From: Minisyncoccia bacterium
GTDB taxonomy: Bacteria; Patescibacteriota; Minisyncoccia; UBA6257; JAAZHW01
Reading direction: 5' to 3'
NCBI GenBank assembly: GCA_041550235.1
Contig: JBFEPE010000003.1
Coordinates: 1,199 to 65,198 of the forward strand
Length of the DNA stretch: 64,000 nucleotides
Notes under the pieces: model-generated
The model's database searches: none
Seen by the model: only the letters and a program-made list of their open reading frames with translations
Told to the model about the DNA's origin: nothing
Translations under genes and position numbers: made by a program
Shown here: piece by piece, positions 1 through 64,000 of the stretch
Numbering within the stretch: the first letter of the stretch is position 1
How the letters are laid out: each line of letters begins with the position of its first letter

Positions 1-5
1 AAGAA

Positions 6-1019
6 GTGAAGGCAATATATTCTACGACATGGACGGCCATCACTGAAAATGGAATTAATCGGCTAATAGATTTAATAGACAAAACAGAAGTAAATGCAAT
101 CGTTATTGATATAAAAGATTATACTGGCAAGGTGTCATTTAATACAAATTCATTGATAATAAATTCAATGGAATCAGAAAATGGAAGAATATCTAATCTA
201 ACAAATCTTATTAAAAGATTTCATAATAAAAATATATATGCCATTGCAAGAGTTGCTATTTTTCAAGATTTATTTTTGGCGGAGAAAAGACCAGATTTAG
301 CAGTTCAGAGCAAGAGGGCGATTGATGATGGAAAAGACAAAAATTCAATTGATATAATTTGGCGAGATAAAAAAGATTTGGCATGGGTTGATCCTGCCAG
401 CCAAGAAGTTTGGAATTATACAATATCAATAGCGAAAGAATTAGACCGAGTTGGTTTTGACGAGATTAATTTTGATTATATAAGATTTCCATCGGATGGA
501 GATATGAAAGATATTTCCTACCCATTTTATGACGAGAAAAAACCAAGGCAGGAAATTCTAAGTAATTTTTTTAAGTATTTATCAGACAATCTTCGTCCTT
601 TGGGAATAAAAATATCAGTAGATTTATTTGGATTAGCGACAATAAATAGAGATGATTTGGGAATAGGGCAGGTATTGGAGACAGCCATTCCTTATTTTGA
701 TTTTGTTTGTCCAATGGTTTATCCATCTCATTATGCCAAGGGATTTTTGGGTTTTAATAATCCAGCGGAACATCCCTATGAAGTTGTCAAGTATTCGTTA
801 AGGACTGCTCAAGGTAGAATAGATGATTTCAAGAAAAAAAATCCTGATATAAATTTAGCCAAGATAAGACCATGGCTACAAGATTTTGATTTAGGGGCGA
901 CTTATGATGAGAAAATGATCCGTCTTCAAAAAAAGGCGGTTTATGATGTTGGTTTAGATGCCGGCTGGCTCCTCTGGGACCCCAAGAATCAATATACGAT
1001 TAGAGCATTGGATAAGTAA
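6..1019 (+). CDS. Putative glycoside-hydrolase-like TIM-barrel protein (GHL/DUF4015-type); GTG start at the window edge, so the 5' end may be truncated
   Basis: 337-aa ORF with the motif 'GFDEINFDYIRFP' typical of GHL-type hypothetical glycosidases; stop at 1017-1019. Confidence 0.5.
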   Translation: MKAIYSTTWTAITENGINRLIDLIDKTEVNAIVIDIKDYTGKVSFNTNSLIINSMESENGRISNLTNLIKRFHNKNIYAIARVAIFQDLFLAEKRPDLAVQSKRAIDDGKDKNSIDIIWRDKKDLAWVDPASQEVWNYTISIAKELDRVGFDEINFDYIRFPSDGDMKDISYPFYDEKKPRQEILSNFFKYLSDNLRPLGIKISVDLFGLATINRDDLGIGQVLETAIPYFDFVCPMVYPSHYAKGFLGFNNPAEHPYEVVKYSLRTAQGRIDDFKKKNPDINLAKIRPWLQDFDLGATYDEKMIRLQKKAVYDVGLDAGWLLWDPKNQYTIRALDK

Positions 1020-1439
1020 TGTTGATTTGAAAATATCCAGCAGGATATTCAGTAGTTTTTGAAATATATATAATTGATATTGCACTTCTATTAAAATATT
1101 AAAAAAATAAGTTAGAATATAATCAATAAATTATGGTAAATATAAAAGCGGTTTGGAATTTTTAAAATCAAAAACAAAATAAATGGATTTATTTAGCTTG
1201 CTCTCTTCTTGTATTGTGGATAATTATATTGACAAATTTTATTATGATAATATACTAATAATGTGCTTGTGGGACGAAAGTCCTTTCTCGGACAAGGAAT
1301 TCCTAAGCCGAAAGCAGGCACAACAAAAAAGATTTCTTTTCAAGAAGTCTTTTTTGATTATTTTATATTTTCATTTTAGTGTATCCATATTTTATCATAA
1401 TCTAATAATTATTAGAATAATTATAATTTAATTCATCAA

Positions 1440-2345
1440 TTATTTTCTTAAAAAATCATATATTAATTTTTTTGCTTTGGGATAATTGCTTATCCAAATT
1501 ATATTTTGATCTCTCTTCCACCAAGTCATTTGTCTCTTTGCGAACTTCCAGCTTTCAGATAATATCTTTTCAATCATTTCTTTTTTTGTGATGATTCCTC
1601 TCAAATATCTTGAGACAAAACGATATTCTAATCCAAAATTATCAATTCTTTGCCAACTTAACCCAATTTTTTTTAAATTTTTTATCTCATCAATCATCCC
1701 TTTTTTTAGTCTTGAATTAAGACGATGCTCAATTCTTTTTTTTAATTTCTCTGGAGATCTTTTTATACCTATTTTTAAATAGTTATTTTTTGAGATAAAT
1801 TTTTCCTTCTCTTTTTTTGTATCAATATTACTCATCGCTATTTCAATAGCCCGAATTAACCTTCTTTTATTTTTTCTATCAATATTTTTTGCTCTTTTTG
1901 GGTCCATTTTTTTTAATTTATTAAATAGTTTTTCTGCTGATAATTTTTCTAATTTTTTTCTTAATTCAAGATTTGGCTTAACTGGTGATATTTGGATGTC
2001 GCCAAGAAGTGAATCTATATAAAAAGCGGTGCCACCGCAAATAATTGGCAGCTTATTTTTCCTCCATATTTTTTTTATTTCTTTTTGGGCTAACTTTTGA
2101 AATCTGTTGGCTGAGAAATTTCTTTTTGGAGAGGCGATGCTTAATAGGTGGTGGGGGATACCCCTCATTTCTTTTTTAGTGATTTTTCCACTGCCAATAT
2201 CCATTCCCTTATATACTTGTCTTGAGTCAGCGGAAATAATCTCGCCATTGAATTTTTTTGCTATTTGGACTGCTAAATCCGATTTTCCACAAGAAGTCGG
2301 TCCCAATATAATTATCATTTTTTTATCGTCTTTTGAGTTAGTCAT
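1440..2345 (-). CDS. miaA: tRNA dimethylallyltransferase MiaA; start trimmed to the internal Met (MTNSKDD...)
   Basis: P-loop 'ILGPTSCGKS', 'ISADSRQVYKGMDIGSGK'; the ORF-track N-terminal extension (2346-2498) runs through GC hairpin repeats and is not credible coding. Confidence 0.85.
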   Translation of the reverse strand: MTNSKDDKKMIIILGPTSCGKSDLAVQIAKKFNGEIISADSRQVYKGMDIGSGKITKKEMRGIPHHLLSIASPKRNFSANRFQKLAQKEIKKIWRKNKLPIICGGTAFYIDSLLGDIQISPVKPNLELRKKLEKLSAEKLFNKLKKMDPKRAKNIDRKNKRRLIRAIEIAMSNIDTKKEKEKFISKNNYLKIGIKRSPEKLKKRIEHRLNSRLKKGMIDEIKNLKKIGLSWQRIDNFGLEYRFVSRYLRGIITKKEMIEKILSESWKFAKRQMTWWKRDQNIIWISNYPKAKKLIYDFLRK

Positions 2346-2410
2346 ATTTGATATTATAGCCGATGTTTTGAAAATTTTTAAGTAGTATTTTTTATAAAAA
2401 GATTGAACAT

Positions 2411-2440
2411 CCTCCCCGCCCCTTTGGGGCGGGGAGGAGG
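2411..2440. repeat. GC-rich palindromic hairpin 'cctccccgcccctttggggcggggaggagg'; related hairpins at 2462-2480 and 2540-2570
   Basis: Perfect inverted repeat visible in an AT-rich intergenic region. Confidence 0.8.
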
Positions 2441-2731
2441 GTGCAGGCATATTAAATACTTCCCCCGCCTGTGGCGGGGGAAGTATGGGTGTATTCAAAA
2501 TTTAGAACAAATAGAGAGTAAATATAAAAAAATAATAATATCCCCCCCCCGCCCGCAAGGGCGGGGGGATTGTCTTATCTTATCATCGCGAGAAGTGAGG
2601 CAACGATACTTTTCCACAGAAAAGATATTGATTATATTTTTAAATATGTAAAATGGTTGTTGGATGGATTAAAAAATATTTTTGAGAATAAAAAATAAAA
2701 AATAACATAAACTAAAAAAGGAGAAAAAACC

Positions 2732-2920
2732 ATGAAAAGAAGACTAAAAGAAAAAAAACTGAACCTCGGAAAGAAAACTATTACGAATTTAAGCAGAGAA
2801 GAGAGGAGTCATGTGGTAGCTGGAGAAGACACCGATCACCATTGTGGTTGCCTTTGCTCTATCGATGTGGCAACAAGCCTTGGTTTTTCGTGTGATAATG
2901 ACCCACCGCTTGTCCCATAA
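2732..2920 (+). CDS. Small Cys-rich peptide ORF (62 aa), function unknown
   Basis: Strong RBS 'aaaaaaggagaaaaaacc' before the ATG; hairpin plus T-tract terminator directly downstream; 'HHCGCLCS' motif. Confidence 0.35.
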   Translation: MKRRLKEKKLNLGKKTITNLSREERSHVVAGEDTDHHCGCLCSIDVATSLGFSCDNDPPLVP

Positions 2921-2941
2921 TCCCATAATTTTTTATCAACC

Positions 2942-2979
2942 GCCCCCGAACTGAAGTTTAGTTCGGGGGTGCTTTTTTA
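2942..2979 (+). terminator. Rho-independent terminator (cccccgaact...agttcggggg then TTTTTT)
   Basis: 10-bp inverted repeat followed by a T-run. Confidence 0.7.
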
Positions 2980-3007
2980 TTTCGATTATTTTTTGTTTTT
3001 TCTATAT

Positions 3008-3113
3008 AAAAAATGGGGTATAATATATTAATATATTGAGTGATGGGATATATCCCCCCGCCTACGGCGGGGGGATATATGAATGCCTAATAAAAAATGG
3101 GGTATAATATATA
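3008..3113. repeat. GC hairpin (3050-3078, 'atatccccccgcctacggcggggggatat') flanked by a direct repeat 'aaaaaatggggtataatatat' (3008-3030 and 3091-3113)
   Basis: The direct repeat, which contains a TATAAT-like box, is duplicated on both sides of the hairpin, immediately upstream of xfp. Confidence 0.7.
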
Positions 3114-5472
3114 TATGATGAGGAGAGATGAGATAAAATCAATAAAAAAATATTTTAGATTGGCGAATTATATTACTGTCGCCCAAATTTACTTACAAAA
3201 TAATTTCTTATTAGAAAAACCACTCTCGCCTGACGACATAAAACCACGATTATTAGGACATTGGGGGACATGCCCGGGCATAAACTTTACTTATGCCCAC
3301 CTAAATTTTTTAATAAAAAAAACAGGAGCAAATATATTATTTATATTAGGACCCGGTCATGGATTCCCCGCCCTTCAAGCAAACCTTTACTTAGAGGGAA
3401 CATTAAGAAAATTTTATCCCCAAGCAAAATTTGATGAGAGCGGACTATCATATATATCAAAAAACTTCAGTTGGCCTTATGGATTCCCAAGCCATACAAA
3501 TCCCGGAACACCCGGCTCAATACTTGAAGGCGGAGAATTAGGATATTCATTATCAACTGCATTCGGAGCAGTATTAGATAATCCAAATTTAATAGCTGCT
3601 TGTTTGATTGGAGATGGAGAGGCCGAAACAGGACCATTGGCAGCAAGTTGGCATTTAAATAAATTCTTAAGCCCATCTATCGATGGAGCAGTTTTGCCAA
3701 TTCTTCATTTGAATGAATATAAAATATCAGGACCAACAATATATGGAAGAATGAGCAGAAGAGAATTAAAAAATTATTTTTGCGGATGTGGGTGGCAACC
3801 AATATTTGTGAAGGGAAATTCATTGTTTGGAGATATAAAAATGAATATTGCTCTACAAAAATGTTATTCAATAATAAGGGATATTCAAGGAGGGAAAGAT
3901 AAAAAATGGCCGATGATTATTTTGGAAACACCTAAGGGATGGACGGGGATAAAGGAATTTAATGGCAAAAAAATTGAAGGAAATTATTTATCTCATCAAG
4001 TGCCTTTAAAAAATGTTAAAGATGATAAAGAAGAAAGAAGGGCATTGGAGGATTGGCTCCTTTCTTATGGAGCAAAATCTCTTTTCTCAAATGATAAGGG
4101 TCCAATAAGAGATGTTTTGTCTATTTTGCCAGAAGAAAATAAAAGAATGGGTAGGAATATCCACACAATGGCTGAAAAAGTTTCAAAAAATTTAGAATTG
4201 CCAGATTGGACTAAGTTCGCAGAGCCACCAAAGAATATGGGAGAAATTGGCTCAAGTAATATGAGAAGAATTGGAGATTATTTAGCAGAGGTTTTCTCAT
4301 TAAATAAGGGGGAAGCAAATTTTCGGCTATTTTCACCAGATGAAACATATTCTAATAAATTAGATGCAGTTTTCAAAAAGACAAAAAGAATATTTTTGTG
4401 GCCATTGAAAAAAACGGATGAAGATTTTTCTTCAAGAAGGGGAGGGGTGATAGAAATACTCAGCGAGCATTCTTTACAGGGAATTTTACAAGGATATGTC
4501 CTCACGGGAAGGCATGGAGTATTTGCTAGTTATGAGGCATTTATTGAAATTGTATCATCAATGGCAGACCAACTTGCTAAATTCTTGAAAGCAAGCAGGG
4601 AATTTCCATGGCGAAAGGGTGTGCCGTCTTTCAATTATATCCTCACATCATCAGGGTGGCGACAAGACCATAATGGATTTTCTCATCAAAACCCAAGCTT
4701 CATTGACGGACTGCTTCAATCAGGAAATGATTTTGTTTCTGCTTATTTTCCTGTTGATGGGACAATGTCGCTGGCAGTGATAGATTATTGTTTAAGAACA
4801 AGGGATAAAATAAATATTATTTCTGCTGGAAAAACATTGGAGCCAAAATGGTTGGGGATAAATCAGGCAAAAGATATGATGGAAAAGGGGATAGATATTT
4901 GGAATGATATAAGCGATAAGAATCCTGATATTGTTTTTGTTGGCATCGGCGATTATATGACGAAAGAATGTATTTATGCGATTGATCTTATCAAAAAAGA
5001 AATTCCAAAAGTTAAGGTGAGGTTTGTAAATATTTTAGAAATAAATTCTTTTGGTTTTGGAAATTATAATTGGAGAAAAAATAATCCTGATAAAGATTTT
5101 AATTTTTATTTTACTTCTAATAAGCCAGTTATATTTAATTTTCATGGATATCCTGAAACAATAAAGGATATATTATTTGATAAATCTAAAAATCCATCAA
5201 GGTTTAAGGTTTTCGGATATATTGAGAATGGCTCCACCACCACTCCTTTTGATATGCAAATAAGGAATAAGACGAGTAGATGGCATTTGCTAATGGAGGC
5301 GGTTTTGTCTCTTGAGGAAAAGAAGAAAATAAGCTCGGCTACTGCCAAAAAAATAATTGATAAGCATAACGAGAAAATATCAAAACATAATTCTTATATT
5401 AAGAAACACGGAGTAGATCTCCCCGAAATTCAGGATTTTGGTAAGAGTGGCATCAGCGAAGAAATATTATAA
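3097..5472 (+). CDS. xfp: Xylulose-5-phosphate/fructose-6-phosphate phosphoketolase
   Basis: 'GHWGTCPGINF', 'ILGPGHG', 'EGGELGYSLSTAFGAVLDNP', 'CLIGDGEAETGPLAASWH' are hallmark phosphoketolase/TPP motifs; the true start may be a few codons downstream (MMRRDE...). Confidence 0.9.
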   Translation: MGYNIYMMRRDEIKSIKKYFRLANYITVAQIYLQNNFLLEKPLSPDDIKPRLLGHWGTCPGINFTYAHLNFLIKKTGANILFILGPGHGFPALQANLYLEGTLRKFYPQAKFDESGLSYISKNFSWPYGFPSHTNPGTPGSILEGGELGYSLSTAFGAVLDNPNLIAACLIGDGEAETGPLAASWHLNKFLSPSIDGAVLPILHLNEYKISGPTIYGRMSRRELKNYFCGCGWQPIFVKGNSLFGDIKMNIALQKCYSIIRDIQGGKDKKWPMIILETPKGWTGIKEFNGKKIEGNYLSHQVPLKNVKDDKEERRALEDWLLSYGAKSLFSNDKGPIRDVLSILPEENKRMGRNIHTMAEKVSKNLELPDWTKFAEPPKNMGEIGSSNMRRIGDYLAEVFSLNKGEANFRLFSPDETYSNKLDAVFKKTKRIFLWPLKKTDEDFSSRRGGVIEILSEHSLQGILQGYVLTGRHGVFASYEAFIEIVSSMADQLAKFLKASREFPWRKGVPSFNYILTSSGWRQDHNGFSHQNPSFIDGLLQSGNDFVSAYFPVDGTMSLAVIDYCLRTRDKINIISAGKTLEPKWLGINQAKDMMEKGIDIWNDISDKNPDIVFVGIGDYMTKECIYAIDLIKKEIPKVKVRFVNILEINSFGFGNYNWRKNNPDKDFNFYFTSNKPVIFNFHGYPETIKDILFDKSKNPSRFKVFGYIENGSTTTPFDMQIRNKTSRWHLLMEAVLSLEEKKKISSATAKKIIDKHNEKISKHNSYIKKHGVDLPEIQDFGKSGISEEIL

Positions 5473-5530
5473 TTTGTGGATAATTGCTATTGATTTTTAA
5501 TTTTATTCCTGGTAAGATAAAAACACTATG

Positions 5531-5566
5531 AGCACCGGTTCTGCCTTTGGCAAGACCGGTTTTTTT
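5531..5566 (+). terminator. Rho-independent terminator after xfp
   Basis: 'caccggttctgcc tttg gcaagaccggt' hairpin followed by a T7 run. Confidence 0.65.
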
Positions 5567-5916
5567 ATTGTATAATCAAGGTAATGAAAATAGCGGTTTA
5601 TATTGATGGGAGTAATTTTTATAAATATCTCAAAGATAAAGAAATTTCCTTGCCAAAAGGAAAAAAGTTTAATTAAGCATTCTGATTTTAGTCGGCTCTT
5701 ATCAAGGGAGGATGTTTTTAATTTTTCAGAATGAGGTGGTAATATGATAAATGTATTCATAAAAAATGTAATAATTTATGTTTTGATTTTGATAATAATT
5801 TTTCAATTTTATTTAACCATGAGGTTAAAATTTATTATTAGTAAGTAAAAATAGATGAATGCTCTTTTTTGTCTTAAATGTGATTATGTGCTATTCTGAT
5901 AATAATCAGAAACAAT

Positions 5917-8433
5917 ATGTTTAACTTTTTGAAGAAAGACTCCGCGGAGGTATTTCGAAAGAAAAACTTAAAAACAATAGAGGCAATCAATAAATTAGAG
6001 CCGGAAATTGAGAAATTGAGCGATTTTTCTCTTAGAGAAAAATCGCTAAAATTAAAGGAGCAAATAAAAAATCCATCCGATTTGGATAATTTTTTAGTAG
6101 AAGGATTTGCTCTTATAAGAGAAGCCGCTAAAAGACAATTGGGACAAAGACACCGACCTTTTGATTCTCAAATGCTTGGAGGATTAGCAATGCATCAAGG
6201 AAAAATAATAGAGATGAAAACAGGTGAAGGGAAAACATTGTCTGCCACCGCCCCAGTTTATTTAAATGCCTTACTGGGAAGAGGAGTTCATATCGTGACC
6301 GTCAATGATTATTTAGCAAAAAGAGATGCAGTTTGGATGGGGCAAATTTATTATGCATTAGGATTATCAGTGAGTTGTATTGTTTCAGGCGATGCATTTA
6401 TTTACGACCCATCAGCCAATGGAAATTCTGATGAAGCAAGAGACAAAAAAGGATTTTTTCAAATAGAGGATTCATATTTAAGGCAGGTTGAAAGAAAAGA
6501 GGCATATCAAGCGGACATCACTTATGGAGCGAATCATGAGTTTGGATTTGATTATTTAAGGGACAATTTAGTTTATAAATTAGAGGACAAAGTCCAAAGA
6601 GGAAGATTTTTCGCAATCGTAGATGAGGTTGATAGTATTTTAATTGACGAGGCAAGAACACCGCTTATCATCACATTTCCCGAAAAAGAATCAAGTAAAT
6701 ATTATTCCCTTTTTTCACAAATTGCCCCTCAATTAAAAAAAGATGAGGATTATGAAGTTGATGAAAAATATCGCTCAGTGAGTATAAATGAATCAGGAAT
6801 TTCAAAAGTAGAAAAAATTTTGGGGATAGATAATCTTTATAGTCAATCAGGTTTTAGATACATCCATTATTTAGAAGAATCATTAAAGGCATTTGCGATT
6901 TTTAAGAAAGATAAGGATTATGTAGTAAAAAACAACGAAGTTTTAATTGTAGATGAATTTACAGGAAGAATTCTTGCAGGGAGAAGATATAGTGGGGGAC
7001 TCCATCAAGCATTGGAAGCAAAAGAAAAAGTTCCTGTTCGTCAAGAAAATAGAATTATGGCAAGCATTACTTATCAAAATTATTTCCGCTCATATGAAAA
7101 ACTATCAGGGATGACTGGGACTGCCCTCACATCAGCTGAGGAATTTGATAAGGTTTATGGATTGGAAGCGGTTGCAATCCCAACCAATAAACCAATTATT
7201 AGAAAAGACTTGCCTGATTTGATTTATAAGACAGAAAAAGAAAAATGGAGTGCGATTATTGAAGAAATAAGGGAGAAAAATGAAAAAGGTCAGCCAATTT
7301 TAGTTGGGACGGCATCAATTGAAAAAAATGAAAAATTATCAGGACTTCTTTCTCGAGTTGGAATTGAGCATAATCTTTTGAATGCAAAAAATCATGAAAA
7401 AGAAGCGGGAATTATTGCTCAAGCAGGGAAAAGGGGTTCAATAACAATCGCCACCAATATGGCAGGAAGGGGTGTTGATATTGTTTTAGGTGGCTCAAAT
7501 AGTAGCCCCGAGGAAGGAGATGAGATAAGAAAGTTGGGCGGATTGGCTGTTATTGCTACTGATAGACATGAGGCAAGAAGAATTGATAATCAGTTAAGAG
7601 GGCGAGCGGGAAGAATGGGCGACCCGGGCGAATCAAGATTTTTTGTTTCATTAGAAGATGATTTGATGAGAATTTTCGGTGGCGAAAAATTAAAGGGGAT
7701 GATGGAGAGATTTAATTATCCAGAAGGGGAGCCAATAGAATCAAAGTTTATTTCAAAGGCAATAGAGTCAGCCCAAAGCAAGGTGGAGGGCATGCATTTT
7801 GATGTAAGAAAACATACTCTTGAGTATGATGATGTTTTGAATAAGCACAGAACTTCTTTTTATAAAAAAAGGAATGAGGTTTTAGAGTCATCTAATTTAG
7901 AGGAATATACATATCAGATTATTAAAAAAAATCTGGAAAGATTTGCTGATGTTCCCAGTGAGGAATTGAATAGGGTATTAAGCGAATTGGAAATTGATTC
8001 TCCTCAAAATTTTGATTCTAAATTTCAGAAAATAAAGACAAATATTGGTATTGATTTATTTGAGCCAACTCTTAAGTCATTGATTTTAAGAATTTTGGAT
8101 TCGTTATGGACGGAGCATTTGGAAGATATGGACCATCTTAGAGACTCGGTTAGATTGAGGGCTTATGGGCATCATGATCCATTAGTGGAATATAGGAATG
8201 GGGGAAAGAAACTTTTTGATGAATTTTTTATGAGATTTGAGGCGATTTTATTTGAGAACTTTTTTAGATTAAAGAAGCCAGAGTTGTCTATTTCGTCTCA
8301 TCAGCCAAAGGTTCCAGCGAATAAGCCACCGTCATCATTATCAAATCCATCGTCGTCTAATTCCAAGATTGGAAGAAATGATCAATGTCCTTGTGGTTCA
8401 GGAAAGAAATATAAGAAATGCTGCGGCTTTTGA
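5917..8433 (+). CDS. secA: Preprotein translocase ATPase SecA
   Basis: 'HQGKIIEMKTGEGKTL' Walker A, DEAD-like 'VDEVDSILIDEARTPLII', C-terminal zinc finger 'CPCGSGKKYKKCCG'. Confidence 0.95.
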   Translation: MFNFLKKDSAEVFRKKNLKTIEAINKLEPEIEKLSDFSLREKSLKLKEQIKNPSDLDNFLVEGFALIREAAKRQLGQRHRPFDSQMLGGLAMHQGKIIEMKTGEGKTLSATAPVYLNALLGRGVHIVTVNDYLAKRDAVWMGQIYYALGLSVSCIVSGDAFIYDPSANGNSDEARDKKGFFQIEDSYLRQVERKEAYQADITYGANHEFGFDYLRDNLVYKLEDKVQRGRFFAIVDEVDSILIDEARTPLIITFPEKESSKYYSLFSQIAPQLKKDEDYEVDEKYRSVSINESGISKVEKILGIDNLYSQSGFRYIHYLEESLKAFAIFKKDKDYVVKNNEVLIVDEFTGRILAGRRYSGGLHQALEAKEKVPVRQENRIMASITYQNYFRSYEKLSGMTGTALTSAEEFDKVYGLEAVAIPTNKPIIRKDLPDLIYKTEKEKWSAIIEEIREKNEKGQPILVGTASIEKNEKLSGLLSRVGIEHNLLNAKNHEKEAGIIAQAGKRGSITIATNMAGRGVDIVLGGSNSSPEEGDEIRKLGGLAVIATDRHEARRIDNQLRGRAGRMGDPGESRFFVSLEDDLMRIFGGEKLKGMMERFNYPEGEPIESKFISKAIESAQSKVEGMHFDVRKHTLEYDDVLNKHRTSFYKKRNEVLESSNLEEYTYQIIKKNLERFADVPSEELNRVLSELEIDSPQNFDSKFQKIKTNIGIDLFEPTLKSLILRILDSLWTEHLEDMDHLRDSVRLRAYGHHDPLVEYRNGGKKLFDEFFMRFEAILFENFFRLKKPELSISSHQPKVPANKPPSSLSNPSSSNSKIGRNDQCPCGSGKKYKKCCGF

Positions 8434-8467
8434 TCTTGATTTATTAATTATTTTATCTCCTTCTTGT

Positions 8468-8528
8468 CATTCCTGTCCGCCAAAGGCGGATAATACTCCA
8501 TCAGCCTGCCCGCCTTCGGCGGGGAATC
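8468..8528 (-). repeat. Inverted copy of a ~61-bp composite two-hairpin repeat (direct copies at 33637-33697 and 47198-47258)
   Basis: The reverse complement reads 'gattccccgccgaaggcgggcaggctgatggagtattatccgcctttggcggacaggaatga', about 90% identical to the other two copies. Confidence 0.75.
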
Positions 8529-8747
8529 TCTACCTTGCTATTATCACTCATTCGCCATCCTTTAGACCCCCGCCTTCGCGGGGGTGACAGAGAGAGGATG
8601 CCTCTCTTATTCCCCGCCCCCGCATAGATTTAAATTTGACATATTCTATAATCTTTGATATTATTAGATTAGAGAATAGATAATATATTTTGTCTATTCT
8701 TGAAAATTTAAGATGATAGAAAATTTAAAAAATAGGAGGAAATTAAA

Positions 8748-9434
8748 ATGACTGAAGAAAAGAAAATTAAAGAGGGGAGTTTTTCTGCTAATCCCTTTGG
8801 GGGAATTATCCCTTATAAAGAAACGGGAGAAGAGAAAATAAAAAAGTTGGAGGCGATATTTTTTTTAATGAGAAAGGAAAGAAAAAGATTGCTATCTGCT
8901 GAAAAAACAGAAAAATTAAAAAGAATGATGCTGGATGATATAAGTTCTTTATTAAATCTCTATGCGGGAATATGCAGAAAGAAAAGATTTTCTCCGAAAA
9001 CCTTGGCGAAAATTGGTGATATCAACCGCACAAATAGACAGAAGATATATGGTTGGGAAAATGAAATGAAGGCATTTGGCATTGAAGACCTTGAATATCA
9101 TAAGGCCGTTGAAACACTCACGGAAAAGGAAAAATGGGATTTGTTTTTTATGATAATTGCCTTTGTGCAAAACAAGGGTTACGGGAACTTTGTTTATCAA
9201 TACGAAGAGTCCAATAAAGAGGATGGAAAATATTGGGAAATTTATTTTAAGGAAAATTGGAGCACATTGTTGAAAAAGATATTTTCTTTGGTCTTTGGGG
9301 AAGATTTTATTAATTATCTGATAGGCCTTGAGGGGGTTGTTGCGGACTCATCTTTGGAAATTCCAATTGAAAGGATTGCTGAACGATTTAAATCATTCAG
9401 CTTCAAATGGATTAATCTTGATTATTCTAAATAA
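8748..9434 (+). CDS. Hypothetical protein (228 aa)
   Basis: Long ORF preceded by the RBS 'aataggagg'; no recognisable motifs. Confidence 0.5.
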   Translation: MTEEKKIKEGSFSANPFGGIIPYKETGEEKIKKLEAIFFLMRKERKRLLSAEKTEKLKRMMLDDISSLLNLYAGICRKKRFSPKTLAKIGDINRTNRQKIYGWENEMKAFGIEDLEYHKAVETLTEKEKWDLFFMIIAFVQNKGYGNFVYQYEESNKEDGKYWEIYFKENWSTLLKKIFSLVFGEDFINYLIGLEGVVADSSLEIPIERIAERFKSFSFKWINLDYSK

Positions 9435-9577
9435 ATAAAAAGATGTCTCCTAAAAAGACAAAGCGGTTCCGCTGACTTTCCTTATTGGGGAAGGTCGGCG
9501 GGCTATTTTTTTACTCTTGAATATATTCAGCAGTATATTCAGTAGTTCTTAAAATATAATTCGACATAATTAAGCGA

Positions 9578-9630
9578 ATAATATTTTTTGAAAATAATAA
9601 AAAATGGTGTATTATGATAATATATAATTA
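9578..9630 (+). promoter_or_regulatory. Promoter-like 52-bp element, copy 1 (TTGAAA, 16 nt, TATTAT); near-identical copy at 10377-10433
   Basis: 'aatattttttgaaaataataaaaaatggtgtattatgataatatataatta' repeated upstream of two different genes; -35/-10-like hexamers spaced 16 nt apart. Confidence 0.5.
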
Positions 9631-9642
9631 ACTTAAAAAATT

Positions 9643-9834
9643 ATGGATAATCAAAGAAATAAAAATAACTCATTAAGACAACTTAAAAAATATGTTGATA
9701 ATTTAGATAGAACAAAGAGCATCACAACAAGAGGTAATTTTGAAAAAGAATGGAGGGAATTAAAGGAAATCGTCGAAGGAGCAAAAAGAATTAATAAAGA
9801 ACAAAAATGGAAAGAGGGCAATTTGAAGAAATAA
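9643..9834 (+). CDS. Small ORF (63 aa) overlapping the start of the PIN-like gene; possible antitoxin
   Basis: Overlaps the next ORF by 28 nt; no motif support. Confidence 0.3.
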   Translation: MDNQRNKNNSLRQLKKYVDNLDRTKSITTRGNFEKEWRELKEIVEGAKRINKEQKWKEGNLKK

Positions 9835-10367
9835 TTAGGAATAAATGGGTTGTATTTGATACAAATATACTTATCAAATCTTTTACATCTGAAAATTTTG
9901 AGAAATTCAAAGTCTTTTTTGATTATTTAAAAAATAATAATTGTGAAATAGTTAATTTTGATTTAGTAGGGTTTGAATTTACGAGAAATGATTATTGCCC
10001 TTCCGATATAGCACATAAAGAAATATTTTTAAAAAAGATTGGTGCGATTTTGTTAAATTTCAATCATGCACCTGATTTATTGGAGGAGGCATTGGAAATT
10101 TCAAGAATATATTCTCATAAAGGGATTCAAAAAGGAAAAATATCTTTAGTGGATTGTTGCCTTGGGGCATTATTAAAAATATATAATAAAAATATTTTTT
10201 TAGCGACATTAAATCACAAAGATTTTCCAACTATTCTATTTGATAGAAAATTCATTTTCCCTATTGATGCTGATGATGATATTCATACAATAGCATTCTA
10301 TAGGTTTAATAATAACAAATGGGCGACATTAAAGAATGATTTTGATAAAATTCAGCAATCTCAATAG
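9807..10367 (+). CDS. PIN-domain-like protein (possible VapC-type toxin)
   Basis: N-terminal 'VVFDTNILIKSF' resembles the PIN domain first strand with the catalytic Asp; assignment is tentative. Confidence 0.4.
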   Translation: MERGQFEEIIRNKWVVFDTNILIKSFTSENFEKFKVFFDYLKNNNCEIVNFDLVGFEFTRNDYCPSDIAHKEIFLKKIGAILLNFNHAPDLLEEALEISRIYSHKGIQKGKISLVDCCLGALLKIYNKNIFLATLNHKDFPTILFDRKFIFPIDADDDIHTIAFYRFNNNKWATLKNDFDKIQQSQ

Positions 10368-10376
10368 GGGCGGGTA

Positions 10377-10433
10377 TAAATAATATTTTTTGAAAATAAT
10401 TAAAAATGGTGTATTATAATAATATATAATTAT
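10377..10433 (+). promoter_or_regulatory. Promoter-like element, copy 2, upstream of the LOG gene
   Basis: 'ataaataatattttttgaaaataattaaaaatggtgtattataataatatataatta', near-identical to 9578-9630. Confidence 0.5.
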
Positions 10434-10439
10434 TATATT

Positions 10440-11171
10440 ATGAAAAATCAAAAAAAGAGACAAAAAGAGAAGGGGGGGAAAAAAATTATAAATGTTCCAT
10501 CAGTTAAATTAAAGGTGGATTCTTTAAATAGAATAAGTTTAGAAAAAATTGTGAGTGGAAAAATAAGGCAAGTCTCAAGAGAATTAGGCAAGGGGCTAAG
10601 ATTTATTAACAGCCACCCTCGCTCAGTAACAGTTTTCGGCTCAGCTAGATTTAAAGAAGATAATATCTATTATCAAAAAGCAAGAGAAATAGGAAGTTTG
10701 ATTATTGAGAATGGTTTTGCTGTTGTCACTGGAGGTGGCCCCGGCATAATGGAAGGTGCCAATAGGGGAGCATTTGAATCACAAGGTCCATCATTAGGAC
10801 TCACAATTGAATTGCCAACCGAACAGGTTATCAACCCTTATGTTAATGGTTATGAGAATTTTGAGTTTTTCTTCACAAGAAAACTTTGTCTTTCTTTCTC
10901 AGCCGAGGCCTTTATATTTATGCCCGGTGGCTATGGCACATTAGACGAGTTTTTTGAGATGATTACTTTAATCCAAACAAAAAAGATACCAAAAATTCCC
11001 GTTTTCTTATTCGGCTCTGAATTTTGGAAGCCATTAGATGATTTCATCAAAAAGTCTCTTATAGAGAAACATAAGACGATAAGCAAGGGCGATGAGAAAA
11101 TCTACACCATCACTGACGACCCAAAGAAAATGGTAAGAATGATTAAGAAGGCAAAGATAAGAATGGGATAA
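10440..11171 (+). CDS. LOG-family protein (TIGR00730, cytokinin riboside 5'-monophosphate phosphoribohydrolase-like)
   Basis: 'VTVFGSARF', 'VVTGGGPGIMEGANRGA', 'PGGYGTLDEFFE' are signature LOG motifs. Confidence 0.85.
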   Translation: MKNQKKRQKEKGGKKIINVPSVKLKVDSLNRISLEKIVSGKIRQVSRELGKGLRFINSHPRSVTVFGSARFKEDNIYYQKAREIGSLIIENGFAVVTGGGPGIMEGANRGAFESQGPSLGLTIELPTEQVINPYVNGYENFEFFFTRKLCLSFSAEAFIFMPGGYGTLDEFFEMITLIQTKKIPKIPVFLFGSEFWKPLDDFIKKSLIEKHKTISKGDEKIYTITDDPKKMVRMIKKAKIRMG

Positions 11172-11193
11172 TTTGATTTATAAATTTTAAAAA

Positions 11194-12279
11194 ATGGATA
11201 TATTATTATTTCTTATTTTAATAATTGGGATTGCCATATTGGTGGCGATGTTTTTAATTTGGAAAAAAATATCTTCACCTGAAAAAGACACAAAAAAAAA
11301 TAGCGAATCATTTCTATTGCTTCAAAATCAAATAAATCAAATTGTAAAAGCAATTGATGAAAAACTCGGAGAAAGCCGAAGAGAAATGACAAATGCAGTT
11401 CAAACCCAATTTAGCGAATCACAAAAATTGATAAAAAATGTTTTAGAGAGTAGCAGAGACATCACTGCAAAAGTTTCTCAAGTTCAAGAATCAAGCAAGC
11501 AAGTTTTTTCTTTAGCAGAACAACTTCAAAATTTAGAGAAGGTTTTGAAAAATCAAAAGCAGAGAGGAAATTTAGGTGAAATGGGCTTGGAATTAGTCTT
11601 ATCCAATATTTTATCGGCTGATACATATAAAATTCAATATCAATTTTCTGATGGCGATACAGTTGATGCAATAATAAAAACAAAGGAAGGAATAATTCCT
11701 GTTGATGCAAAATTTTCATTAGATAATTATCAAAGGGCGGCTGATGAAAAAGATGAGGCGAAAAAAGAAATCTTAGAAAAAGATTTTAAGAATGATTTAA
11801 AAAAGAGAATTGATGAGACGGCAAAATATATCAAACCAAAAGAGGGGACACTGCCTTTTGCTTTTATGTTTATTCCCGCCGAAGGAATTTATTATGATTT
11901 AATGGTAAATGAGGTGGGGTCATTGAAGTCAAATACAAGAAATTTGATTGATTATGCTTATAGGGATAAGAATGTGATAATTGTTTCGCCAACTACTTTT
12001 GCCGCCTATCTTCAATCGGTTCTTTATGGATTTCGTGCCTTTCAAATAGAGGAGCAGACCATTGAGATTAGAAAGAATGTTGATAATTTAAGAGTTCATA
12101 TATCAAAATATGAGGAATATATGAAGAAATTAGGGAATAATCTTTCGGCAACTGTTAATAGTTATAATTTTGCCGGCAAAGAATTTAAGAAAATAGATAA
12201 GGATATTTTAAAGATAAGCGGACAATCCGCCGGAGTAGAGCCAGTGCTAATTGATAAGCCCAGAAAAGAAGATGATTAG
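11194..12279 (+). CDS. rmuC: DNA recombination protein RmuC
   Basis: N-terminal TM, coiled-coil region, then 'FMFIPAEGIYYDL' and 'IIVSPTTFAAYLQSVLYGFRAFQIEEQ' typical of RmuC. Confidence 0.85.
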   Translation: MDILLFLILIIGIAILVAMFLIWKKISSPEKDTKKNSESFLLLQNQINQIVKAIDEKLGESRREMTNAVQTQFSESQKLIKNVLESSRDITAKVSQVQESSKQVFSLAEQLQNLEKVLKNQKQRGNLGEMGLELVLSNILSADTYKIQYQFSDGDTVDAIIKTKEGIIPVDAKFSLDNYQRAADEKDEAKKEILEKDFKNDLKKRIDETAKYIKPKEGTLPFAFMFIPAEGIYYDLMVNEVGSLKSNTRNLIDYAYRDKNVIIVSPTTFAAYLQSVLYGFRAFQIEEQTIEIRKNVDNLRVHISKYEEYMKKLGNNLSATVNSYNFAGKEFKKIDKDILKISGQSAGVEPVLIDKPRKEDD

Positions 12280-12380
12280 TTTTAATAAATAAAATGATTT
12301 TAATTTAGTTTACAAGATAGAATAATTTATCACCGAACTATTTATTTGCTTACAGGGAATAATTTTATTATAATGGCATT

Positions 12381-12599
12381 ATGAAAAATAAGATTTATAA
12401 AAAAGTATCTCAATATCCAGTGATAGTTCAAGAGGATGAATTGGGCGGTTTTTGGGTTAATTGCCCTGTATTAGAAGGTTGTTATTCTCAAGGAGAAACA
12501 ATTGATGAGGCTCTTAAGAATATCAAAGAATCAATCTCTCTTTGTTTGGAAGACATTTCAGAAAATAAAATTGATGAGAGAGCACACGAAGGCAAGTGA
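12381..12599 (+). CDS. hicB: HicB-family antitoxin
   Basis: 'GGFWVNCPVLEGCYSQGETIDEALKNIKESI' matches the HicB/UPF0150 fold signature; followed by hicA. Confidence 0.75.
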   Translation: MKNKIYKKVSQYPVIVQEDELGGFWVNCPVLEGCYSQGETIDEALKNIKESISLCLEDISENKIDERAHEGK

Positions 12600-12623
12600 G
12601 CCTTCACTTTATAAAAGCTTAAT

Positions 12624-12848
12624 ATGGGTAAATTAAGAGGTTTTTCTGCAAAAGCTGTCATCAGTAAATTAGAAAAAATTGGTTATCAAATTTCTCGCAC
12701 AAAAGGGAGCCATGTTAGAATTGAGCATCCAAATAAAAGAGATTATAAATCAATCACTATCCCTAATCATAAGGAATTAAAAATCGGGTTATTATCCCAA
12801 ATAATTAGAGATGTGAAATTGTCTATTGATGAGTTTTTGAAGTTATAG
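12624..12848 (+). CDS. hicA: HicA-family mRNA interferase toxin
   Basis: 'KLEKIGYQISRTKGSHVRIEHP' is the canonical HicA (YcfA) motif. Confidence 0.8.
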   Translation: MGKLRGFSAKAVISKLEKIGYQISRTKGSHVRIEHPNKRDYKSITIPNHKELKIGLLSQIIRDVKLSIDEFLKL

Positions 12849-12948
12849 GAATTGGTCTATATAAGATTTGCGGAGTCGTTTTTGAAAAAGGACAATTATA
12901 GGAATTATCCTCTGTGCCTAAATTTTTAATGCCCTTATAAATATTGAA

Positions 12949-14538
12949 ATGGTTGATAAAATGATTTATGCTAAATACATGATATCAAAGATATTAAATC
13001 ATCAATCAAAGACTATTACCAAAGGGGCTTTTATTATAGCCATTTTTTATATCATCAACGGAGCAATGGCCTTATTAAGAAACGGGCTTTTAGCAGGAAA
13101 ATTTGGAGCCGAAAGAAATTTAGATATATATTATGCTGCTTTTAGAATCCCCGATTTCCTTTATGCAATCTTAATAGCCGGCGCCTTATCAGCTGCCCTT
13201 ATCCCATTATTTATAGAAAAATTAAATATATCCAAAGAAAAAGCATGGGAATTTAGCAGTAAGGTTTTATCAGTATTTACCCTGATATTATTATTAGGAG
13301 CAATTATCACAATAATATTCGCCCCGTTTTTAGCAAAACTCATTGCCCCAGGATTTAGTTTGGCTCATCAAAAAATGGTCGCTCATCTCACAAGAATAAT
13401 GATGATTCAGCCAATTCTATTAGGCCTTTCAAATATTGTTGTAGGAATTCTCCAAAGCTTCAAAAGATTTTTAATCACATCATTATCACCAATTTTATAT
13501 AATTTAGGAATAATTACTGGAATTATTTTTCTCTACCCACTTTTAGGAATATCAGGATTAGCAGTGGGAGTGGTTCTCGGAGCAGTTTTTCATTTTGCCA
13601 TTCAACTACCTTCTTTAAAAGGATTAGATTTTAAATTTAGATTTTTGCCAAAATTTAAAGATAAAGATATAAAAGAGGTTTTTAAATTGATGATTCCAAG
13701 GGTTGCCGGGCTAATGTCGGTTCATATAAATTTTTTAGCAATAACTATTATTGCTTCCAGTTTGGCGGTTGGCTCTTTGGCAATTTTTAACTTTGCCAAT
13801 GATTTGCAATCGCTTCCGCAAAATATTTTTGCAATTTCTTTTGCTATTGCCAGTTTCCCAATATTGGCAGGACTTTCAAAAAATAAGGAAGAATTTAATA
13901 ATGAGATTCAAAAAACAATTAAGAATATATTATTTTTTATCATTCCAGTATCATTTTTATTTTTCTTTTTGAAAAATGAGATAATAGGAATAACTTTGAA
14001 TTATGGTAGATTTGATTTTGGAGATGTCTTTTTGGTAAGCAAGGCAGTAGGAATTTTTTCATTATCATTAGTTGCACAAGGATTATTGCCACTATTGATT
14101 AGAGCATTTTTTGCTCTAAAAAATTCTATTCAGCCATTTTTGGCTGGGCTAATTGCCAATTTATTTAATATTATTTTAGGGATTATTCTTTCTAAAAAAT
14201 TTGGAATATTGGGATTGGTTTCTGCCTTTGCTATTTCATCATGGTTGAATTTGGTTGCTTTGATAATCCTTCTTTATTTTAAAAAAGGAATAAACTTATT
14301 AAAGATTTCATTATTAAAGAGTGTGGGGAGAATTTTATTGTCATCTGTTTTCTTGGGTGCCTTTTGCTTGATTGGAAAAAATATTCCCATTTGGCTTGGA
14401 TTAGATGCTTCTTCTTGGGCGATTAATTTTATTAGCTTAATTGCTGGGGGAGTATTAGGGGTTGGAATATATATTGTTTTCCTAATTTTAATATCCGCCC
14501 CGGAAATATATTTCTTAAAAAAGTATTTTGGTAAATAA
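12949..14538 (+). CDS. murJ: Lipid II flippase MurJ (MviN)
   Basis: 'DIYYAAFRIPDFLYAILIAGALSAALIPLF' is the MurJ N-terminal signature; polytopic membrane protein; the true start is probably a downstream Met. Confidence 0.85.
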   Translation: MVDKMIYAKYMISKILNHQSKTITKGAFIIAIFYIINGAMALLRNGLLAGKFGAERNLDIYYAAFRIPDFLYAILIAGALSAALIPLFIEKLNISKEKAWEFSSKVLSVFTLILLLGAIITIIFAPFLAKLIAPGFSLAHQKMVAHLTRIMMIQPILLGLSNIVVGILQSFKRFLITSLSPILYNLGIITGIIFLYPLLGISGLAVGVVLGAVFHFAIQLPSLKGLDFKFRFLPKFKDKDIKEVFKLMIPRVAGLMSVHINFLAITIIASSLAVGSLAIFNFANDLQSLPQNIFAISFAIASFPILAGLSKNKEEFNNEIQKTIKNILFFIIPVSFLFFFLKNEIIGITLNYGRFDFGDVFLVSKAVGIFSLSLVAQGLLPLLIRAFFALKNSIQPFLAGLIANLFNIILGIILSKKFGILGLVSAFAISSWLNLVALIILLYFKKGINLLKISLLKSVGRILLSSVFLGAFCLIGKNIPIWLGLDASSWAINFISLIAGGVLGVGIYIVFLILISAPEIYFLKKYFGK

Positions 14539-14623
14539 GTAGAATTTACTCAGTGGGGGTCCCGCATTTTTTTAAAAAATTTTGCTGGATTTTTGGGTTA
14601 AAATGTTTTAGAATGGTTTCAAT

Positions 14624-16057
14624 ATGGAAACAAAAATGGAAAAAATTGTCTCATTAGCCAAAAGACGAGGATTTGTCTTTCCTAATTCAGAAATATATGG
14701 GGGATTAGCAAGTGCTTATGATTATGGTCCTTTGGGGGTGGAATTAAAGAATAATATTAAAAAACTTTGGTGGAAGTTTTTTATTCAAGATAGGGAAGAT
14801 ATGGTTGGTATTGATGGAAATATAATCTCCTCGCCAAAGGTTTGGGAAGCAAGCGGACATATAGAAAATTTTAAAGATCCAATGATTGAGTGTAAAAATT
14901 GTCATGCTAGATATAGAGCCGATAAGGGCGGAAAAAAATTAAAGATTAAATTAAATAAATTAATTGAGGGCTTTGATAAAAATTTGAAGACCGGCGCTGA
15001 TATTCCCACTTATAGAGATTCAGATGTTGATTTAAGTGGAAATTGCGATTTTTGTGGGGCAAAGCCAAATGGTGAGAATTTTACACCGCCAAGAAGTTTT
15101 AGTGGGATGTTTAGAACACACTTAGGACCAGTTGAAGAGAATGCTGAAATAGTTTATCTCCGCCCTGAGACCGCTCAGAACATTTTCATAAATTATAAAA
15201 ATATTTTAAATTCGACAAATAAAAAAATACCTTTTGGGATTGGGCAGATAGGCAAGGCATTTAGAAACGAAATAACAACTGGACAATTTATTTTTAGAAC
15301 ATTTGAATTTGAGCAAATGGAAATAGAATACTTTATTCCCGACCCGGAATTAACCGGTTTTGATTGGGAGAAAAGTTTTGATGAATGGAAAGAAAAAATG
15401 AATCAATTCGCCGAGATGATTGGATTAAAAAAAGATGAGTTTGAAAATATAGAAATTTCAAAAGAAGAAAGAGCATTTTATTCAAAAAGAACAATTGATA
15501 CTGAATATAAATATCCTTTTGGGCAAGAGGAATTATGGGGATTAGCATATAGAGGGAATTATGATTTGTCTCGCCATCAGGATTATTCAAAAGAAGACTT
15601 GAGATATTTTGATGAGAAATTAGAAGGAAAAGAAAAGAAATATTTGCCTCATGTTATTGAGCCGTCATTTGGGGTTGATAGAGCATTGTTGGCAGTTTTA
15701 TGCTCCGCCTATGATGATAGCGAAAAGGAAAGAATTGTTTTGAAATTGCCACCGGTATTAGCCCCTTATAAAATTGCCGTAGCCCCTCTTTTGGGAAATA
15801 AGCCCGAACTTATAGAAAAAGCAAGAAGTGTTTTTGAATTATTAAAGAAAGAATGGCATTGTGTTTGGGATGATAGGGGAAATATAGGGAAAAGATATAA
15901 GAGTCAAGATGAGATAGGCACTCCATATTTTGTGGTGATTGATTTTGATTCATTGGAGGATGATTCGGTTACTATTAGAGATAGGGATACTATGGAGCAG
16001 AAGAGAATTAAGATAAGCGATTTAGAAAAATACTTTGAGAATAAGTTTAGTTTTTAG
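14624..16057 (+). CDS. glyQS: Glycine--tRNA ligase (dimeric class II type)
   Basis: 'RRGFVFPNSEIYGGLASAYDYGPLGVELKNNIK', 'YLRPETAQNIF', class II motifs. Confidence 0.9.
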   Translation: METKMEKIVSLAKRRGFVFPNSEIYGGLASAYDYGPLGVELKNNIKKLWWKFFIQDREDMVGIDGNIISSPKVWEASGHIENFKDPMIECKNCHARYRADKGGKKLKIKLNKLIEGFDKNLKTGADIPTYRDSDVDLSGNCDFCGAKPNGENFTPPRSFSGMFRTHLGPVEENAEIVYLRPETAQNIFINYKNILNSTNKKIPFGIGQIGKAFRNEITTGQFIFRTFEFEQMEIEYFIPDPELTGFDWEKSFDEWKEKMNQFAEMIGLKKDEFENIEISKEERAFYSKRTIDTEYKYPFGQEELWGLAYRGNYDLSRHQDYSKEDLRYFDEKLEGKEKKYLPHVIEPSFGVDRALLAVLCSAYDDSEKERIVLKLPPVLAPYKIAVAPLLGNKPELIEKARSVFELLKKEWHCVWDDRGNIGKRYKSQDEIGTPYFVVIDFDSLEDDSVTIRDRDTMEQKRIKISDLEKYFENKFSF

Positions 16058-16099
16058 CAATAAATAAATGTGTTATGGTATAGGTAATCAAATTGTAAT

Positions 16100-16444
16100 A
16101 TGCTTAAGATATTTCTAAAAGATAAAATTATTATGATTTCATTATCATCGGCAATATTAATATTTATTATCTCTATTTTGATATTGTCTTTGAATATTTC
16201 ACCCGGTGGGAATAATTTTGTCGTTCATTATAAGGCATTAGGTGGAATAGATTTATTTGGATCGCGAGGAGATGTTTATTATCCAATTTTTGCTGGAGCG
16301 ATTATTTTGATAATTAATGTATTTTTAGGTATATTATTTTGGAGCAGAATAAGAAAATTATCATACTTAGCCATAGCATCACTACCAGTTTTAGAAATAA
16401 TAATTTTAATCACTTGCTTTAATTTAGCCTATATTAATCGATAA
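16100..16444 (+). CDS. Small hypothetical membrane protein (114 aa)
   Basis: Three predicted hydrophobic helices; no motif. Confidence 0.45.
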   Translation: MLKIFLKDKIIMISLSSAILIFIISILILSLNISPGGNNFVVHYKALGGIDLFGSRGDVYYPIFAGAIILIINVFLGILFWSRIRKLSYLAIASLPVLEIIILITCFNLAYINR

Positions 16445-16450
16445 GAAAGA

Positions 16451-16495
16451 GGCGAGACTGCCCCCGCCTACGGCGGGGGGAGAGATTGTCTCGGT
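16451..16495. repeat. GC-rich hairpin 'gcgagactgcccccgcctacggcggggggagagattgtctcg'
   Basis: Inverted repeat with a C(UACG)G loop core; followed by an 'atcatcgcg' box shared with 2583-2600 and 47085-47100. Confidence 0.75.
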
Positions 16496-16561
16496 TTATC
16501 ATCGCGGGCAGGACGGTGTAAAATAATATAAATTACTTGAAACACAATAAATAATAATAAT

Positions 16562-16864
16562 TTGCTTCATATCAATAATTCAAAAAATATGCATAATATT
16601 AAATATTTAATAAAGAAAAAAATAAATCAATTAGGATTAAAGAAAAAATTTGATGAGGCGAGTATTTGTAAGATAGTGAATGAATTTATTGAAGCCCATC
16701 TGTTAGGGGCTGAGGTTCGGGCGGAGGCATATCATAATGGCTCTTTAATTATTAAGGCAAATAATGCAGTTGGAGCAAATGAGATATATTTTTTTCAGGA
16801 AGAATTAAGGTTTTTTCTAAAGCAAAATAATTTCTCAATCAGAAATATAAGGATAGTTTATTGA
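16562..16864 (+). CDS. DUF721/DciA-like small protein
   Basis: Pattern 'I..EFIEAHLLGAEV..EAYHNGSLIIKANNAVGANEIYFFQEELRFFL' resembles DUF721; tentative. Confidence 0.4.
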   Translation: MLHINNSKNMHNIKYLIKKKINQLGLKKKFDEASICKIVNEFIEAHLLGAEVRAEAYHNGSLIIKANNAVGANEIYFFQEELRFFLKQNNFSIRNIRIVY

Positions 16865-16932
16865 TTTTAAAAAAATAGGTCTTCCACACCCTGCTTGTTT
16901 TCGTCCTTTATTTTTGGTTATATTGATTGAAA

Positions 16933-16964
16933 TATCCTCGCCCCGCTTCGCGGGGCGAGGATAT
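16933..16964. repeat. GC-rich palindrome 'atatcctcgccccgcttcgcggggcgaggatat'
   Basis: Perfect inverted repeat with a UUCG loop. Confidence 0.8.
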
Positions 16965-17128
16965 GAGGCGGTTTTATTCATGGCACATCTATTATATTTT
17001 TTAAAATTTTTATTTCCTAACTAATTATCAGATATTTAAAATAGGTTTTCCACACTTTATGGTGATATTATTATTTTGAATGTCTTAAGGAGTAATATAT
17101 TATATAATTAGATTAGGAGGAAAGGAAA

Positions 17129-17281
17129 ATGATAATAAAATCTAAAATAAAAATTTTTGTGGCTACAATCATCGCCATTATTATTCTTGTGATAATTGCC
17201 ATTATAGAGGGTCCTCATTCTCTCGGTGAAATTATAGATTGGATAGTTGATGGGCTATCCAATGCAATGATTGGACCTTAA
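17129..17281 (+). CDS. Unannotated small membrane peptide (50 aa, MIIKSKIKIFVATIIAIIILVIIAIIEGPHSLGEIIDWIVDGLSNAMIGP)
   Basis: Strong RBS 'taggaggaaaggaaa' before the ATG; single hydrophobic helix; terminator downstream; below the ORF-track length cutoff. Confidence 0.4.
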   Translation: MIIKSKIKIFVATIIAIIILVIIAIIEGPHSLGEIIDWIVDGLSNAMIGP

Positions 17282-17324
17282 TCATTTGATTGTTTGCTCC
17301 ACTTACTCCATCTTATTATATTGC

Positions 17325-17372
17325 CCAATCAAATCAACCCGCATATTTATTGGCGGGTCTTTTTTAAAAATT
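17325..17372. terminator. Bidirectional hairpin terminator (acccgc...gcgggt) between the small ORF (+) and argS (-)
   Basis: 'caacccgcatatttattggcgggtctttttt' with U-runs on both strands. Confidence 0.55.
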
Positions 17373-17373
17373 A

Positions 17374-19239
17374 TTAAATCCTGTTTAGTTCCTCCATGCC
17401 AATTAATCTCATTATTTCTCTCATTATTTCTCTAATTTTTTCAAGCAAAAATAATCTAGCAATTTTGATTGATTCTTCACTCTTGATTATAGAATGCTTC
17501 TCATAATATGAATTAAAGAGGCGAGAGATATTTATTAAGTATTGAGCTAAAATATTTGGGCGAAGAGATTCAAATGCCTCTTCAATAATCTCTTCTTTTT
17601 TTGATATTTCCTTTATAATCTCCCATTCTAAATTTTCGTTTAGATTATTTATGATATTATTATCAATACTGCTTATATCAATATCATTATATTCTGCCTT
17701 TTCAAAAATACTGGAAATTCTAGCAAAAGTATATAGAACATACATACCTGTGTCGCCCTTTAAATCAATTGCTTTATTTAAATCAAAGACAATATCTTGC
17801 TGAATATCTGTCTTTATAAAATCAAATCTAATCACTCCCATCGCTATTTTATTATGAGAAATTTCTTTATTTTCAGAGCCACTCTTTATTTTTTCTATTA
17901 GCATATCAAATAAACCATCAATAGTTACGAACCATCCTTTTCGACTGGAAAAAGGCAATCTATCTTGCTTTTTTTCTTTTTCAGTGAGATTAAATTCAAA
18001 ATCAATAAGAGTTTGAGGTGTGAGATAGACAACACCATAAGCCAAGTGATGATATTTTTTATCGCCCTTTAGATATCCAAGCATTTTCAACGCCGTTTTA
18101 ACAACATTTTGAGCATATGTTTGACGATTATCAACAACGGCTATCGCCCTATCATAATTTCCAAAATCTTTTTTTTCTGATTCTTTCTTTTCTGATGATG
18201 TAGTAAAAATCCAATCTTTGTTTGATTGTTGAACTAATTTTTTATAGAAGAAGTCTCTATCTAAAAACCCAAGCTTCCAAATTGCATAGACAATATCTTT
18301 GGCGGGGTATGTTATTGTGCCATCACTTCTTATTAATATCTGATAGGGATTGCGAGTATTCTTAAACTCCTCCTCCTCTGATAAGTCTAAAATCCAGCAT
18401 CCTTTTGCTTCGCCCTTGTCGGCGAACTTAACAAAGCCCATTGATTTTAATTTTTCTATCGTTTCTTTGAAAAATCCCAGTTTCAGAATATCAGTTTCCC
18501 ATGTGACAAAGTCAAAAAAAGAATTTATTTTCCAGCATGATTCAAATTGGGCAATGGCACATCGGCGAGTATATTCTTTGTGAAGTTTTGATATTTTTAG
18601 ATTATCATTTTTTTCTATATGAGAAATAATGCTTGATATTTGTTTTTTGAAATTTTCGCCACCCTCTTCTTCTCTTTTTTTCATACTCATATAAATCTCA
18701 CCACTATAATGATCAAATTTTTTATCTGTTTTTAGGGGGTAATTGTAATACAAATGACCAACTAAATTATAACCGACATTAACTCCTGAGTCGTCCCCAT
18801 AAGTACCTGCATGAGTTTCATATCCTAAATATTTTGAGATTTTGACTAATGAATCGCCAATACAAATATTTCTTGCCTGTCCTAAATGAAGGGGCTTGTT
18901 TGGATTTGCACTTAGATATTCAATTAAAACCTTTTTATCTTTTTTTAAACTTTCTTTAATTTCATTTGGGGAAAAAATATCTTTCATCACTTCTTTTTTG
19001 TTTAGATGTATATTTAGATAAGGTCCTTTTATTTCTGTTTTTGAGATTAAATTATCCTTAATAATTTCTTTAAATTTTTCGGCGATTTTATTCGGTGATA
19101 ATTTTAATTCTTTAGAGAATTGAAAGCAGGGGAGAGAAAAATCACCCCAATCTGATTCGGGTGGAATTTCTAATTTGATATCTTTTATTCCTAATTGATT
19201 TTCTAATAGTTTTTCAATTTTTATTCTTATTTGATTCAT
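17374..19239 (-). CDS. argS: Arginine--tRNA ligase
   Basis: 'SANPNKPLHLGQARNICIGDSL' HIGH-region equivalent and a C-terminal DALR-like anticodon-binding region; long (621 aa), with insertions. Confidence 0.85.
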   Translation of the reverse strand: MNQIRIKIEKLLENQLGIKDIKLEIPPESDWGDFSLPCFQFSKELKLSPNKIAEKFKEIIKDNLISKTEIKGPYLNIHLNKKEVMKDIFSPNEIKESLKKDKKVLIEYLSANPNKPLHLGQARNICIGDSLVKISKYLGYETHAGTYGDDSGVNVGYNLVGHLYYNYPLKTDKKFDHYSGEIYMSMKKREEEGGENFKKQISSIISHIEKNDNLKISKLHKEYTRRCAIAQFESCWKINSFFDFVTWETDILKLGFFKETIEKLKSMGFVKFADKGEAKGCWILDLSEEEEFKNTRNPYQILIRSDGTITYPAKDIVYAIWKLGFLDRDFFYKKLVQQSNKDWIFTTSSEKKESEKKDFGNYDRAIAVVDNRQTYAQNVVKTALKMLGYLKGDKKYHHLAYGVVYLTPQTLIDFEFNLTEKEKKQDRLPFSSRKGWFVTIDGLFDMLIEKIKSGSENKEISHNKIAMGVIRFDFIKTDIQQDIVFDLNKAIDLKGDTGMYVLYTFARISSIFEKAEYNDIDISSIDNNIINNLNENLEWEIIKEISKKEEIIEEAFESLRPNILAQYLINISRLFNSYYEKHSIIKSEESIKIARLFLLEKIREIMREIMRLIGMEELNRI

Positions 19240-19241
19240 TT

Positions 19242-20018
19242 TTATGAATTATTATTTTCTTGCCTTAATTTCTCATACAAAATAATTCCTGCTGAAACGC
19301 TCACATTTAATGAATCAATTCCTTCTTTCATCGGAATTGATATTTTCTTATCAATTTTTTCCATAATCTTAGATGAGACTCCAACATCTTCTGCTCCGAG
19401 GATAAAGGCAGATGGTCCTTTTAATGTTTCCTTAAAATAATTTTTTCCGCTCATATCAATAGCAAAGATATTTATTCCATTTTTCTTTAATTCATTTATT
19501 GATTCAAAGATGCTCATTTCAATAATGGGTATTCTCACGATTGCCCCCATAGAAATATGAACCGTCTCTTCGTTTATTATAGAATCTCTTTTTGCTTGTG
19601 TGATAATTCCATTAACCCCTACTCCACAAGCCGTTCTAAATATCGCCCCAATATTTTGAGCATATTTTACATTATTTAAAACAATAAAGAATGGGTCTTC
19701 TCCTTTCTGATAAAGATGGTCTAATAATTTATCTAATCGCCAAAAGTTTTCTGGCGAAATTATTGCTGATATATTATCAAATCCTGATGAGTTTTTTCTT
19801 TTGGGTAATTTTTTGACAGGTAATTTTTCAATTGGTATTTTTCTTTCAGATGACATTTTTATTATTTCTTTTATTTTGTCGTCTTTATTTATATGGTCGG
19901 ACATTATTATTTTTTCAAATTTTGTATTATTCTCAAGAAGCTCCAATATAGCATTTTTATTTTTTATTTTAATTGTATGTGATGGCATATTTTTAATGTG
20001 GCATAAATCATAATTCAT
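19242..20018 (-). CDS. SpoU/TrmH-family RNA 2'-O-methyltransferase (RlmB-like)
   Basis: 'NIGAIFRTACGVGVNGII', 'ISIPMKEGIDSLNVSVSAGIILYE' SPOUT motifs; N-terminal substrate-binding-like domain. Confidence 0.8.
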   Translation of the reverse strand: MNYDLCHIKNMPSHTIKIKNKNAILELLENNTKFEKIIMSDHINKDDKIKEIIKMSSERKIPIEKLPVKKLPKRKNSSGFDNISAIISPENFWRLDKLLDHLYQKGEDPFFIVLNNVKYAQNIGAIFRTACGVGVNGIITQAKRDSIINEETVHISMGAIVRIPIIEMSIFESINELKKNGINIFAIDMSGKNYFKETLKGPSAFILGAEDVGVSSKIMEKIDKKISIPMKEGIDSLNVSVSAGIILYEKLRQENNNS

Positions 20019-20142
20019 TATGCCATAAATCCCCCTTCTTTCAAAATCAAGTCTTGGTTTAATATAAAATAAGCCATCGGCTTTATTTTTTGATTTATTT
20101 TGGTAAGATATGAGTATGATTTTAATAAAATGGGTTGTTCTA

Positions 20143-20265
20143 ATTCTCTTCTCCCGCCTACGGCGGGAGAAGAGAATGTGTGGTTTTTAAATATAAGTGA
20201 TTATTCTTAATGCCTCCTACCGCCAAAGGTGGCACATCCGCCTATGGCGGAGCGGGGGAGAGGCA
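20143..20265. repeat. Cluster of GC-rich hairpins upstream of rpmF (20143-20177 'attctcttctcccgcctacggcgggagaagagaat'; 20211-20265 nested hairpin)
   Basis: Inverted repeats; the 'ggtggcacatccgcctatggcggag' box recurs at 46870-46896. Confidence 0.75.
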
Positions 20266-20354
20266 TGATGCTATACTATAATTTAAAAATACTGGCTTGT
20301 ATTTTTTTATTTTTGTATTATTATAATTAACGAATTAAATAAATTATAATCAAT

Positions 20355-20588
20355 ATGGCAGTTCCAAAGAAACATCATACAAGTAGTAGGGTGAGACGAA
20401 GAAGATCCCATCTTGCCTTAAAAAAGAGCGACTTGACTCCTTGTCCAAGGTGTCAGACTGATAAGCCATCACATCGCTATTGTCCAAGTTGCGGATTTTA
20501 TAAAGACAAAGAAGTTGTTGATGTTTTAGCATCTCTTTCTAGGAAAGAGAAGAAGGAGAGACAGAAAGAGTTAGATAGGAAGGAATAA
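20355..20588 (+). CDS. rpmF: 50S ribosomal protein L32 with a C-terminal K/E-rich extension
   Basis: 'MAVPKKHHTSSRVRRRRSH', 'CPRCQTDKPSHRYCPSCGFY' zinc ribbon. Confidence 0.9.
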   Translation: MAVPKKHHTSSRVRRRRSHLALKKSDLTPCPRCQTDKPSHRYCPSCGFYKDKEVVDVLASLSRKEKKERQKELDRKE

Positions 20589-20598
20589 TAGAACATGC

Positions 20599-20751
20599 CT
20601 CTATACCCCCCCCGCCCTTGGCGGGGGGGGTATAGAGAAGGATTAATTTAAAATATCTATATGGCGGTTTGATTGGTTAAGTTTAATTAAAAATAGATAA
20701 AAATAATAAAATATGCCTGCATCTCTCCCCCGCCGAAGGCGGGGGAGAGAT
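20599..20751. repeat. Two GC palindromes (20599-20635 'ctctatacccccccgcccttggcgggggggtatagag'; 20721-20751 'atctctcccccgccgaaggcgggggagagat') separated by an AT-rich spacer
   Basis: Perfect inverted repeats. Confidence 0.8.
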
Positions 20752-20796
20752 ATACTAGTTTAATTAATAATAGATAAAAAAATAATAAACAAAAAT

Positions 20797-21321
20797 ATGG
20801 CAACAAGACATCTTTGTAGATCAATTATTTTACAATCCCTTTATGAATGGGACTTTTACAATAATTTTTATGCTCAGAAAAAAATGGGTGATGTTAATTT
20901 AATAGATGTTTTAGACAGGCATTTAGGTGATTGCGGAGAGATGATTGATGAACCAGACTTTGCCTACCGCATCGTTAAGAATTTAGTAGATCATTTAGAA
21001 GAGGTTGATGATTTGATAAAAAAGGCGGCTCCCACTTGGCCATTTGATCAAATAAATATTGTTGATAGGAATATTTTAAGATTAGGAATTTCAGAACTTG
21101 TTTTTGGTAATCCCGAGGAGGTACCATTTAAGGTAGCAGTCAATGAAGCAGTTGAGTTGGCAAAAACATTTGGAGGAGATTCATCCGCCCGATTTATAAA
21201 TGGAGTTTTAGGAACGATATATGACCAGTTAGCAGAGGCAAGACCTGAAGTAAAGAAGCAAGAGGTAGAATTTTTGGAAGAAAAGAAAAAGAGAAAAGAA
21301 GCAGAGAAAGATGACAAATAA
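20797..21321 (+). CDS. nusB: Transcription antitermination factor NusB
   Basis: '[19 protein letters not shown]', '[14 protein letters not shown]', '[24 protein letters not shown]'. Confidence 0.85.
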
Positions 21322-21421
21322 CTTTTTTGAGACATAACAAAATAGACTCTTTTTGGAGTTATTTTTTATTTAGTAAGACTGATTTTGGAATTAAGTTAAT
21401 AATGTTATAAGATGATATTGT

Positions 21422-22048
21422 ATGATAAAGAAGGGGTTGAAAATAAATTGGTTGGTGCTTGCTTTGGCGATAATATCTCTTATTGGTCTTATTTCAATTT
21501 CTAAATATTCAGATACAAAATATTTTCAAGGCAAGAGAGTCGCCATATTAGGCGATAGCATCACATCAGCAGAGGAAGTTTTGGTAGGTCAGAAATTTGC
21601 GAGTTTAATAGAAAAAGATTTAGGGGTAAATGTTTTTAATTTTGGAAAGAGAGGGGATACAACAAGCGATGCTCTAAGTAGGTTGAAGGATGTTGCCGAT
21701 ATTTATCCTGATGTTGTGGTGATAATATTAGGGGGAAATGACATAATAGAAGATATTCCCATCAATGAGACAAAAGAAAATTTAGAAAAAATAGTGGAAT
21801 TTTTTAAAGAAAAAGAAATGTCAATTATTATTTGTGGATTAAATAGTCAATATTTTTTTAATTATGAAAAAATGTTTAGCGGGATTGCTATCAAAAAATC
21901 AGTAAGTGCATTTGTTCCCGGATTATTAAATGATATTTTAGTAAATGTTAATTTAGCACCTGATGTCGTCCATCCAAATGGAGATGGGCATATTATTATC
22001 GCTAATCGTCTTCTGCCCCATATAAGAAAAGTGCTATTATTGGAATAA
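21422..22048 (+). CDS. SGNH/GDSL-family hydrolase (lipoprotein-like N-terminus)
   Basis: 'RVAILGDSITS' block I, 'ILGGNDI' block III, 'DVVHPNGDGH' block V. Confidence 0.75.
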   Translation: MIKKGLKINWLVLALAIISLIGLISISKYSDTKYFQGKRVAILGDSITSAEEVLVGQKFASLIEKDLGVNVFNFGKRGDTTSDALSRLKDVADIYPDVVVIILGGNDIIEDIPINETKENLEKIVEFFKEKEMSIIICGLNSQYFFNYEKMFSGIAIKKSVSAFVPGLLNDILVNVNLAPDVVHPNGDGHIIIANRLLPHIRKVLLLE

Positions 22049-22085
22049 TTTTTTATAGAGGGTATAATATAATAAAGTATTATGA

Positions 22086-22230
22086 ATCACCCCCCCCCGC
22101 CTACGGCGGGGGGGGGTGATAGAGTGGTTGGTGTTGTAATAATTTTTGAATGATGGATAAATTGCTAATCACCCCCCGCCTACGGCGGGGGGGGTGATAG
22201 AGTGGTTGGTGTTGTAATAATTTTTGAATA
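22086..22230. repeat. Tandem ~65-bp direct repeat (two copies), each containing a 14-bp-stem GC hairpin plus 'gatagagtggttggtgttgtaataatttttgaat'
   Basis: Copy 1 at about 22086-22151 and copy 2 at about 22169-22230, 17 bp apart, directly upstream of the pilin-like gene. Confidence 0.8.
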
Positions 22231-22237
22231 ACAAAAA

Positions 22238-23845
22238 TTGCTTTATAGAATAATTATGTTTAGTTTGAATAAAAAATATATAAAAGGGGTAACACTATTA
22301 GAAACACTGATATATGTTGCTATTTTTGCTGTTGTCGCTGGTGGATTGATAGGAATCTTGTCAGGCACAATAGATGTTGTAAGCAAAGAAGATGCCATAA
22401 ACGAAGTTGATGAGAACTTAAGGCAGGCGATTTCCACAATAGGCAATAGAATAAGAAATACCGATATAATTCAAAGTGCAACAGGCACAACATTAGTTTT
22501 AAGAATGGCGACAACAAGTCCTGGTGGGTTTTCTACTACAACATTTTCTGTTTCCAACGAGATGTTATATTTAACAGAGGGGGATAATGATCCAGTCGCA
22601 GTTATTTCTGATAAGGTAAAAGTTGATAGTTTGGAATTTACAAAAATTTCAATGCCGGGGGCAAAGGGCGGAGTAAGAATAAATATGGTGCTGAGTTATA
22701 ATAGCGATAAGGCATCGCTTTCATTTAGTAAATCTATTCTTTCTACTATCAATAGAGCGGTTGCAATTACATTCAATGAGGATGTTCTGCCGGGAGTAGA
22801 TAACTCATACAATATTGGCTCGTCCGGTAATTTCAGATGGAGGGATGGATATTTTTCTGGTGGATTGAGTGTTGATGGTGGGGTAACATCATCCCAATTT
22901 TGTTTATCTGATGGTTGTCAGACATCATGGGCTGGATTAGGATTATGGACAGCAAATGGCGATGATATTTATTATAATACTGGCAATGTAGGCATTGGAA
23001 CAACAACTCCTGATTTTTTACTTCACTTAGAAAAGGCGACATCCAATCCTGCCATTGTATGGGAAAGAGGAGATGGGGCGACTGGATTTGTAAATTCTAC
23101 TGCCAGTAATGTGGGCCTTGGTTCTGTTTCCAATCACGAGATTAGATTTTTAGTTGGGGCAAGTCCAAAAATGGTTATTGATACGGATGGTAATCTCGGA
23201 ATTGGAACGACTACTCCCGCATCTTTATTGAATTTATATGGTTCAGGGGGTGGTGGTAGCGGAATTATTTTTGGAAATAGTTATGATGATTTTTCTGGAT
23301 ATTTTGTTAATAATGATGACGATAGTGATTTTAGATTAACTTATTTGGGGTCAGGAGGATCGGACATAACTATTCAGGCAGATGGGGATGTTATTTTGGG
23401 GGCGGGTGGCAATGTTGGTATTGGTGATACTACTCCCAGTGAAAAGTTGGATGTGGCAGGGAATATTGGTTTAACCGGAACGGTTATCCCTGATAATGCT
23501 TGTGGTATTACTGGGGGAGTTTTCATTTATGATGCGGGTGGTGTATCCAGTGGTTTAAATTTATCTTCTGTTTATGGATATTCAATGATTTGTCCAGGGA
23601 TTGTTACCGGCATTTCGGCTAGATGTCAAACAGTAGATGCCTCTAACCATGTTGCTTTTGAAGTAAAGAAAAATAATTCTTCTCAAGATTGTGATACATT
23701 AGAAGTAGATACGGCCTATATTAGCGAAATAACATCTGGATGCAGTGTGAGTTTTTCAGCCGGAGATGCTATTAATTGTGCCGCTAAAACTGTAACAGGC
23801 ACAGTATCAACATGTAATTGTTCAATTTCAGTAAGATTTGATTAG
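22238..23845 (+). CDS. Large type IV pilin-like protein with tail-fibre-like Gly-rich repeats
   Basis: N-terminal prepilin signal 'KG|VTLLETLIYVAIFAVVAGGL' with Glu at +5; three repeats of 'GN(V/L)GIG(T/D)TTP...L'; Gly/Ser/Thr-rich C-terminus. Confidence 0.6.
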   Translation: MLYRIIMFSLNKKYIKGVTLLETLIYVAIFAVVAGGLIGILSGTIDVVSKEDAINEVDENLRQAISTIGNRIRNTDIIQSATGTTLVLRMATTSPGGFSTTTFSVSNEMLYLTEGDNDPVAVISDKVKVDSLEFTKISMPGAKGGVRINMVLSYNSDKASLSFSKSILSTINRAVAITFNEDVLPGVDNSYNIGSSGNFRWRDGYFSGGLSVDGGVTSSQFCLSDGCQTSWAGLGLWTANGDDIYYNTGNVGIGTTTPDFLLHLEKATSNPAIVWERGDGATGFVNSTASNVGLGSVSNHEIRFLVGASPKMVIDTDGNLGIGTTTPASLLNLYGSGGGGSGIIFGNSYDDFSGYFVNNDDDSDFRLTYLGSGGSDITIQADGDVILGAGGNVGIGDTTPSEKLDVAGNIGLTGTVIPDNACGITGGVFIYDAGGVSSGLNLSSVYGYSMICPGIVTGISARCQTVDASNHVAFEVKKNNSSQDCDTLEVDTAYISEITSGCSVSFSAGDAINCAAKTVTGTVSTCNCSISVRFD

Positions 23846-23864
23846 GGGTTGAAAAAAGAATTTT

Positions 23865-25331
23865 ATGATAATAAAAACAAGAAAAAAAATATTTTGGGTA
23901 TTATTTGCCTCATTTATATTGGTGGGTGGTTTTTTGGTAATGCATTCATTTGGGTATCGATTAAATGCCAAAGAATTAGAATTTGTTCAAACAGGTGGTC
24001 TTTATTTAGAGACAACACCAAGAATAACGGATATATATTTGGATGGGGAAATAATAAAAGAAAAGTCTGGATTTTTAAATAGCGGAATATTTTTATCAGG
24101 ATTAATTCCAAAAAACTATGAAATAAATATATCAAAAGATAAATATTTTCTTTGGAAAAAGAATTTAGAAATAAAACCAAGTTTAGTGAGTGGTTTAAGT
24201 CATGTAGTGATTCTACCCAAAGAAGTAAATAAAGATCTATTTTATGAGGCGGGCGATAATGAAAAAATTTTTGACTTTATTAAATTAAATAATGATTTAT
24301 TTGGATTGGAAATTATATCAAAAGAAAATGGTCTTTCTTGGCAGATATTAAAAATTATTGATTCAAATGGCGAGCAACAAGAATTATTCAGGAAAAGATT
24401 TTTTAGTTCAAAGCAGATGGGATTATTAAAGAATCTGTCTTTTAATAATAATAATTCTCAAGTAATAATTTCTTTAACTGATTTAGGAAAAAATAAATTC
24501 TATATTTGGAGCAAAAGCGATTCGGAAGATTTGATTTATTTCAACGATGTTTTAGTAAAGTATTTTCCTTCAGAAATAAAGAAGATAGATTTTCATCCAT
24601 TTAATAAAGGTCAATTTATTATTCAATCAGAAAATCGATTAGCGATTTTTGATTTAAATAAAAAAGAAGTTTCTTATCTTTCGGCCGAAAAATTAGTTGA
24701 TGCAAAAATTTCTAATTCTCATATTTTTTGGGTAGAAAATTTAGGATTAGTTTATTCATATAATTTAATATCAAAAAACACCTCGTTTTTAGGAGAAATA
24801 GAGGAGGGAAATTTAGAGGGAAGGATAAGCATTTTAAATTCTTCCAATTCGCAGTATTTAGCAATGCTTTTGAATGATGGAATGCTTGTTTTGTTCTCTG
24901 ATGACAAGGTCAAATTTATTAGCGATAGAGTTATTGATTTTAAGTTTTCTCCTGATAATAAAAAGTTGGCATATATGATGGAGGGGGTAGATGGAAAAAT
25001 AGATTTATTAGTTTATTTCTTAAAAGAAATCACATCTGATATTGAGAAGGAGCCCGGCGATGAGTCTGTTTTTAATCTGAATTATTTAAAAAATGATGAT
25101 TTGAGATTTGTTTGGTTTGATGATTCTTATCATTTGATTTTTGCCAATTCCGATGGACTCACCCAATTTTTAGAAATTGATGATAGGGATAATGTCAATA
25201 TCTTTAATTATCAGTTTGAAAGTGGAGGTTTTGTTTTGAACGGCGACGGAGATATATTCAGGGTCAATGCTGATTTAGTGGAGGATATTAATTTATTAGT
25301 GCCGAATATAGACAAAGATGTTGATGAATAA
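23865..25331 (+). CDS. Membrane-anchored PEGA-like domain protein, probably followed by a beta-propeller-like region
   Basis: N-terminal TM; 'LETTPRITDIYLDGEIIKEKSGFLNSGIFLSGLIPKNYEINISKDKYFLWKKNLEIKP' resembles a PEGA domain; lies between the pilin and pilB genes. Confidence 0.45.
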   Translation: MIIKTRKKIFWVLFASFILVGGFLVMHSFGYRLNAKELEFVQTGGLYLETTPRITDIYLDGEIIKEKSGFLNSGIFLSGLIPKNYEINISKDKYFLWKKNLEIKPSLVSGLSHVVILPKEVNKDLFYEAGDNEKIFDFIKLNNDLFGLEIISKENGLSWQILKIIDSNGEQQELFRKRFFSSKQMGLLKNLSFNNNNSQVIISLTDLGKNKFYIWSKSDSEDLIYFNDVLVKYFPSEIKKIDFHPFNKGQFIIQSENRLAIFDLNKKEVSYLSAEKLVDAKISNSHIFWVENLGLVYSYNLISKNTSFLGEIEEGNLEGRISILNSSNSQYLAMLLNDGMLVLFSDDKVKFISDRVIDFKFSPDNKKLAYMMEGVDGKIDLLVYFLKEITSDIEKEPGDESVFNLNYLKNDDLRFVWFDDSYHLIFANSDGLTQFLEIDDRDNVNIFNYQFESGGFVLNGDGDIFRVNADLVEDINLLVPNIDKDVDE

Positions 25332-25342
25332 AAATAATCACT

Positions 25343-27040
25343 ATGATTCAATTTGGAGAAGATAATAATAAAAAAAAAGAAATCAGCAAGCAATTGACAG
25401 ATATATCATTAGCCGCTCAGGAAAGAGAGGCGATGAGTTTGTCTAAAAAACTCGGCTTAGAATACCAAAATTTAACAACTGTTCCACCCCAAACTCAAGC
25501 AATTAAGTTATTAACAGAAGAAGAGGCAAGGGCTGCTTTGTGTGTCGCCTTTATTTTAAAAGGAAAAATTGTCGGATTAGCATGTAATAACCCTCAAATT
25601 TTAAATGCAAGAAAAGTGATAGAAAGACTGAAAAATATGGGGCATCAAGTGAAAATATTTATCGTTTCAAAAAATTCTTTATTAGAAGCATGGAAAAGTT
25701 ATAAATTAATAGGAGCGGACCAGAAAAAAATAACAGGAAAAATAGATGTATCAGAAAAAACAATTGAGGATCTTAGAAAAAAAATATCAAATTTAAAAGA
25801 TTTAAAAAAAGAGGTTTCTGAATTTAGTAGTCCTTTTGCATCACAACTTTTAGAAATTCTTTTGGCGGGAGCATTGATAATTGATGCTTCTGATATTCAT
25901 ATGGAAGCCGGGGAAACAATTTCTAAAATAAGATATAGGATTGATGGGGCATTGCATGATATTTCAGATGTTTCTCCAAAACTATATAATCCAGTTGTTT
26001 CAAGGGTTAAGCTTTTGGGTGGAATGAAAATAAATGTGAAGTCAGAAGCACAAGATGGAAGATTTACTATAAGGGCAGAGGGAATGAATATTGAAATTAG
26101 GGTGTCTATAATTCCAAGTTCTTATGGGGAAACCGTTGTGATGAGGGTTTTGAATCCCAAGAGCATTAAATTGGAATTAGAAAGTTTGGGCTTTAGGCCT
26201 GACGACTTAGAAATAATCAATAATCAAATTTCTCGCCCAAATGGAATTATTCTAAACACTGGCCCGACTGGGTCGGGTAAGACGACTACACTTTATGCTT
26301 TTTTAAGAAGAATATATCGTCCTGAAATAAAAATTATCACAGTTGAAGACCCTGTTGAATACCATCTTGAAGGAATTACTCAAACTCAAGTAAGCAAAGA
26401 CAAAGATTATACTTTTGCTAATGGACTTAGATCTATTTTGAGGCAAGATCCCGATGTTATTTTAGTAGGAGAAATTAGAGATGGGGAAACAGCGAGCATC
26501 GCAATGCAAGCATCATTGACCGGTCATCTCGTTTTATCTACTCTTCATACAAATTCTGCAGCCGGTGCCTTACCTCGCCTCTTGGATTTAGATGTTGAGC
26601 CGGGTATTTTGTCATCAGCTCTTAATTTGGTTATCGCCCAGCGACTTGTCCGCCGACTTTGTAAATATTGTCGAAAAGAAATCCTTTTAAATGCTGACCA
26701 ATCAGAAAAGATAAAAAAGATAGTGAATGATTTGCCTTCTCGGGTCAAGAAGCCATCTCTTGATAATAGCATAAAGATTTTTGCCCCTAATGATGGCGGT
26801 TGTGAGAAATGTAATTTTATGGGATATAGAGGGAGGGTTGCGATTATTGAACTTTTGGAAATTGATAGGGATTTACAGCAGGCAGTAAGCAGAAGAGGAA
26901 AGGAGATGACTGTTTTAGAGTTTCGTGATTTGGCGGTTCAGCAGGGTATGGTTGAGATGTTGGGTGATGGTGTATTAAAGATTTTGAGTGGGATGACTAG
27001 TGTAAATGAGGTGGAATTTGCCCTCGGCAAATTTTTGTAA
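25343..27040 (+). CDS. pilB: Type IV pilus assembly ATPase PilB (GspE family)
   Basis: N-terminal GSPII_E_N-like domain, Walker A 'GPTGSGKTTTLYA', 'LSTLHTNSAAGALPRL', C-terminal tetracysteine 'CKYC...CEKC'. Confidence 0.85.
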   Translation: MIQFGEDNNKKKEISKQLTDISLAAQEREAMSLSKKLGLEYQNLTTVPPQTQAIKLLTEEEARAALCVAFILKGKIVGLACNNPQILNARKVIERLKNMGHQVKIFIVSKNSLLEAWKSYKLIGADQKKITGKIDVSEKTIEDLRKKISNLKDLKKEVSEFSSPFASQLLEILLAGALIIDASDIHMEAGETISKIRYRIDGALHDISDVSPKLYNPVVSRVKLLGGMKINVKSEAQDGRFTIRAEGMNIEIRVSIIPSSYGETVVMRVLNPKSIKLELESLGFRPDDLEIINNQISRPNGIILNTGPTGSGKTTTLYAFLRRIYRPEIKIITVEDPVEYHLEGITQTQVSKDKDYTFANGLRSILRQDPDVILVGEIRDGETASIAMQASLTGHLVLSTLHTNSAAGALPRLLDLDVEPGILSSALNLVIAQRLVRRLCKYCRKEILLNADQSEKIKKIVNDLPSRVKKPSLDNSIKIFAPNDGGCEKCNFMGYRGRVAIIELLEIDRDLQQAVSRRGKEMTVLEFRDLAVQQGMVEMLGDGVLKILSGMTSVNEVEFALGKFL

Positions 27041-27067
27041 AAAATATAATATAATTATAATATAAAT

Positions 27068-27487
27068 ATGATTGAATTTTCTAAAGAAAAATTGAATAGT
27101 ATTGCCGAGGAATATCAATTAGCAGATATATACTTTTTTGGTTCTCAAATAACCGGATTAACTCATCCCGAAAGTGATTTTGATGTAGCAGTTCGCTTTA
27201 GAAATGGCTTGCCTGAGAAAGAAAAAAGAGGAAAAATATATGCCAATCTTTTCGCTGATTTAAGCGGCACCTTGAAAATGTCTAATTTGGATTTAGTGTT
27301 CATAGAAGAAGCACCTTTGCATATTCAATTTCAAATTATCAATAAGGGTAAATTAGTTTATTCTCATCACAGAATAAATTCTTGTGATTTTCAAGAAAAA
27401 ATAGTAAATTATTATCGTGATTATAAGTATTTCATTGATGAGTTTTTTAAAGGCGTTTTAGAATCTTCCGTGAAAAATAAGAAATAA
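27068..27487 (+). CDS. Minimal nucleotidyltransferase (MNT-type antitoxin)
   Basis: 'FFGSQITGLTHPESDFDVAV' is the Pol-beta-type NTase motif. Confidence 0.75.
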   Translation: MIEFSKEKLNSIAEEYQLADIYFFGSQITGLTHPESDFDVAVRFRNGLPEKEKRGKIYANLFADLSGTLKMSNLDLVFIEEAPLHIQFQIINKGKLVYSHHRINSCDFQEKIVNYYRDYKYFIDEFFKGVLESSVKNKK

Positions 27488-27505
27488 TAAATAATTTTAT
27501 TTAAT

Positions 27506-27946
27506 ATGTTTAATGATTTTGACAAAGAAAAAATAATAGCAAGAATTGATGATATTAAAAATTCTCATTCAGAACTCAAAAGACTTTCAGGTATTAGCAT
27601 TGATGACTTTAGAAAAAACAAAGAAAATTATCCTTTGGCTATTTATTATTTAAGAATAGCATTAGAATCAGTGCTAACTATTGCCACTCATGTTCTTTCT
27701 CGATTGCCCTCTAATGGGAAAGAAAAAGATTATACTCAATTAATCTTATCATTGGCTGATTATAAGGTTATTCCTTATGAATTTGCTCAAAAAATAAAGG
27801 GGATGGCTGGATATAGAAATAGATTAGTTCATCTCTACTGGAAAATATCGGATGAGGAAGTATTGTCTATTATTAAGGAAAATATAAATGATTTTGAGGA
27901 ATTTATTGAATATGTAAATGAATTTTTAAGAAAGAACAGCAACTAA
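27506..27946 (+). CDS. HEPN-domain protein (HepT/DUF86-type toxin)
   Basis: 'GYRNRLVHLYW' is the Rx4-6H HEPN motif; adjacent to the NTase. Confidence 0.75.
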   Translation: MFNDFDKEKIIARIDDIKNSHSELKRLSGISIDDFRKNKENYPLAIYYLRIALESVLTIATHVLSRLPSNGKEKDYTQLILSLADYKVIPYEFAQKIKGMAGYRNRLVHLYWKISDEEVLSIIKENINDFEEFIEYVNEFLRKNSN

Positions 27947-28026
27947 TATAAATTGCCAATTCAAATTTGACAAATTGATTTTTTGATGATTATATATTGA
28001 TAGGATACGAAAAAGGAGGTTTAAAA

Positions 28027-28539
28027 ATGAAGTTAAAAAATTTGATTTTAGCGATGGTATTGGTGGCAATCTTTCTCTCATCATCTTCGCTCTTTTGCCA
28101 AGAAGAGGAATTTATCATAGGATTTTTTGTTGGAGATGAACTCAATGATGTAGGGACTGATTTATCAGAAAAAATAGAGAGATGCATCAATAAAATTATA
28201 CAAGAGAGTGCTAATAAGAAAGGAGAAATCAATGATGATGCCGTTAATAATATCGTTGATAAGATTGTTAATCTGTTCGAAGAAATTTTTGGGTCAGGAG
28301 ACTTCACAAAAGGAGAATTATACAAATCTCTTTCCGAAGACTTAAGGAAAATTTACAAATTTGCCAAAGAATTTAAAAATAAAAATGGAGATGTAGGCGA
28401 AGAGGAGATTGGTGATTTTACTCAGTTAATAAATAACTTGAGACCCCTTTCGCCACTAGAAATAATCTTGATATTTTTTGTTTTGATTATTTGCTTTCTT
28501 GCTTTTATTTGTTTTATGTGCTTCCTCCTACTTAGATAA
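28027..28539 (+). CDS. Hypothetical protein with an N-terminal signal and a C-terminal TM
   Basis: RBS 'aaaggagg' 8 nt upstream of the internal Met; the ORF-track start at 27997 is less likely. Confidence 0.45.
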   Translation: MKLKNLILAMVLVAIFLSSSSLFCQEEEFIIGFFVGDELNDVGTDLSEKIERCINKIIQESANKKGEINDDAVNNIVDKIVNLFEEIFGSGDFTKGELYKSLSEDLRKIYKFAKEFKNKNGDVGEEEIGDFTQLINNLRPLSPLEIILIFFVLIICFLAFICFMCFLLLR

Positions 28540-28667
28540 CAAACTATTTGGTTGGTTAAGGATTGTATTGTCAAAAATATAATCCGCCAGCCATTTTTTA
28601 TTGATAGAAAAAATAGATTTTATGGAAAAAAAGTGATAGAATGGGAAGTGATAATTTAGATTAAGAC

Positions 28668-28704
28668 ATACCCCTCCCCCCGACTTCGTCGGGGGGAGGG
28701 GTAT
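28668..28704. repeat. GC palindrome 'atacccctccccccgacttcgtcggggggaggggtat'
   Basis: Perfect 16-bp-stem inverted repeat. Confidence 0.8.
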
Positions 28705-28745
28705 AAAAAATTATTTCATAATATAAATTAAAAATTAACAATAAC

Positions 28746-29684
28746 ATGGATAATAATAAAAAAATATATGATTTGATAATATTGGGGGCGGGACCTGCTG
28801 GGGTGGCTGCTGGAGTTTATGCTGGCAGAAAAAAAATAAATTCCGCAATTATCACAGATAGTTTTGGCGGACAGGCAGTCGTTGCAGCGAAAATTGATAA
28901 TATTCCCGGACACCCATTCTCAATATCAGGAGCACAAATGGCAAGCAATTTTAAGAGCCAATTAGAAAATAGCGGGACAGAAATAATATTAGATAGAATA
29001 TCATTAGTTGAGAAGAATGATGATAGATTTAATATAAAGGCAGAGAGTGGTAAAAATTATTTAACAAAAACAATATTAGTATGTTTGGGCAGTAAATATA
29101 AAGATTTGAAAATACCCGGGGAAGAGAAATTTAAGGGGAGGGGAATCGCCTACTGCTCAACTTGTGATGCTCCTTTGTTTTCCGGAAAAGATGTTGCTGT
29201 TGTGGGAGGAGGAAATACTGCTTTCAATAGTGCAATTGATTTATTGCCTTATGCTAATAAGATATATATTCTTATAAAAAATAATAAGCCAATAGCGGAT
29301 AAGGTTTCTGTTGAGGAAATAAAGAAAGAGGATAAGGTGGAAATAATTTTTGAAGCGGATGCGAAAGAGATTATTGGAGATGAATTAGTTTCGGGCATAA
29401 AGTACTTTGATAAAAAATATGACAAAGAGAAAGAGTTGGCGGTTGGTGGGGTTTTTGTAAATATTGGGATGGACCCCAAGACTGCTCCGATAAGTGATTT
29501 AGTTAAGATAAATGAGATGGGGCAAATTGAGACGATATCAGTTACAGGCAGAACATCTCAAGAAGGAATTTGGGCAGCTGGCGATATCACTGACCTTCCT
29601 TCAAATCAAATCATAACAGCAATGGGCGATGGAGTGAGAGCCGTCTTAGATATTTATGATTATTTAAGAAAGAGTAGTGATTAG
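28746..29684 (+). CDS. trxB: Thioredoxin reductase
   Basis: FAD motif 'ILGAGPAGVAAGVYAG', redox 'CSTCDA', NADPH 'VAVVGGGNTA'. Confidence 0.8.
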   Translation: MDNNKKIYDLIILGAGPAGVAAGVYAGRKKINSAIITDSFGGQAVVAAKIDNIPGHPFSISGAQMASNFKSQLENSGTEIILDRISLVEKNDDRFNIKAESGKNYLTKTILVCLGSKYKDLKIPGEEKFKGRGIAYCSTCDAPLFSGKDVAVVGGGNTAFNSAIDLLPYANKIYILIKNNKPIADKVSVEEIKKEDKVEIIFEADAKEIIGDELVSGIKYFDKKYDKEKELAVGGVFVNIGMDPKTAPISDLVKINEMGQIETISVTGRTSQEGIWAAGDITDLPSNQIITAMGDGVRAVLDIYDYLRKSSD

Positions 29685-29794
29685 TTTTTCAAAAGAAATG
29701 CTTCGTTCCATCTATGTTTAAATTGCGAAGCGATTTTTTATACGGCCGATATTAAATTTGTCAAAATTAAATAATAGTATTATTATATAGATAT

Positions 29795-31171
29795 ATGATT
29801 AAAGTAAAAAATAAAACTAAAAAGGGGGTTAAGAAGAGTAGCAGGAAAAAAATGGCGAAAAAGAGAGTTGTCAAAAAAGTTTCTATAAAGAAGGCAAGCA
29901 AGAAGAAGGCAAAGAGTAGGGCGGGGACAAAAAAGAGAGTTATTAAAAAAGCCCCTGTTAAAAAGACAGCCAAGAAAAAAGTTATTGCAAAAAAGAAAAC
30001 TACTAAAAAAGTTGCTAAAAAATCTATAACAAAAAAGCGAATAAAAAAAGCGCCCTCAAAAAAATCCAAGCCAAAAACAGGATTGGAAAAACTATATGAT
30101 GAGAAAATACAAAAATTAGTAAAGAAAGGCAGAGAAAGAGGATTCATCACAGAAGCCGAAATATTAACTAACTTTCCAGAAATAGAAAAAGATATTTCTC
30201 TTTTGGAGAATATTTATGAATTGTGCGATAAGGCAAAGGTAGAAGTCGTAGAATTCAAAGACCTTTTAGAATTGCCAGATGAGAAAGTATCATTGGAAGA
30301 CATAAAGCAATCAACAAAAGTTGATAATTATGAAGAGATTTCAGATTCTGTTCAGGGTTATTTAAGGGAGATTGGGCGGACCCCCCTTTTGACAGCAAGT
30401 CAAGAAAGAGAGATAGCAAAGAGAGTTGATGAAGGCGATTTGGAAGCAAGACAGCAATTAATTCAAAGCAACTTGAGGTTAGTTGTTTCTATTGCCAAAA
30501 GATATTCAAATAGAAGTAAGAATTTGACACTTCTTGATTTAATACAAGAGGGCAATATTGGATTAGCAAGAGCAGTAGAAAAATTTGACTATACAAAGGG
30601 ATTTAAATTTTCCACTTATGCTACATGGTGGATTAGACAGGCAATAACAAGAGCATTGGCAGACCAAACAAGGATTATCAGGATTCCCGTTCATATGATT
30701 GAAACATTGTCTAAATATAGTCAGACGAGGAAAAGATTAAACCAAGACTTAGGGAGAGACCCGCTACCAGAAGAAATTGCCGCTGAGTTGGGAATAGATG
30801 TGGAAAAAGTTCATTATTTATCAAGAATTGCTCAAGAAACATTATCTTTGGAAAAACCAATTGGTGACGATGATGATAATTCTTATTTAGGGGATTTTGT
30901 TGCTGACGAAAAAACATTATCTCCTGTGCAATCTGCTAGCCGAAGTTTTCTCAAAGACGAATTAAAGGAAGTTTTAATAGATTTGAATGAGAGAGAGCAG
31001 AAAATTTTGAATATGAGATTTGGTTTGGAGGACGGAATTACTCATACATTAGAGGAGGTAGGAAGTGAGTTTGATGTCACAAGGGAAAGAATAAGGCAAA
31101 TTGAGGCAAAGGCATTGGAAAAGTTGAAGTATCATTGGAGAATAAGAGAATTAGGCGAAGAGATAGAGTAG
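29795..31171 (+). CDS. rpoD: RNA polymerase sigma-70 factor with an ~90-aa lysine-rich, histone H1-like N-terminal extension
   Basis: Region 2 '[13 protein letters not shown]', region 3/4 '[24 protein letters not shown]'; N-terminal KK/AKK repeats. Confidence 0.9.
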
Positions 31172-31188
31172 GGTCATTATTAAAAATT

Positions 31189-31902
31189 ATGTCAGGACAT
31201 TCTAAGTGGTCGACAATTAAACATAAAAAAGCGGCAATGGATGCCAAAAGAAGCCAATTATTTTCCAAAATGGCTGGTTTAATTGCAATTTGTGCGAGAG
31301 ATGGAGCAGACCCAAACTTTAACCCAAAATTAAAAATGGCCATTGATAGGGCGAAGCAGATAAATATGCCTATTGCCAATATAGAAAGAGCAATTAAAAG
31401 GGGTAGTGGGCCAGGAGAGGACTCTAATTTAGAAGAATTATTAATAGAAGCATATGGTCCCAGAGGCAAGGCGATTTTGATTAAAGCCATAACTGATAAT
31501 AAAAATAGGACTATCGCAGAAATAAAAAATATATTAAATAAAAATGGCGGCAAAATGGCAGAGGGCGGAGCAGTTAAATGGCTTTTTGAAGAAAAAGGCG
31601 AGATTATTTTGAAAGAAAGTAAATTGAGTGACGAGGATGAATTGTCAATAATTGATGCTGGCTCGGAAGATATTAAAGTTGGCGGTGGTGAGATTATTGT
31701 TATCACAAATCCAATGGATTTAGATAAAGTTAAAAATAATATTGTTGAAAAGGGGATAGAGGTTGATGATTTTTCTTTATCATTTATTCCTAAAAATATG
31801 GAGGAGATATCAGAGGAAGAAAGAGCAAAATATGAGAAATTATTATCTATTTTAGACGGGCATCAAGATGTAAATGATTTATATTATAATTTTGAAATAT
31901 GA
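31189..31902 (+). CDS. yebC: YebC/PmpR-family transcriptional regulator
   Basis: 'MSGHSKWSTIKHKKAAMDAKR' canonical N-terminus; start placed at the internal Met at 31189. Confidence 0.9.
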   Translation: MSGHSKWSTIKHKKAAMDAKRSQLFSKMAGLIAICARDGADPNFNPKLKMAIDRAKQINMPIANIERAIKRGSGPGEDSNLEELLIEAYGPRGKAILIKAITDNKNRTIAEIKNILNKNGGKMAEGGAVKWLFEEKGEIILKESKLSDEDELSIIDAGSEDIKVGGGEIIVITNPMDLDKVKNNIVEKGIEVDDFSLSFIPKNMEEISEEERAKYEKLLSILDGHQDVNDLYYNFEI

Positions 31903-32390
31903 TTCGTATATTAGGAATTGATCCGGGAACAAAAAGGGTTGGATATGGATTGGTGGAAAAGAAAGATGGCAATTTTTTTCCTCTTGATTATGGTTGCCTT
32001 GAGTCGTCTCTAATTTCAGAAGGCGATATTTTAGAGGATATTTTTTGTAAAATTTCTGATATCATTAAAAAATATGAGCCAGATATTGTTTCAATAGAAA
32101 AATTATTTTTTTTCAAAAATCAAAAAACAATTATTTCAGTTTCTCAATCAAGGGGGGTAATAATTTTAGCTTGCCGAAAATTAGGCAAAAGAATTATTGA
32201 GCCGACTCCCTTGCAAATCAAAACCTGTCTCACAAGTTATGGCAGGGCAGATAAGAAGGCGGTTGCCGAGATGGTAGGGCAACTTTTGAAGTTGGATAAG
32301 TTGCCCAAATTGGATGATACGACAGATGCCCTCGCCTGCGCCCTCACTTCCTTCTATCTTATGAGGGATAATCTTTTTGACAAATGTTAA
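31899..32390 (+). CDS. ruvC: Holliday junction resolvase RuvC
   Basis: 'ILGIDPGTKRVGYGLV'; ATGA overlap with yebC. Confidence 0.9.
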   Translation: MIRILGIDPGTKRVGYGLVEKKDGNFFPLDYGCLESSLISEGDILEDIFCKISDIIKKYEPDIVSIEKLFFFKNQKTIISVSQSRGVIILACRKLGKRIIEPTPLQIKTCLTSYGRADKKAVAEMVGQLLKLDKLPKLDDTTDALACALTSFYLMRDNLFDKC

Positions 32391-32435
32391 AATATTTGTA
32401 ATATAATAGGTATCTAAATAATAAGAAAAAATAAT

Positions 32436-32882
32436 ATGTTAGCAATAAAATTAAGACCAGTTGGCAAAAAAAAGCAGATAAGTTATCGGGTGGTGGTTTC
32501 TGAAAAAAAATCAAAATTAAAGGGTAGGTTTATTGATGACCTTGGATTTTATAATCCTCATAGCAAAATGTCGGAATTAAAGGAAGATAAGATAAAATAT
32601 TGGTTATCGCAAGGAGTTAGGCCAACTGATACGGTTTACAATTTGCTTGTTTCAAAAGGAATAATTGAGGGAGAGAAGAAAAAAATCAATCTCACTCCTT
32701 CTAAGAAGGAGAAGACGGTAAAAGAAGAATTTAAAGAAGAGGTGGCTGATGAAAAGAAAGAAGAAGCAAAAGAGCCAGCCAAAGAAGAGCCAGTTGAAGA
32801 AAAAAAAGAGGAGGAGGAAATAGCGAAAGAAGAAGGGGCTGAAAAAGCCGAGGGAGAAGAAGAGAAAAAAGAGAAGGCATAA
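32436..32882 (+). CDS. rpsP: 30S ribosomal protein S16 with a C-terminal E/K-rich extension
   Basis: 'MLAIKLRPVGKKKQISYRVVV', 'DDLGFYNP'. Confidence 0.9.
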   Translation: MLAIKLRPVGKKKQISYRVVVSEKKSKLKGRFIDDLGFYNPHSKMSELKEDKIKYWLSQGVRPTDTVYNLLVSKGIIEGEKKKINLTPSKKEKTVKEEFKEEVADEKKEEAKEPAKEEPVEEKKEEEEIAKEEGAEKAEGEEEKKEKA

Positions 32883-32905
32883 TGTTGATGATATAATTAA
32901 AAAAC

Positions 32906-32938
32906 ATCCAATCTCAAAAAGTTAGGATGTTTTTTAAT
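32906..32938. terminator. Bidirectional terminator shared by rpsP (+) and rnpB (-)
   Basis: 'aaaaaacatccaatctcaaaaagttaggatgtttttt': hairpin with an A-run upstream and a T-run downstream. Confidence 0.65.
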
Positions 32939-33372
32939 TCAACAATAATAAGCCGGATTCTGTATCAACAATCATTTATCTATGAATAGTGTCGCCACTA
33001 TTCTATAGCGATCCACCTTTTCGCTTATAAAAAGCGATTTGATCTTGCACCGGATAGGGCTTGCCAGCAATGGCTTATCACTAAGCCCGCATAAGAGTAG
33101 CAATTATGAAAATCACATCTCTTATCTTTTCACCTTTCTCCAGCCCCACTTTTATTTCTAAAAGTGGGGCTGGGTAGTATTGTCTCTGTGGCGCTTTCCC
33201 TATCCAGCACCACTTTTATTTCTAAAAGTGGTGCTGGGCGGTTGGTGTTACCAACTATCCATTTTCCAATATTTATATTTAATAATAAAATAATAAATAT
33301 TTTGGGTGTCCGGACTTTCCTCTTCTTATGTTGCCGAAGCAATATAAGAAGCGATTGCTTTTGCCGAATTGC
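32936..33372 (-). ncRNA. rnpB: RNase P RNA (bacterial type)
   Basis: Minus-strand sense carries the P4 motif 'GAGGAAAGUCCGGACACC' (plus strand 33303-33320), the 3' P4 motif 'ACAGAAUCCGGCUUA' (plus strand 32948-32962), a P3 hairpin, P1/P2 pairing, and two duplicated hairpins with a compensatory C-G to A-U change. Confidence 0.75.
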
Positions 33373-33469
33373 CCATATCTTAACATAATTTAATAATAAG
33401 TCAATTTTTGATTTTTGAAAGTAAAATCAAAAATTTACTATATTTCGCCTATGATTTTAAAAGACAAGA

Positions 33470-33498
33470 ATATCCCCCCGCCTTCGGCGGGGGGATAT
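33470..33498. repeat. GC palindrome 'atatccccccgccttcggcggggggatat'
   Basis: Near-identical to the hairpin at 3050-3078 apart from the loop. Confidence 0.8.
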
Positions 33499-33636
33499 TG
33501 AATAAATTTATCACTTTTATTCTCTCTCTTGTTACCTCCGCCTGTGGCAGACATTCTGCCCGCGAAGTATTTTATATCCGCCTCTGGCGGAGCGGAGGTC
33601 TAAAAGTCACGGCAAACATGATGAATTATGTTTGAG

Positions 33637-33697
33637 ATTCCCCGCCTAAGGCGGGCAGGCTGCCGGAGTATTATCCGCCTCTGGCGGACAGGAATGA
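33637..33697 (+). repeat. ~61-bp composite two-hairpin repeat, direct copy
   Basis: 'gattccccgcctaaggcgggcaggctgccggagtattatccgcctctggcggacaggaatga'. Confidence 0.8.
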
Positions 33698-33699
33698 CA

Positions 33700-33960
33700 A
33701 AAAAGAGGGTGGAATAGCATGTTCTTATCTTTCCACACTTTTGAAATGATGATGATTTACCTCCCCCGCCCCGAAGGGGCGGGGGAGGATATTCTTATCT
33801 TTCCACAATTTTGGACAATACTATCAATCCTCCTCCGCCTGTGGCGGAGGAGGATCTTTCCACACTTTTAGATAATAATACAACTATGCCTCGCCCTGCG
33901 AAGCAGGGCAAGGCATATCATCAAATTATCATCTTTCCACACCTTTAAATAAAATAAATA
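33700..33960. repeat. Tandem array of four modules, each a distinct GC hairpin followed by a conserved 'tctttccacac(t)ttt' box
   Basis: Boxes at 33731, 33800, 33858 and 33934; hairpins at 33760-33788, 33829-33853 and 33887-33915; the same box also occurs at 16886 and 17051. Confidence 0.7.
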
Positions 33961-33978
33961 ACAATTATAATATAGATA

Positions 33979-34809
33979 ATGATAAACATTTTCAAAAATA
34001 AGAAAGCCACTTCATTTATAATTCTCTCAATTGCATTGATAATAGCAATTATTTTGATATCTAATGGTGGGGAAGAGGTGGTGATTGGAATAAATAGCGA
34101 TATAAAAAACGACCAAGAAAATAAAGCAAGCGGTTTCCAATTAGAAAGAGATGGAGAAAAATTAGGAATAATTGGAGTGAACGATTTGTCTCAATACTTA
34201 ACTACTCAATCAAAAAAAAGAAACCTCACAAGAGACTTGGCCGATAAATTATCGCTTGGTTTTGTTGAGGCAAATGAATTTAATGAAGACCCATCGCAAG
34301 GTGTTTTCACTCCTGACGGTTATAGCATAATATCCACCTCATTAGAAGACTACAGCAATGAGTTTGGTTTGAAAAAAGACTTCATTACAATAAAAGATTT
34401 AAATATTGGGGGGGATAATTCTCAAGAAGCAATTCTTTCATATTATACTCAATATAGAGATACCATAAGTGAAGAAGTTGATAAGTTGGATATTTTAAAT
34501 AGATTAAATAAATTCAATGAGAGCAAGAATTTAAGTTATATTTTTGATATAATAGATGGGTATGATTCATTAATTTCAAAAATGAAAAAAATAAAAGTTC
34601 CAAGTGATTTTATAGAACTTCATTTGGAAAATATAAATTTATATATTTCTCAAAAATCTATTTTTGGCTCATTGGCTCAAATCAATGATGACCCATTAAG
34701 GTCTCTCACTGCAATAAATTTATTAGAAGAAACAGAAGATAAGTTGAGTGATTTGGGATTGGAATTTGCTTCTGCTCTTGAAAAAAATGGATTTAAAATT
34801 ATTTATTAA
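33979..34809 (+). CDS. Hypothetical membrane-anchored protein (276 aa); first gene of the T4SS-like cluster
   Basis: N-terminal TM helix; no motif. Confidence 0.45.
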   Translation: MINIFKNKKATSFIILSIALIIAIILISNGGEEVVIGINSDIKNDQENKASGFQLERDGEKLGIIGVNDLSQYLTTQSKKRNLTRDLADKLSLGFVEANEFNEDPSQGVFTPDGYSIISTSLEDYSNEFGLKKDFITIKDLNIGGDNSQEAILSYYTQYRDTISEEVDKLDILNRLNKFNESKNLSYIFDIIDGYDSLISKMKKIKVPSDFIELHLENINLYISQKSIFGSLAQINDDPLRSLTAINLLEETEDKLSDLGLEFASALEKNGFKIIY

Positions 34810-34814
34810 ATAAT

Positions 34815-36389
34815 ATGCCATTCAAAAGAACAATTTTGCTATTCATTATTTTCACATTCGTATTTCAGGGAGTGGGAATGTCCTTTGTTTTTAAAAAAGC
34901 TCAGGCAGGCTTGCCGGTCTCAGTTATTGCATATAGCCCCTTAGCTATGGGCATAAAGGCGGTTGCTGATAAGGCAACACAAACATTCATTAAAAAAGTA
35001 GTAGAAACTTTAATAGAAATCGCGAAAGAATATTTAAGAATAAGATTATTGGATTATCTCGTTGGGCAAACAGTGGCATGGATAAATAATGGTTTTAGAG
35101 GTGGTCCATATTTTGTTACAAATTGGAAGGATTTTTTATTAGAGGCAGGAGTTAATGCAGTGGGAGATTATCTTTCTCAAAGCAAGTATAAGAGAATTTG
35201 TTCGCCCTTTAACTATGATATTAGATTGAATTTGGGTGGCTTTCAGCAAATGCCTTCAACAGCTTGCACATTGGATTGGGTAGTGAATGACATTGAAAGA
35301 TATTGGGGCGATAGAGGATTTTTTGAGGGCGGATTGGCTGCTTTTGGAGAATCTCTTAAAATGCAAAATAATATATATGGTGCAAATATGATAGCCGAAA
35401 AAGAGATGGAGATGGAAGTATTGAGAGAAATAACACTCAAAGAAGCATTTGGCTCGCAGGCTGGTTTTCAAAATACAAGAAGATGTATTGAGGCAGTCAA
35501 AGATCCCGATACTGGGAAGTCAAAATGCTTAAAGTGGCAAATCACTACTCCCGGAGGAGTAATTGCTGGAAAACTTCAAAAGGCATTGAATGTTGATATT
35601 GATAAAATTCTTAGTGCAGATGAATTTACCACTTATGCAGCTGCAATTATAGATGCTCTAATAAACCAACTGATAAAGGCAGGAATGAATGGATTATTTG
35701 GTTTGGCTGATGGCGGAGGGTCGGCTGACCCCGGCGACATCCCCGACCTTCCTCCATTGCTCTATGTTTGTAATAAAACTGCATTTGTTTGCAGACCAGT
35801 ATTTGAGGACGATAATATGTTAGAGGGGGTTAGAGAAACATATAGTACTGCTGATGAGTGTAATGAAAAATGTGTTGATGATACTGACCCAGATGAAGGG
35901 GGCAAAAAGACATATAATGACAACCTACTTGCTTGTGAGAAAGGAATATTTGTGAGAGCAAGACCGCCATCAGGTTGTGCTGATGGAATCTGTAATAGAT
36001 GCACTGGCATTGGAGGAGTATATGCATCTGAATCATGCTTTGTTTTCTGCAAGCACACAAAAGATGCAGAATGGAAATCAGGGGCAAATAATGGAAAACA
36101 ATTTAGCGAGGAAGAAGTAAATTCTGTTACTAATTTCTTTGGGTTGTCATCGCCAGCAGGTGGTTGTTTTTGCCAAACAGAAATAGGGGAGTATCCATTT
36201 TATGATTATGATGGAGTGGGGCATTTTAAATCATCATGTCTTGAATGCAATGACGAGACATTATTTGGGGCAAGATTGTGTAGAAGCACAACTTGGTGCA
36301 AGTATCAATTAAATCAATCTCCATCGCCTTCTCCAAGTCCATCGCCTTCTCCACCTCCATTGCCATCCCCATCCCCACCCGTGTTCTAA
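34815..36389 (+). CDS. Hypothetical secreted Cys-rich protein with a C-terminal (SP)n linker
   Basis: Signal/TM N-terminus, many Cys in the C-terminal third, 'SPSPSPSPSPSPPPLPSPSPP' tail. Confidence 0.5.
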   Translation: MPFKRTILLFIIFTFVFQGVGMSFVFKKAQAGLPVSVIAYSPLAMGIKAVADKATQTFIKKVVETLIEIAKEYLRIRLLDYLVGQTVAWINNGFRGGPYFVTNWKDFLLEAGVNAVGDYLSQSKYKRICSPFNYDIRLNLGGFQQMPSTACTLDWVVNDIERYWGDRGFFEGGLAAFGESLKMQNNIYGANMIAEKEMEMEVLREITLKEAFGSQAGFQNTRRCIEAVKDPDTGKSKCLKWQITTPGGVIAGKLQKALNVDIDKILSADEFTTYAAAIIDALINQLIKAGMNGLFGLADGGGSADPGDIPDLPPLLYVCNKTAFVCRPVFEDDNMLEGVRETYSTADECNEKCVDDTDPDEGGKKTYNDNLLACEKGIFVRARPPSGCADGICNRCTGIGGVYASESCFVFCKHTKDAEWKSGANNGKQFSEEEVNSVTNFFGLSSPAGGCFCQTEIGEYPFYDYDGVGHFKSSCLECNDETLFGARLCRSTTWCKYQLNQSPSPSPSPSPSPPPLPSPSPPVF

Positions 36390-36395
36390 TATATA

Positions 36396-36472
36396 ATACC
36401 CGCCTTCGTTAAAACTTCGGCGGGCGAAACCCGCCTTCACTCTAAAGAGTTTCGGCGAGGCGAAGTAAAAAA
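36396..36472 (+). promoter_or_regulatory. GC-rich structured leader upstream of the VirB6-like gene ('cccgccttcgttaaaacttcggcgggcgaaa...tttcggcgaggcgaag')
   Basis: Shares the 'cgccttcgNNNaaacttcggcg(g/a)gcgaag' box with the leaders at 43458-43500, 46792-46822 and 47449-47485. Confidence 0.5.
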
Positions 36473-39049
36473 ATGAATAATGTCGCTAAAAAAATTAAAG
36501 AATTTTTGAAAAAAACAATTTTAAACCGAAAAACAAAATTGGGTGTTTTTTCGGGGATTGCTTTAAATTCCTGTTTGATTATTAAGGCAAAAGCAGGTGT
36601 GATGTCTGCGATAGGAACGATAGGCACAGAAGTAGCTTCGTTGATTGGCTCATTAATTCTCCCTATAGGTAAATGGGTTATAAGTGAGGCAGTAAAGGGT
36701 ATTATTGCATTAGTTCAACTTATTGTCGGGCAATTAATTGCATTAGAAATTAATCTTCTATCGTGGGTAATAAGTATACAAAACTTTACAACACTTCCGA
36801 TAGTGAGATTGGGATGGAGAATCACAAGAGATTTTTCAAATATTCTCTTCATAGCAGTTTTAATATATCTTGCTTTTGCAATAATATTAAGAGTTCAAAA
36901 TTACAATGCCAGCAGTATGCTTTGGAAGGTAATTGTAATGGCAGTTCTAATAAACTTTAGCTTGATGATAGGAGGAGTTATCATTGACATAAGTCAAGTA
37001 TTTTTCTTTTACTTCTTAAGAGCTCCTTTTGGTGACAAAGTGGAATATAATCCCGCTAATACTGGGTTGGCAATTGGTGACCGATTGCAATTAAATAAGA
37101 TATTGGCGAATGATCAATCACTGGCAGGCTCAACTGGGGGAGGAGAAGAATCAAAACAAAATAGAGAACTTGGTTTGGTCGGAAGGGCTGTATTTGTCGT
37201 CATATTCTCATTTGTTTATGCATTAGTCCTCGGGGCATTAGTTCTCATTCTATTTGTTAGAAATCTTTATTTATGGATACTTCTTATTTTCTCTCCAATT
37301 GCATGGGTTGCACAGGTTATTCCAATCAAACAAATTAGTGGATTCTTTAATCAATGGTGGAGTGAATTTATGAAATGGGTTTTCGTAGCACCAATAATTG
37401 CCTTCTTTATATTCTTATCGCTTTACACGACAGAAGTAATAGATGATTTTGGAAAAGAAAGCACAAATAAAATATTAGTGGATAATTTTTATGATGATGA
37501 GAAGGCAGCTGAAAAAACAGAGCATTCAAGTCTATTTTTTGGAAGAGCACAAACGAATATATTTGGATTACATATTTTTACAAACTCTTTCTTTGTTGTA
37601 ATTTTCTTGTTGGTTGGAATGAAGGTTACTCAATCAATGGGATTTAAAATCGCTGGCTCCGCCCTGAATCTTGCCGGCCAAGCAAGAAAAATGGCGACTG
37701 ATTATGCATGGAAAAAGACAAAAGAAACTGGCAGAAGAGTTACCCAAACTGGCGCTCGTCTCTTATCGGAGGGGACAGGTATTGCAACAAGATTTATAGT
37801 TCCTGAAAAGTGGCGGACAGGACTTGGCAAATTTGTTGGTGGTGCATCAAAAGTTCCTATTGTTGGAGCTCCCTTTAAGGCAATGACAAGGGGAATTGAG
37901 AAATTATCAGCAGGTGCTCCTAAGATGAGAGAGAGTTTAGTAAAGCAGGGTGAAGAAAGAATGAAGAATATGTCAAATGATCAAATAAAGAGGAAGTTGG
38001 AATTAGGGCAATTTGATAGATATGAAAAAATTGCCGCTCAAAGAAAAATAGGTGTTGCAAATGAAAAACATTTCAAAGATTTGCAGGGTATTTATAAGGC
38101 AAATAATATGCAAGATGATTTGGCTAATCTAAAGAAAGAAAATCCTTATTGGACAGATGAATTTAAGAATTTAGCGAAAGGATATGATGATATTAAGAAG
38201 AATAGATTGGATACAAAAGCAGGTAGCGAATTGGCTAAGAAGCAAATTAGCGATGAGGAAAGAGCGATTATGAAGGCAGATCCAAAATGGAGCGATCAAG
38301 ACATATTGGCAGAATCATATAAGAGAGCTCTTGCTAATCAATTTAAGGGATTTGATGCAGATAAGATGGCTATTAATTTTGAAAAAGATGAGGCATTTAA
38401 GAATCCAGATTCTATTTCAAATCAGGCATTAGCAGTTGTTGCCTCAAAACAAAAATATGGCAGATTTGCCGACAAGGTAATTGATAAGATGAGTCCAAGT
38501 CAAGCAGGTAAGTTGATGAAGAATGTGGTTGAGGAACTTGGAGGTGGTCAAAAGGGTGTGAGTGCCGCAAATACATTGGGTTATGGTGGTTTGGGTAATG
38601 ATAAGCCAAAAGGTGGAGATTTTTCACCTGGTCTTGTTTTGACTGAAAGCACATTGAGAGATATTGCAAATGATTTGGGAGTCAAATCACCCGAACCTCA
38701 GCCAGAAGATAGAACTTCTCAATATCAAGAGGAATACAAGGAGGTAAAAGAACCATTCCAACCACCACCAGTAAAAACCCCAACTCCTCCACCAACAGGC
38801 GGCCCTACCCCAACCCCAACCCCATCTCCCGGGCAGCAAATGCCTCCGCCTCTTGATACAGCAGAATTAAAAAAGATTGAATTTGATAATATAGCTGAAA
38901 GAACGGCAAATCAAGGCAAGATAATAAACAAAGATTTGTTATACAAATTAATGGATAAGGGTGTCACCGCGAGTGATATAGAAAATAATAGATTAACATT
39001 GGAAGATGGACCATTTAATGAATGGGCAGAAAGAAAATTGAATGAATGA
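36473..39049 (+). CDS. Polytopic membrane protein, candidate VirB6/TrbL-like T4SS channel component, with a large Pro/Thr-rich hydrophilic C-terminal domain
   Basis: At least six predicted TM helices in the N-terminal 400 aa, a long charged C-terminus and a PTPPPTGGPTPTPTPSP linker; assignment by architecture only. Confidence 0.35.
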   Translation: MNNVAKKIKEFLKKTILNRKTKLGVFSGIALNSCLIIKAKAGVMSAIGTIGTEVASLIGSLILPIGKWVISEAVKGIIALVQLIVGQLIALEINLLSWVISIQNFTTLPIVRLGWRITRDFSNILFIAVLIYLAFAIILRVQNYNASSMLWKVIVMAVLINFSLMIGGVIIDISQVFFFYFLRAPFGDKVEYNPANTGLAIGDRLQLNKILANDQSLAGSTGGGEESKQNRELGLVGRAVFVVIFSFVYALVLGALVLILFVRNLYLWILLIFSPIAWVAQVIPIKQISGFFNQWWSEFMKWVFVAPIIAFFIFLSLYTTEVIDDFGKESTNKILVDNFYDDEKAAEKTEHSSLFFGRAQTNIFGLHIFTNSFFVVIFLLVGMKVTQSMGFKIAGSALNLAGQARKMATDYAWKKTKETGRRVTQTGARLLSEGTGIATRFIVPEKWRTGLGKFVGGASKVPIVGAPFKAMTRGIEKLSAGAPKMRESLVKQGEERMKNMSNDQIKRKLELGQFDRYEKIAAQRKIGVANEKHFKDLQGIYKANNMQDDLANLKKENPYWTDEFKNLAKGYDDIKKNRLDTKAGSELAKKQISDEERAIMKADPKWSDQDILAESYKRALANQFKGFDADKMAINFEKDEAFKNPDSISNQALAVVASKQKYGRFADKVIDKMSPSQAGKLMKNVVEELGGGQKGVSAANTLGYGGLGNDKPKGGDFSPGLVLTESTLRDIANDLGVKSPEPQPEDRTSQYQEEYKEVKEPFQPPPVKTPTPPPTGGPTPTPTPSPGQQMPPPLDTAELKKIEFDNIAERTANQGKIINKDLLYKLMDKGVTASDIENNRLTLEDGPFNEWAERKLNE

Positions 39050-39121
39050 TGAAATAAAAAAACAGAGTGTTTTGAAATTTCAAAACACTCTGTTTGATTA
39101 TAATAAAATTTATAATTTTTC

Positions 39122-40081
39122 TTACTTTTTTTTGAGATCGATCATTCCAGACAAATCAGCAACATATTGAAGTGGGTTTTGTGTAATCAGCGTATTGCCA
39201 TTCTCTGCGAAAGTATTGAGAATTCCTTGATTATCTTGATACCTGACGATTCCAAGGGCTTCTTTAAATGTGATTTTGAACTCTTCCATGAGGGATTTTA
39301 TCGTCTTTTCAACCGCCTTAATTTCTTCCTCTTCTCCTATTCTTTTTGCTTCGGCTTTCTCTTTAGCGACTTCTTTTTCTTTTTTTGCTTTTTCTATAGC
39401 AGTATAAGAAGCAAGAAGTGTTGGGTCTTCTGGTTCAATATTTAGTATTTTACAAACCACATCCTGTCCAAATTTTTCATCAAGGTGATTTTCAATCATC
39501 CTTGATAACTCCATCGTATCTTTAGATTTCAAATTAATCCATGTCCCATTTTCTCTAGCGAGACTTCTTATTCCCCCTTCTATTGTAAATAATAGTGTGG
39601 CATCTGGGTTATCTGTTTTGTAGGTAAAATTTCGCACATTTGATATTAGATTTTCCTTGTTTGTGCCATGAATTTGAGTCTCAATTAGCATATCAAATTT
39701 TAATGGGACATTATCTTCGCAAATTATGTCATTATAGGTCTTTGGAAAAACTTTTTTCATGAGATTGATTTCATATTTACCTAATTTCTTCACTTTTTTC
39801 TCAAGGGGGAACCATATAAAATGGGGTCCTTTTGTCAGAATCCTGGAATCTCTACCTAGAAATTGAGTAGCGACTGCTGTTTTCTCCTCAACTATCAGAA
39901 AGGCTTTTTTCAAGTAGAAGAAGGTGATTATAAGGGTTATAACTATTGAAGCAGGGAGAACAACCGATGGAAGTGGGATGAGGGACATTATCAGAAAAAG
40001 AATCAACCAAAAAACAAAAACTGCCGCAAAACCAATCAATAAATTTTTTGCTTTTCCAAATAAAGCTTTTAGAATATCCAT
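39122..40081 (-). CDS. SPFH/band-7 (stomatin/prohibitin-like) membrane protein
   Basis: N-terminal TMs, 'TKGPHFIWFP', and a C-terminal 'AKEKAEAKRIGEEEE' coiled-coil typical of HflK/C-like proteins. Confidence 0.65.
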   Translation of the reverse strand: MDILKALFGKAKNLLIGFAAVFVFWLILFLIMSLIPLPSVVLPASIVITLIITFFYLKKAFLIVEEKTAVATQFLGRDSRILTKGPHFIWFPLEKKVKKLGKYEINLMKKVFPKTYNDIICEDNVPLKFDMLIETQIHGTNKENLISNVRNFTYKTDNPDATLLFTIEGGIRSLARENGTWINLKSKDTMELSRMIENHLDEKFGQDVVCKILNIEPEDPTLLASYTAIEKAKKEKEVAKEKAEAKRIGEEEEIKAVEKTIKSLMEEFKITFKEALGIVRYQDNQGILNTFAENGNTLITQNPLQYVADLSGMIDLKKK

Positions 40082-40236
40082 TTTAATTTCTCCTTTTTTA
40101 ATCTATATTTATTTTTTAATTCTCACCGTAATTGGCTGGGTGTATTATATCACAAATAAAGAATTTGTCAATATTGATTATATTTTATAAGTTATAATGT
40201 TTGTATTGATATATTTTTCAAGAGTGAGAAGGAGAG

Positions 40237-40267
40237 ACTACCCCGCCCCTTCGGGGCGGGGTAGTCA
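40237..40267. repeat. GC palindrome 'gactaccccgccccttcggggcggggtagtc'
   Basis: Perfect inverted repeat. Confidence 0.8.
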
Positions 40268-40309
40268 AGAATTTTAAATAAAAAATGTGAGGTATAATAT
40301 AATAAATAT

Positions 40310-40579
40310 ATGACTTTATTTCAAAAATACATTCAAGCAGCCCTTCATAAGGCAAAATATAAAATAGATAAAGAAAAAAATGTCTACATTGCCTTTGTTG
40401 AGGAATTGCCAATTTGTTGGGGACAAGGAGCGACTTATGAGGATGCGAGACAAGAATTAGCCAATGTTATTGAAGGTTGGGTTCTTTTGGGTATTCAACA
40501 AGGCGACACTATCCCCCCAATCGGCGGAATTAATTTAGAGAGTATTCTTCATCCCAAGAATCAAGTTCAATATGCCTAA
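40310..40579 (+). CDS. HicB-like antitoxin (second pair)
   Basis: 'VYIAFVEELPICWGQGATYEDARQELANVIEGWV...GDTIPP' matches the HicB fold pattern. Confidence 0.6.
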   Translation: MTLFQKYIQAALHKAKYKIDKEKNVYIAFVEELPICWGQGATYEDARQELANVIEGWVLLGIQQGDTIPPIGGINLESILHPKNQVQYA

Positions 40580-40796
40580 ACTAACCCCTCTATCAAGAAA
40601 GGAATTTATTAAGAAACTTAAGGGCTTTGGGTTGCAAGGTCCTTTTCAAGGGGGAGATCATCAATTTATGTGTAATAAAAATTGTAGAATAAAAGTTCCC
40701 AATTCTCACAGCAAAAAAGATATTCCTATTTTTATTATTCAATTAACTATAAGGCAATTAGGCAAATCAAAAGATGAGTGGATAAATAAAAAATAG
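40572..40796 (+). CDS. HicA-like toxin (second pair)
   Basis: 8-nt overlap with the upstream ORF; 'KLKGFGLQGPFQGGDHQFM...KVPNSHSKKDIP' resembles YcfA/HicA. Confidence 0.55.
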   Translation: MPKLTPLSRKEFIKKLKGFGLQGPFQGGDHQFMCNKNCRIKVPNSHSKKDIPIFIIQLTIRQLGKSKDEWINKK

Positions 40797-40821
40797 GGTA
40801 TAATGTTTATATAGCAAAAAT

Positions 40822-41871
40822 ATGTTGGCAACAATTCCCACAAAAGAAAATATAATAAAAATAATGGAGGGGCTATCTCCTGAATTAAGGCAGACAATAT
40901 CAAGCCGTGAAACAGCTAAGGATATTGAAAATGCCGTCTTAATGCATAAAGTTCCAACAGAAAAAATAAAGGGACTAGTATCATCAGTCGGCTATGTTTT
41001 GCTCGGATTATATAATCACGAAGAATTTACAAAAGATTTATCTAAAGACTTAGGAATAGATCCGCTAATTGCAAGAGATTTAGCAATAGATATTGATAGA
41101 AGCATTTTTTTGCCTATTCGTGATGAAATAAAAAAAGCCCATAAGATTTTCAAAGAAGGCGGAATCAAGAAAGTTGAAAAAGTTGAAGGAATAAAAAAGA
41201 TAGAAGAAATTAAAAAAGAAACAATAATTCCAAAAGAGGAAGAAGAAAAGAAAGAAGAGGAGAAAAAATTTGAAGAAAAGAAATTTGAGAAAAAAATATT
41301 TCCAAAAAGTTTTGCTCCCAAAAAAATTGGCCCAATGGTAGATATAAAGAAGAAGGAAGAAGTCCGAAAAGAATTTAAGCCAATTTCAATTAGAGGAGAA
41401 GAAGCAAAAGTAAAGCCAACACTACAAACAAAATCTCCAATTTCAAGTGTATTTGAGCAAGTAGAAAAAAAGAAAGAAGAAGTAGTTTCAAGATTAGAAA
41501 TAAAGAAGGACGAGCCAACTAAAATAGTTAATTTTACTGCTGATAATTTATCCCCACCTCCACAAATTGAGAAAAAACCGGGGGCAGTAGAAAAAACGAC
41601 TATTCCATCGCCAAAAGAAATGGCAGATGAAGGATTGATGATGGAGAAAAAACTGGAAATGGCAGGAAAAATAATGGAAAAAAAAGTAGGGGGAATAATA
41701 GTGGAGAAAAAAGAAAAAGAAGAAAAAAAGATTGAGACAATGGCAGAAAAAGAAAAAGAAGTAGGGAAAATGGTAATTGAGAAAAAAGAAGAATTAGAGA
41801 CAAAGGCAATAGCAGAAGAAAAAACAAAAGAAAAAGAAAATATAATAAATCTAAAAAAATTAAAGTTTTAA
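40822..41871 (+). CDS. Hypothetical K/E-rich protein (349 aa)
   Basis: Structured N-terminal ~110 aa followed by low-complexity KE repeats. Confidence 0.45.
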   Translation: MLATIPTKENIIKIMEGLSPELRQTISSRETAKDIENAVLMHKVPTEKIKGLVSSVGYVLLGLYNHEEFTKDLSKDLGIDPLIARDLAIDIDRSIFLPIRDEIKKAHKIFKEGGIKKVEKVEGIKKIEEIKKETIIPKEEEEKKEEEKKFEEKKFEKKIFPKSFAPKKIGPMVDIKKKEEVRKEFKPISIRGEEAKVKPTLQTKSPISSVFEQVEKKKEEVVSRLEIKKDEPTKIVNFTADNLSPPPQIEKKPGAVEKTTIPSPKEMADEGLMMEKKLEMAGKIMEKKVGGIIVEKKEKEEKKIETMAEKEKEVGKMVIEKKEELETKAIAEEKTKEKENIINLKKLKF

Positions 41872-41872
41872 T

Positions 41873-42268
41873 ATGCCAACATTCCAAGTGCCACAATTTA
41901 TTGATATAGAGGATAAGATTATCGGGCCTCTCTCATTGAGACAATTTATAATTTTAGCAATAACTGGGGGCTTGCTATTTGCTTTATTTAAAATTTTTCA
42001 ATTTTGGTTGTTCTTTATTTTTGGAGGAATAATTGCGGCATTAGGAATGTCGTTGGCATTTGTGAAGATAAATGGGCAAAGATTTGATAAGGTTGCATTG
42101 AATGCTTTGAGATATTTTATCTCTCCGCGACTCTATGTTTGGAGAAGACCAGAAAAAAGTAAGCAATTATCAGTTGCTCCAAAGATAGAAGTAAAGAAAA
42201 AGGTTGAGGAGCAGAAGAGAATGACTCTTGAGCAATTAGAGGAATTTGCCAAAAAATTGGATAAATAG
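41873..42268 (+). CDS. VirB3/PrgI-like small two-TM protein
   Basis: 'FQVPQFIDIEDKIIGPLSLRQFIILAITGGLLF' resembles the PrgI-family N-terminal motif; lies directly upstream of VirB4-related ORFs. Confidence 0.4.
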   Translation: MPTFQVPQFIDIEDKIIGPLSLRQFIILAITGGLLFALFKIFQFWLFFIFGGIIAALGMSLAFVKINGQRFDKVALNALRYFISPRLYVWRRPEKSKQLSVAPKIEVKKKVEEQKRMTLEQLEEFAKKLDK

Positions 42269-42276
42269 CAACAAAT

Positions 42277-42936
42277 ATGCCAGCAGAAATATCAACAGAA
42301 CAATTTGTAAGTATAGAAACAATAAAGGACGATTCCGTCGTATTAAAGGACGGCTCATTAAGAGCCGTTATAATGGTTTCTGGAATAAATTTTGATTTGA
42401 AATCAGAAGACGAGCAAAATTTAATTATTGGCTCATTTCAAGGTCTTTTAAATAGATTAGATTTTTCAGTTCAATTCATTACTCATTCAAGAAAGCTAAA
42501 TATTGATAGTTATCTAAGAGATATGGGTAAGAGAAGCGAGAAAGAAGAAAATCCATTATTAAAAAATCAAACAACAGAATATATAAGTTTCATAAGCTCG
42601 CTTGTGAATGTTGCCAATGTGATGTCAAAAAGATTTTATGTCGTTGTTCCCTATAGTGTTTTGGCAGTTGAGGCAGAAGAGACAATCTCAAAATTTATTG
42701 GGTTTTTGCCTTTTGGAAAGGGAAAGTCTAACAATGAGGCAAATAAGAAAAAGGAGAATTTTGAGTCACAAAAAATTCAGTTAAAGCATAGGGTAGATTC
42801 TGTAATGGCTGGATTGAGATCAACCGGAGTGAGGAGTATTAGATTGGAGACAGAAGATTTATTGGAGCTTTATTATAATCTTTATAATCCGGAAAAGAAG
42901 GAAAAGAAGATCCCAAAAATATTTGAGGATATTTAA
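42277..42936 (+). CDS. VirB4/TrbE N-terminal-domain-like protein (219 aa), apparently the detached N-domain of the VirB4 ATPase
   Basis: 'SIETIKDDSVVLKDGSLRAVIMVSGINFDLKSEDEQ' resembles the VirB4/TraC N-terminal region; together with the 604-aa ORF it totals 823 aa, the length of a full VirB4. Confidence 0.45.
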   Translation: MPAEISTEQFVSIETIKDDSVVLKDGSLRAVIMVSGINFDLKSEDEQNLIIGSFQGLLNRLDFSVQFITHSRKLNIDSYLRDMGKRSEKEENPLLKNQTTEYISFISSLVNVANVMSKRFYVVVPYSVLAVEAEETISKFIGFLPFGKGKSNNEANKKKENFESQKIQLKHRVDSVMAGLRSTGVRSIRLETEDLLELYYNLYNPEKKEKKIPKIFEDI

Positions 42937-42940
42937 TAAA

Positions 42941-42976
42941 AAGGGGCAGGGTGTTTTTTCACCCGCCCTTTTCGGC
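42941..42976. terminator. Bidirectional terminator (gggcagggtg...cacccgccc flanked by A- and T-runs)
   Basis: 'aaaaggggcagggtgttttttcacccgcccttttcgg'. Confidence 0.6.
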
Positions 42977-42981
42977 AATAA

Positions 42982-43302
42982 CTAAAATTTTACCACGGCC
43001 GCAAGTACTGATTTCCCGTTATTAAAATCTTCGGGAGTTCCCCAATTGAGCCAGTTTCGAAAATTAATTTCTACAAGCCCTTTAGTAGGGGTAGGAATAC
43101 TATAATCCGTTTTTGGTTTGCAATTCAAGGTGCTACCGTTATTACTCTTGAGCAGAATGTTTTTTACAAATATCCCATCTCGGAATGACACTTCTTTAAT
43201 AGTCCAACCAAGATGAATAACCTCGTCTGAGTCCACAAATTCAATAGTCATTTCCTTGTTTATTCTAGCATTTGAATAAAGATCTCTTTTTTTTCTAGTC
43301 AT
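42982..43302 (-). CDS. Hypothetical protein (106 aa) inserted between the two VirB4 parts
   Basis: Strong RBS 'aataggaggaataaata' before the ATG; divergent from the promoter module. Confidence 0.45.
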   Translation of the reverse strand: MTRKKRDLYSNARINKEMTIEFVDSDEVIHLGWTIKEVSFRDGIFVKNILLKSNNGSTLNCKPKTDYSIPTPTKGLVEINFRNWLNWGTPEDFNNGKSVLAAVVKF

Positions 43303-43388
43303 TATTTATTCCTCCTATTTTTTTAATTTTTAACATCTTAACGGAAACTCAACCATCAAATTTCCCGCCAACATTATATCACAAATAA

Positions 43389-43445
43389 ATATATTTGTCA
43401 ATAGTGGGGGTTGGGTTTGACTTATAATAGTATTAATGAACATCC
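43389..43445 (+). promoter_or_regulatory. Conserved promoter-like element, copy 1 ('tgtcaatagtgggggttgggtttgacttataatag')
   Basis: Near-identical to 46727-46793; contains TATAAT at 43423-43428. Confidence 0.55.
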
Positions 43446-43579
43446 TGTCTTCGTCGACCCGCCTTCGCTAAAGCTACGGCAGGGCAGGGGACTTCGGCGG
43501 GCAAAGGAGAAACACCCCGTCCCGCCAAGAGACGAGCCACCCCTCTATAAGAGGGGAATAAGAAATAAGATAAAAAAAT
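43446..43579 (+). promoter_or_regulatory. Structured GC-rich 5' leader of virB4 with the motif 'ggagaaacaccccgtccc-hairpin-ccacccctctataagagggg'
   Basis: The motif recurs at 46826-46880 and 47383-47448. Confidence 0.5.
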
Positions 43580-45394
43580 ATGGCGATAGCAGATTTCTTA
43601 CCATTTTCAAAAAAAGGAGAAGACCAGCCGGTGGCTATTCCCGAAGTATATAAATTTGGACCGCAAACAGCGAGGGATCTTTTGATTCCCCCAGCATTAG
43701 AAGTAGAATCAAATTTTTTAAAAATTGGAAATCTTTTTGTGAAAACATTATTTATCATTGCTTATCCAAGATATCTTTCTACGGGATGGTTTTCGCCGGT
43801 TATAAATATAGACCAAACCGTTGATGTATCAATATTTGTTCATCCAGTTGATACCGGCTCTGCATTGAAAAAATTAAGAAAAAAGACCGCTCAAGTTCAA
43901 GCACAATTAGCAGAAAGACAAGAGAAGGGATTTGTGAGAGACCCCGCATTGGATATGGCATATCAAAACCTGGAAAATCTAAGAGACTCATTGCAACAAG
44001 CAACAGAAAAACTTTTCAATGTCGGTGTATACATTACAATTTATGCTGATACAATGGAAGAATTAAGCGATGTGGAAGGCAAGGTTGTCTCATTTTTGGA
44101 GGGCAGAATGATTTATGCAAAGCCCGCTCTTTTTCAACAAGCACCGGGATTAGAATCAAGTTTTCCATTGGGGTTAGATAGATTGAAAGTTCATAGTGTT
44201 TTAAATTCATCACCATTATCAAGTATGTTTCCGTTTGTTTCCGTTGATTTAACATCAGATTCTGGAATACTTTTTGGGTTAAATAGACATAATAATAGTT
44301 TAATAATTTTTGATAGATTTTCTTTGGAAAATGGAAATATGGTTATATTTGCAAAGTCAGGTAGCGGAAAATCATATTTCACAAAATTAGAAATTTTAAG
44401 GTCATTAATGATAGATACAGATGTTTTGGTTATTGACCCTGAAAATGAATATAGATATCTTTGTGATACCGTTGGCGGTTCATATATTGATATCTCCCTC
44501 ACTTCTCCTCACAATATCAATCCATTTGATTTGCCCCCTCTTATGCCCGACGAAAGTCCAGCCGAAGCATTGAAGTCTAATGTTTTAAACCTCACAAGTT
44601 TGTTGAGAATAATGCTCGGTGATTTATCATCTGAAGAAGCAGGAATATTGGATAGGGCAATCAGCGAAACTTATTCATCAAGAGACATTACCCCTGAAAG
44701 TGATTTTTCTATTATCACTCCGCCCTTAATGGAAGACTTACAAACCGTTTTGGAAAGTATGGAAGGGGGGCTTAATCTTTCTGAGAGATTATATAAATTC
44801 ACAAAAGGAAGTTTTGGTGGATTTATAAATCGCCCTACTAATATTGATATTGTAAATCGATTAGTTGTTTTTGGAATAAGAAACTTAGAAGATGAACTTC
44901 GTCCAATAGCAATGTTTATTATTCTTAATTATATTTGGAACCTTATTCGTTCTAATGTGAAGAAAAGAATATTGATAATTGATGAGGCATGGTGGATGAT
45001 GAAGTTTCCTGCGGGAGCAGATTTCTTATTTGGATTAGTGAAAAGATGCCGTAAATATTTTTTGGGAGTTACTACCATCACTCAAGATGTTGATGATTTT
45101 ATTCGCTCGCCACAAGGAATGCCTATTATCACGAACTCGGCACTTCAAATGTTGATGAAGCAATCTACTGCTTCTATTGATAATGTTGCTGAAACATTCA
45201 GTTTAACTAATTCTGAAAAGCAATTATTGGTTGAGGCGGATATTGGAGAGGGGATATTTTTTGCTGGTCTCAAGCATGCTGCTATTAAGGTCATTGCTTC
45301 TTATGCTGAGGATCAAATAATCACAACAAACCCCGCTCAATTATTAGAGATAGCAGAAGCAAAGAGAGAATTTGGCGAATCCCAAGGATTTTAA
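43580..45394 (+). CDS. virB4: VirB4/TrbE/CagE-family T4SS ATPase (middle and ATPase domains)
   Basis: Walker A 'AKSGSGKSYF', Walker B 'RILIIDEAWWMM', N-terminal 'YPRYLSTGWFSPV' region typical of VirB4. Confidence 0.8.
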   Translation: MAIADFLPFSKKGEDQPVAIPEVYKFGPQTARDLLIPPALEVESNFLKIGNLFVKTLFIIAYPRYLSTGWFSPVINIDQTVDVSIFVHPVDTGSALKKLRKKTAQVQAQLAERQEKGFVRDPALDMAYQNLENLRDSLQQATEKLFNVGVYITIYADTMEELSDVEGKVVSFLEGRMIYAKPALFQQAPGLESSFPLGLDRLKVHSVLNSSPLSSMFPFVSVDLTSDSGILFGLNRHNNSLIIFDRFSLENGNMVIFAKSGSGKSYFTKLEILRSLMIDTDVLVIDPENEYRYLCDTVGGSYIDISLTSPHNINPFDLPPLMPDESPAEALKSNVLNLTSLLRIMLGDLSSEEAGILDRAISETYSSRDITPESDFSIITPPLMEDLQTVLESMEGGLNLSERLYKFTKGSFGGFINRPTNIDIVNRLVVFGIRNLEDELRPIAMFIILNYIWNLIRSNVKKRILIIDEAWWMMKFPAGADFLFGLVKRCRKYFLGVTTITQDVDDFIRSPQGMPIITNSALQMLMKQSTASIDNVAETFSLTNSEKQLLVEADIGEGIFFAGLKHAAIKVIASYAEDQIITTNPAQLLEIAEAKREFGESQGF

Positions 45395-45474
45395 ATTTTT
45401 TGTTTTTGATTTTTTTTGAAATAAAAAAACAGCATTTGAGGATTTCTCCCCAAATGCTTTCTAATTTTTATACT

Positions 45475-46647
45475 TCATCCCATTCTGTTTTCTTCAATAA
45501 ACTGCTTTATTTTTTCGGAATGCGAGCATCTTAAATAATGTCTTATTCTTCTTGCGATTCTAGTTATTCCAATATCCTTATCTTCATCCTCATCTCCCCC
45601 TCCAGTCATCTCTTTTCCTTTCACTTCTCTTATCATTCCATCAAGATAAGAATTAGATGCCTCTTTTGATTGAATTTGCTCAAGTCGTTCAATCGTGATT
45701 TCATTTTCATCTATAAATCTTTCCATCAAATCTCGGAATGCCCACTGCTCTTTCAAGTCATTACTTGGCTCAAAGCCAAACCAAGAAATAAGATTTTCTT
45801 CCTCTGTAGAAACTCGTCCTTGATTGATCAATCCCTGCAGGTTTTCTCTTGTGAAGCCAAATTCCCCAACTTTTAACAAAAATTCAGGCGAATTTTCAAA
45901 AGGGAAGACCTTTAAAATGCTATCCCAAAATCTGTCTAGGTAGCAATCGCTAAAAGAATTTTCCCCAACAAGATATTTAAGGTTTTTTTCAAGCACTTCT
46001 GCCATTTCAAATAGAGAAAGATAAATTTTCTTTATTCCCTCAAAAATTGTTTGGCTATTTGATTTTTTCCATAATTTCCACAAGCCATCAATATAATGAC
46101 TCATTGAATGTGCCCAGTAAAAATATCTTTTTTCTTCCAATGCAAAAGCACTTAAAGCTATTTCTATTCCGCGAGAAACACATTCAACATCACCGTTTTT
46201 AAGGGCTGCCTCTAGTGAATTCATTTGCAAATAATTTTTTTTCGATGCCTCCTTCGCCCCATAGATATACCCACCAAGTTTTGCAAATCCTTTTCTTAGA
46301 TTTTGTTCTTTAAGAATAGTCAAAAACTTTTCAATATCTTTACTCGCCTGATAGTGAAAGCGGACTCTTGTTTCGGGAAAAAGATTGGGATCGCCAGAGT
46401 TATCAATCCAAACATAGTCATCAAAATTAAATCCTTTTTTTCTAAGACTCGCAATGACTTCGCTTCCGCAGACCATCCCCAAAAAAAATCCAATCAGAAT
46501 AATCTCAATGTTGTTTTCTTTTAAGAAATCAACAACCTCATCATCTGTCTTCGGGGTTAATGCAAATGTTTGGTGTCCAAGATTTTTGGCAACCTCTCTT
46601 TGTTTTTCGGTTTCATTCAGAAACCAATCAATCCATACGATATTCAT
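45475..46647 (-). CDS. Hypothetical protein (390 aa)
   Basis: RBS 'aataggaggaataaa' before the ATG; divergent from promoter module copy 2. Confidence 0.5.
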   Translation of the reverse strand: MNIVWIDWFLNETEKQREVAKNLGHQTFALTPKTDDEVVDFLKENNIEIILIGFFLGMVCGSEVIASLRKKGFNFDDYVWIDNSGDPNLFPETRVRFHYQASKDIEKFLTILKEQNLRKGFAKLGGYIYGAKEASKKNYLQMNSLEAALKNGDVECVSRGIEIALSAFALEEKRYFYWAHSMSHYIDGLWKLWKKSNSQTIFEGIKKIYLSLFEMAEVLEKNLKYLVGENSFSDCYLDRFWDSILKVFPFENSPEFLLKVGEFGFTRENLQGLINQGRVSTEEENLISWFGFEPSNDLKEQWAFRDLMERFIDENEITIERLEQIQSKEASNSYLDGMIREVKGKEMTGGGDEDEDKDIGITRIARRIRHYLRCSHSEKIKQFIEENRMG

Positions 46648-46726
46648 TTTATTCCTCCTATTCGTTTTATTTTATTATTTTATTTTTAAACATCAGGAAA
46701 TCTGACTTTCCTGATAGTATGATGTA

Positions 46727-46793
46727 ATATATTTATAAAAATGTCAATAGTAGGGGTTGGGTTTGATTTATAATGGTAAGGATGAACACCCCG
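46727..46793 (+). promoter_or_regulatory. Conserved promoter-like element, copy 2 ('tgtcaatagtaggggttgggtttgatttataatgg')
   Basis: TATAAT at 46769-46774. Confidence 0.55.
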
Positions 46794-47490
46794 CCTTCGT
46801 CGAGACTTCGGCGGGCGAAGGAGAAAACACCCCGTCCCGCCTGAGGCGGACCACCCTTCTATTAGAGGGTGGCACATCCGCCTTTGGCGGAGAATTATAA
46901 GACAAGATTAACAACTCCCAAAGAAAATCAAAATTTCGAATATATAGAGAGTAAATAGAAACAAATTAAGGAATGGGGAGCGATGATCTATATATTCAAA
47001 TGTTTGAGTTTTGCCGATTTTCAAATAGAGGCAAAACGAGTTCTTTCCAGCCAGAGGCGGATCCGCCTATGGCGGAGAATTGATCATCGCGGAGACAAGA
47101 AATAAATTGCAAAGCAATTTCTTTCTTGGCGGGAATGGATATAATTTGTCTATTTACGAACGAAATAGAGAAATTTTAGATTTTTTGGGGAGATAGAGAT
47201 TCCCCGCCGAAGGCGGGCAGGCCGCCGGAGTATTATCCGCCTCTGGCGGACGGGAATGAAAAGAAAGGACGGGCATGACAAGAAAAAAGTGGGGATAATC
47301 TAAATTGTAGCAATAATATAATGGTGGTATAATATAATCAAAGAAAATATCTCCCCGCTTTCGCGGGGATGACGACAAAGAAGGGGAGAAACACCCCGTC
47401 CCAGCCCCTGCGGACAGGGGCTGGACCACCCCTCTATAAGAGGGGAATTATACTCGCCTTCGTTGAAACTTCGGCGAGGCGAAGAAAAAT
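46794..47490 (+). other. ~700-nt non-coding GC-hairpin-dense region; candidate long structured leader or ncRNA
   Basis: No credible ORF; ORF-track hits here are Pro/Arg-rich translations of hairpins; contains the leader motif twice, the 61-bp repeat and the 'aaaatcaaaatttcgaatat' box. Confidence 0.45.
47198..47258 (+). repeat. ~61-bp composite two-hairpin repeat, direct copy
   Basis: 'gattccccgccgaaggcgggcaggccgccggagtattatccgcctctggcggacgggaatga'. Confidence 0.8.
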
Positions 47491-47952
47491 ATGGCGGAGG
47501 AGACAAAAACAAAAATTGAAAAACCATTACAAGTTCCACAGAGAAAACCTCAAATACCAACAGGCGGAGCGAGAACCATTAGACCAAAACTATCAAGATT
47601 CTTGCCGGTTGGAAGAAAAAGAGAGGGAGCATCTCAAAAAGAATCAGGAACAATAGGGAAAATAACAAAAAAGGGGACATTAATAATGGGAACTTTGATT
47701 TTTTTGCCAATTATTCTTTTGGCTGATGTAGTTGATATCTTTACATTAGCAGGTCCAGTATTAATAGTTTCATGGATATTAGATATATTATCCTTTGTTT
47801 TCCCAGCCGTATTTCTTTTGATTGCCAACAAAGGACAGGGGATTATGAGATACGGGATGGCATGCTTTGCCGAAGGAATACCAGTCGTAGAATGGGGGAC
47901 ATGGAGAATAATAGTTCTATTGATGATAATTTTTAGCTCAAAAAGCACCTAA
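47491..47952 (+). CDS. Hypothetical small membrane protein (2-3 TM helices)
   Basis: Hydrophobic C-terminal half; preceded by the leader box 'ctcgccttcgttgaaacttcggcgaggcgaag'; start uncertain. Confidence 0.4.
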   Translation: MAEETKTKIEKPLQVPQRKPQIPTGGARTIRPKLSRFLPVGRKREGASQKESGTIGKITKKGTLIMGTLIFLPIILLADVVDIFTLAGPVLIVSWILDILSFVFPAVFLLIANKGQGIMRYGMACFAEGIPVVEWGTWRIIVLLMIIFSSKST

Positions 47953-47964
47953 TCAATAATTAAT

Positions 47965-48681
47965 ATGAAAAATCATTTTATAAAATCAATATTTTTTATA
48001 TCAATTATAATATTTGCTGGATTTTTAATAACAAATATCGCTACCGCTCAAAATGGCTCCGGTTTTTTTCATCTCTCTTGGGAGGCAGACAGCAAGGCAC
48101 CAGTTGAATATTCAGGCAAGAAATTAGCAACTATGAACTCCGTCATAAAGGCAAGTATTCAAGCATTTGTTTATTCTGGCGGAGTATATTTAAATCCATC
48201 CAATTGGAATTTTAAGTGGTATTTAAATGATGAATTAATAAGCGAAGGGGCAGGGATGATTGATTTTAGATTTCGTATAGAAAATTATTTATCAGATTCA
48301 TACAATGTGAGGGTTGAGATAATTTTTCCAAACGGCTCATCATCAAGTGAGGAAATAGAAATACCAATTGTTCAGCCAAAAGTTTTAATATGGCCAGATA
48401 ATGGAGATTTTACCATCAAAGAAAACTCACTTTATACAACATCAAATGAAGTGATTTTAATGACTCAAGCATATTTTTTCAGTCAAATGGATAATAATTA
48501 TAGGGCTCAATGGTTTATTGATGGGAGGTATCAATTTGTTGAAAGAGGAGAGAATTTATTTGTTGATTTGAGTGAGAAAAAAGAAAGAAATATAAAGGTC
48601 ATTTTAAGCAGTAGCAGTGATTCTCTTATTCGAAATATAGGTGAGTTAAATGTTATTTCAACTGGTGGTGGCGGTCTATAA
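47965..48681 (+). CDS. Hypothetical secreted protein (238 aa)
   Basis: Signal peptide ending '...ITNIATAQ'. Confidence 0.45.
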   Translation: MKNHFIKSIFFISIIIFAGFLITNIATAQNGSGFFHLSWEADSKAPVEYSGKKLATMNSVIKASIQAFVYSGGVYLNPSNWNFKWYLNDELISEGAGMIDFRFRIENYLSDSYNVRVEIIFPNGSSSSEEIEIPIVQPKVLIWPDNGDFTIKENSLYTTSNEVILMTQAYFFSQMDNNYRAQWFIDGRYQFVERGENLFVDLSEKKERNIKVILSSSSDSLIRNIGELNVISTGGGGL

Positions 48682-48696
48682 ATTAATTAAAATCTT

Positions 48697-48726
48697 ATAT
48701 AGCCCCCCGCGAAGGCGGGGGGCTAT
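48697..48726. repeat. GC palindrome 'tatagccccccgcgaaggcggggggctata'
   Basis: Inverted repeat. Confidence 0.75.
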
Positions 48727-48792
48727 AGGGAAAAGTAATAAATAATAAAAAACATCCTGTTTCATAATTAAATGTAAAAAAATATAATACAT

Positions 48793-49440
48793 ATGATTAA
48801 ATTTTGGAAAATTATAATAATATTTATTTTTATCAATATATTGATTCCTTCAAGTTCTGTTTTTGCTAAAACAAATTGTGTCGGTGGTGATTTTCCATTA
48901 GAAATTCCAATTTTTGGATTGGAATGTGTCTCCGGTCCAGCCGCTTATTTATCGGGGCTTTATAAAATATCCTTGGGGGCAGGTGTTTTTATTGCAGCAG
49001 TGATTATTGTTTTTGCCGGAACAAGATATGCGGCTGCAAGAGATAATGTTAATACAAAAAAGGATGCAACTTCGCAAATTTGGAGTGCATTAGGTGGCCT
49101 TGCCCTTCTTTTCGGCTCATTCGTTCTTTTGAATACAATAAACCCCCGCCTGACGGAATTAGAGGATTTAGATATCGGCGGAGATATTTCGGAAAAAGAT
49201 TTAAGAGAGATTTGGTTGAGTCAAAATTGTTATAGGATTAATACACAATATAATAAGGTGTATTGGAATTGTGTTAATAAGTCCACGAAAGATATATTTG
49301 GCTATTTAGATTATACAATCCTTTCCAATAAAATAGATAATGGTTGTGAGCAACAGGCCTTAAATGATTTAAATTCAAGGCATAAAGGAGATGAAAGGAT
49401 ATTAGCGGGCATGTGTCTCAGTAAATATGTTCAATTTTAA
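48793..49440 (+). CDS. Signal peptide plus two-TM protein, candidate VirB2/TrbC-like pilin
   Basis: Signal peptide, then hydrophobic helices 'AGVFIAAVIIVFAG' and 'ALGGLALLFGSFVLL'; architecture only. Confidence 0.3.
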   Translation: MIKFWKIIIIFIFINILIPSSSVFAKTNCVGGDFPLEIPIFGLECVSGPAAYLSGLYKISLGAGVFIAAVIIVFAGTRYAAARDNVNTKKDATSQIWSALGGLALLFGSFVLLNTINPRLTELEDLDIGGDISEKDLREIWLSQNCYRINTQYNKVYWNCVNKSTKDIFGYLDYTILSNKIDNGCEQQALNDLNSRHKGDERILAGMCLSKYVQF

Positions 49441-49448
49441 ATAAAAAT

Positions 49449-50633
49449 ATGTCAAGACAAAATATATTTATATTATCATTCGCTGGAATAATTCTCATCT
49501 TATCCATTATCATAATTTGGTGGATTTTTAGTTCTGAGAGTGAAGTGCTGAATCCGGGGCAATTATCATCGGGATTGCCCGAGCAAGAAATAGTGCTACC
49601 ATCGGCTTTGCCACAGGCAACATTGTTGCCCGAGCAGAGGCAGCAATTAAAATTAATTGCCACTGGAGACATCACTTCTTTTTGGTCTGTAGCGACAACT
49701 ACGGTTCAATATTTCAAAGAAGGAAGTGGGTTGTGGGAGGCAGAATACTTTAACCCACAAGTCCAAGAAAGCAAAATAGAATTAGGTGTTAATTTAAAAA
49801 ATGTTTTGAGTGTTTATCCTTCGTCTTTAAATAAGATATTGATTGAATATGCTCCCGAGGGCAATAATCAATCTCTTTTTTCCGTCTTGGATTTAGAAAC
49901 AAATGACTTGAAAAATTTAGATCAAAATATTTGGGCGACATCTTGGTCGCCAAAAGGAGATGAGTTGTTGTTTTATTATTCTGATAGCCCTCTTTATTAT
50001 CAAGAAGAAGAGACTCCTGAGAGTAGATATTTAGGGATAATGAATGATGATTTATCAGGCGAAGAAACAATATTCAATTTGAAAATGGCGAGGGATTTAA
50101 TTTTATCATGGATTGCAGATGATAAGATATATATAACTCAAAAACCATCTGGTTTAATAAATCAAACTTCTTTGGTCTATGACTTCAAGACAAGAACATT
50201 TGAAAATTTTTTGACAGGTAATGGCTTAATTTTGAAATGGGATAAATTGGGAAATTATGGATTGCTTTTCTTCACTCAGGAAGAGGGTAGAAATCCTTCT
50301 TTGAAATTGATAAATAAGGATGCTGTTTCGTTGGGGACATTTCCCGACATTACCCTTCCTGAAAAATGTGTTTTCTCTAATTCAGAGCCAATTCTTTATT
50401 GTGCAATATCCCAGGATATTCCGTTAGCCGCAGTTTGGCCTGATGATTATTATCAAGGGGCTTTTAATTTAAGCGAGGCAATTTACAAAATAAATTTACA
50501 GACATTTGAGGCAGAGCCATTGATTGAGCAATCTGTTTTTGAGATAAGAGGAATTGATTTAAGTCCAGATGATGCCCATCTCCTTTTCTATGATTTAAGG
50601 TCTAAGGGGCTGTATTCATTAAATGTTGAATAA
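49449..50633 (+). CDS. Hypothetical membrane-anchored protein (394 aa), possibly a beta-propeller
   Basis: N-terminal TM; no motif. Confidence 0.45.
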   Translation: MSRQNIFILSFAGIILILSIIIIWWIFSSESEVLNPGQLSSGLPEQEIVLPSALPQATLLPEQRQQLKLIATGDITSFWSVATTTVQYFKEGSGLWEAEYFNPQVQESKIELGVNLKNVLSVYPSSLNKILIEYAPEGNNQSLFSVLDLETNDLKNLDQNIWATSWSPKGDELLFYYSDSPLYYQEEETPESRYLGIMNDDLSGEETIFNLKMARDLILSWIADDKIYITQKPSGLINQTSLVYDFKTRTFENFLTGNGLILKWDKLGNYGLLFFTQEEGRNPSLKLINKDAVSLGTFPDITLPEKCVFSNSEPILYCAISQDIPLAAVWPDDYYQGAFNLSEAIYKINLQTFEAEPLIEQSVFEIRGIDLSPDDAHLLFYDLRSKGLYSLNVE

Positions 50634-50699
50634 AAAATACCCTCACGATTGCAAGGGGATATTTTTCTTAAAGAGTTATATTAAATGTTAAAAAAATTA

Positions 50700-51182
50700 T
50701 TATTCTTCTTTCCACCATTCTTCAATTGGATCTTCTTTTTTGAAATCTAATAATAAATCTTTAAGTAATGAATAGGCAGTAGTATATACAGCAATATGAA
50801 ATACATCATTTTCATTTTTGAGTTTATCTAACAATCTTAATATAACATCATAAGGCTCAGTTCCACTCATTTCATTAGTATCAGTGTCAATTATTTCTCC
50901 CGCTTCTCCCCTTATTTGAAAAAAGTAATTTTTTAATGGTCCTTTTTTAGGTTTCATTCTCCATTCCGCCAGCACTGTTTTTGATGGGTATGGTGGGAGT
51001 ATTTTTATAACTCTCACAAATCTTTTTTTTCTTTCCCTTGATAATTCTCTCTTCACTATTTCCAAAGCATCTGTCGGTGATCTAGCATTGATAATTTGTT
51101 CACTAGTGATACTTGTGTTATTATCTTTGACTATTTTATAAAAAACACGAAAAGCAATAAATACTTTTTCTACTTTTGGCAT
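50700..51182 (-). CDS. Hypothetical protein (160 aa)
   Basis: ORF only. Confidence 0.4.
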   Translation of the reverse strand: MPKVEKVFIAFRVFYKIVKDNNTSITSEQIINARSPTDALEIVKRELSRERKKRFVRVIKILPPYPSKTVLAEWRMKPKKGPLKNYFFQIRGEAGEIIDTDTNEMSGTEPYDVILRLLDKLKNENDVFHIAVYTTAYSLLKDLLLDFKKEDPIEEWWKEE

Positions 51183-51396
51183 TTTTTCCTCCTAATTTTT
51201 ATGGCCCCTTTTTATTTTTAAAAGATTTGTTTCGGTGGCAAAATCTAATCTCAACTTATCACAAAATAAAATCATGTCAAATTTTGTTAATTTAAAGATA
51301 TCGCTTATTCGGATTTTTGACGAAAAGATAGAAGGTGAGAATTAGGAATGGAATTTGATTTATATATAGTTCCTGTAAAAATATAAAACAATGGCA

Positions 51397-51430
51397 TATA
51401 TCCCTCCCTCGCCATAGGCGAGGGAGGGAT
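51397..51430. repeat. GC palindrome 'atatccctccctcgccataggcgagggagggat'
   Basis: Perfect inverted repeat. Confidence 0.8.
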
Positions 51431-51958
51431 TAAAAATAATTTAAAGATGTGATTGTTTATCTTGTAAGAAAAGGAGGGAAAAATAGGAATTTTGCCCTCT
51501 TATATTATCATTTGAGTCTCCAAATGCGAATATGGATTTTTAATTTAGGCAATTAAATGATGATATGTTATAATGCAGATATGGATAAATACACAGCAGG
51601 GAAAAAAGAGGCTATTGATAATAAAAAACTCTCGAAATATGAGTATTTTTTGCCATCGCTTATAAATAAGGGCTTTGACATTAAAAATGATAAAATATTT
51701 ATCTATCTTGAAAATGCGGCAAGACTTTTGGGCGAATTAAATTCTTATGGAGATTTGTAATACCGCCAATAGATTGGTGTCTGATTTTGTTAATCTTGGT
51801 ATTTTGATTGAGAGGACTGGCTTTTCAAGAAATAGACTTTTTGGAATGGATAGTTATATCAAATTATTTAAAGATAAATAACCCTGAACTACGAAATATC
51901 TCCTTTTTTTGACATTTTTTTGTTTTGTGTTATTATGTTTTCAGAAAAGGAGGTAAAA

Positions 51959-52699
51959 ATGAATAATGTTAAAGAAATCTTAAAAAAAGGAAGAAAAATA
52001 TTGTTGTTAAGACTGAGGGGTTTAAATAACCCCTATCATAACAGAGAGCATATTAAGAACGTAGTTAAATACTTGAAGATTCTTTTGAAAAATTTAAAGA
52101 GTGATTTTTTGACCAAGGAAGAAATAATGTTGCTAATTGAGTGTGCATGGAGGCACGATGATGGACATTGCGGGAATACATATCGCCAAGCCGTTTTTTC
52201 TAATGAAGGAATTAGCAATGAGGAATATGCCGTCGATCTAATGGAGCGGGATCTCAAAGGAGAATTGGATAAAAAATATGTTGATTTTTTGAAAAGACAT
52301 ATTTTGGCTACTTCTTTTGGTCAAGATAATTTAGAGAAATTGCCTAATGAAAAGTGGTTTAGATCGTATAAACCCGAATCAAACAGCGAGAAATTATTAG
52401 TTCTTGCCGATGTTATGGATTTTACAAGGCGATGGACATATTGGATCAATCAAGGAGTCAAATTTTCAAAAGAATCATCTCGAAAATTTAATGGTTTGGA
52501 TGATTTCCTGAAAATGGAAATAGGATTCATTGCCTATGTTAAAAAAATAATTGGTGATGCAGAATACCTGCTTTCTGATAACTTTCTTAAAAAATTAAGA
52601 AAAAAATTGGAAAAGAAAAAGATTAAAATTGAAGAGTTGATGAATAAAAATACTTCGAACAGAAATCATCTTGCCGACAGACTGAAATTGAATAAATAA
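51959..52699 (+). CDS. Putative HD-domain-like phosphohydrolase
   Basis: RBS 'aaaggaggtaaaa'; 'YHNREHIKNV' and 'AWRHDDGH' are His/Asp metal-binding-like motifs; tentative. Confidence 0.35.
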   Translation: MNNVKEILKKGRKILLLRLRGLNNPYHNREHIKNVVKYLKILLKNLKSDFLTKEEIMLLIECAWRHDDGHCGNTYRQAVFSNEGISNEEYAVDLMERDLKGELDKKYVDFLKRHILATSFGQDNLEKLPNEKWFRSYKPESNSEKLLVLADVMDFTRRWTYWINQGVKFSKESSRKFNGLDDFLKMEIGFIAYVKKIIGDAEYLLSDNFLKKLRKKLEKKKIKIEELMNKNTSNRNHLADRLKLNK

Positions 52700-53193
52700 T
52701 ATTTTTAATCAATTCGCCTGCTAGAAATGGGGGCGGATTTTTTTGTTATAAGTTTGATTATGTGTTATTCTGATATTAATCCAAAAAATAATAATATTTA
52801 TTTTATTTCTGAAAAATTTGGGAGATCTTATTATGCAATGAGATGTGTCGCAAGCAAAAATGGCAAATTTAAATGCATTACGGGGTTTATAATAGCACCG
52901 AGATTGAGGTCTAAATATATCAATACATTGGGGGATTATATTTGTTAATAAAAAAGAAGTTGTTATTAGTCCTACAACTTCCCAAAAAGGACAGGCACAA
53001 ATATACCATAAGTATATTCCCTGTTGTCAATTGAGCAAAAAGCTCAATGACTCAGCAACATATAGTCGCAAACATATTATACCACATATTTTTGAAAATT
53101 GTGGATAAATAATAAAAAATGGCATAAAATAAGGATTAATCTGGATTTTTTATCTCTTGACACATTTTTTTAAATTTAATTTATAATAAAATT

Positions 53194-54657
53194 ATGAAAT
53201 ATAAGCCGACAATTGGATTAGAAATACATATTGAATTAAAAACCAAAACAAAGATGTTTTGTGGGTGTTTGAATGACCCTGATGAAAAACATCCGAATAT
53301 AAATATTTGCCCAATTTGCTTGGCTCATCCCGGAGCATTGCCATTAGCAAATAAAGAGGCAATAAGAAATGTTTTGAAATTGGGGATGGCCCTCAATGGT
53401 AAAATAGCAAAAATATCAAAATTTGATAGAAAAAACTATTTCTATCCTGATTTGCCAAAGGGTTATCAAATTTCCCAATTTGACCTTCCATTTATTGAAG
53501 GGGCAGAATTGATAATCCCATTGCCATTAGAGAAAGGGGAGAAATATCCAAAAACAAAGAAAATAAGAATTACGAGGGTTCATTTGGAAGAGGACACAGG
53601 AAGATTGGCTCATAGCGATGATAAGAAATTTTCATTTGTTGATTTTAATCGGGCAGGAAGACCATTAGCAGAATTAGTGACTGAGCCGGATATTGAAAAT
53701 GGATATCAGGCAAAAACATTTGCTGAGGAATTTCAAAGAATTTGCCGATATTTAAATATCTCTACTGCCAATATGGAAAAGGGAGAGATGAGATGCGAGG
53801 TCAATATCTCAATAGCAGAAGAGGGAAGTAAAAAATTAGGAACAAAAGTGGAGATTAAAAATCTAAATTCATTTAAGGCAGTAGGGGATAGCATTGATTT
53901 TGAAATAAAAAGACAAGGCGATATTTTAAATAAAGGCGAGGAGGTAATTCAGGAGACAAGAGGCTGGGATGAAAATAAGAAATTGACATTTTCTCAAAGA
54001 ATAAAGGAAGATGCTCATGATTATAGATATTTTCCTGAGCCAGATTTGCCAGTGATTGAAGTAGAAAAATTATTTGATTTAGAAAAGATATCATTGGAAG
54101 TCCCAGAATTGATTGCCGATAAAAGAAAGAGATTTATGGATGAATTTGAATTGGATTTTGAGCAAGCATTCTTGTTGAGTGATGATTTGGAATTATCCGA
54201 CTATTTTGAAAAGGTTTCTTCTGAAATGGATTCTGAAAACAAAAAGATTGCTTATAATTATTTAGTTGGTGATTTAAGGGCAATGATGATAAAAAATTCG
54301 TGGGGGATAGGGGATTTAAGATTTGGGGCAGAGGATTTTGCTTATTTGATTGATTTGGTGAATGATAATAAGATTTCGTCGGCTGGATTTAAGATTGCTC
54401 TTTCTGAAATGTTTGACACGGGGGCTAATCCGGATATAATAATAAGTGAAAGAAAACTTATGCAAGTTTCTGATGATAATAGTTTGTCGGAGTTCATTAA
54501 AAAAGCGATTGATGAGAATCCTTCTGCTGTGAGTGATTTTAAGAGTGGGAAGGAAAATGCTCTTCAATTTCTTGTTGGTAAAGTGATGGCTCTTAGCAAG
54601 GGCAGTGCCAATCCCCAAGTTTTAAGAGACAAGATACGAGATGAGATTGAGGGATAG
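53194..54657 (+). CDS. gatB: Asp/Glu-tRNA amidotransferase subunit B
   Basis: 'YKPTIGLEIHIEL', 'MFCGC', C-terminal GatB/YqeY domain. Confidence 0.9.
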   Translation: MKYKPTIGLEIHIELKTKTKMFCGCLNDPDEKHPNINICPICLAHPGALPLANKEAIRNVLKLGMALNGKIAKISKFDRKNYFYPDLPKGYQISQFDLPFIEGAELIIPLPLEKGEKYPKTKKIRITRVHLEEDTGRLAHSDDKKFSFVDFNRAGRPLAELVTEPDIENGYQAKTFAEEFQRICRYLNISTANMEKGEMRCEVNISIAEEGSKKLGTKVEIKNLNSFKAVGDSIDFEIKRQGDILNKGEEVIQETRGWDENKKLTFSQRIKEDAHDYRYFPEPDLPVIEVEKLFDLEKISLEVPELIADKRKRFMDEFELDFEQAFLLSDDLELSDYFEKVSSEMDSENKKIAYNYLVGDLRAMMIKNSWGIGDLRFGAEDFAYLIDLVNDNKISSAGFKIALSEMFDTGANPDIIISERKLMQVSDDNSLSEFIKKAIDENPSAVSDFKSGKENALQFLVGKVMALSKGSANPQVLRDKIRDEIEG

Positions 54658-54685
54658 AAAAAGAGCATTAAAATCAAAACCAAAA

Positions 54686-54869
54686 AAAATCAAAATTTCG
54701 AATATCTAGAGAGTAAATAGAAACAGAGATATAATAATATCCCTCCCCCGCCTACGGCGGGGGAGGGATTATCCCGGCTTATAAACAAAGTAAAGAAATT
54801 TTAGATTTTTTTTGAAGCCATGTTATAAAAAGACATAAATTAGCCTCCCCCCGCCTACGGCGGGGGGAG
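54686..54869. repeat. Mosaic repeat region: 'aaaatcaaaatttcgaatatctagagagtaaatagaaaca' box (also at 46921-46962; partial at 2509-2535) plus two GC hairpins (54739-54769, 54845-54869)
   Basis: Shared ~40-nt box, and the 'ataataatatccc+hairpin' junction is shared with 2530-2570. Confidence 0.7.
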
Positions 54870-54950
54870 AGAAACATGCTTCTTGACAGATTATTTTAAT
54901 TATGATATAATTGCTAGGTCGAAAAATTATGAGTTATTTTATATAAAATT

Positions 54951-55163
54951 ATGAGTTTAGAAAACATGGAAGTAGATAAAGATCCTATTGTTTCAGGTAA
55001 AACAGAGGATATTGTAAAAAGTCTTGAGGAGCAAACTAAGGATGAGAAAGAAAAAAAAGTGGAGGCAGAGACAAGAAAAATTGCCGAAGAACTTGAAGGG
55101 GAATTAGAAAATATTCCTGGTGAAGAGGATGTGGAAAAGAAGATTGGTGAAATTTTAGAATAG
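54951..55163 (+). CDS. Small acidic hypothetical protein (70 aa)
   Basis: ORF followed by a strong terminator. Confidence 0.3.
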   Translation: MSLENMEVDKDPIVSGKTEDIVKSLEEQTKDEKEKKVEAETRKIAEELEGELENIPGEEDVEKKIGEILE

Positions 55164-55193
55164 AAAATGGAGCAAGAATAAAAACATCAAATC

Positions 55194-55229
55194 CTAAAAA
55201 AACCGCCCGAAAGGGCGGTTTTTTTAATA
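55194..55229. terminator. Bidirectional terminator 'aaaaaaaccgcccgaaagggcggttttttt'
   Basis: Perfect 8-bp stem with flanking A- and T-runs. Confidence 0.8.
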
Positions 55230-55430
55230 AGAGGATTCTCTTAATCCCTTCTCTAAATCTTTTAAAAATTCATCAGTATAAATATCAGTATTCTTAAAAT
55301 CATCTACAATATCCTTGATGGGATCCTTTATTTTTGAAGTAAAAAATTGGCTGGCTAAAACCTTATAGGCACGAGCCTGCTTCTTTAATTTATCATATTC
55401 AGTTTTTGATAGAGTTATTGTCTTTTCCAT
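55224..55430 (-). CDS. Small hypothetical protein (68 aa)
   Basis: ORF only. Confidence 0.3.
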   Translation of the reverse strand: MEKTITLSKTEYDKLKKQARAYKVLASQFFTSKIKDPIKDIVDDFKNTDIYTDEFLKDLEKGLRESSY

Positions 55431-55528
55431 AATGCTTATATTTTATCATAAGATATTAAAATTCTAAAATTGATAATAAGGGGGGAATTTGGTATAATTA
55501 GATAAATTAAGGAATAGATAATAACAAT

Positions 55529-56794
55529 ATGACTTATTATAAAGGCATATCAATGCTCTTATCAATTATATTAACACTTGTTTTTTCGGGACAAGTGGTT
55601 TTTTCAGCAAATTTAAATGAGCTGCAAGAACAAATCAAAGAGAAGCAATCCGCATTAGAAAAATTAGAAAAAGAAGAGGAAAAATACAATGAGGAATTAT
55701 CAAAAACCCAAACAGAAAAAAAGACATTATCAAATGAAATATATCGAATTAGAAATGAAATAAATGGATTAAACTTTAAAATAAAAGTAAATGAGGCACA
55801 AATAGAAACATTAGGATTAGAATTGAAAAAGTTAAATATAGAATCACAAAGCACAGAGGAAAAAATAGAATTAAAAAAGGTTGTTTTGGCAGAATCATTA
55901 AGAAGTCTATATGACTTAGAAAAAACAGATACAGCAATCGGCATTATATTAACAAACGACGAATTATCTGATAAAATGCTGAGCATTGAGAATGTCTTGG
56001 GTTTTGGAAAAACAATAAAGGATGATTTGGGTGAGTTAAAAGATTTGAAAAATAGACTTGAGGAACAACAAGAGGATACAAGAAATAAAAAATCGGAGAA
56101 AGAATATACAGAAAAAAATCTTATAAACAGAAAAGAAATAACATCTAATCTTGAAAAAGAAAAAGATGTCTTATTGGTGGAGACCAAAAATCAAGAAAAA
56201 AATTATCAAAATTTATTAGATGAGATAAGCAAACTTCGTGAAGAAGTAGAATCTGAAATTATCTTATTGGAAGAAACATTAAGAGCTCAAATTGACCCAA
56301 GCATGCTTCCGATGGAAATTCCCGGAATATTAGGGTGGCCAGCAGATGGTCGATTGACTCAGGGATATGGAGAGACGAAAGATGCAAAATATTTTTATTC
56401 AAGAGGAATTTATAAAAGCCCATTTCATAATGGAATTGATGTCGCCGCTTACTTAAGCACACCAATAAGAGCGGCTGAGGCAGGAGAAGTTGTCGCAACA
56501 GGAAATCAAGATAGATATTGTTATAAGGCGGCTTATGGTAAATTCGTTGTTATTCAGCATGATAATAATCTGACTACTCTATATGCTCATTTATCATTAT
56601 CTTCGGTCAAAGTTGGTGATACCGTAGAAAGAGGGGATTTGATAGGGTATATGGGCAATTCTGGGGCTTCTACGGGCTCTCATTTACATTTTTCCGTCTA
56701 TTTTAGCCCAACATTTAGGATGACGAGCAGTAAGTATTGCGGGCTAATGCCCGCCGGTGGTCCAGTAAATCCACTGGGATATTTAAAGAGGTAG
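55529..56794 (+). CDS. M23-family peptidase with an N-terminal coiled-coil (EnvC-like)
   Basis: 'HNGIDVAA', 'GNSGASTGSHLHFSVY' LytM/M23 zinc-binding motifs. Confidence 0.85.
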   Translation: MTYYKGISMLLSIILTLVFSGQVVFSANLNELQEQIKEKQSALEKLEKEEEKYNEELSKTQTEKKTLSNEIYRIRNEINGLNFKIKVNEAQIETLGLELKKLNIESQSTEEKIELKKVVLAESLRSLYDLEKTDTAIGIILTNDELSDKMLSIENVLGFGKTIKDDLGELKDLKNRLEEQQEDTRNKKSEKEYTEKNLINRKEITSNLEKEKDVLLVETKNQEKNYQNLLDEISKLREEVESEIILLEETLRAQIDPSMLPMEIPGILGWPADGRLTQGYGETKDAKYFYSRGIYKSPFHNGIDVAAYLSTPIRAAEAGEVVATGNQDRYCYKAAYGKFVVIQHDNNLTTLYAHLSLSSVKVGDTVERGDLIGYMGNSGASTGSHLHFSVYFSPTFRMTSSKYCGLMPAGGPVNPLGYLKR

Positions 56795-56813
56795 GGACAA
56801 TAATAATAAAACT

Positions 56814-57173
56814 ATGTCAAGTATTAAAAAAATAATCTTATTATCAATAATAATTATTATGGGGTGGGGGAGTGTAGCAACTGCCTCTGTTTCTGATTGG
56901 GAAAATGTATTAGATGAGGATAATTTCAAATCTATTTTGCCAACAGATATAAAAAACTCATTAGAGAAATTTGAGAATTGGCTATCAGAAAAAACAAAAT
57001 TTATAGATGAGCAAATAAATATAAAGGATAGATTAGATGATATTAAAGATAAAATTAATTTAAATAATTTAGATATAAATTTAAAGGATTTTTTTAAGAA
57101 GATATTTGATAAGTTGGTTTTGCTATCTGGTGGCATTCTTGAATTTATAAGAAAGATATTTCCAAATTTATGA
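56814..57173 (+). CDS. Small secreted hypothetical protein (119 aa)
   Basis: Signal peptide; its 3' end is duplicated downstream. Confidence 0.4.
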   Translation: MSSIKKIILLSIIIIMGWGSVATASVSDWENVLDEDNFKSILPTDIKNSLEKFENWLSEKTKFIDEQINIKDRLDDIKDKINLNNLDINLKDFFKKIFDKLVLLSGGILEFIRKIFPNL

Positions 57174-57271
57174 AATAGTCCATAGTTATTAAGATACCCC
57201 CTCCGCCTACGGCGGAGGGGGTATCAGGAAATTATAAATTTATAAGAAAAATATTCCCAAATTTATGAATA
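57144..57271. repeat. GC hairpin (57193-57225) flanked by a ~34-bp direct duplication ('tttataagaaaGatatttccaaatttatgaaata' and 'tttataagaaaAatattcccaaatttatgaataaa')
   Basis: The first copy is the end of the upstream gene, stop included; the second copy provides the galU start codon. Confidence 0.75.
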
Positions 57272-58149
57272 AAGAATATAAAAACTTAAAGGCGATTATT
57301 GCAACCGGCGGAATGGGGACAAGATTTTTGCCGGCAACAAAAGTTATTCCAAAAGAAATATTGCCAATAGTAGATAAGCCAATTATTCAGGTATTATCAG
57401 AGGAATTAGTTGAATCCGGTGTGACGGATATAATATTAGTCACAAGAAAAGGTGGTCAATCAATTGAAAATCATTTTGATTCAAATTTTGAATTAGAATT
57501 TGAATTAGAAAAATTAGGCAAAAAGGATTTATTAGAAAAAGTATTAGAAACAAGTAAAATGGCAAATTTTATAAATCTTCGTCAGAAAAAATTTATGCCT
57601 TATGGCAATGCCACTCCTTTGAGGATAGCAAGCGAATTAGTAAAAAATGATGAGATTTTTTTCTATCTTTATGGGGATGATATCACAATGTCTGAAATTC
57701 CTGTATGCCAGCAACTTCTTGATGTCTATCAAAAAAATCCTGATATCGCAGGTGTGATTGCTGTAAAAGAAATTGATAGAAATCTTGTTGGCAAATATGG
57801 GATTGTGAAAATAATGGACGGAACAAAAAATGTATTAGAAAAGATTGTAGAGAAGCCATCAATTGAGGATGCTCCTTCTAATTTAGTTTCATTTGGCAGA
57901 TTCTTATTTACTCCAAAAATATTGCCAATAATTGAGAAGTTGAAAGAAGGGAAGAATAATGAACTTTGGTTGGTAGATGCAGTGAGTATTTTGGCTAAAG
58001 AAGAAAAGGTTTTGATTCACAATATTGAAGGAAAATGGCTCACAACTGGAGATCCATTAAATTTTCTAAAAGCTAATTTAGAATTTGCCATTAAAAGAAA
58101 AGACATCGGCGATGATTTAAGAGATTATATTAATAAATTATTAAATTAG
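57265..58149 (+). CDS. galU: UTP--glucose-1-phosphate uridylyltransferase
   Basis: 'KAIIATGGMGTRFLPATKVIPKEILPIVDKPIIQ' is the canonical GalU N-terminus. Confidence 0.85.
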   Translation: MNKEYKNLKAIIATGGMGTRFLPATKVIPKEILPIVDKPIIQVLSEELVESGVTDIILVTRKGGQSIENHFDSNFELEFELEKLGKKDLLEKVLETSKMANFINLRQKKFMPYGNATPLRIASELVKNDEIFFYLYGDDITMSEIPVCQQLLDVYQKNPDIAGVIAVKEIDRNLVGKYGIVKIMDGTKNVLEKIVEKPSIEDAPSNLVSFGRFLFTPKILPIIEKLKEGKNNELWLVDAVSILAKEEKVLIHNIEGKWLTTGDPLNFLKANLEFAIKRKDIGDDLRDYINKLLN

Positions 58150-58440
58150 GCGGGGAAGAGATGATTTCCGCTATATATTAAATAAAAAAGCATGCCTGTC
58201 GCAAAACATACATTGTGCGACAGATACAATGCCATTCCCCCTATATTAGATTATCCACATTGACAATGGATTTGTTGTGAGTATAATAAAGACATCCTTA
58301 GAAAAGATCGCGCTTCGCGGTCTTTTCCTTTTTTTCAAATCTATTATTTCTGAATTTTAAGACGGATATTCTATCTTGACGAGGGTGGATTTCGCCTCTT
58401 TGAATAATAATTCATTTATATTATTTCAATAATCAGATAA

Positions 58441-58480
58441 AAAATGAAGCCGAAAAACAATTCGGTTTCATTTTTTTATT
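58441..58480. terminator. Bidirectional terminator 'aaaaatgaagccgaaaaacaattcggtttcattttttt'
   Basis: Hairpin with flanking A- and T-runs. Confidence 0.6.
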
Positions 58481-58496
58481 AATTCTTAACACATGG

Positions 58497-58784
58497 TTAC
58501 TGATTGTAATATGCCTTTAGTAATTTCTCACTTCCAGCAGTTGCTCCCGTTACAAATCCTCGAATATATTTACCATTTTTAGATCCCATGCGATATGACC
58601 ACTGGTGGTTGTTAGAGTCAATTTTATCAGCTCGGAATGTTCGCACATAAACACGTTCGTCCCATGATTTAAAAACAACAGACAGGGTCCCTTTGTTTAA
58701 ATCGACTTTCCAAACATCCAGCACCTCTTTGACTGCGACAAAAGACATTGCTACCCTCTTTTGTTTTTTAGTATTACTAATCAA
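58497..58784 (-). CDS. Hypothetical protein (95 aa)
   Basis: ORF only. Confidence 0.4.
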   Translation of the reverse strand: MISNTKKQKRVAMSFVAVKEVLDVWKVDLNKGTLSVVFKSWDERVYVRTFRADKIDSNNHQWSYRMGSKNGKYIRGFVTGATAGSEKLLKAYYNQ

Positions 58785-58843
58785 AAATAATTACATCTTA
58801 TCTTTAAAACAATTACAACCCCACTCCCCTATCGAAATAGTTT

Positions 58844-59410
58844 TCATTCCTTTATTTCCGGCAAACCAAATCTTGATAAAAAATTAGCAAATCTTTGCGA
58901 TAAACCCTCCCTAAATAACTCATTTATACTGGCAACATAATTATTTTTTCTCTTACTATACAAATAATCCCTCGATAAGGTAAAAAAGTGTTTAAAATCT
59001 ACAACTAAATTTGGTATTTGCATTTTGCTATCTCCTTGAAGATAATAATATCTTTTCATCTCATCATTTTTTTTTAATTTTGATTGTTCCGATGCTTTAA
59101 ATTTTCTCATACTTAATCCCTCAAGATGATTCCCATCAAAAAAATTGCCGTCAAGATATGCGGGACAAATTAAGATTGTTTGTAAGTGTTTATCATTATC
59201 TAGTGAATTATATTCCCTTTCTTGAAAATCCTGCATAAGATCACAATCCTGAGTCATAACCACACAATATTCTAAAAATATTGATTCTATATTCACAGAT
59301 TCATTATCATCCATATTTGTGAATATTCTAATGTCTTTGATTATATCTCCCTGACAAATCCTTTTTTCTTCAATCTTTCTATACCTAGAATTAATTTTGC
59401 TTAAGAACAT
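58844..59410 (-). CDS. Hypothetical protein (188 aa)
   Basis: ORF; overlaps the upstream small ORF by 20 nt (operon). Confidence 0.45.
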   Translation of the reverse strand: MFLSKINSRYRKIEEKRICQGDIIKDIRIFTNMDDNESVNIESIFLEYCVVMTQDCDLMQDFQEREYNSLDNDKHLQTILICPAYLDGNFFDGNHLEGLSMRKFKASEQSKLKKNDEMKRYYYLQGDSKMQIPNLVVDFKHFFTLSRDYLYSKRKNNYVASINELFREGLSQRFANFLSRFGLPEIKE

Positions 59411-59597
59411 ATATTTTCTTTTCTATGCCTGATTTTTTTAATGGATAATCATATTTTCCCTTAAACACATTAAAATCTTTAGTATCATTTTTTTTACTTA
59501 AGTTTAGATTGATTGTTTTCGTTTTTGCGATTTTATAACTTGTGCTGGTATAATTTTTATCATCTTTTTTATTCAATTTTATTGTTTTCTTAATCAT
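59391..59597 (-). CDS. Small basic hypothetical protein (68 aa)
   Basis: ORF between the two larger genes. Confidence 0.3.
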   Translation of the reverse strand: MIKKTIKLNKKDDKNYTSTSYKIAKTKTINLNLSKKNDTKDFNVFKGKYDYPLKKSGIEKKIYVLKQN

Positions 59598-59602
59598 ATT
59601 TT

Positions 59603-60382
59603 TTATGAATTTAATAGTTTTCTAAAATCATTAGTTATACTAGCTTCAAAAAGGTCTCCAATGTATTGATTGTATTTTTTTGCCACCTCTAACAAATCTT
59701 CTGATTCAATTCCCGAAGTATTAAAACAATCAAAATCTAATATAAATTCCTTTCTATTTATTTCATTGGGAAAGTCGTTATTCCAAATTCCATATTGAAA
59801 ATTTATATCTCCTAGTTCCTCTTTAATAGCTAAATGATTCATGGCTCTTGAAACAATTTTTTTATTGTCTTTTATGAACTCTAATCCAGAAATTAAATTT
59901 TTATTCAAATATTTTGTCCAATCAAGCTGATTTTTCTCTTCAATCTTTATTTCATTGAGATATCTTAATCCTATTCTGCCTATTATTTCTATTCCATATC
60001 TATTTATAAATTTATTTACTACTTTTTCAATGTCACCAAATAATTCTTCGGAGTTTTTGTAATTTTTATAATCTATATATAAAAATTTCATGCTCACGGC
60101 TAAATCCTTTTTATTCTCCCTGCCATTAAAAATCCATGAACTGATTTCTTGATGGTGTTGCCTCGATTCATTATTGTCATTAAAAATACTAGTTAATCCT
60201 CTGTTTTCTTTCTTGTTATAGAAATAATCTTTAATTTCTTCTGAAAATTCTTTTAGATTTCCAATAGGAATGCTCTCTAAAAAATCTAATCTAAAAATAA
60301 CCCTGCTAAGAAAATTTCTTTTATAAGGTTTTTTTGTTGATATTTTTCTAGACTTTTTTTCAGTCATTGTAATGTTTTTCAA
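59603..60382 (-). CDS. Hypothetical protein (259 aa)
   Basis: ORF; first gene of a minus-strand cassette of unknown function. Confidence 0.45.
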   Translation of the reverse strand: MKNITMTEKKSRKISTKKPYKRNFLSRVIFRLDFLESIPIGNLKEFSEEIKDYFYNKKENRGLTSIFNDNNESRQHHQEISSWIFNGRENKKDLAVSMKFLYIDYKNYKNSEELFGDIEKVVNKFINRYGIEIIGRIGLRYLNEIKIEEKNQLDWTKYLNKNLISGLEFIKDNKKIVSRAMNHLAIKEELGDINFQYGIWNNDFPNEINRKEFILDFDCFNTSGIESEDLLEVAKKYNQYIGDLFEASITNDFRKLLNS

Positions 60383-60485
60383 AAAAATAAGACGACCTTT
60401 TATCTGTGGCTATGTGGGTTCTAGACCATCTTTATATATTATACTTAATTCTATCACAAATAAGTATATTTTCAAAACCAAAAAA

Positions 60486-62207
60486 CTATTCCCTAATAAC
60501 TCTGAGGACTTCTTCTATTGTGGTCATTCCTACTCTTGCCTTGCGAAGACCATCCTCAATCATAGAAACCATTCCCCTATCTCTTGCCATTCTCTTTAAA
60601 TCATCCAATGAAAAATCTGGATTATTTATAAACCTTCTAATATCTTCGTCTAAATCCAAGACCTCAAAAATACCAATTCGCCCTTGATAGCCAGTATCAC
60701 CACATGTTTGGCACCCCGCCCCTTTATAAAGTATTTTAGGTAAATCTATTTTTTTATCATCCATCGCAAAACTCATAAATTGAATTTTTAAATTTTCTAA
60801 CTCCTCTTCTGTGGGAGTATATGATTGAATGCATTCAGGACAAATCCTCCTCACCAATCTTTGAGCAATAATAGTATTCAAAACCGCTCCCACCAAAAAA
60901 GAAGGGATTCCCATATCAACCAATCTTGGAATAGATGTTGGGGCATCGTTCGTGTGGAGAGAAGACAAGAGTAAATGACCGGTGAGGGCAGAATGAACAG
61001 AAATTTCTGCAGTCTCCTCATCTCTAATTTCTCCGACCATTATAATATCCGGGTCTTGACGAAGAATAGCTCTTAACCCAGAAGCAAATGTAACACCTGA
61101 AATAGGGTTGATTTGAGTTTGATTTATATATTTAATGTCATACTCAATAGGGTCTTCAATCGTAACAATATTAACTTGGGGTTGATTTAAAATATTTAAA
61201 ATTGAATAAAGAGTAGTCGTCTTACCAGAACCAGTCGGACCAGTCACCAAAATCATTCCATAAGTTCTTTTGATTGATTGAGAGATAGTCTTTGCTGTTT
61301 CCTCAAGCATTCCCAATTCTGAAAAACTCATCGGCTTAGCGGTAGATTTCAAAAGTCGCATTTCAACTTTTTCTCCATAAAGAGTAGGCATTATAGAGAC
61401 ACGAATATCAATAACTTCCCCTAATGCCTGATATCTAAATCGCCCATCTTGTGGTTTTTGATGTTCGTCAATTTTTAATCCAGCCAAAAGTTTTACTCGG
61501 GCAACAATTGCCGGCTGGACTTCTTTTCCGATACGAATTATTTCTTGTAAAATTCCGTCAATTCTAAACCTAATTAAAATATTATCGCTAAAAATTTCAA
61601 TATGAATATCTGATGCATTTAAAGAAGATGCATAATTCAAAATATTATTAACAATATTGATAATCGATAATTCTGTTGCAATATCTTTTTCTTCCTTTTT
61701 TTGAGCTCTAATTTGAGTGCTTGCTCTAACATTTTCCTCTATTGCTTTTTTAAAATCCTCAACTACTTCCTGTCCATAGAGAGAAAATACATAATTTAAT
61801 TCCGAATCAGAAACCAAAAATGGCTTTATGCTTGCTCCCAAATATGTCTCTATAAATGATATTGTTTCTAAGTCGCTTGGGTCTTCCATTGCCAAAAAAA
61901 CTACCCCTGATGGATCTTTATCAAAAGCTACTATTTTTCGAGCTCTTGCTATTTCTTCAGGCAAAAGAGATAATATTTCTTTTTTGAGTGGCCTACCTCT
62001 TAATTTTGCTACCGGTGTTTGGAAGAAATCTGAATATATTTGAAATAGATAATCTTGGGTAATTAATTTTCTTGATATTAAAACATCAGCCAAATTTTGG
62101 CTTGTTCTTTCGGCATACTCTGATGCTTCTGAGAAATCTTTCTCATCCACCAAATGCCCATCAACGAGTATTTCCTTTAATTTAATTATTGGCAATCTTA
62201 CCGGCAT
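60486..62207 (-). CDS. Second GspE/PilB-family secretion ATPase
   Basis: GSPII_E_N-like N-terminus, Walker A 'GPTGSGKTTTLYS', 'LSSLHTNDAPTSIPRL', C-terminal tetracysteine 'CPEC...CQTC'. Confidence 0.85.
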   Translation of the reverse strand: MPVRLPIIKLKEILVDGHLVDEKDFSEASEYAERTSQNLADVLISRKLITQDYLFQIYSDFFQTPVAKLRGRPLKKEILSLLPEEIARARKIVAFDKDPSGVVFLAMEDPSDLETISFIETYLGASIKPFLVSDSELNYVFSLYGQEVVEDFKKAIEENVRASTQIRAQKKEEKDIATELSIINIVNNILNYASSLNASDIHIEIFSDNILIRFRIDGILQEIIRIGKEVQPAIVARVKLLAGLKIDEHQKPQDGRFRYQALGEVIDIRVSIMPTLYGEKVEMRLLKSTAKPMSFSELGMLEETAKTISQSIKRTYGMILVTGPTGSGKTTTLYSILNILNQPQVNIVTIEDPIEYDIKYINQTQINPISGVTFASGLRAILRQDPDIIMVGEIRDEETAEISVHSALTGHLLLSSLHTNDAPTSIPRLVDMGIPSFLVGAVLNTIIAQRLVRRICPECIQSYTPTEEELENLKIQFMSFAMDDKKIDLPKILYKGAGCQTCGDTGYQGRIGIFEVLDLDEDIRRFINNPDFSLDDLKRMARDRGMVSMIEDGLRKARVGMTTIEEVLRVIRE

Positions 62208-62262
62208 ATTTAATATTATTATAAATTATATAGTGCTTATATCATTATAAACTATTTTCAGC

Positions 62263-62289
62263 ACCCTCGTCGCCCTTGGCGACGAGGGT
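62263..62289. repeat. GC palindrome 'accctcgtcgcccttggcgacgagggt'
   Basis: Inverted repeat. Confidence 0.75.
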
Positions 62290-62412
62290 ATCTGCGACAT
62301 CTTTTCTTGATATTATCTATTATAAACTAATTTTAAAATAAATAAAAAAGGGGTTAAGGGAGTTTGGTTTATCCTCACTCCCCCACCCCATTTGGGAAAA
62401 AAGTGGAAAAGA

Positions 62413-62763
62413 TTAAAAATTTCTTTTTTTAGCATAATAATTTATGGCTTCATTCTCGCTTTCAAAAACCATCATGACTGAATAGCAAGAATTAATCACA
62501 TGAATGACATTTCCATTTTCATCAAAGAAAGATATCTTATCTTTTCCATTTCTATGATGAATGGACTCAATTTTTGTTACATTTCCACCTATTTCCTCTT
62601 TTGTAATATGCCTTTTTTTACCATCTTCTTCAGAAAAACAGGGTACCACAAACACATCATTCAATTCTGTGGTTTTGTCATCAATTTCATTAGTAGTAGT
62701 TTTGCAAACATTATAGCCATGTTTGTCTAACCATTTTTTAATTCTGCCTTCTCTCATTGTCAT
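62413..62763 (-). CDS. Hypothetical protein (116 aa)
   Basis: ORF only. Confidence 0.4.
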   Translation of the reverse strand: MTMREGRIKKWLDKHGYNVCKTTTNEIDDKTTELNDVFVVPCFSEEDGKKRHITKEEIGGNVTKIESIHHRNGKDKISFFDENGNVIHVINSCYSVMMVFESENEAINYYAKKRNF

Positions 62764-62816
62764 CTTGCACCTCCTACGGGGCAGTATAGCACATATTTTT
62801 TAAAAAGTCAAGAGGG

Positions 62817-63740
62817 CTATTTTCGTCGTCTATTATGAAAGGCGGAATGAACCTCCTTCAACTCCTTATTTGTAAGATGAGTATAAACTTGAGTGGTATT
62901 TAAATTTGAATGACCAAGCATCATTTGAACAGACCTTAAATCCGCCCCATTTTGTAAAAGGTCGGTCGCAAACATATGGCGAAGAGTATGCGGAGTCACC
63001 TTCCTCACAATTCCCGCTTTCGTAGCATAATGCTTAATCAACCTCTGAACAAGGCGAGGACTTATTCCCCCCAAAACCTTTGGATTATTTGCCTTTGAAT
63101 AACTCACAAATAATGAATCTTCTAAGTCCCCTCTTTTATCAAGATATTTCTTTATCAATTCTCTTGCGGTTTTTGAAAGAAAAACAACTCTTATTTTGCC
63201 ACCTTTTCCAAAAACACTGAACTCCCCCGTTTTTAGATTTACATTTTCTTTCTTCAATGAGCAAAGTTCTGATATTCTCATTCCTGTTGAAAATATAGTT
63301 TCTAATATCGCTTTATCTCTAATAGAAATAATATCATTGCCATCAGGGGCTGATAATAATCTTTCCAAATCAGAATAACTTATCATTTCAATTTCTCTTT
63401 CGGGCAATTTACTTAGCTCTATATTATCTGGCGACAATGATTCTTGCCCTATCTTAACTAAATATCTCAAAAATCCTCTTAATGCAATAATATAATAGTT
63501 TTGAGTTGCCTTCTTTAATCCTCCATCATTAATCCTATTTAAATAAAGACGATATTTTCTTATTATTTCTGCATCAATTTGTTTAACTGAAATATCATCT
63601 TTCTTTTTATCAAAACTTTTCTCTAAAAAATCAACCAATTTTTTTAAATATTGATTATAATTTTCTATTGTTTTTCTGCTTCTCCCCTTTTCTATTTCCA
63701 AATATTCTAAATATTGATTTATCGCCTTCATCAAATTCAT
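62817..63740 (-). CDS. Tyrosine site-specific recombinase XerC/XerD family
   Basis: 'HTLRHMFATDLLQNGADLRSVQMMLGHSNLNTTQVYTHL' C-terminal catalytic box (R..H..Y), N-terminal core-binding domain. Confidence 0.85.
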   Translation of the reverse strand: MNLMKAINQYLEYLEIEKGRSRKTIENYNQYLKKLVDFLEKSFDKKKDDISVKQIDAEIIRKYRLYLNRINDGGLKKATQNYYIIALRGFLRYLVKIGQESLSPDNIELSKLPEREIEMISYSDLERLLSAPDGNDIISIRDKAILETIFSTGMRISELCSLKKENVNLKTGEFSVFGKGGKIRVVFLSKTARELIKKYLDKRGDLEDSLFVSYSKANNPKVLGGISPRLVQRLIKHYATKAGIVRKVTPHTLRHMFATDLLQNGADLRSVQMMLGHSNLNTTQVYTHLTNKELKEVHSAFHNRRRK

Positions 63741-63764
63741 ATTTTTGTTATTTATCTAATTATA

Positions 63765-64000
63765 TTACTTCTGTATTATTTTTAAAAACAATTTTTCATC
63801 CTTTTTCTTAAAAGGGCTTATCATTGCTAATCTTAAATTTTTTGGGTTAAATAATTCCTTTGACAAAGACAAAACATCCCCTATCTTCACAGAATCAATT
63901 TCCCTCAAAACACTTGCAAGAGAAAACATCTCTCCTCTTAATAATTGATTAAATCCAAAAAATGACCCCCAATCATCAGATGTTTCTAATCCCAAAATTA
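63765..64000 (-). CDS. 3' fragment of a gene running off the window (C-terminal 76+ aa), possibly an M16-type peptidase C-terminal domain
   Basis: ORF continues to the window edge; functional guess is weak. Confidence 0.3.
   Translation of the reverse strand, partial: ILGLETSDDWGSFFGFNQLLRGEMFSLASVLREIDSVKIGDVLSLSKELFNPKNLRLAMISPFKKKDEKLFLKIIQK

Follow-up and report, generated by a model that had tools for sequence, protein, structure and literature searches.

How does a conserved T4SS operon stay expressed once genes on the opposite strand have come to lie within it? The question is raised by a 64,000-nucleotide stretch of DNA from a Minisyncoccia bacterium (the window), in which two versions of one control region, each about 130 to 165 bases long, were found between otherwise unrelated genes. 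We believe, with a probability of roughly 0.65, that these versions, copy A (43396 to 43556) and copy B (46742 to 46870), are paralogous divergent-promoter regions at the right junctions of two lineage-specific insertions in the T4SS operon, and that the operon is re-started from them. Such an arrangement would explain the continued expression of a conserved ten-gene operon after three antisense insertions.

A duplicated control region

Copies A and B have in common a 33-nt box and a GC-rich leader, and we could confirm that the control region is duplicated. An earlier note on this DNA had described a repeated module in which an RBS, a spacer, a box, and a leader follow in the same order; all are present in the sequence as described, save that the box, put there at 38 nt, is 33 nt long as written. 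It is identical at 31 of the 33 positions, and the leaders (43429 to 43556 in copy A and 46775 to 46870 in copy B) can be aligned throughout except for a single 32-nt indel, which reflects a differing copy number of one hairpin module. In pairwise alignment the likeness thus extends into GC-rich sequence and is not confined to AT-rich or TATAAT sequence. The window contains the box TGTCAATAGTRGGGGTTGGGTTTGAYTTATAAT at exactly two places (43396 to 43428 and 46742 to 46774), a count that is a lower bound because the search spanned only 64 kb of the genome; none of 100 shuffled controls had a match even at three mismatches.

The RBS AATAGGAGGAATAAA, exact or with one substitution, is confined to the starts of the two minus-strand genes (43305 to 43319 and 46648 to 46662). 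The AT-rich spacers of 76 and 79 nt show a weak likeness, with an equally high score reached by 4 of 500 shuffles. Conservation of the box and leader is far above that of the spacer, which points to purifying selection on that part or to its later copying. What the copies share is the RBS, box, and leader. The genes at their flanks are unrelated, and one of the encoded proteins, of 390 aa, matched only itself among 5.8 billion proteins and had no more than weak, partial likeness to any of 1.84 billion representatives, in agreement with the earlier view that no whole segment was duplicated. The further proposal of a portable promoter/leader cassette holds for the leader, whose hairpin modules recur both elsewhere in this DNA and in other genomes, and is unsupported for the promoter box, which was found at its two sites here and was absent from the 38 fetched loci and the IMG/VR sequences searched.

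Three antisense insertions in a T4SS operon

The main context, which the earlier and partly supported interpretation had missed, is the contiguous operon of related organisms. In six relatives (L020 to L025; VirB4 79 to 83% identical), the T4SS genes form a single compact operon, with gaps of 1 to 72 nt flanking the VirB4 gene. L021 and L022, the longest of these loci, are collinear for the whole gene order 524-858-349-PrgI-TraC_N-VirB4-153-238-215-394, and the shorter ones for the sub-stretches that they cover. Three lineage-specific insertions distinguish the window, each consisting of a bidirectional terminator, one or more minus-strand genes, and a divergent promoter region. Since the T4SS genes are contiguous in the six relatives, copies A and B lie at the right-hand junctions of two antisense insertions that break the operon. 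The inserted genes, encoding proteins of 319, 106, and 390 aa and HicBA, had no counterpart by tblastn against L020 to L022 or in the gene tables of L020 to L025. On parsimony, we read this as gain in the lineage of the window rather than loss in all six relatives.

Each insertion begins with an A-run/hairpin/T-run terminator. Insertion 1 (39050 to 40821), absent from the relatives and like insertions A and B in architecture, contains a bidirectional terminator (about 39057 to 39095), an SPFH-like gene of 319 aa (39122 to 40081, minus strand), a consensus promoter (40171 to 40143, minus strand) nearly identical to the minus-strand promoter of copy A, a plus-strand TATAAT (40193 to 40198), a GC hairpin, and hicB/hicA (40310 to 40796). 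Insertion A opens with a bidirectional intrinsic terminator (42943 to 42972; AAAA-GGGGCAGGGTG-TTTTTT-CACCCGCCC-TTTT) that lies between the gene for a TraC-like N-domain and an orphan ORF of 106 aa (42982 to 43302, minus strand). It is followed by the gene for a VirB4-type T4SS ATPase of 604 aa (43580 to 45394, plus strand; P-loop_TraG, E = 8e-32). A length of about 600 aa is normal for the clade, a few homologs having about 790 aa, and the idea that an insertion had split the VirB4 gene was dropped, as the 219-aa TraC-like N-domain and the roughly 600-aa VirB4 are separate in all close relatives. In insertion B, a terminator hairpin (45431 to 45458) separates the VirB4 gene from the orphan gene of 390 aa (45475 to 46647, minus strand). 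Searches of Pfam, NCBIfam, PADLOC, and PHROGs shed no light on the identity of the inserted genes, the 106-aa protein having no match at the curated cut-off or at E < 0.05, and there was no similarity to known phages or plasmids.

One architecture in three insertions of a single operon, and an RBS, box, and leader common to copies A and B, might suggest that each insertion is a transposable element with antisense cargo, the box and leader being its terminal repeat with an outward promoter as in some insertion sequences (IS). Indeed, DUF559 genes elsewhere have one of the leader modules discussed below, the core, as inverted terminal repeats on their two sides. We nevertheless consider this explanation improbable, as the left ends are ordinary terminators and the cargo consists of unrelated orphan genes. 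Neither inverted nor direct copies of the core, of the second leader module (hp0), or of the box were found at the left ends (42937 to 42981, 45395 to 45474, and 39050 to 39121). Genes for a transposase, an integrase, or a DUF559 protein are missing from the insertions and their surroundings, the 106-, 319-, and 390-aa proteins contain no recombinase or transposase domain, and no target-site duplication was recognizable around the insertions. A match between 42943 to 42968 and 46813 to 46838, considered as a sign of inverted core repeats at the left ends, proved to be the bidirectional terminator and had no minus-strand covariance-model hit. Our preferred reading of re-started transcription does resemble IS-borne and hybrid outward promoters in that a promoter at the edge of an insert would read into downstream genes that are otherwise disconnected; it differs in that IS features are lacking and the inserted DNA brings an ordinary antisense gene together with that gene's terminator and two promoters placed back to back.

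Putative back-to-back promoter elements

The minus strand of copy A contains a sigma-70-type promoter, TTGACA-17 nt-TATAAT with an upstream TG (TGTGATATAAT), that matches the consensus at 12 of 12 positions (43373 to 43401) and is directed toward the 106-aa gene, which bears out the earlier claim of a bidirectional control region. The TGTCAA at the start of the box (43396 to 43401 in copy A), formerly assigned to the plus strand, belongs to this opposite-strand promoter as its -35 (TTGACA). The counterpart in copy B is weaker (TTGACA-17 nt-CATCAT; 46719 to 46747, minus strand; 10 of 12 matches) and has a poor -10. Upstream of the minus-strand genes, then, -35 and -10 elements stand at a spacing within 16 to 18 nt, as looked for in back-to-back sigma-70 promoters.

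After the -35, each box continues on the plus strand with the G-rich element AGTGGGGGTTGGGTTTGA (43403 to 43420 in copy A and 46749 to 46766 in copy B), conserved at 17 of 18 positions between the copies and unique to them, and ends with a perfect TATAAT (43423 to 43428 and 46769 to 46774). On this strand neither copy has a -35 at 16 to 18 nt or a TGn, and a TTGTCA lies 22 nt away. The plus-strand TATAAT stands at this identical 22-nt offset in copy A, copy B, and insertion 1.

The promoter string TTGACAAAT-N3-TTTATTTGTGATATAAT of the copy A minus strand is also present at 40171 (minus strand), in L007 with one difference (a -10 of TATGAT), and in five IMG/VR contigs, unrelated CPR contigs too. 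The likeness between 40144 to 40173 and 43373 to 43403, which begins TTTGTCAATA, was considered as a mobile module and rejected; it is a consensus promoter typical of the lineage that occurs in unrelated IMG/VR contigs.

We propose that the minus-strand sigma-70 promoter serves the inserted gene, with the TGTCAA of the box as its -35. The terminator of the insertion would cut off the T4SS genes downstream, and the plus-strand TATAAT, 22 nt from TGTCAA across the conserved G-rich spacer, would restore their transcription, possibly with help from a factor that binds the G-rich element. The resulting 5' untranslated region (UTR) would be assembled from hp0 and two-hairpin core modules, both GC-rich palindromic repeats. 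That the plus-strand TATAAT fires is what we infer from its sequence and position, and the proposed promoters yield precise and testable predictions of transcription starts.

Leaders and the non-coding stretch

The leaders are composed of two families of dispersed palindromic modules, hp0 and core. Leader A (43436 to 43579; covariance-model hit of 72.9 bits), the probable 5' UTR of the VirB4 gene, has about 1.5 hp0 units (43458 to 43509) and a two-hairpin core module (43501 to 43561). Leader B (46782 to 46875; fold z = -5.2; 65.3 bits) has one hp0 unit (46790 to 46821) and a core module (46816 to 46875). A leader C (47349 to 47490; fold z = -7.9; 74.6 bits) comprises a GC hairpin (47352 to 47369), a core module that is a third, partial leader copy (47380 to 47450), and an hp0 unit (47453 to 47485), which ends 5 nt before the ATG of the next gene. 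All are on the plus strand, and the leader folds are more stable than those of shuffled sequences. This next gene encodes a membrane protein of 153 aa with hydrophobic segments (47491 to 47952, plus strand) and is the ortholog of the gene directly 3' of VirB4 in the relatives. The earlier account of what lies downstream of the two copies, a VirB4-type ATPase gene in one case and non-coding DNA followed by a membrane-protein gene in the other, was right except that the non-coding part is about 615 nt rather than 700 nt.

Leader C and an extended -10 of its own lie directly upstream of the 153-aa gene. The latter element, TGGTATAAT (47315 to 47323), runs into a second, overlapping TATAAT (47315 to 47328 together, plus strand) and was read from the sequence itself, being outside the calls of a promoter scan that depends on a -35. 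With so proximal an element available to the 153-aa gene, copy B may be dispensable for it. Between leader B and this promoter lies a non-coding mosaic of other dispersed modules (46876 to 47314), partners of which are repeated in the window at 8461, 20228, 33634, and 54680. The segment 46868 to 46892 resembles 20228 to 20252; an AT-rich tail (46886 to 46970) resembles 54680 to 54725, 2495 to 2533, and sequences in L001, L006, and L007; and 47194 to 47265 resembles 33634 to 33697 and, as reverse complement, 8461 to 8532. The region 46776 to 47493, which includes leader B, the promoter at 47315 to 47328, and leader C, has a fold z of -10. Two other origins of the stretch were dismissed: a decayed N terminus of the next gene gave no tblastn signal, and a TIGR-Tas array would show a regular short period, which is lacking.

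With about 615 nt free of ORFs on its 3' side, copy B might drive a non-coding RNA of its own (about 46776 to 47040 or beyond), its likeness to copy A then reflecting reuse of a promoter and hairpins for an sRNA. The separate extended -10 before leader C would fit such a transcript, and the core with its 85-nt AT-rich tail recurs as a unit in the Paceibacteria MAG JBFFCO01 (L001, L006, and L007). In L002, a promoter-like sequence of the TTGTCA type also lies upstream of a core copy, and no sense gene follows downstream. However, no plus-strand intrinsic terminator is present in 46775 to 47490, and tail copies are found directly after genes as well, with no promoter, so that we regard a dedicated transcript as unlikely.

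Dispersed palindromic modules

The core has the layout AACACCCCGUCCC-hairpin-CCACCCCUC-loop-GAGGGGAAU, and the covariance model found three strong copies in the window. The first hairpin is variable and shows compensatory changes at two pairs (GC/AU/CG and CG/GC). Pairing was kept in 93.6% of cells versus 42 to 62% in slid controls, for copies found with a search pattern that had fixed flanks and the second hairpin. Changes on both sides at the two pairs were seen in 11 cells, a number reached by none of 500 shuffles, although these are not independent events because copies in the same genome are related. The window has five hp0 copies, each on the plus strand, and there are further copies in L004, L010, and L018; two full hp0 units in L004 (4494 to 4560) occupy the homologous position in a similar composite.

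The core is found in a wide range of settings. In JBFFCO01 four copies lie in spacers of the S10 ribosomal-protein operon, and the genome has at least 11 copies on six small contigs. Other genomes have the core 3' of the rplB and rpsC stop codons, beside a pilO-neighbor gene and NTP-transferase genes, and before or after other unrelated genes. Copies also occur within ORFs: a 754-aa ORF has a tandem triple, and a methyltransferase ORF has an in-frame copy. Of 14 intergenic core copies, about 13 are in the sense orientation, a bias that could reflect the direction of replication rather than an RNA function. The constant link to orthologous genes across genomes that would mark a gene-specific leader was not observed, and the leader is not specific to the genes that follow it in the window.

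It is accordingly very improbable that the leader is a dedicated cis-regulatory RNA (a riboswitch, attenuator, or protein-binding leader) that co-regulates the T4SS genes from the box as its promoter or operator: three copies within 4 kb, all sense and all 5' of T4SS genes, the single-stranded AACACCCC conserved beside covarying hairpins, the stable folds, and the conserved G-rich element would suit it, but the six syntenic T4SS operons have no core copy at E < 0.5 and no leader of any kind, the core serves unrelated settings elsewhere, and the only Rfam match at gathering score in the window was RNase P, with nothing relevant at E ≤ 10 in 43250 to 47600.

The function that we infer as most likely is that transcription of the operon is initiated anew, REP/BIME-like hairpins forming part of the 5' UTR. 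More broadly, a GC-rich "structured leader" in an AT-rich Patescibacteria genome can be a mosaic of dispersed palindromes rather than a gene-specific riboregulator, which calls for caution in RNA-motif discovery in such genomes. Our literature search found nothing on palindromic repeats in Patescibacteria.

Likeness to known repeat systems

The modules have the features of REP/BIME elements: they are multicopy, short, GC-rich palindromes, mainly extragenic, dispersed in transcribed intergenic DNA and joined in mosaics, often intercistronic or 3' of genes, with a hairpin kept by compensatory changes. Unlike REP/BIME elements, the window copies are single and in one orientation instead of inverted doublets, the window modules lie in 5' UTRs directly 3' of promoters, and some core copies elsewhere are in frame within genes. 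Classical REP hairpins protect mRNA ends. By analogy, the core and hp0 hairpins may act on the RNA, as stabilizers of 5' ends or of intercistronic regions, and be more than tolerated selfish DNA.

Correia elements (CREE) and NIMEs of Neisseria are likewise small repeats in intergenic mosaics, co-transcribed with neighboring genes; in that they can provide promoters and mRNA-processing hairpins or alter existing ones, they amount to portable regulatory pieces. A Correia element is a complete MITE, having terminal inverted repeats and a TA duplication. The window modules share the small size and the mosaic arrangement; they lack terminal inverted repeats, a TA duplication, and any sequence similarity to Correia elements, and the promoter box of copies A and B lies outside the dispersed repeat. 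Indeed, as candidate MITEs the window core copies are solo, all on the plus strand, and free of inverted partners or a recognizable duplication; inverted core pairs are present in L011 and L018. Rickettsia palindromic elements (RPE) enter protein-coding genes in frame and become part of the translated product. Similarly, core and hp0 are in frame in L017 (three tandem units, NNTPSANTDTPLKEG) and in L018, whereas all window copies are intergenic, the phylum is another, and the sequences are unrelated. No RPE is known to flank a nuclease gene.

Core repeats around DUF559 genes

Incidental to the finding at the T4SS operon, inverted core copies bracket DUF559 endonuclease genes at all six distinct loci examined, four of which were picked by protein similarity alone. 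In REP/REPIN-RAYT systems, inverted repeat copies also bracket a single nuclease gene (PMC3116915, PMC3337134). The bracketed gene differs, however: the core flanks a DUF559/MTES_1575 gene (PF04480, PF18741) for a Vsr-like PD-(D/E)XK endonuclease and not a Y1 transposase, so that the IS200/IS605-type tyrosine transposase expected between inverted REPs is missing. No DUF559 gene was found in the window. Our literature search returned no description of repeats flanking DUF559 genes; the domain is listed merely as enriched among inverted-repeat-flanked "programmed inversion" targets.

Tentatively, the core may belong to a family of hairpin repeats that spans several phyla, is spread by the DUF559 nuclease in a REPIN-RAYT-like manner, and was co-opted here as building blocks of 5' UTRs, an idea that we hold as possible, though less than even in likelihood. 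Repeats spread in this way would land in intergenic spacers, those of the S10 operon included, and in frame within genes. Core repeats and the duplicated box together may allow a CPR bacterium with a reduced genome to re-wire an operon that insertions have broken. If correct, the link would represent an undescribed partnership of a nuclease with repeats across several phyla, with in-frame insertion into genes possible. Repeats of the core and hp0 type also break assemblies; for example, L026, a contig of 1.9 kb that comes from the same organism, stops within a core.

Insertions in the T4SS operon

Two homologous control regions, copies A and B, mark the junctions of antisense-gene insertions in the T4SS operon, and they bring together a consensus promoter on the minus strand, a -10 on the plus strand, and leaders assembled from dispersed hairpin modules. 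The operon was compared with six syntenic loci, L020 to L025, fetched for five VirB4 homologues close in sequence (79 to 83% identical). The longest of these, L021 and L022, are collinear in the order 524-858-349-PrgI-TraC_N-VirB4-153-238-215-394 (window names), and the shorter loci show sub-stretches of that order as far as they are covered. In all six relatives the intergenic gaps flanking the VirB4 gene are 1 to 72 nt. Three blocks of the window have no counterpart in these relatives: insertion 1 (39050-40821), with hicB/hicA and a minus-strand gene for a 319-aa SPFH-like protein; insertion A (42937-43579), with a 106-aa gene on the minus strand; and insertion B (45395-47490), with a 390-aa gene on the minus strand and ∼840 nt of non-coding DNA. 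By parsimony, all three are gains in the window's lineage. Each has a bidirectional terminator (A-run/hairpin/T-run) at its left end and a divergent promoter region at its right end. A splitting of the VirB4 gene by insertion was ruled out, TraC_N and VirB4 being separate genes in the relatives as well.

The 390-aa protein is an orphan, matching only itself among 5.8 billion proteins; a search of 1.84 billion representatives gave matches that were weak and partial. The 106-aa protein had no match in the family libraries searched. The hicB/hicA toxin-antitoxin pair of insertion 1 (40310-40796; UPF0150, E=1.5e-19; HicA, E=5e-6) adjoins the antisense SPFH/Band-7-like gene. The same kind of operon break occurs in the S10 ribosomal-protein operon of the Paceibacteria MAG JBFFCO01 (L006 1-4120, minus strand), where an antisense 88-aa ORF is inserted between rplB and rpsS.

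We propose that the ancestral operon transcript would be cut by the terminators of the insertions, and that the VirB4 gene and the 153-238-215-394 genes would be transcribed anew from plus-strand promoters at the junctions. In REP-type elements, hairpins are believed to hold up exonucleolytic decay or to provide processing sites; those at the 5' ends of the re-started transcripts, which are GC hairpins, might serve in either way, or might simply be tolerated. The locus offers an instructive evolutionary context for a promoter and a repeat-built UTR.

The duplicated control region

The earlier note had described a duplicated bidirectional module in two regions, and both its reading of the sequence and its overall observation were confirmed. 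The box TGTCAATAGTRGGGGTTGGGTTTGAYTTATAAT is 33 nt as written, not the ∼38 nt given, and it occurs at exactly two sites in the 64-kb window (43396-43428 and 46742-46774), with no additional site when 3 mismatches were allowed and no match in any of 100 shuffles. The 15-nt RBS string AATAGGAGGAATAAA is restricted to the two minus-strand gene starts. Past the box, the alignment runs to 43556/46870 and is interrupted by one 32-nt indel; the similarity is GC-rich and hence not the generic AT-rich or TATAAT likeness that would speak against a duplicated module. A third, partial leader copy (47380-47450, within leader C) lies immediately upstream of the 153-aa gene.

Box and leader are ∼90% identical between A and B, whereas the adjacent AT-rich spacers that separate the RBS from the box (76 and 79 nt) show much lower conservation, with a marginal likeness that was equaled in 4 of 500 shuffles. 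This difference argues either for constraint on box and leader or for their more recent copying between the junctions, which could proceed, for example, through recombination between resident hp0 and core repeats, the two palindromic hairpin modules of the leaders. The interpretation as a portable promoter/leader cassette was partly right; the region combines elements of known kinds, a probable back-to-back promoter region and a UTR of REP/BIME-like repeats.

Predicted promoters in the box

Sequence features suggest that the box is a back-to-back promoter pair. Its 'TGTCAA' reads TTGACA on the minus strand, and in copy A this hexamer is the -35 of a TTGACA-17-TATAAT promoter (43373-43401, minus strand) that matches the consensus perfectly, has TG upstream and is directed toward the 106-aa gene; copy B retains TTGACA with CATCAT as the -10. 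The same string as in copy A, TTGACAAAT-N3-TTTATTTGTGATATAAT, recurs in insertion 1 (40171-40143, minus strand), where it precedes the 319-aa gene. Found twice in the window, it also occurs in five IMG/VR contigs (L027 to L031) with unrelated flanks, which rules out a mobile module and points to a lineage-typical strong promoter. In another Paceibacteria MAG (L007 1754-1782), the string has TATGAT as the -10 and lies ahead of a small antisense ORF. It contains the inverted repeat ACAAAT-N5/6-ATTTGT, and, with an extended -10 of the TRTG type, is probably the lineage's optimal promoter.

On the plus strand, both copies carry a perfect TATAAT (43423-43428 in A, 46769-46774 in B), with no -35 at 16 to 18 nt and no extended -10. 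The geometry TTGTCA-22 nt-TATAAT is common to A, B and insertion 1. Between the hexamers, a G-rich element, AGTRGGGGTTGGGTTTGA, was seen in A and B alone; it is absent from 26 comparison loci, the rest of the window holds nothing closer than loose look-alikes, and the full plus-strand element is absent from IMG/VR. The -10 may be sufficient by itself or may depend on a factor that binds the G-rich element. Since an extended -10, TGGTATAAT, lies proximally at 47315-47323, upstream of leader C, the 153-aa gene may have two promoters.

Hairpin modules of the leaders

The leader consists of the two palindromic modules hp0 and core. The former, CCCGCCTTCG-N-CTTCGGCGGGCGAAGG, is a hairpin of 10 to 12 bp with five window copies, all on the plus strand, at 36399, 36430, 43458, 46790 and 47453. 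The 32-nt indel comes down to the number of units, ∼1.5 in copy A against one in copy B. Outside the window, hp0 was found in comparison loci L004 (two copies), L010 and L018, and in L004 two full units are followed by the core, the same order as in the window leaders. The hp0 hairpins at 36396-36472 and 47450-47490 end 5 to 10 nt 5' of the ATG of the 858-aa and 153-aa genes, and the junctions read GGCGAGGCGAAG-A/T-rich-ATG where a Shine-Dalgarno sequence is expected. The VirB4 start codon is without a clear Shine-Dalgarno sequence in the window and relatives alike.

The core can be written as (R)GAGAAA(A)ACACCCCGUCCC-[variable hairpin]-CCACCCCUC-[4-5 nt]-GAGGGGAAU. Scanning 185,579 species genomes for an exact pattern gave 7 matches on 6 small contigs of JBFFCO01, one copy in a Gracilibacteria MAG, one in a Bacillota MAG, and chance matches in high-GC coding DNA; a stricter pattern matched three metagenome contigs and 0 viral contigs. 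Trained on 14 copies, a covariance model detected ∼30 significant copies among the fetched loci and only the three known copies in the window; for the six syntenic T4SS loci it gave no match at E < 0.5. Because flanks and second hairpin were part of the search pattern itself, the variable hairpin alone counts as independent evidence: it pairs in 93.6% of cells versus 42 to 62% in slid controls, with compensatory changes at two pairs (GC/AU/CG and CG/GC). The leader matched no Rfam family.

Four core copies, all sense, lie in spacers of the JBFFCO01 S10 operon (L006, minus strand), including immediately 3' of the rplB and rpsC stop codons, and further copies adjoin pilO-neighbour and NTP-transferase genes. 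About 13 of 14 intergenic copies are sense to the adjacent gene. Three tandem units at 358-500 of L017 are in frame and stop-free within a 754-aa ORF, reading NNTPSANTDTPLKEG. Likewise in frame and stop-free, several cores in both orientations and one hp0 lie in a 993-aa methyltransferase-like ORF (L018 3154-3205, 3274-3311, 5297-5354 and 5442-5501). This distribution fits a dispersed palindromic element, not a gene-specific regulator; the scatter resembles that of REP/BIME and Correia elements, and the placement of core and hp0 in frame within long ORFs resembles that of Rickettsia palindromic elements.

Beyond leader B, further modules with counterparts at other window sites make up a mosaic at 46876-47314, which holds no remnant of the neighbouring gene and no plus-strand intrinsic terminator. 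One module (46868-46892) resembles 20228-20252. An AT-rich 'tail' of ∼85 nt (46886-46970) resembles 54680-54725 and 2495-2533, and also lies 3' of the core in L001, L006 and L007 (AATTATAAGACAAGATTAACAACTCCCAAAGAAAATCAAAATTTCGAATATATAGAGAGTAAATAGAAACA...); it is at least ∼90% conserved between two genomes in several copies, often between a core (5') and a GC hairpin (3'). A two-hairpin module, GAGATTCCCCGCC-NAAG-GCGGGCAGGCYGCCGGAGTATTATCCGCCTCTGGCGGACGGGAATGA, has three window copies (47194-47265, 33634-33697, and 8461-8532 as reverse complement) and one in another genome (L007 1165-1230). Folding of the entire stretch 46776-47493, with leaders B and C, is far more stable than that of shuffled sequences (z = -10).

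DUF559 genes bracketed by the core

The most novel lead, though outside the window, is a link to DUF559 genes. In L018, a DUF559 endonuclease segment (3934-4260) lies between inverted cores at 3860-3916 (minus) and 4261-4314 (plus), and a free-standing DUF559 gene in a Gracilibacteria locus is likewise bracketed (L005 7354-7839; L018 3860-4314 overall). In a motif-independent test, the L005 protein served as query and four homologous loci were fetched, from Paceibacterota, another Patescibacteria bin, an unclassified contig and Bacteroidota (L032 1455-1898, L034 1441-1912, L035 1458-1916 and L036 1463-2052). All four have an inverted core, ATTCCCCTC...GAGGGG...GGGGTGTGTT, 10 to 20 nt 5' of the ATG. 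A forward core lies at or overlaps the gene's 3' end in the first three; in the Bacteroidota locus, L036, it is weak and ∼150 nt downstream.

RAYT genes are flanked by REP sequences (PMC3116915), and a survey lists DUF559 among genes enriched for inversions flanked by inverted repeats (PMC9881135). As in REPIN-RAYT systems, inverted repeats here bracket one gene, which instead encodes a Vsr-like PD-(D/E)XK nuclease. By this analogy, the arrangement, seen in several phyla, would be a REPIN-RAYT-like partnership built on another nuclease. No description of the bracketing was found in the literature searched. The window itself lacks a DUF559 gene, and each of its three cores occurs singly.

Host and setting

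The window has a G+C content of 33%, encodes a bacterial class-A RNase P RNA, and has abundant GC-rich palindromes in its intergenic DNA. For its VirB4-type ATPase, hundreds of homologues of ∼600 aa are annotated, from metagenome bins of Paceibacterota/Patescibacteria. A 1.9-kb contig from another sequencing run of the same organism (L026) matches window 46625-46854 over its positions 1-230, and its end falls exactly within the core of copy B; the core/leader repeats break short-read assemblies. A 600-nt non-coding mosaic (33371-33978) reaches from the RNase P RNA gene to the gene at 33979, two genes upstream of the 524-aa gene heading the collinear T4SS block, and has at least 7 GC hairpins; the motif TCTT(ATC)TTTCCACAC comes after 4 of these. 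Directly upstream of the gene at 22238 lie two near-identical tandem units (22073-22217), in each of which a long G/C hairpin (CACCCCCCCCCGCCTACGGCGGGGGGGGGTG) precedes ATAGAGTGGTTGGTGTTGTAA.

Follow-up and report, generated by a model that had tools for sequence, protein, structure and literature searches.

In the 64-kb window (the whole stretch of DNA analysed here, ~32% GC, from an uncultured member of Ca. Paceibacteria, Patescibacteria), an ORF at 56814-57173 is followed by galU, and the junction between them carries a long direct repeat. Copy 1 (57142-57174) is the 3' end of the upstream ORF, comprising its last 10 codons and the TGA stop (57171-57173), while copy 2 (57237-57269) supplies the galU ATG at 57265. 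The 62-nt segment between them (57175-57236) contains a perfect hairpin at 57193-57225 (GATACCCCCTCCGCC TAC GGCGGAGGGGGTATC) with a 15-bp stem and a triloop, for which the DNA fold is -19.6 kcal/mol (z -6.8). The two copies are identical at 31 of 33 positions and lie 95 nt apart, start to start. The original prediction of a hairpin between two copies of a ~34-bp sequence, one holding the upstream stop and the other the start codon, is therefore borne out across 57142-57269. Orthologues of GalU and of the upstream protein were reached by homologue and cluster searches; exact look-ups of both proteins gave no match. In a third strain (L001), the left part of the galU segment, up to GGCGGA (57216), is in common with the window, so that only the left hairpin arm is shared, and the second 33-nt copy is absent. 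The motif 'attccc' is retained both in galU copy 2 and in the upstream-gene end of L001.

Hairpins of this kind recur throughout the window, with 24 perfect GC-rich hairpins having a stem of at least 8 bp and ~28 in all, every one in non-coding or probably non-coding DNA and with a 3-nt loop. Matches to the 15-nt hairpin core number 20, against 0 expected. The internal core, (C-run)GCC-NNN-GGC(G-run), is all that the hairpins have in common, and the outer stems are AT-rich and differ site by site. They make up a family of small GC-rich palindromes, non-autonomous modules within an otherwise AT-rich Patescibacteria genome. All eight hairpins with a TAC loop have the same orientation, within one replichore and in + strand gene surroundings. 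Neither a master copy nor conserved element termini were found in the window and related loci, and a search for the donor copy of each insert in the window and all related loci (~120 kb) matched only the shared core. The hexamer ATGCCT lies ahead of five hairpins and, in two structures (H3, described below, and that at 20210), makes up the outer stem; it was rejected as an element terminus, being not enriched in the window (46 occurrences vs 36 expected), and is either a subfamily feature or a microhomology. Intrinsic terminators were likewise rejected: a + strand scan found no T tail after the hairpins at 3048, 20721, 22086, 22168 and 57193, only the unrelated hairpin 2941-2971 qualified, and hp1 of the rpmF-nusB spacer (see below) scored on the - strand only. 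In a metagenome scan with the hairpin core CCCCGCCTACGGCGGGG, the matches listed were mostly unrelated higher-GC contigs with one match each; few low-GC contigs were among them, and none of these carried the pattern. An Rfam search of the window returned RNase P only, and no tRNA genes were found in the window. A separate MITE-like family with 12-nt inverted termini is present in the same genome.

Upstream of xfp, the predicted duplication of a promoter-like box around a hairpin was recovered at 3006-3112 as two identical copies (23/23) spaced 84 nt apart. Copy 1 (3006-3028, ATAAAAAATGGGGTATAATATAT) contains a -10-like box (GGTATAAT), a 61-nt segment follows (3029-3089, with the hairpin at 3048-3080), and copy 2 (3090-3112) lies directly upstream of the xfp start (ATG 3115/3118). 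An extension of the repeat towards the start codon aligns marginally (p = 0.016). Strain SRR15144438 (L155) lacks 84 nt, corresponding to the segment and one repeat copy, and thus has a hairpin-free xfp promoter with a single repeat copy, a difference that in this outgroup-free comparison may be a gain or a loss. Further, at 22.1 kb, hairpin and flank are tandemly duplicated as had been proposed (22086-22245). Unit 1 (22086-22167) consists of a hairpin (22086-22120), a 32-nt flank (22121-22151) and 16 nt, and unit 2 (22168-22245) of a hairpin (22168-22198), the flank (22199-22229) and a tail leading to a pilin-like gene (ATG 22256). The flanks are 100% identical and the units differ only in the lengths of their C and G runs, which are shorter in the unit 2 hairpin. 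No empty orthologous site was found for this locus, where two other strains carry different hairpin elements and their contigs end.

Two further cases add to those originally listed. The rpmF-nusB spacer (20595-20799) is built of two units, each comprising ATGCCT, a hairpin and a spacer copy: unit 1 (20595-20712) with hp1 (20599-20637) and spacer copy A (20659-20715), and unit 2 (20713-20799) with hp2 (20721-20751) and spacer copy B (20750-20799), with the nusB ATG at its end. The units align across hairpin and spacer with a score of 59 (shuffle mean 25.4, sd 4.2), and hp1 and hp2 are, as judged from this alignment, homologous. One strain (L028) has a hairpin-free allele with a single copy of the spacer, and in a third strain, which likewise has a single spacer, that junction retains GCGGGGGAGAGATAT, corresponding to the right arm of hp2. 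The second case is an array at 33722-33947, upstream of the gene at 33979, in which four copies of ATCTTTCCACAC.TTT. (R1 33722-33743, R2 33792-33813, R3 33854-33870 and R4 33931-33947) alternate with three different hairpins (H1 33760-33788, H2 33827-33855 and H3 33886-33916). In strain L032 the H3 site is hairpin-free with one copy of the flanking sequence, and the H1 loop reads TTC where the window has GAA. In L031, hairpin modules of 22 and 24 nt are nested in the H2 and H3 loops. Next to the array, a 97-nt segment (33575-33671) bounded by the 17-nt repeat TATCCGCCTCTGGCGGA is present in L032 and missing from L031, and so marks a repeat-mediated deletion.

Across these sites the flanking direct repeats measure 33, 23(-27), ~32, ~50-57 and 17-31 nt, an overall range of 17-58 nt, and the duplicated neighbour sequence includes gene ends, promoter boxes and start codons. 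The original claim that promoters and gene ends are remodelled thus stands, the sites affected including one gene end, one promoter-like box and regions around start codons. The strains compared share ~95% identity, and almost all of their spacer differences come from GC-rich hairpins being gained, lost, nested or duplicated. Three strains differ in the hairpins they carry at orthologous sites, and nested and chimeric hairpins are seen. At 54700-54870, a strain-specific segment holds two hairpins (54739-54769 and 54845-54869) without a flanking direct repeat; this 172-nt difference is matched by 8 nt in L029. Homology breaks within the CCGCC-NNN-GGCGG core where L001 departs from the window at 57216 and at L028:360-375, and both arms of one terminator stem are longer by 6 nt simultaneously in one strain than in another.

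The association between hairpins and repeats is not due to chance. A flank score of at least 37 was reached at 6/28 hairpins and at 4/2517 random positions (0.16%), and three of those four control positions fall on another duplicated hairpin, inside the RNase P gene. The repeat excess at hairpins over control positions is >100-fold, alignments of left against right flanks gave z = 7-23 at seven hairpins when compared with shuffles, and short tandem duplications are otherwise almost absent from the non-coding DNA of the window. The structures are not an assembly artefact because they recur in independent assemblies of diverged strains: the galU structure with both of its mismatches in L029 (a strain ~3-4% diverged), and the 33.7 kb array in L030 and L031. 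These results bear on the possibility that the repeats are functional operator or promoter pairs, chance or low-complexity matches, or assembly artefacts unlinked to the hairpins. In its favour are the AT-richness of the genome and the statistical weakness of some repeat extensions; one additional candidate (L156, 1741-1878), which was not counted, repeats a 12-nt palindrome, TCAATATATTGA, perhaps a binding site for a protein. However, the shuffle and control comparisons, the reproduction of the structures in other assemblies, the coding nature of galU copy 1 and the existence of single-copy alleles largely refute this possibility, which we regard as very improbable.

The original prediction had offered two origins for the repeats, an insertion that duplicates unusually long target sequence or hairpins that promote local tandem duplication, and had proposed a search for repeats that pre-exist without the hairpin. 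The hairpin-free alleles at xfp (L155), H3 (L032) and rpmF-nusB (L028) are single-copy, and the flanking repeats therefore do not pre-exist there, in keeping with duplicative insertion. Insertion with long target duplication is nevertheless not established, and it is weakened because repeat lengths run from ~17 to ~58 nt, because the 172-nt two-hairpin segment has no flanking repeat, because the 22.1 and 20.6 kb sites tandemly duplicate an existing hairpin with its flank, because L001 at galU has the left arm only and no second copy, and because repeat-mediated deletion makes the 'empty' sites possible revertants. Local tandem duplication promoted by hairpins fits better than target duplication of the transposition type, and the long repeats probably did not arise as target-site duplications from transposase cuts.

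We tentatively trace the flanking repeats, with a confidence a little short of even, to copying errors, by replication slippage or template switching, at hairpins of a REP-like or GC-cluster-like kind. A nascent strand, stalled or displaced at a very stable hairpin, would re-pair upstream, and a hairpin module may first be copied from another template; pairing would be nucleated by short homologies, often the CCGCC/GGCGG core. The local sequence, 17-58 nt, would then be re-copied, and the outcome would be a tandem duplication of hairpin and flank or a new hairpin bracketed by duplicated local sequence. Slippage in the reverse direction, from one copy to the other, could remove the hairpin again, and selection would keep those products whose downstream copy gives back what the hairpin had set apart from the gene, be it a promoter box, start codon or stop/start overlap. 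We infer this mechanism, the filtering by selection and, for some events, their direction. Trinh and Sinden reportedly found, in E. coli, that slipped-strand deletions and duplications between direct repeats are promoted by a palindrome that the repeats flank, and quasipalindrome template switching is said to have been described by Ripley and by Lovett. Defects in flap processing (yeast rad27, E. coli polA) lead to duplications of 5-100 bp. In addition, the single-step creation of perfect hairpins by template switching has been described (PMC10710096). The spread of repeat lengths and the repeat-free 172-nt difference replacing 8 nt support a variable outcome and are hard to square with staggered cuts of fixed width. 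At xfp and H3 the repeats enclose a hairpin that is new to its site; no donor with the same outer stem was found in ~120 kb, so that its arrival by an ectopic template switch is an assumption. The junction microhomologies are short, AT-rich and hence statistically weak, and the sequence right of the hairpin core at xfp matches local sequence at p = 0.14. The single orientation of all eight TAC-loop hairpins counts against slippage, not being predicted by random template switching, although all eight share one replichore and + strand gene surroundings, and the left junction, repeatedly just after a start codon or -10 box, could reflect a targeted mechanism.

The hairpins might instead be true mobile MITE-like or REP-like units, moved by a transposase or integrase acting in trans with wide and variable staggered cuts, where gap repair duplicates 17-58 nt of target; a Cas1-type integrase would work similarly. 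The single-copy alleles at xfp and H3, with a site-new hairpin between the copies in the window, are what such insertion predicts, and the three hairpins at 33722-33947 with the same local repeat look like the product of successive insertions into a target that was already duplicated. The xfp hairpin and the hairpin at 33469 share ATATCCCCCCGCCTnCGGCGGGGGGATAT plus TGAAT, which suggests copying of whole units, outer stem included; the MITE-like family implies that some transposition machinery may be present, and the long variable repeats of IS1549 and IS1634 offer a precedent (PMC2266710). However, no transposase, reverse transcriptase or Cas domain, and no such integrase, was found among the ~40 ORFs of the window (Pfam) or in the gene tables of related contigs, element ends are not conserved and outer stems are unique per site, one insertion-type difference (54700-54870 vs L029) has no repeat, at two sites the hairpin is simply part of a tandem duplication, and the half-hairpin allele and core-broken chimeras are not transposition products. 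We consider mobility of this kind unlikely. An undescribed form of minimal palindromic mobile DNA in Patescibacteria, with a dedicated integration that duplicates ~17-60 nt near promoters and start codons and with arm-to-arm copying, is quite unlikely; were it real, insertion just downstream of a promoter or start codon would rebuild what it interrupts, and active arm-to-arm copying would keep the arms perfectly complementary. We hold it equally doubtful that two unrelated steps are involved, in which a hairpin arrives or arises first, severing a gene from its promoter, ribosome-loading region or start codon, and an independent small tandem duplication is later selected where the gene was cut off. 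All repeat-bearing hairpins do lie 38-190 nt upstream of a + strand gene start, their downstream copy adjoins or contains a -10-like box or ATG, and ~21/28 hairpins, including several after gene ends, have no repeat. Yet the hairpins at 28668, 40236, 48698 and 54845 stand 42-82 nt upstream of gene starts without duplication, and an independent supply of duplications is not visible, since short tandem duplications are so rare in the non-coding DNA. At galU, moreover, if stop and start overlapped as ATGA, a hairpin arriving first would have split the gene from its ATG and left it inactive until the second event.

Slippage or template switching, our preferred reading, invokes REP-like or GC-cluster-like hairpins, and both likenesses are partial. 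As in REP/BIME systems, the palindromes are short (20-40 nt), GC-rich, extragenic and present in many copies, often as clustered mosaics, sited after gene ends and between genes and acting as rearrangement break-points; a role in mRNA-end protection is also likely. REP sequences were reportedly observed at duplication join-points by Shyamala et al. in 1990. Unlike in REP/BIME, the stems in the window are perfect with AT-rich, site-specific outer parts, and about one fifth of the hairpins are flanked by 17-58-nt local duplications, which are not a described REP feature. No RAYT (IS200-like Y1 transposase) gene was seen among the ~40 ORFs of the window (Pfam), ~64 kb of the genome, or in the gene tables of related contigs. 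REP families carry, by definition, a conserved tetranucleotide (GTAG or CGTC) at an end of the palindrome (PMC3733652), whereas inspection of the flanks of all window hairpins found no such head beside the stem. Yeast mitochondrial GC clusters are similar in being GC-rich palindromes scattered over the AT-rich spacers of a small genome, with fast presence/absence turnover among close strains and with merging, shuffling and nesting, as in other organelle-genome hairpin elements. No dedicated enzyme is known for these clusters, which are flanked by 2-3-nt repeats, AG or ACT (PMC4478555). In contrast, the window belongs to a bacterial chromosome, its repeats are 17-58 nt long with functional gene-proximal sequence, and its hairpins are nearly all unique outside the core, while the yeast families contain many identical copies.

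Slippage and template-switch mutagenesis (including MMBIR/FoSTeS) predicts all the kinds of change found in the window: tandem duplications of tens of bases beside stable hairpins, deletions between short repeats around a hairpin, variable junctions, simultaneous two-arm changes, loop inversions and chimeras at GC-rich homologies. It differs in that most of what is known about it comes from reporter assays and disease alleles, and it is not known to shape promoters and gene ends genome-wide in a natural bacterial lineage; for the window, moreover, it is an assumption that new hairpins are copied from other places. Among transposable elements, IS1634 and IS1549 have direct repeats of variable length (8-514 bp) for which a mechanism was not proposed (PMC2266710), and the inserts in the window are similarly bracketed by long, variable repeats (17-58 nt). 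Those elements, however, are 1.5-2 kb long with a DDE transposase and defined ends, whereas the window inserts are 30-60 nt, non-coding and without conserved termini. No IS1634-family DDE transposase was found in the ~40 ORFs of the window (Pfam). Compared with MITEs and IS elements in general, there is no target-site duplication of fixed length, the repeats being variable and one segment repeat-free, and no shared terminal inverted repeats, only the internal core being common. CRISPR spacer integration also places a short insert between two copies of a 23-35-nt sequence and builds serial repeat-insert-repeat-insert arrays, comparable to 33722-33947; integration by Cas1-Cas2 was rejected, as repeat length is not fixed, the repeats are local to each site, the inserts are family hairpins, not foreign spacers, and no cas gene was found among the window ORFs. 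In TIGR-Tas arrays, stem-loops enclose two 8-12-nt spacers with box C/D flanks and an adjacent Nop-domain Tas gene (PMC12045711). These were also rejected, the loops in the window being 3 nt and no Nop-domain protein occurring among its ORFs.

The genomes of Patescibacteria (CPR) are tiny, contain hardly any spare DNA and show few recognisable mobile elements. If slippage or template switching is the true origin, promoters, 5' leaders, stop/start overlaps and gene ends would be rewired there without an enzyme, as a natural counterpart of the palindrome instability known mostly from reporter assays. If a dedicated integration is involved instead, it would bear on the unexplained long repeats of IS1634 and IS1549. 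The hairpins also matter for data processing, as annotation pipelines will misread the tandem promoters and short spurious ORFs to which they give rise, and short-read assemblies break at them. Several related contigs end inside hairpins.

Some 28 hairpins lie in the window (GC ~32%), all in non-coding or probably non-coding DNA, including 24 perfect ones with stems of 8–18 bp. They form one family: the 5' arm is rich in pyrimidines and closes with GCC (in a few members GAC or CGC), the loop has 3 nt, the other arm is G-rich and complementary, and the outer stem bases are AT-rich and different at each site. The 15-nt core occurs 20 times in the window, with 0 expected, and fold energies as single-stranded DNA range from -14 to -22 kcal/mol. 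All eight TAC-loop hairpins (3057, 16463, 20153, 22096, 22175, 54747, 54850 and 57202) carry TAC on the + strand, never GTA, and lie on one replichore amid + strand genes, while TTC and GAA loops are found in both orientations. The window encodes typical Patescibacteria genes, including xfp, secA, rpmF, nusB, gatB, galU, type IV pilus ATPases and aminoacyl-tRNA synthetases. Its nearest genome match is the Candidatus Paceibacteria MAG GCA_041559835.1 (contig prefix JBFFCO; DNA identity ~95% over L001), represented by loci L001, L032, L033, L156, L158 and L160. The second relative, assembled from run SRR15144438 (L028, L029, L031, L155), is 93–97% identical to the window, and L030 is a second assembly of the window's own genome, from SRR29257546.

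For each hairpin, the left and right 90-nt flanks were aligned with each other, giving z = 7–23 at seven hairpins. Scores of at least 37 were reached at 6 of 28 hairpins versus 4 of 2517 random positions, three of these four falling within the RNase P gene, on a further duplicated hairpin. Three hairpin and duplication structures, at galU, xfp and 22.1 kb, were found as the original prediction claimed, and the flank alignment added the rpmF-nusB spacer (20595–20799) and an array at 33722–33947, so that flanking repeats are confirmed at five sites. The repeats vary from about 17 to about 58 nt; every repeat-bearing hairpin lies 38–190 nt upstream of a gene start, and the left junctions directly follow start codons or -10 boxes.

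At galU, the predicted arrangement was borne out: repeat copy 1 (57142–57174) comprises the last codons and TGA of ORF 56814–57173, and copy 2 (57237–57269) ends in the galU ATG (57265). The copies are identical at 31 of 33 positions and separated by 62 nt containing a perfect hairpin (15-bp stem, 3-nt loop). The SRR15144438 strain has the same structure, both mismatches included. The JBFFCO MAG has the upstream gene end and left hairpin arm in common with the window, and from the core onward a 160-nt cluster of other hairpin modules takes the place of the window sequence; no second 33-nt copy was found there at galU, ATGAA alone standing on both sides. Its upstream gene end reads 'attccc', matching window copy 2; copy 2 was therefore made from the gene end in its ancestral form, and the change in copy 1 came later. 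We infer an ATGA stop/start overlap as the former state.

Similarly, hairpin 3048–3080 at xfp is bracketed, as had been claimed, by a 23-nt repeat with a promoter-like GGTATAAT box on both sides. The SRR15144438 strain has exactly one repeat copy and no hairpin, the window being longer by 84 bases. GGTATAAT boxes are enriched in the window (9 found versus 2.7 expected; 3017, 3101, 22061, 40291, 40797, 47326, 55491 and others, + strand) and usually lie 6–30 nt ahead of a start codon, a spacing suggestive of very short leaders. Between-strain homology often ends 5–7 nt past the box, and on its downstream side every strain carries its own hairpin element (three versions at 22061, two at ~28630). 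Nearby, a canonical terminator (2941–2971) after the small ORF 2732–2920 has a stem 6 nt longer in both arms than its counterpart in the related strain (cccccgaact..agttcggggg versus cgcccc..ggggcg at L155:522–540), a symmetric one-step change.

The remaining sites include the hairpin itself in the duplication or alternate different hairpins with one local sequence. The predicted tandem duplication at 22086–22245 was recovered, its unit being the hairpin plus a 32-nt flank. The rpmF-nusB spacer is 72 nt and hairpin-free in SRR15144438; in the window there are two hairpins, and nearly the whole spacer is present in two copies that have diverged (57 and 50 nt) and both end in ATG. The units, of 118 and 84 nt, both open with ATGCCT, are followed by the nusB ATG, and align across hairpin and spacer (score 59 versus 25.4, sd 4.2, for shuffles). 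Their homologous hairpins (20599–20637 and 20721–20751) differ at three stem positions, compensated in both arms (C.G to T.A twice, A.T to C.G once), which implies stem selection or arm-to-arm copying. In the JBFFCO MAG, GCGGGGGAGAGATAT, the right arm of the second hairpin plus the spacer start, directly follows the rpmF stop with a single spacer, so the hairpin–spacer junction predates the duplication. Tandem duplication of hairpin and spacer is the best reading of the window state, and the hairpin-free SRR15144438 allele is probably a loss. In the array at 33722–33947, four copies of a local 17–22-nt sequence alternate with three different hairpins (H1, 33760–33788; H2, 33827–33855; H3, 33886–33916). 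At the H3 site the JBFFCO MAG has H2, directly followed by one ATCTTTCCACACCTTTAAATAAAATAAATAAC copy and the gene; another 77 bases, a second ATCTTTCCACACCTTTAAATAAAATAAATAAC copy plus H3, are present in the window and in SRR15144438. Further, 97 nt bounded by a 17-nt repeat (33575–33671) are kept in the more distant JBFFCO MAG and missing in SRR15144438, a loss between repeats seen directly. Hairpin-free alleles at xfp, H3 and rpmF-nusB hold single copies, so the repeats do not pre-exist without the hairpins; the comparison of orthologous sites that the original prediction had proposed thus did not refute it.

Hairpins are also the break-points of many further strain differences. A 172-nt segment with two hairpins (54700–54870) lacks flanking repeats and is absent from SRR15144438, where 8 nt stand in its place. 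Between-strain chimeras have junctions inside the CCGCC-NNN-GGCGG core, modules of 22 and 24 nt are nested in the H2 and H3 loops, the H1 loop is inverted between strains, and orthologous positions hold different hairpin elements from strain to strain. A dispersed AT-rich repeat, aaaatcaaaatttcgaatatNtagagagtaaatagaaac, adjoins hairpins at ~2490–2530, 46920–46963 and 54685–54725; its first 14–18 nt also occur at 54.7 kb in L029, whose allele has no hairpin, and it is a possible homology anchor for the 172-nt segment.

These observations show that hairpins and duplications are linked, as predicted, and that promoters and gene ends are remodelled (a promoter-type box, a start codon and a gene end are involved). 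Of the two mechanisms that the prediction offered, insertion with long target duplication fared less well than local tandem duplication promoted by the hairpins. Our tentative preference is for replication or repair errors at the hairpins. Transposase-type target duplication is disfavoured because repeat lengths vary, the 172-nt segment lacks a flanking repeat and replaces 8 nt, the 22.1 kb hairpin is part of the duplicated unit, the rpmF-nusB units align over hairpin and spacer, segments are lost between repeats, many other strain differences break at hairpins, and no enzyme candidate was found: ~40 window ORFs and the gene tables of related contigs contained no transposase, reverse transcriptase, Cas or Nop-domain protein. 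A true mobile element with long, variable target duplications is unlikely, even though IS1634 and IS1549 show that such duplications exist, unexplained (PMC2266710), and the genome also contains a distinct MITE-like family whose inverted ends are 12 nt long. Hairpin arrival and duplication as two independent steps, joined by selection alone, would accord with the repeat positions, but would need a period of inactive galU and a supply of small duplications not otherwise visible, and we consider this improbable. The flank scores, the control positions and the SRR15144438 alleles essentially exclude chance matches, assembly artefacts and functional repeated sites.

The hairpins are stable in a genome otherwise too AT-rich for stable short duplexes. 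Under replication or repair error, a nascent strand stalled or displaced at a hairpin could re-pair upstream and recopy tens of bases, giving a tandem duplication of hairpin and flank; if it first copied a hairpin module off another template, a new hairpin would stand between two copies of local sequence. The template change may be nucleated by short homologies, often the GC core itself, and reverse slippage would remove the hairpin along with one copy. Such a single process would account for variable repeat lengths, repeat-free and small-deletion outcomes, chimeras, nesting, half hairpins and two-arm changes. It is in keeping with the known stimulation by palindromes of duplication and deletion between direct repeats, and with quasipalindrome template switching and flap-derived duplications, both known mutational routes. 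Perfect hairpins are also documented to arise by template switching in one step (PMC10710096). No donor copy for the new hairpins was found in the window and related loci (~120 kb). Selection probably decides which products are seen; the downstream copy restores a GGTATAAT-type box, a start codon or the putative galU overlap.

By type, the hairpins are palindromic modules of a REP-like or GC-cluster-like kind. The REP sequence definition does not fit them because they lack the GTAG or CGTC head that is part of it (PMC3733652), and their 17–58-nt flanking repeats contrast with the 2–3-nt repeats of yeast mitochondrial GC clusters (PMC4478555). Family hairpins are not intrinsic terminators because the T tail is missing, and CRISPR or TIGR arrays were rejected as the identity of the hairpin arrays. 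No description of such hairpins in Patescibacteria was found in the literature searched, which is not proof of novelty.

Other repeats were noted. The RNase P RNA gene (Rfam RF00010, 143.9 bits; 32932–33370, - strand) holds two tandem copies of a 36-nt hairpin (TCCAGCCCCACTTTTATTTCTAAAAGTGGGGCTGGG; 33139–33174 and 33203–33238, also in L031), 94% identical and 64 nt apart, which may be a hairpin duplication within a structured RNA gene. The MITE-like family (~125 nt; termini TTGTCATTCCTG / CAGGAATGACAA) is made of small CCGCC-NNN-GGCGG hairpins and ATAATACTCCGG linkers, with copies at 8464–~8591, ~33575–33700 and ~47150–47262 (the latter two reverse-complemented), L028:3–132 and L158:4147–4250; the simple hairpin of the window at 48.7 kb corresponds to a copy of this family in the JBFFCO strain. 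A second composite multi-hairpin module (aacaccccgtcccgcc-NNN-ggcggaccaccc..tctattagaggg..gaattataagac) occurs at several loci in all three strains (46815–46900, 47383–47452, 43507–43559; L001:2171–2228; L028:2108–2138; L160:6745–6800), and contigs of related assemblies often terminate in it. Upstream of rpsB in the JBFFCO strain (L156:1741–1878), two ~20-nt copies centred on the 12-nt palindrome TCAATATATTGA surround hairpin 1797–1829; this is a weak additional example or else a protein-binding site that was duplicated.

Larger strain-specific segments of 0.25–1.6 kb, some with small ORFs, separate the window (5441–5862, 50637–51313, 51545–53137) from the SRR15144438 strain (L029:6073–6326, L031:1622–2444), among them an xfp–secA segment of ~380 nt and a ruvC–rpsP segment of ~800 nt in the latter. 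The window also encodes a nucleotidyltransferase/HepT (MNT-HEPN) toxin–antitoxin-like pair (27068–27946), type IV secretion-like genes, as indicated by PrgI-like and VirB4/TraG-like members (41873–45394), and an RmuC homologue (11194–12279), whose family has been connected with keeping inversions at short inverted repeats in check. At ~58200–58500, GC skew changes sign, cumulative skew peaks and gene orientation switches from + to -, which looks like a replication terminus region; a XerC/XerD-like tyrosine recombinase is encoded 4 kb from the switch (62817–63740, - strand).
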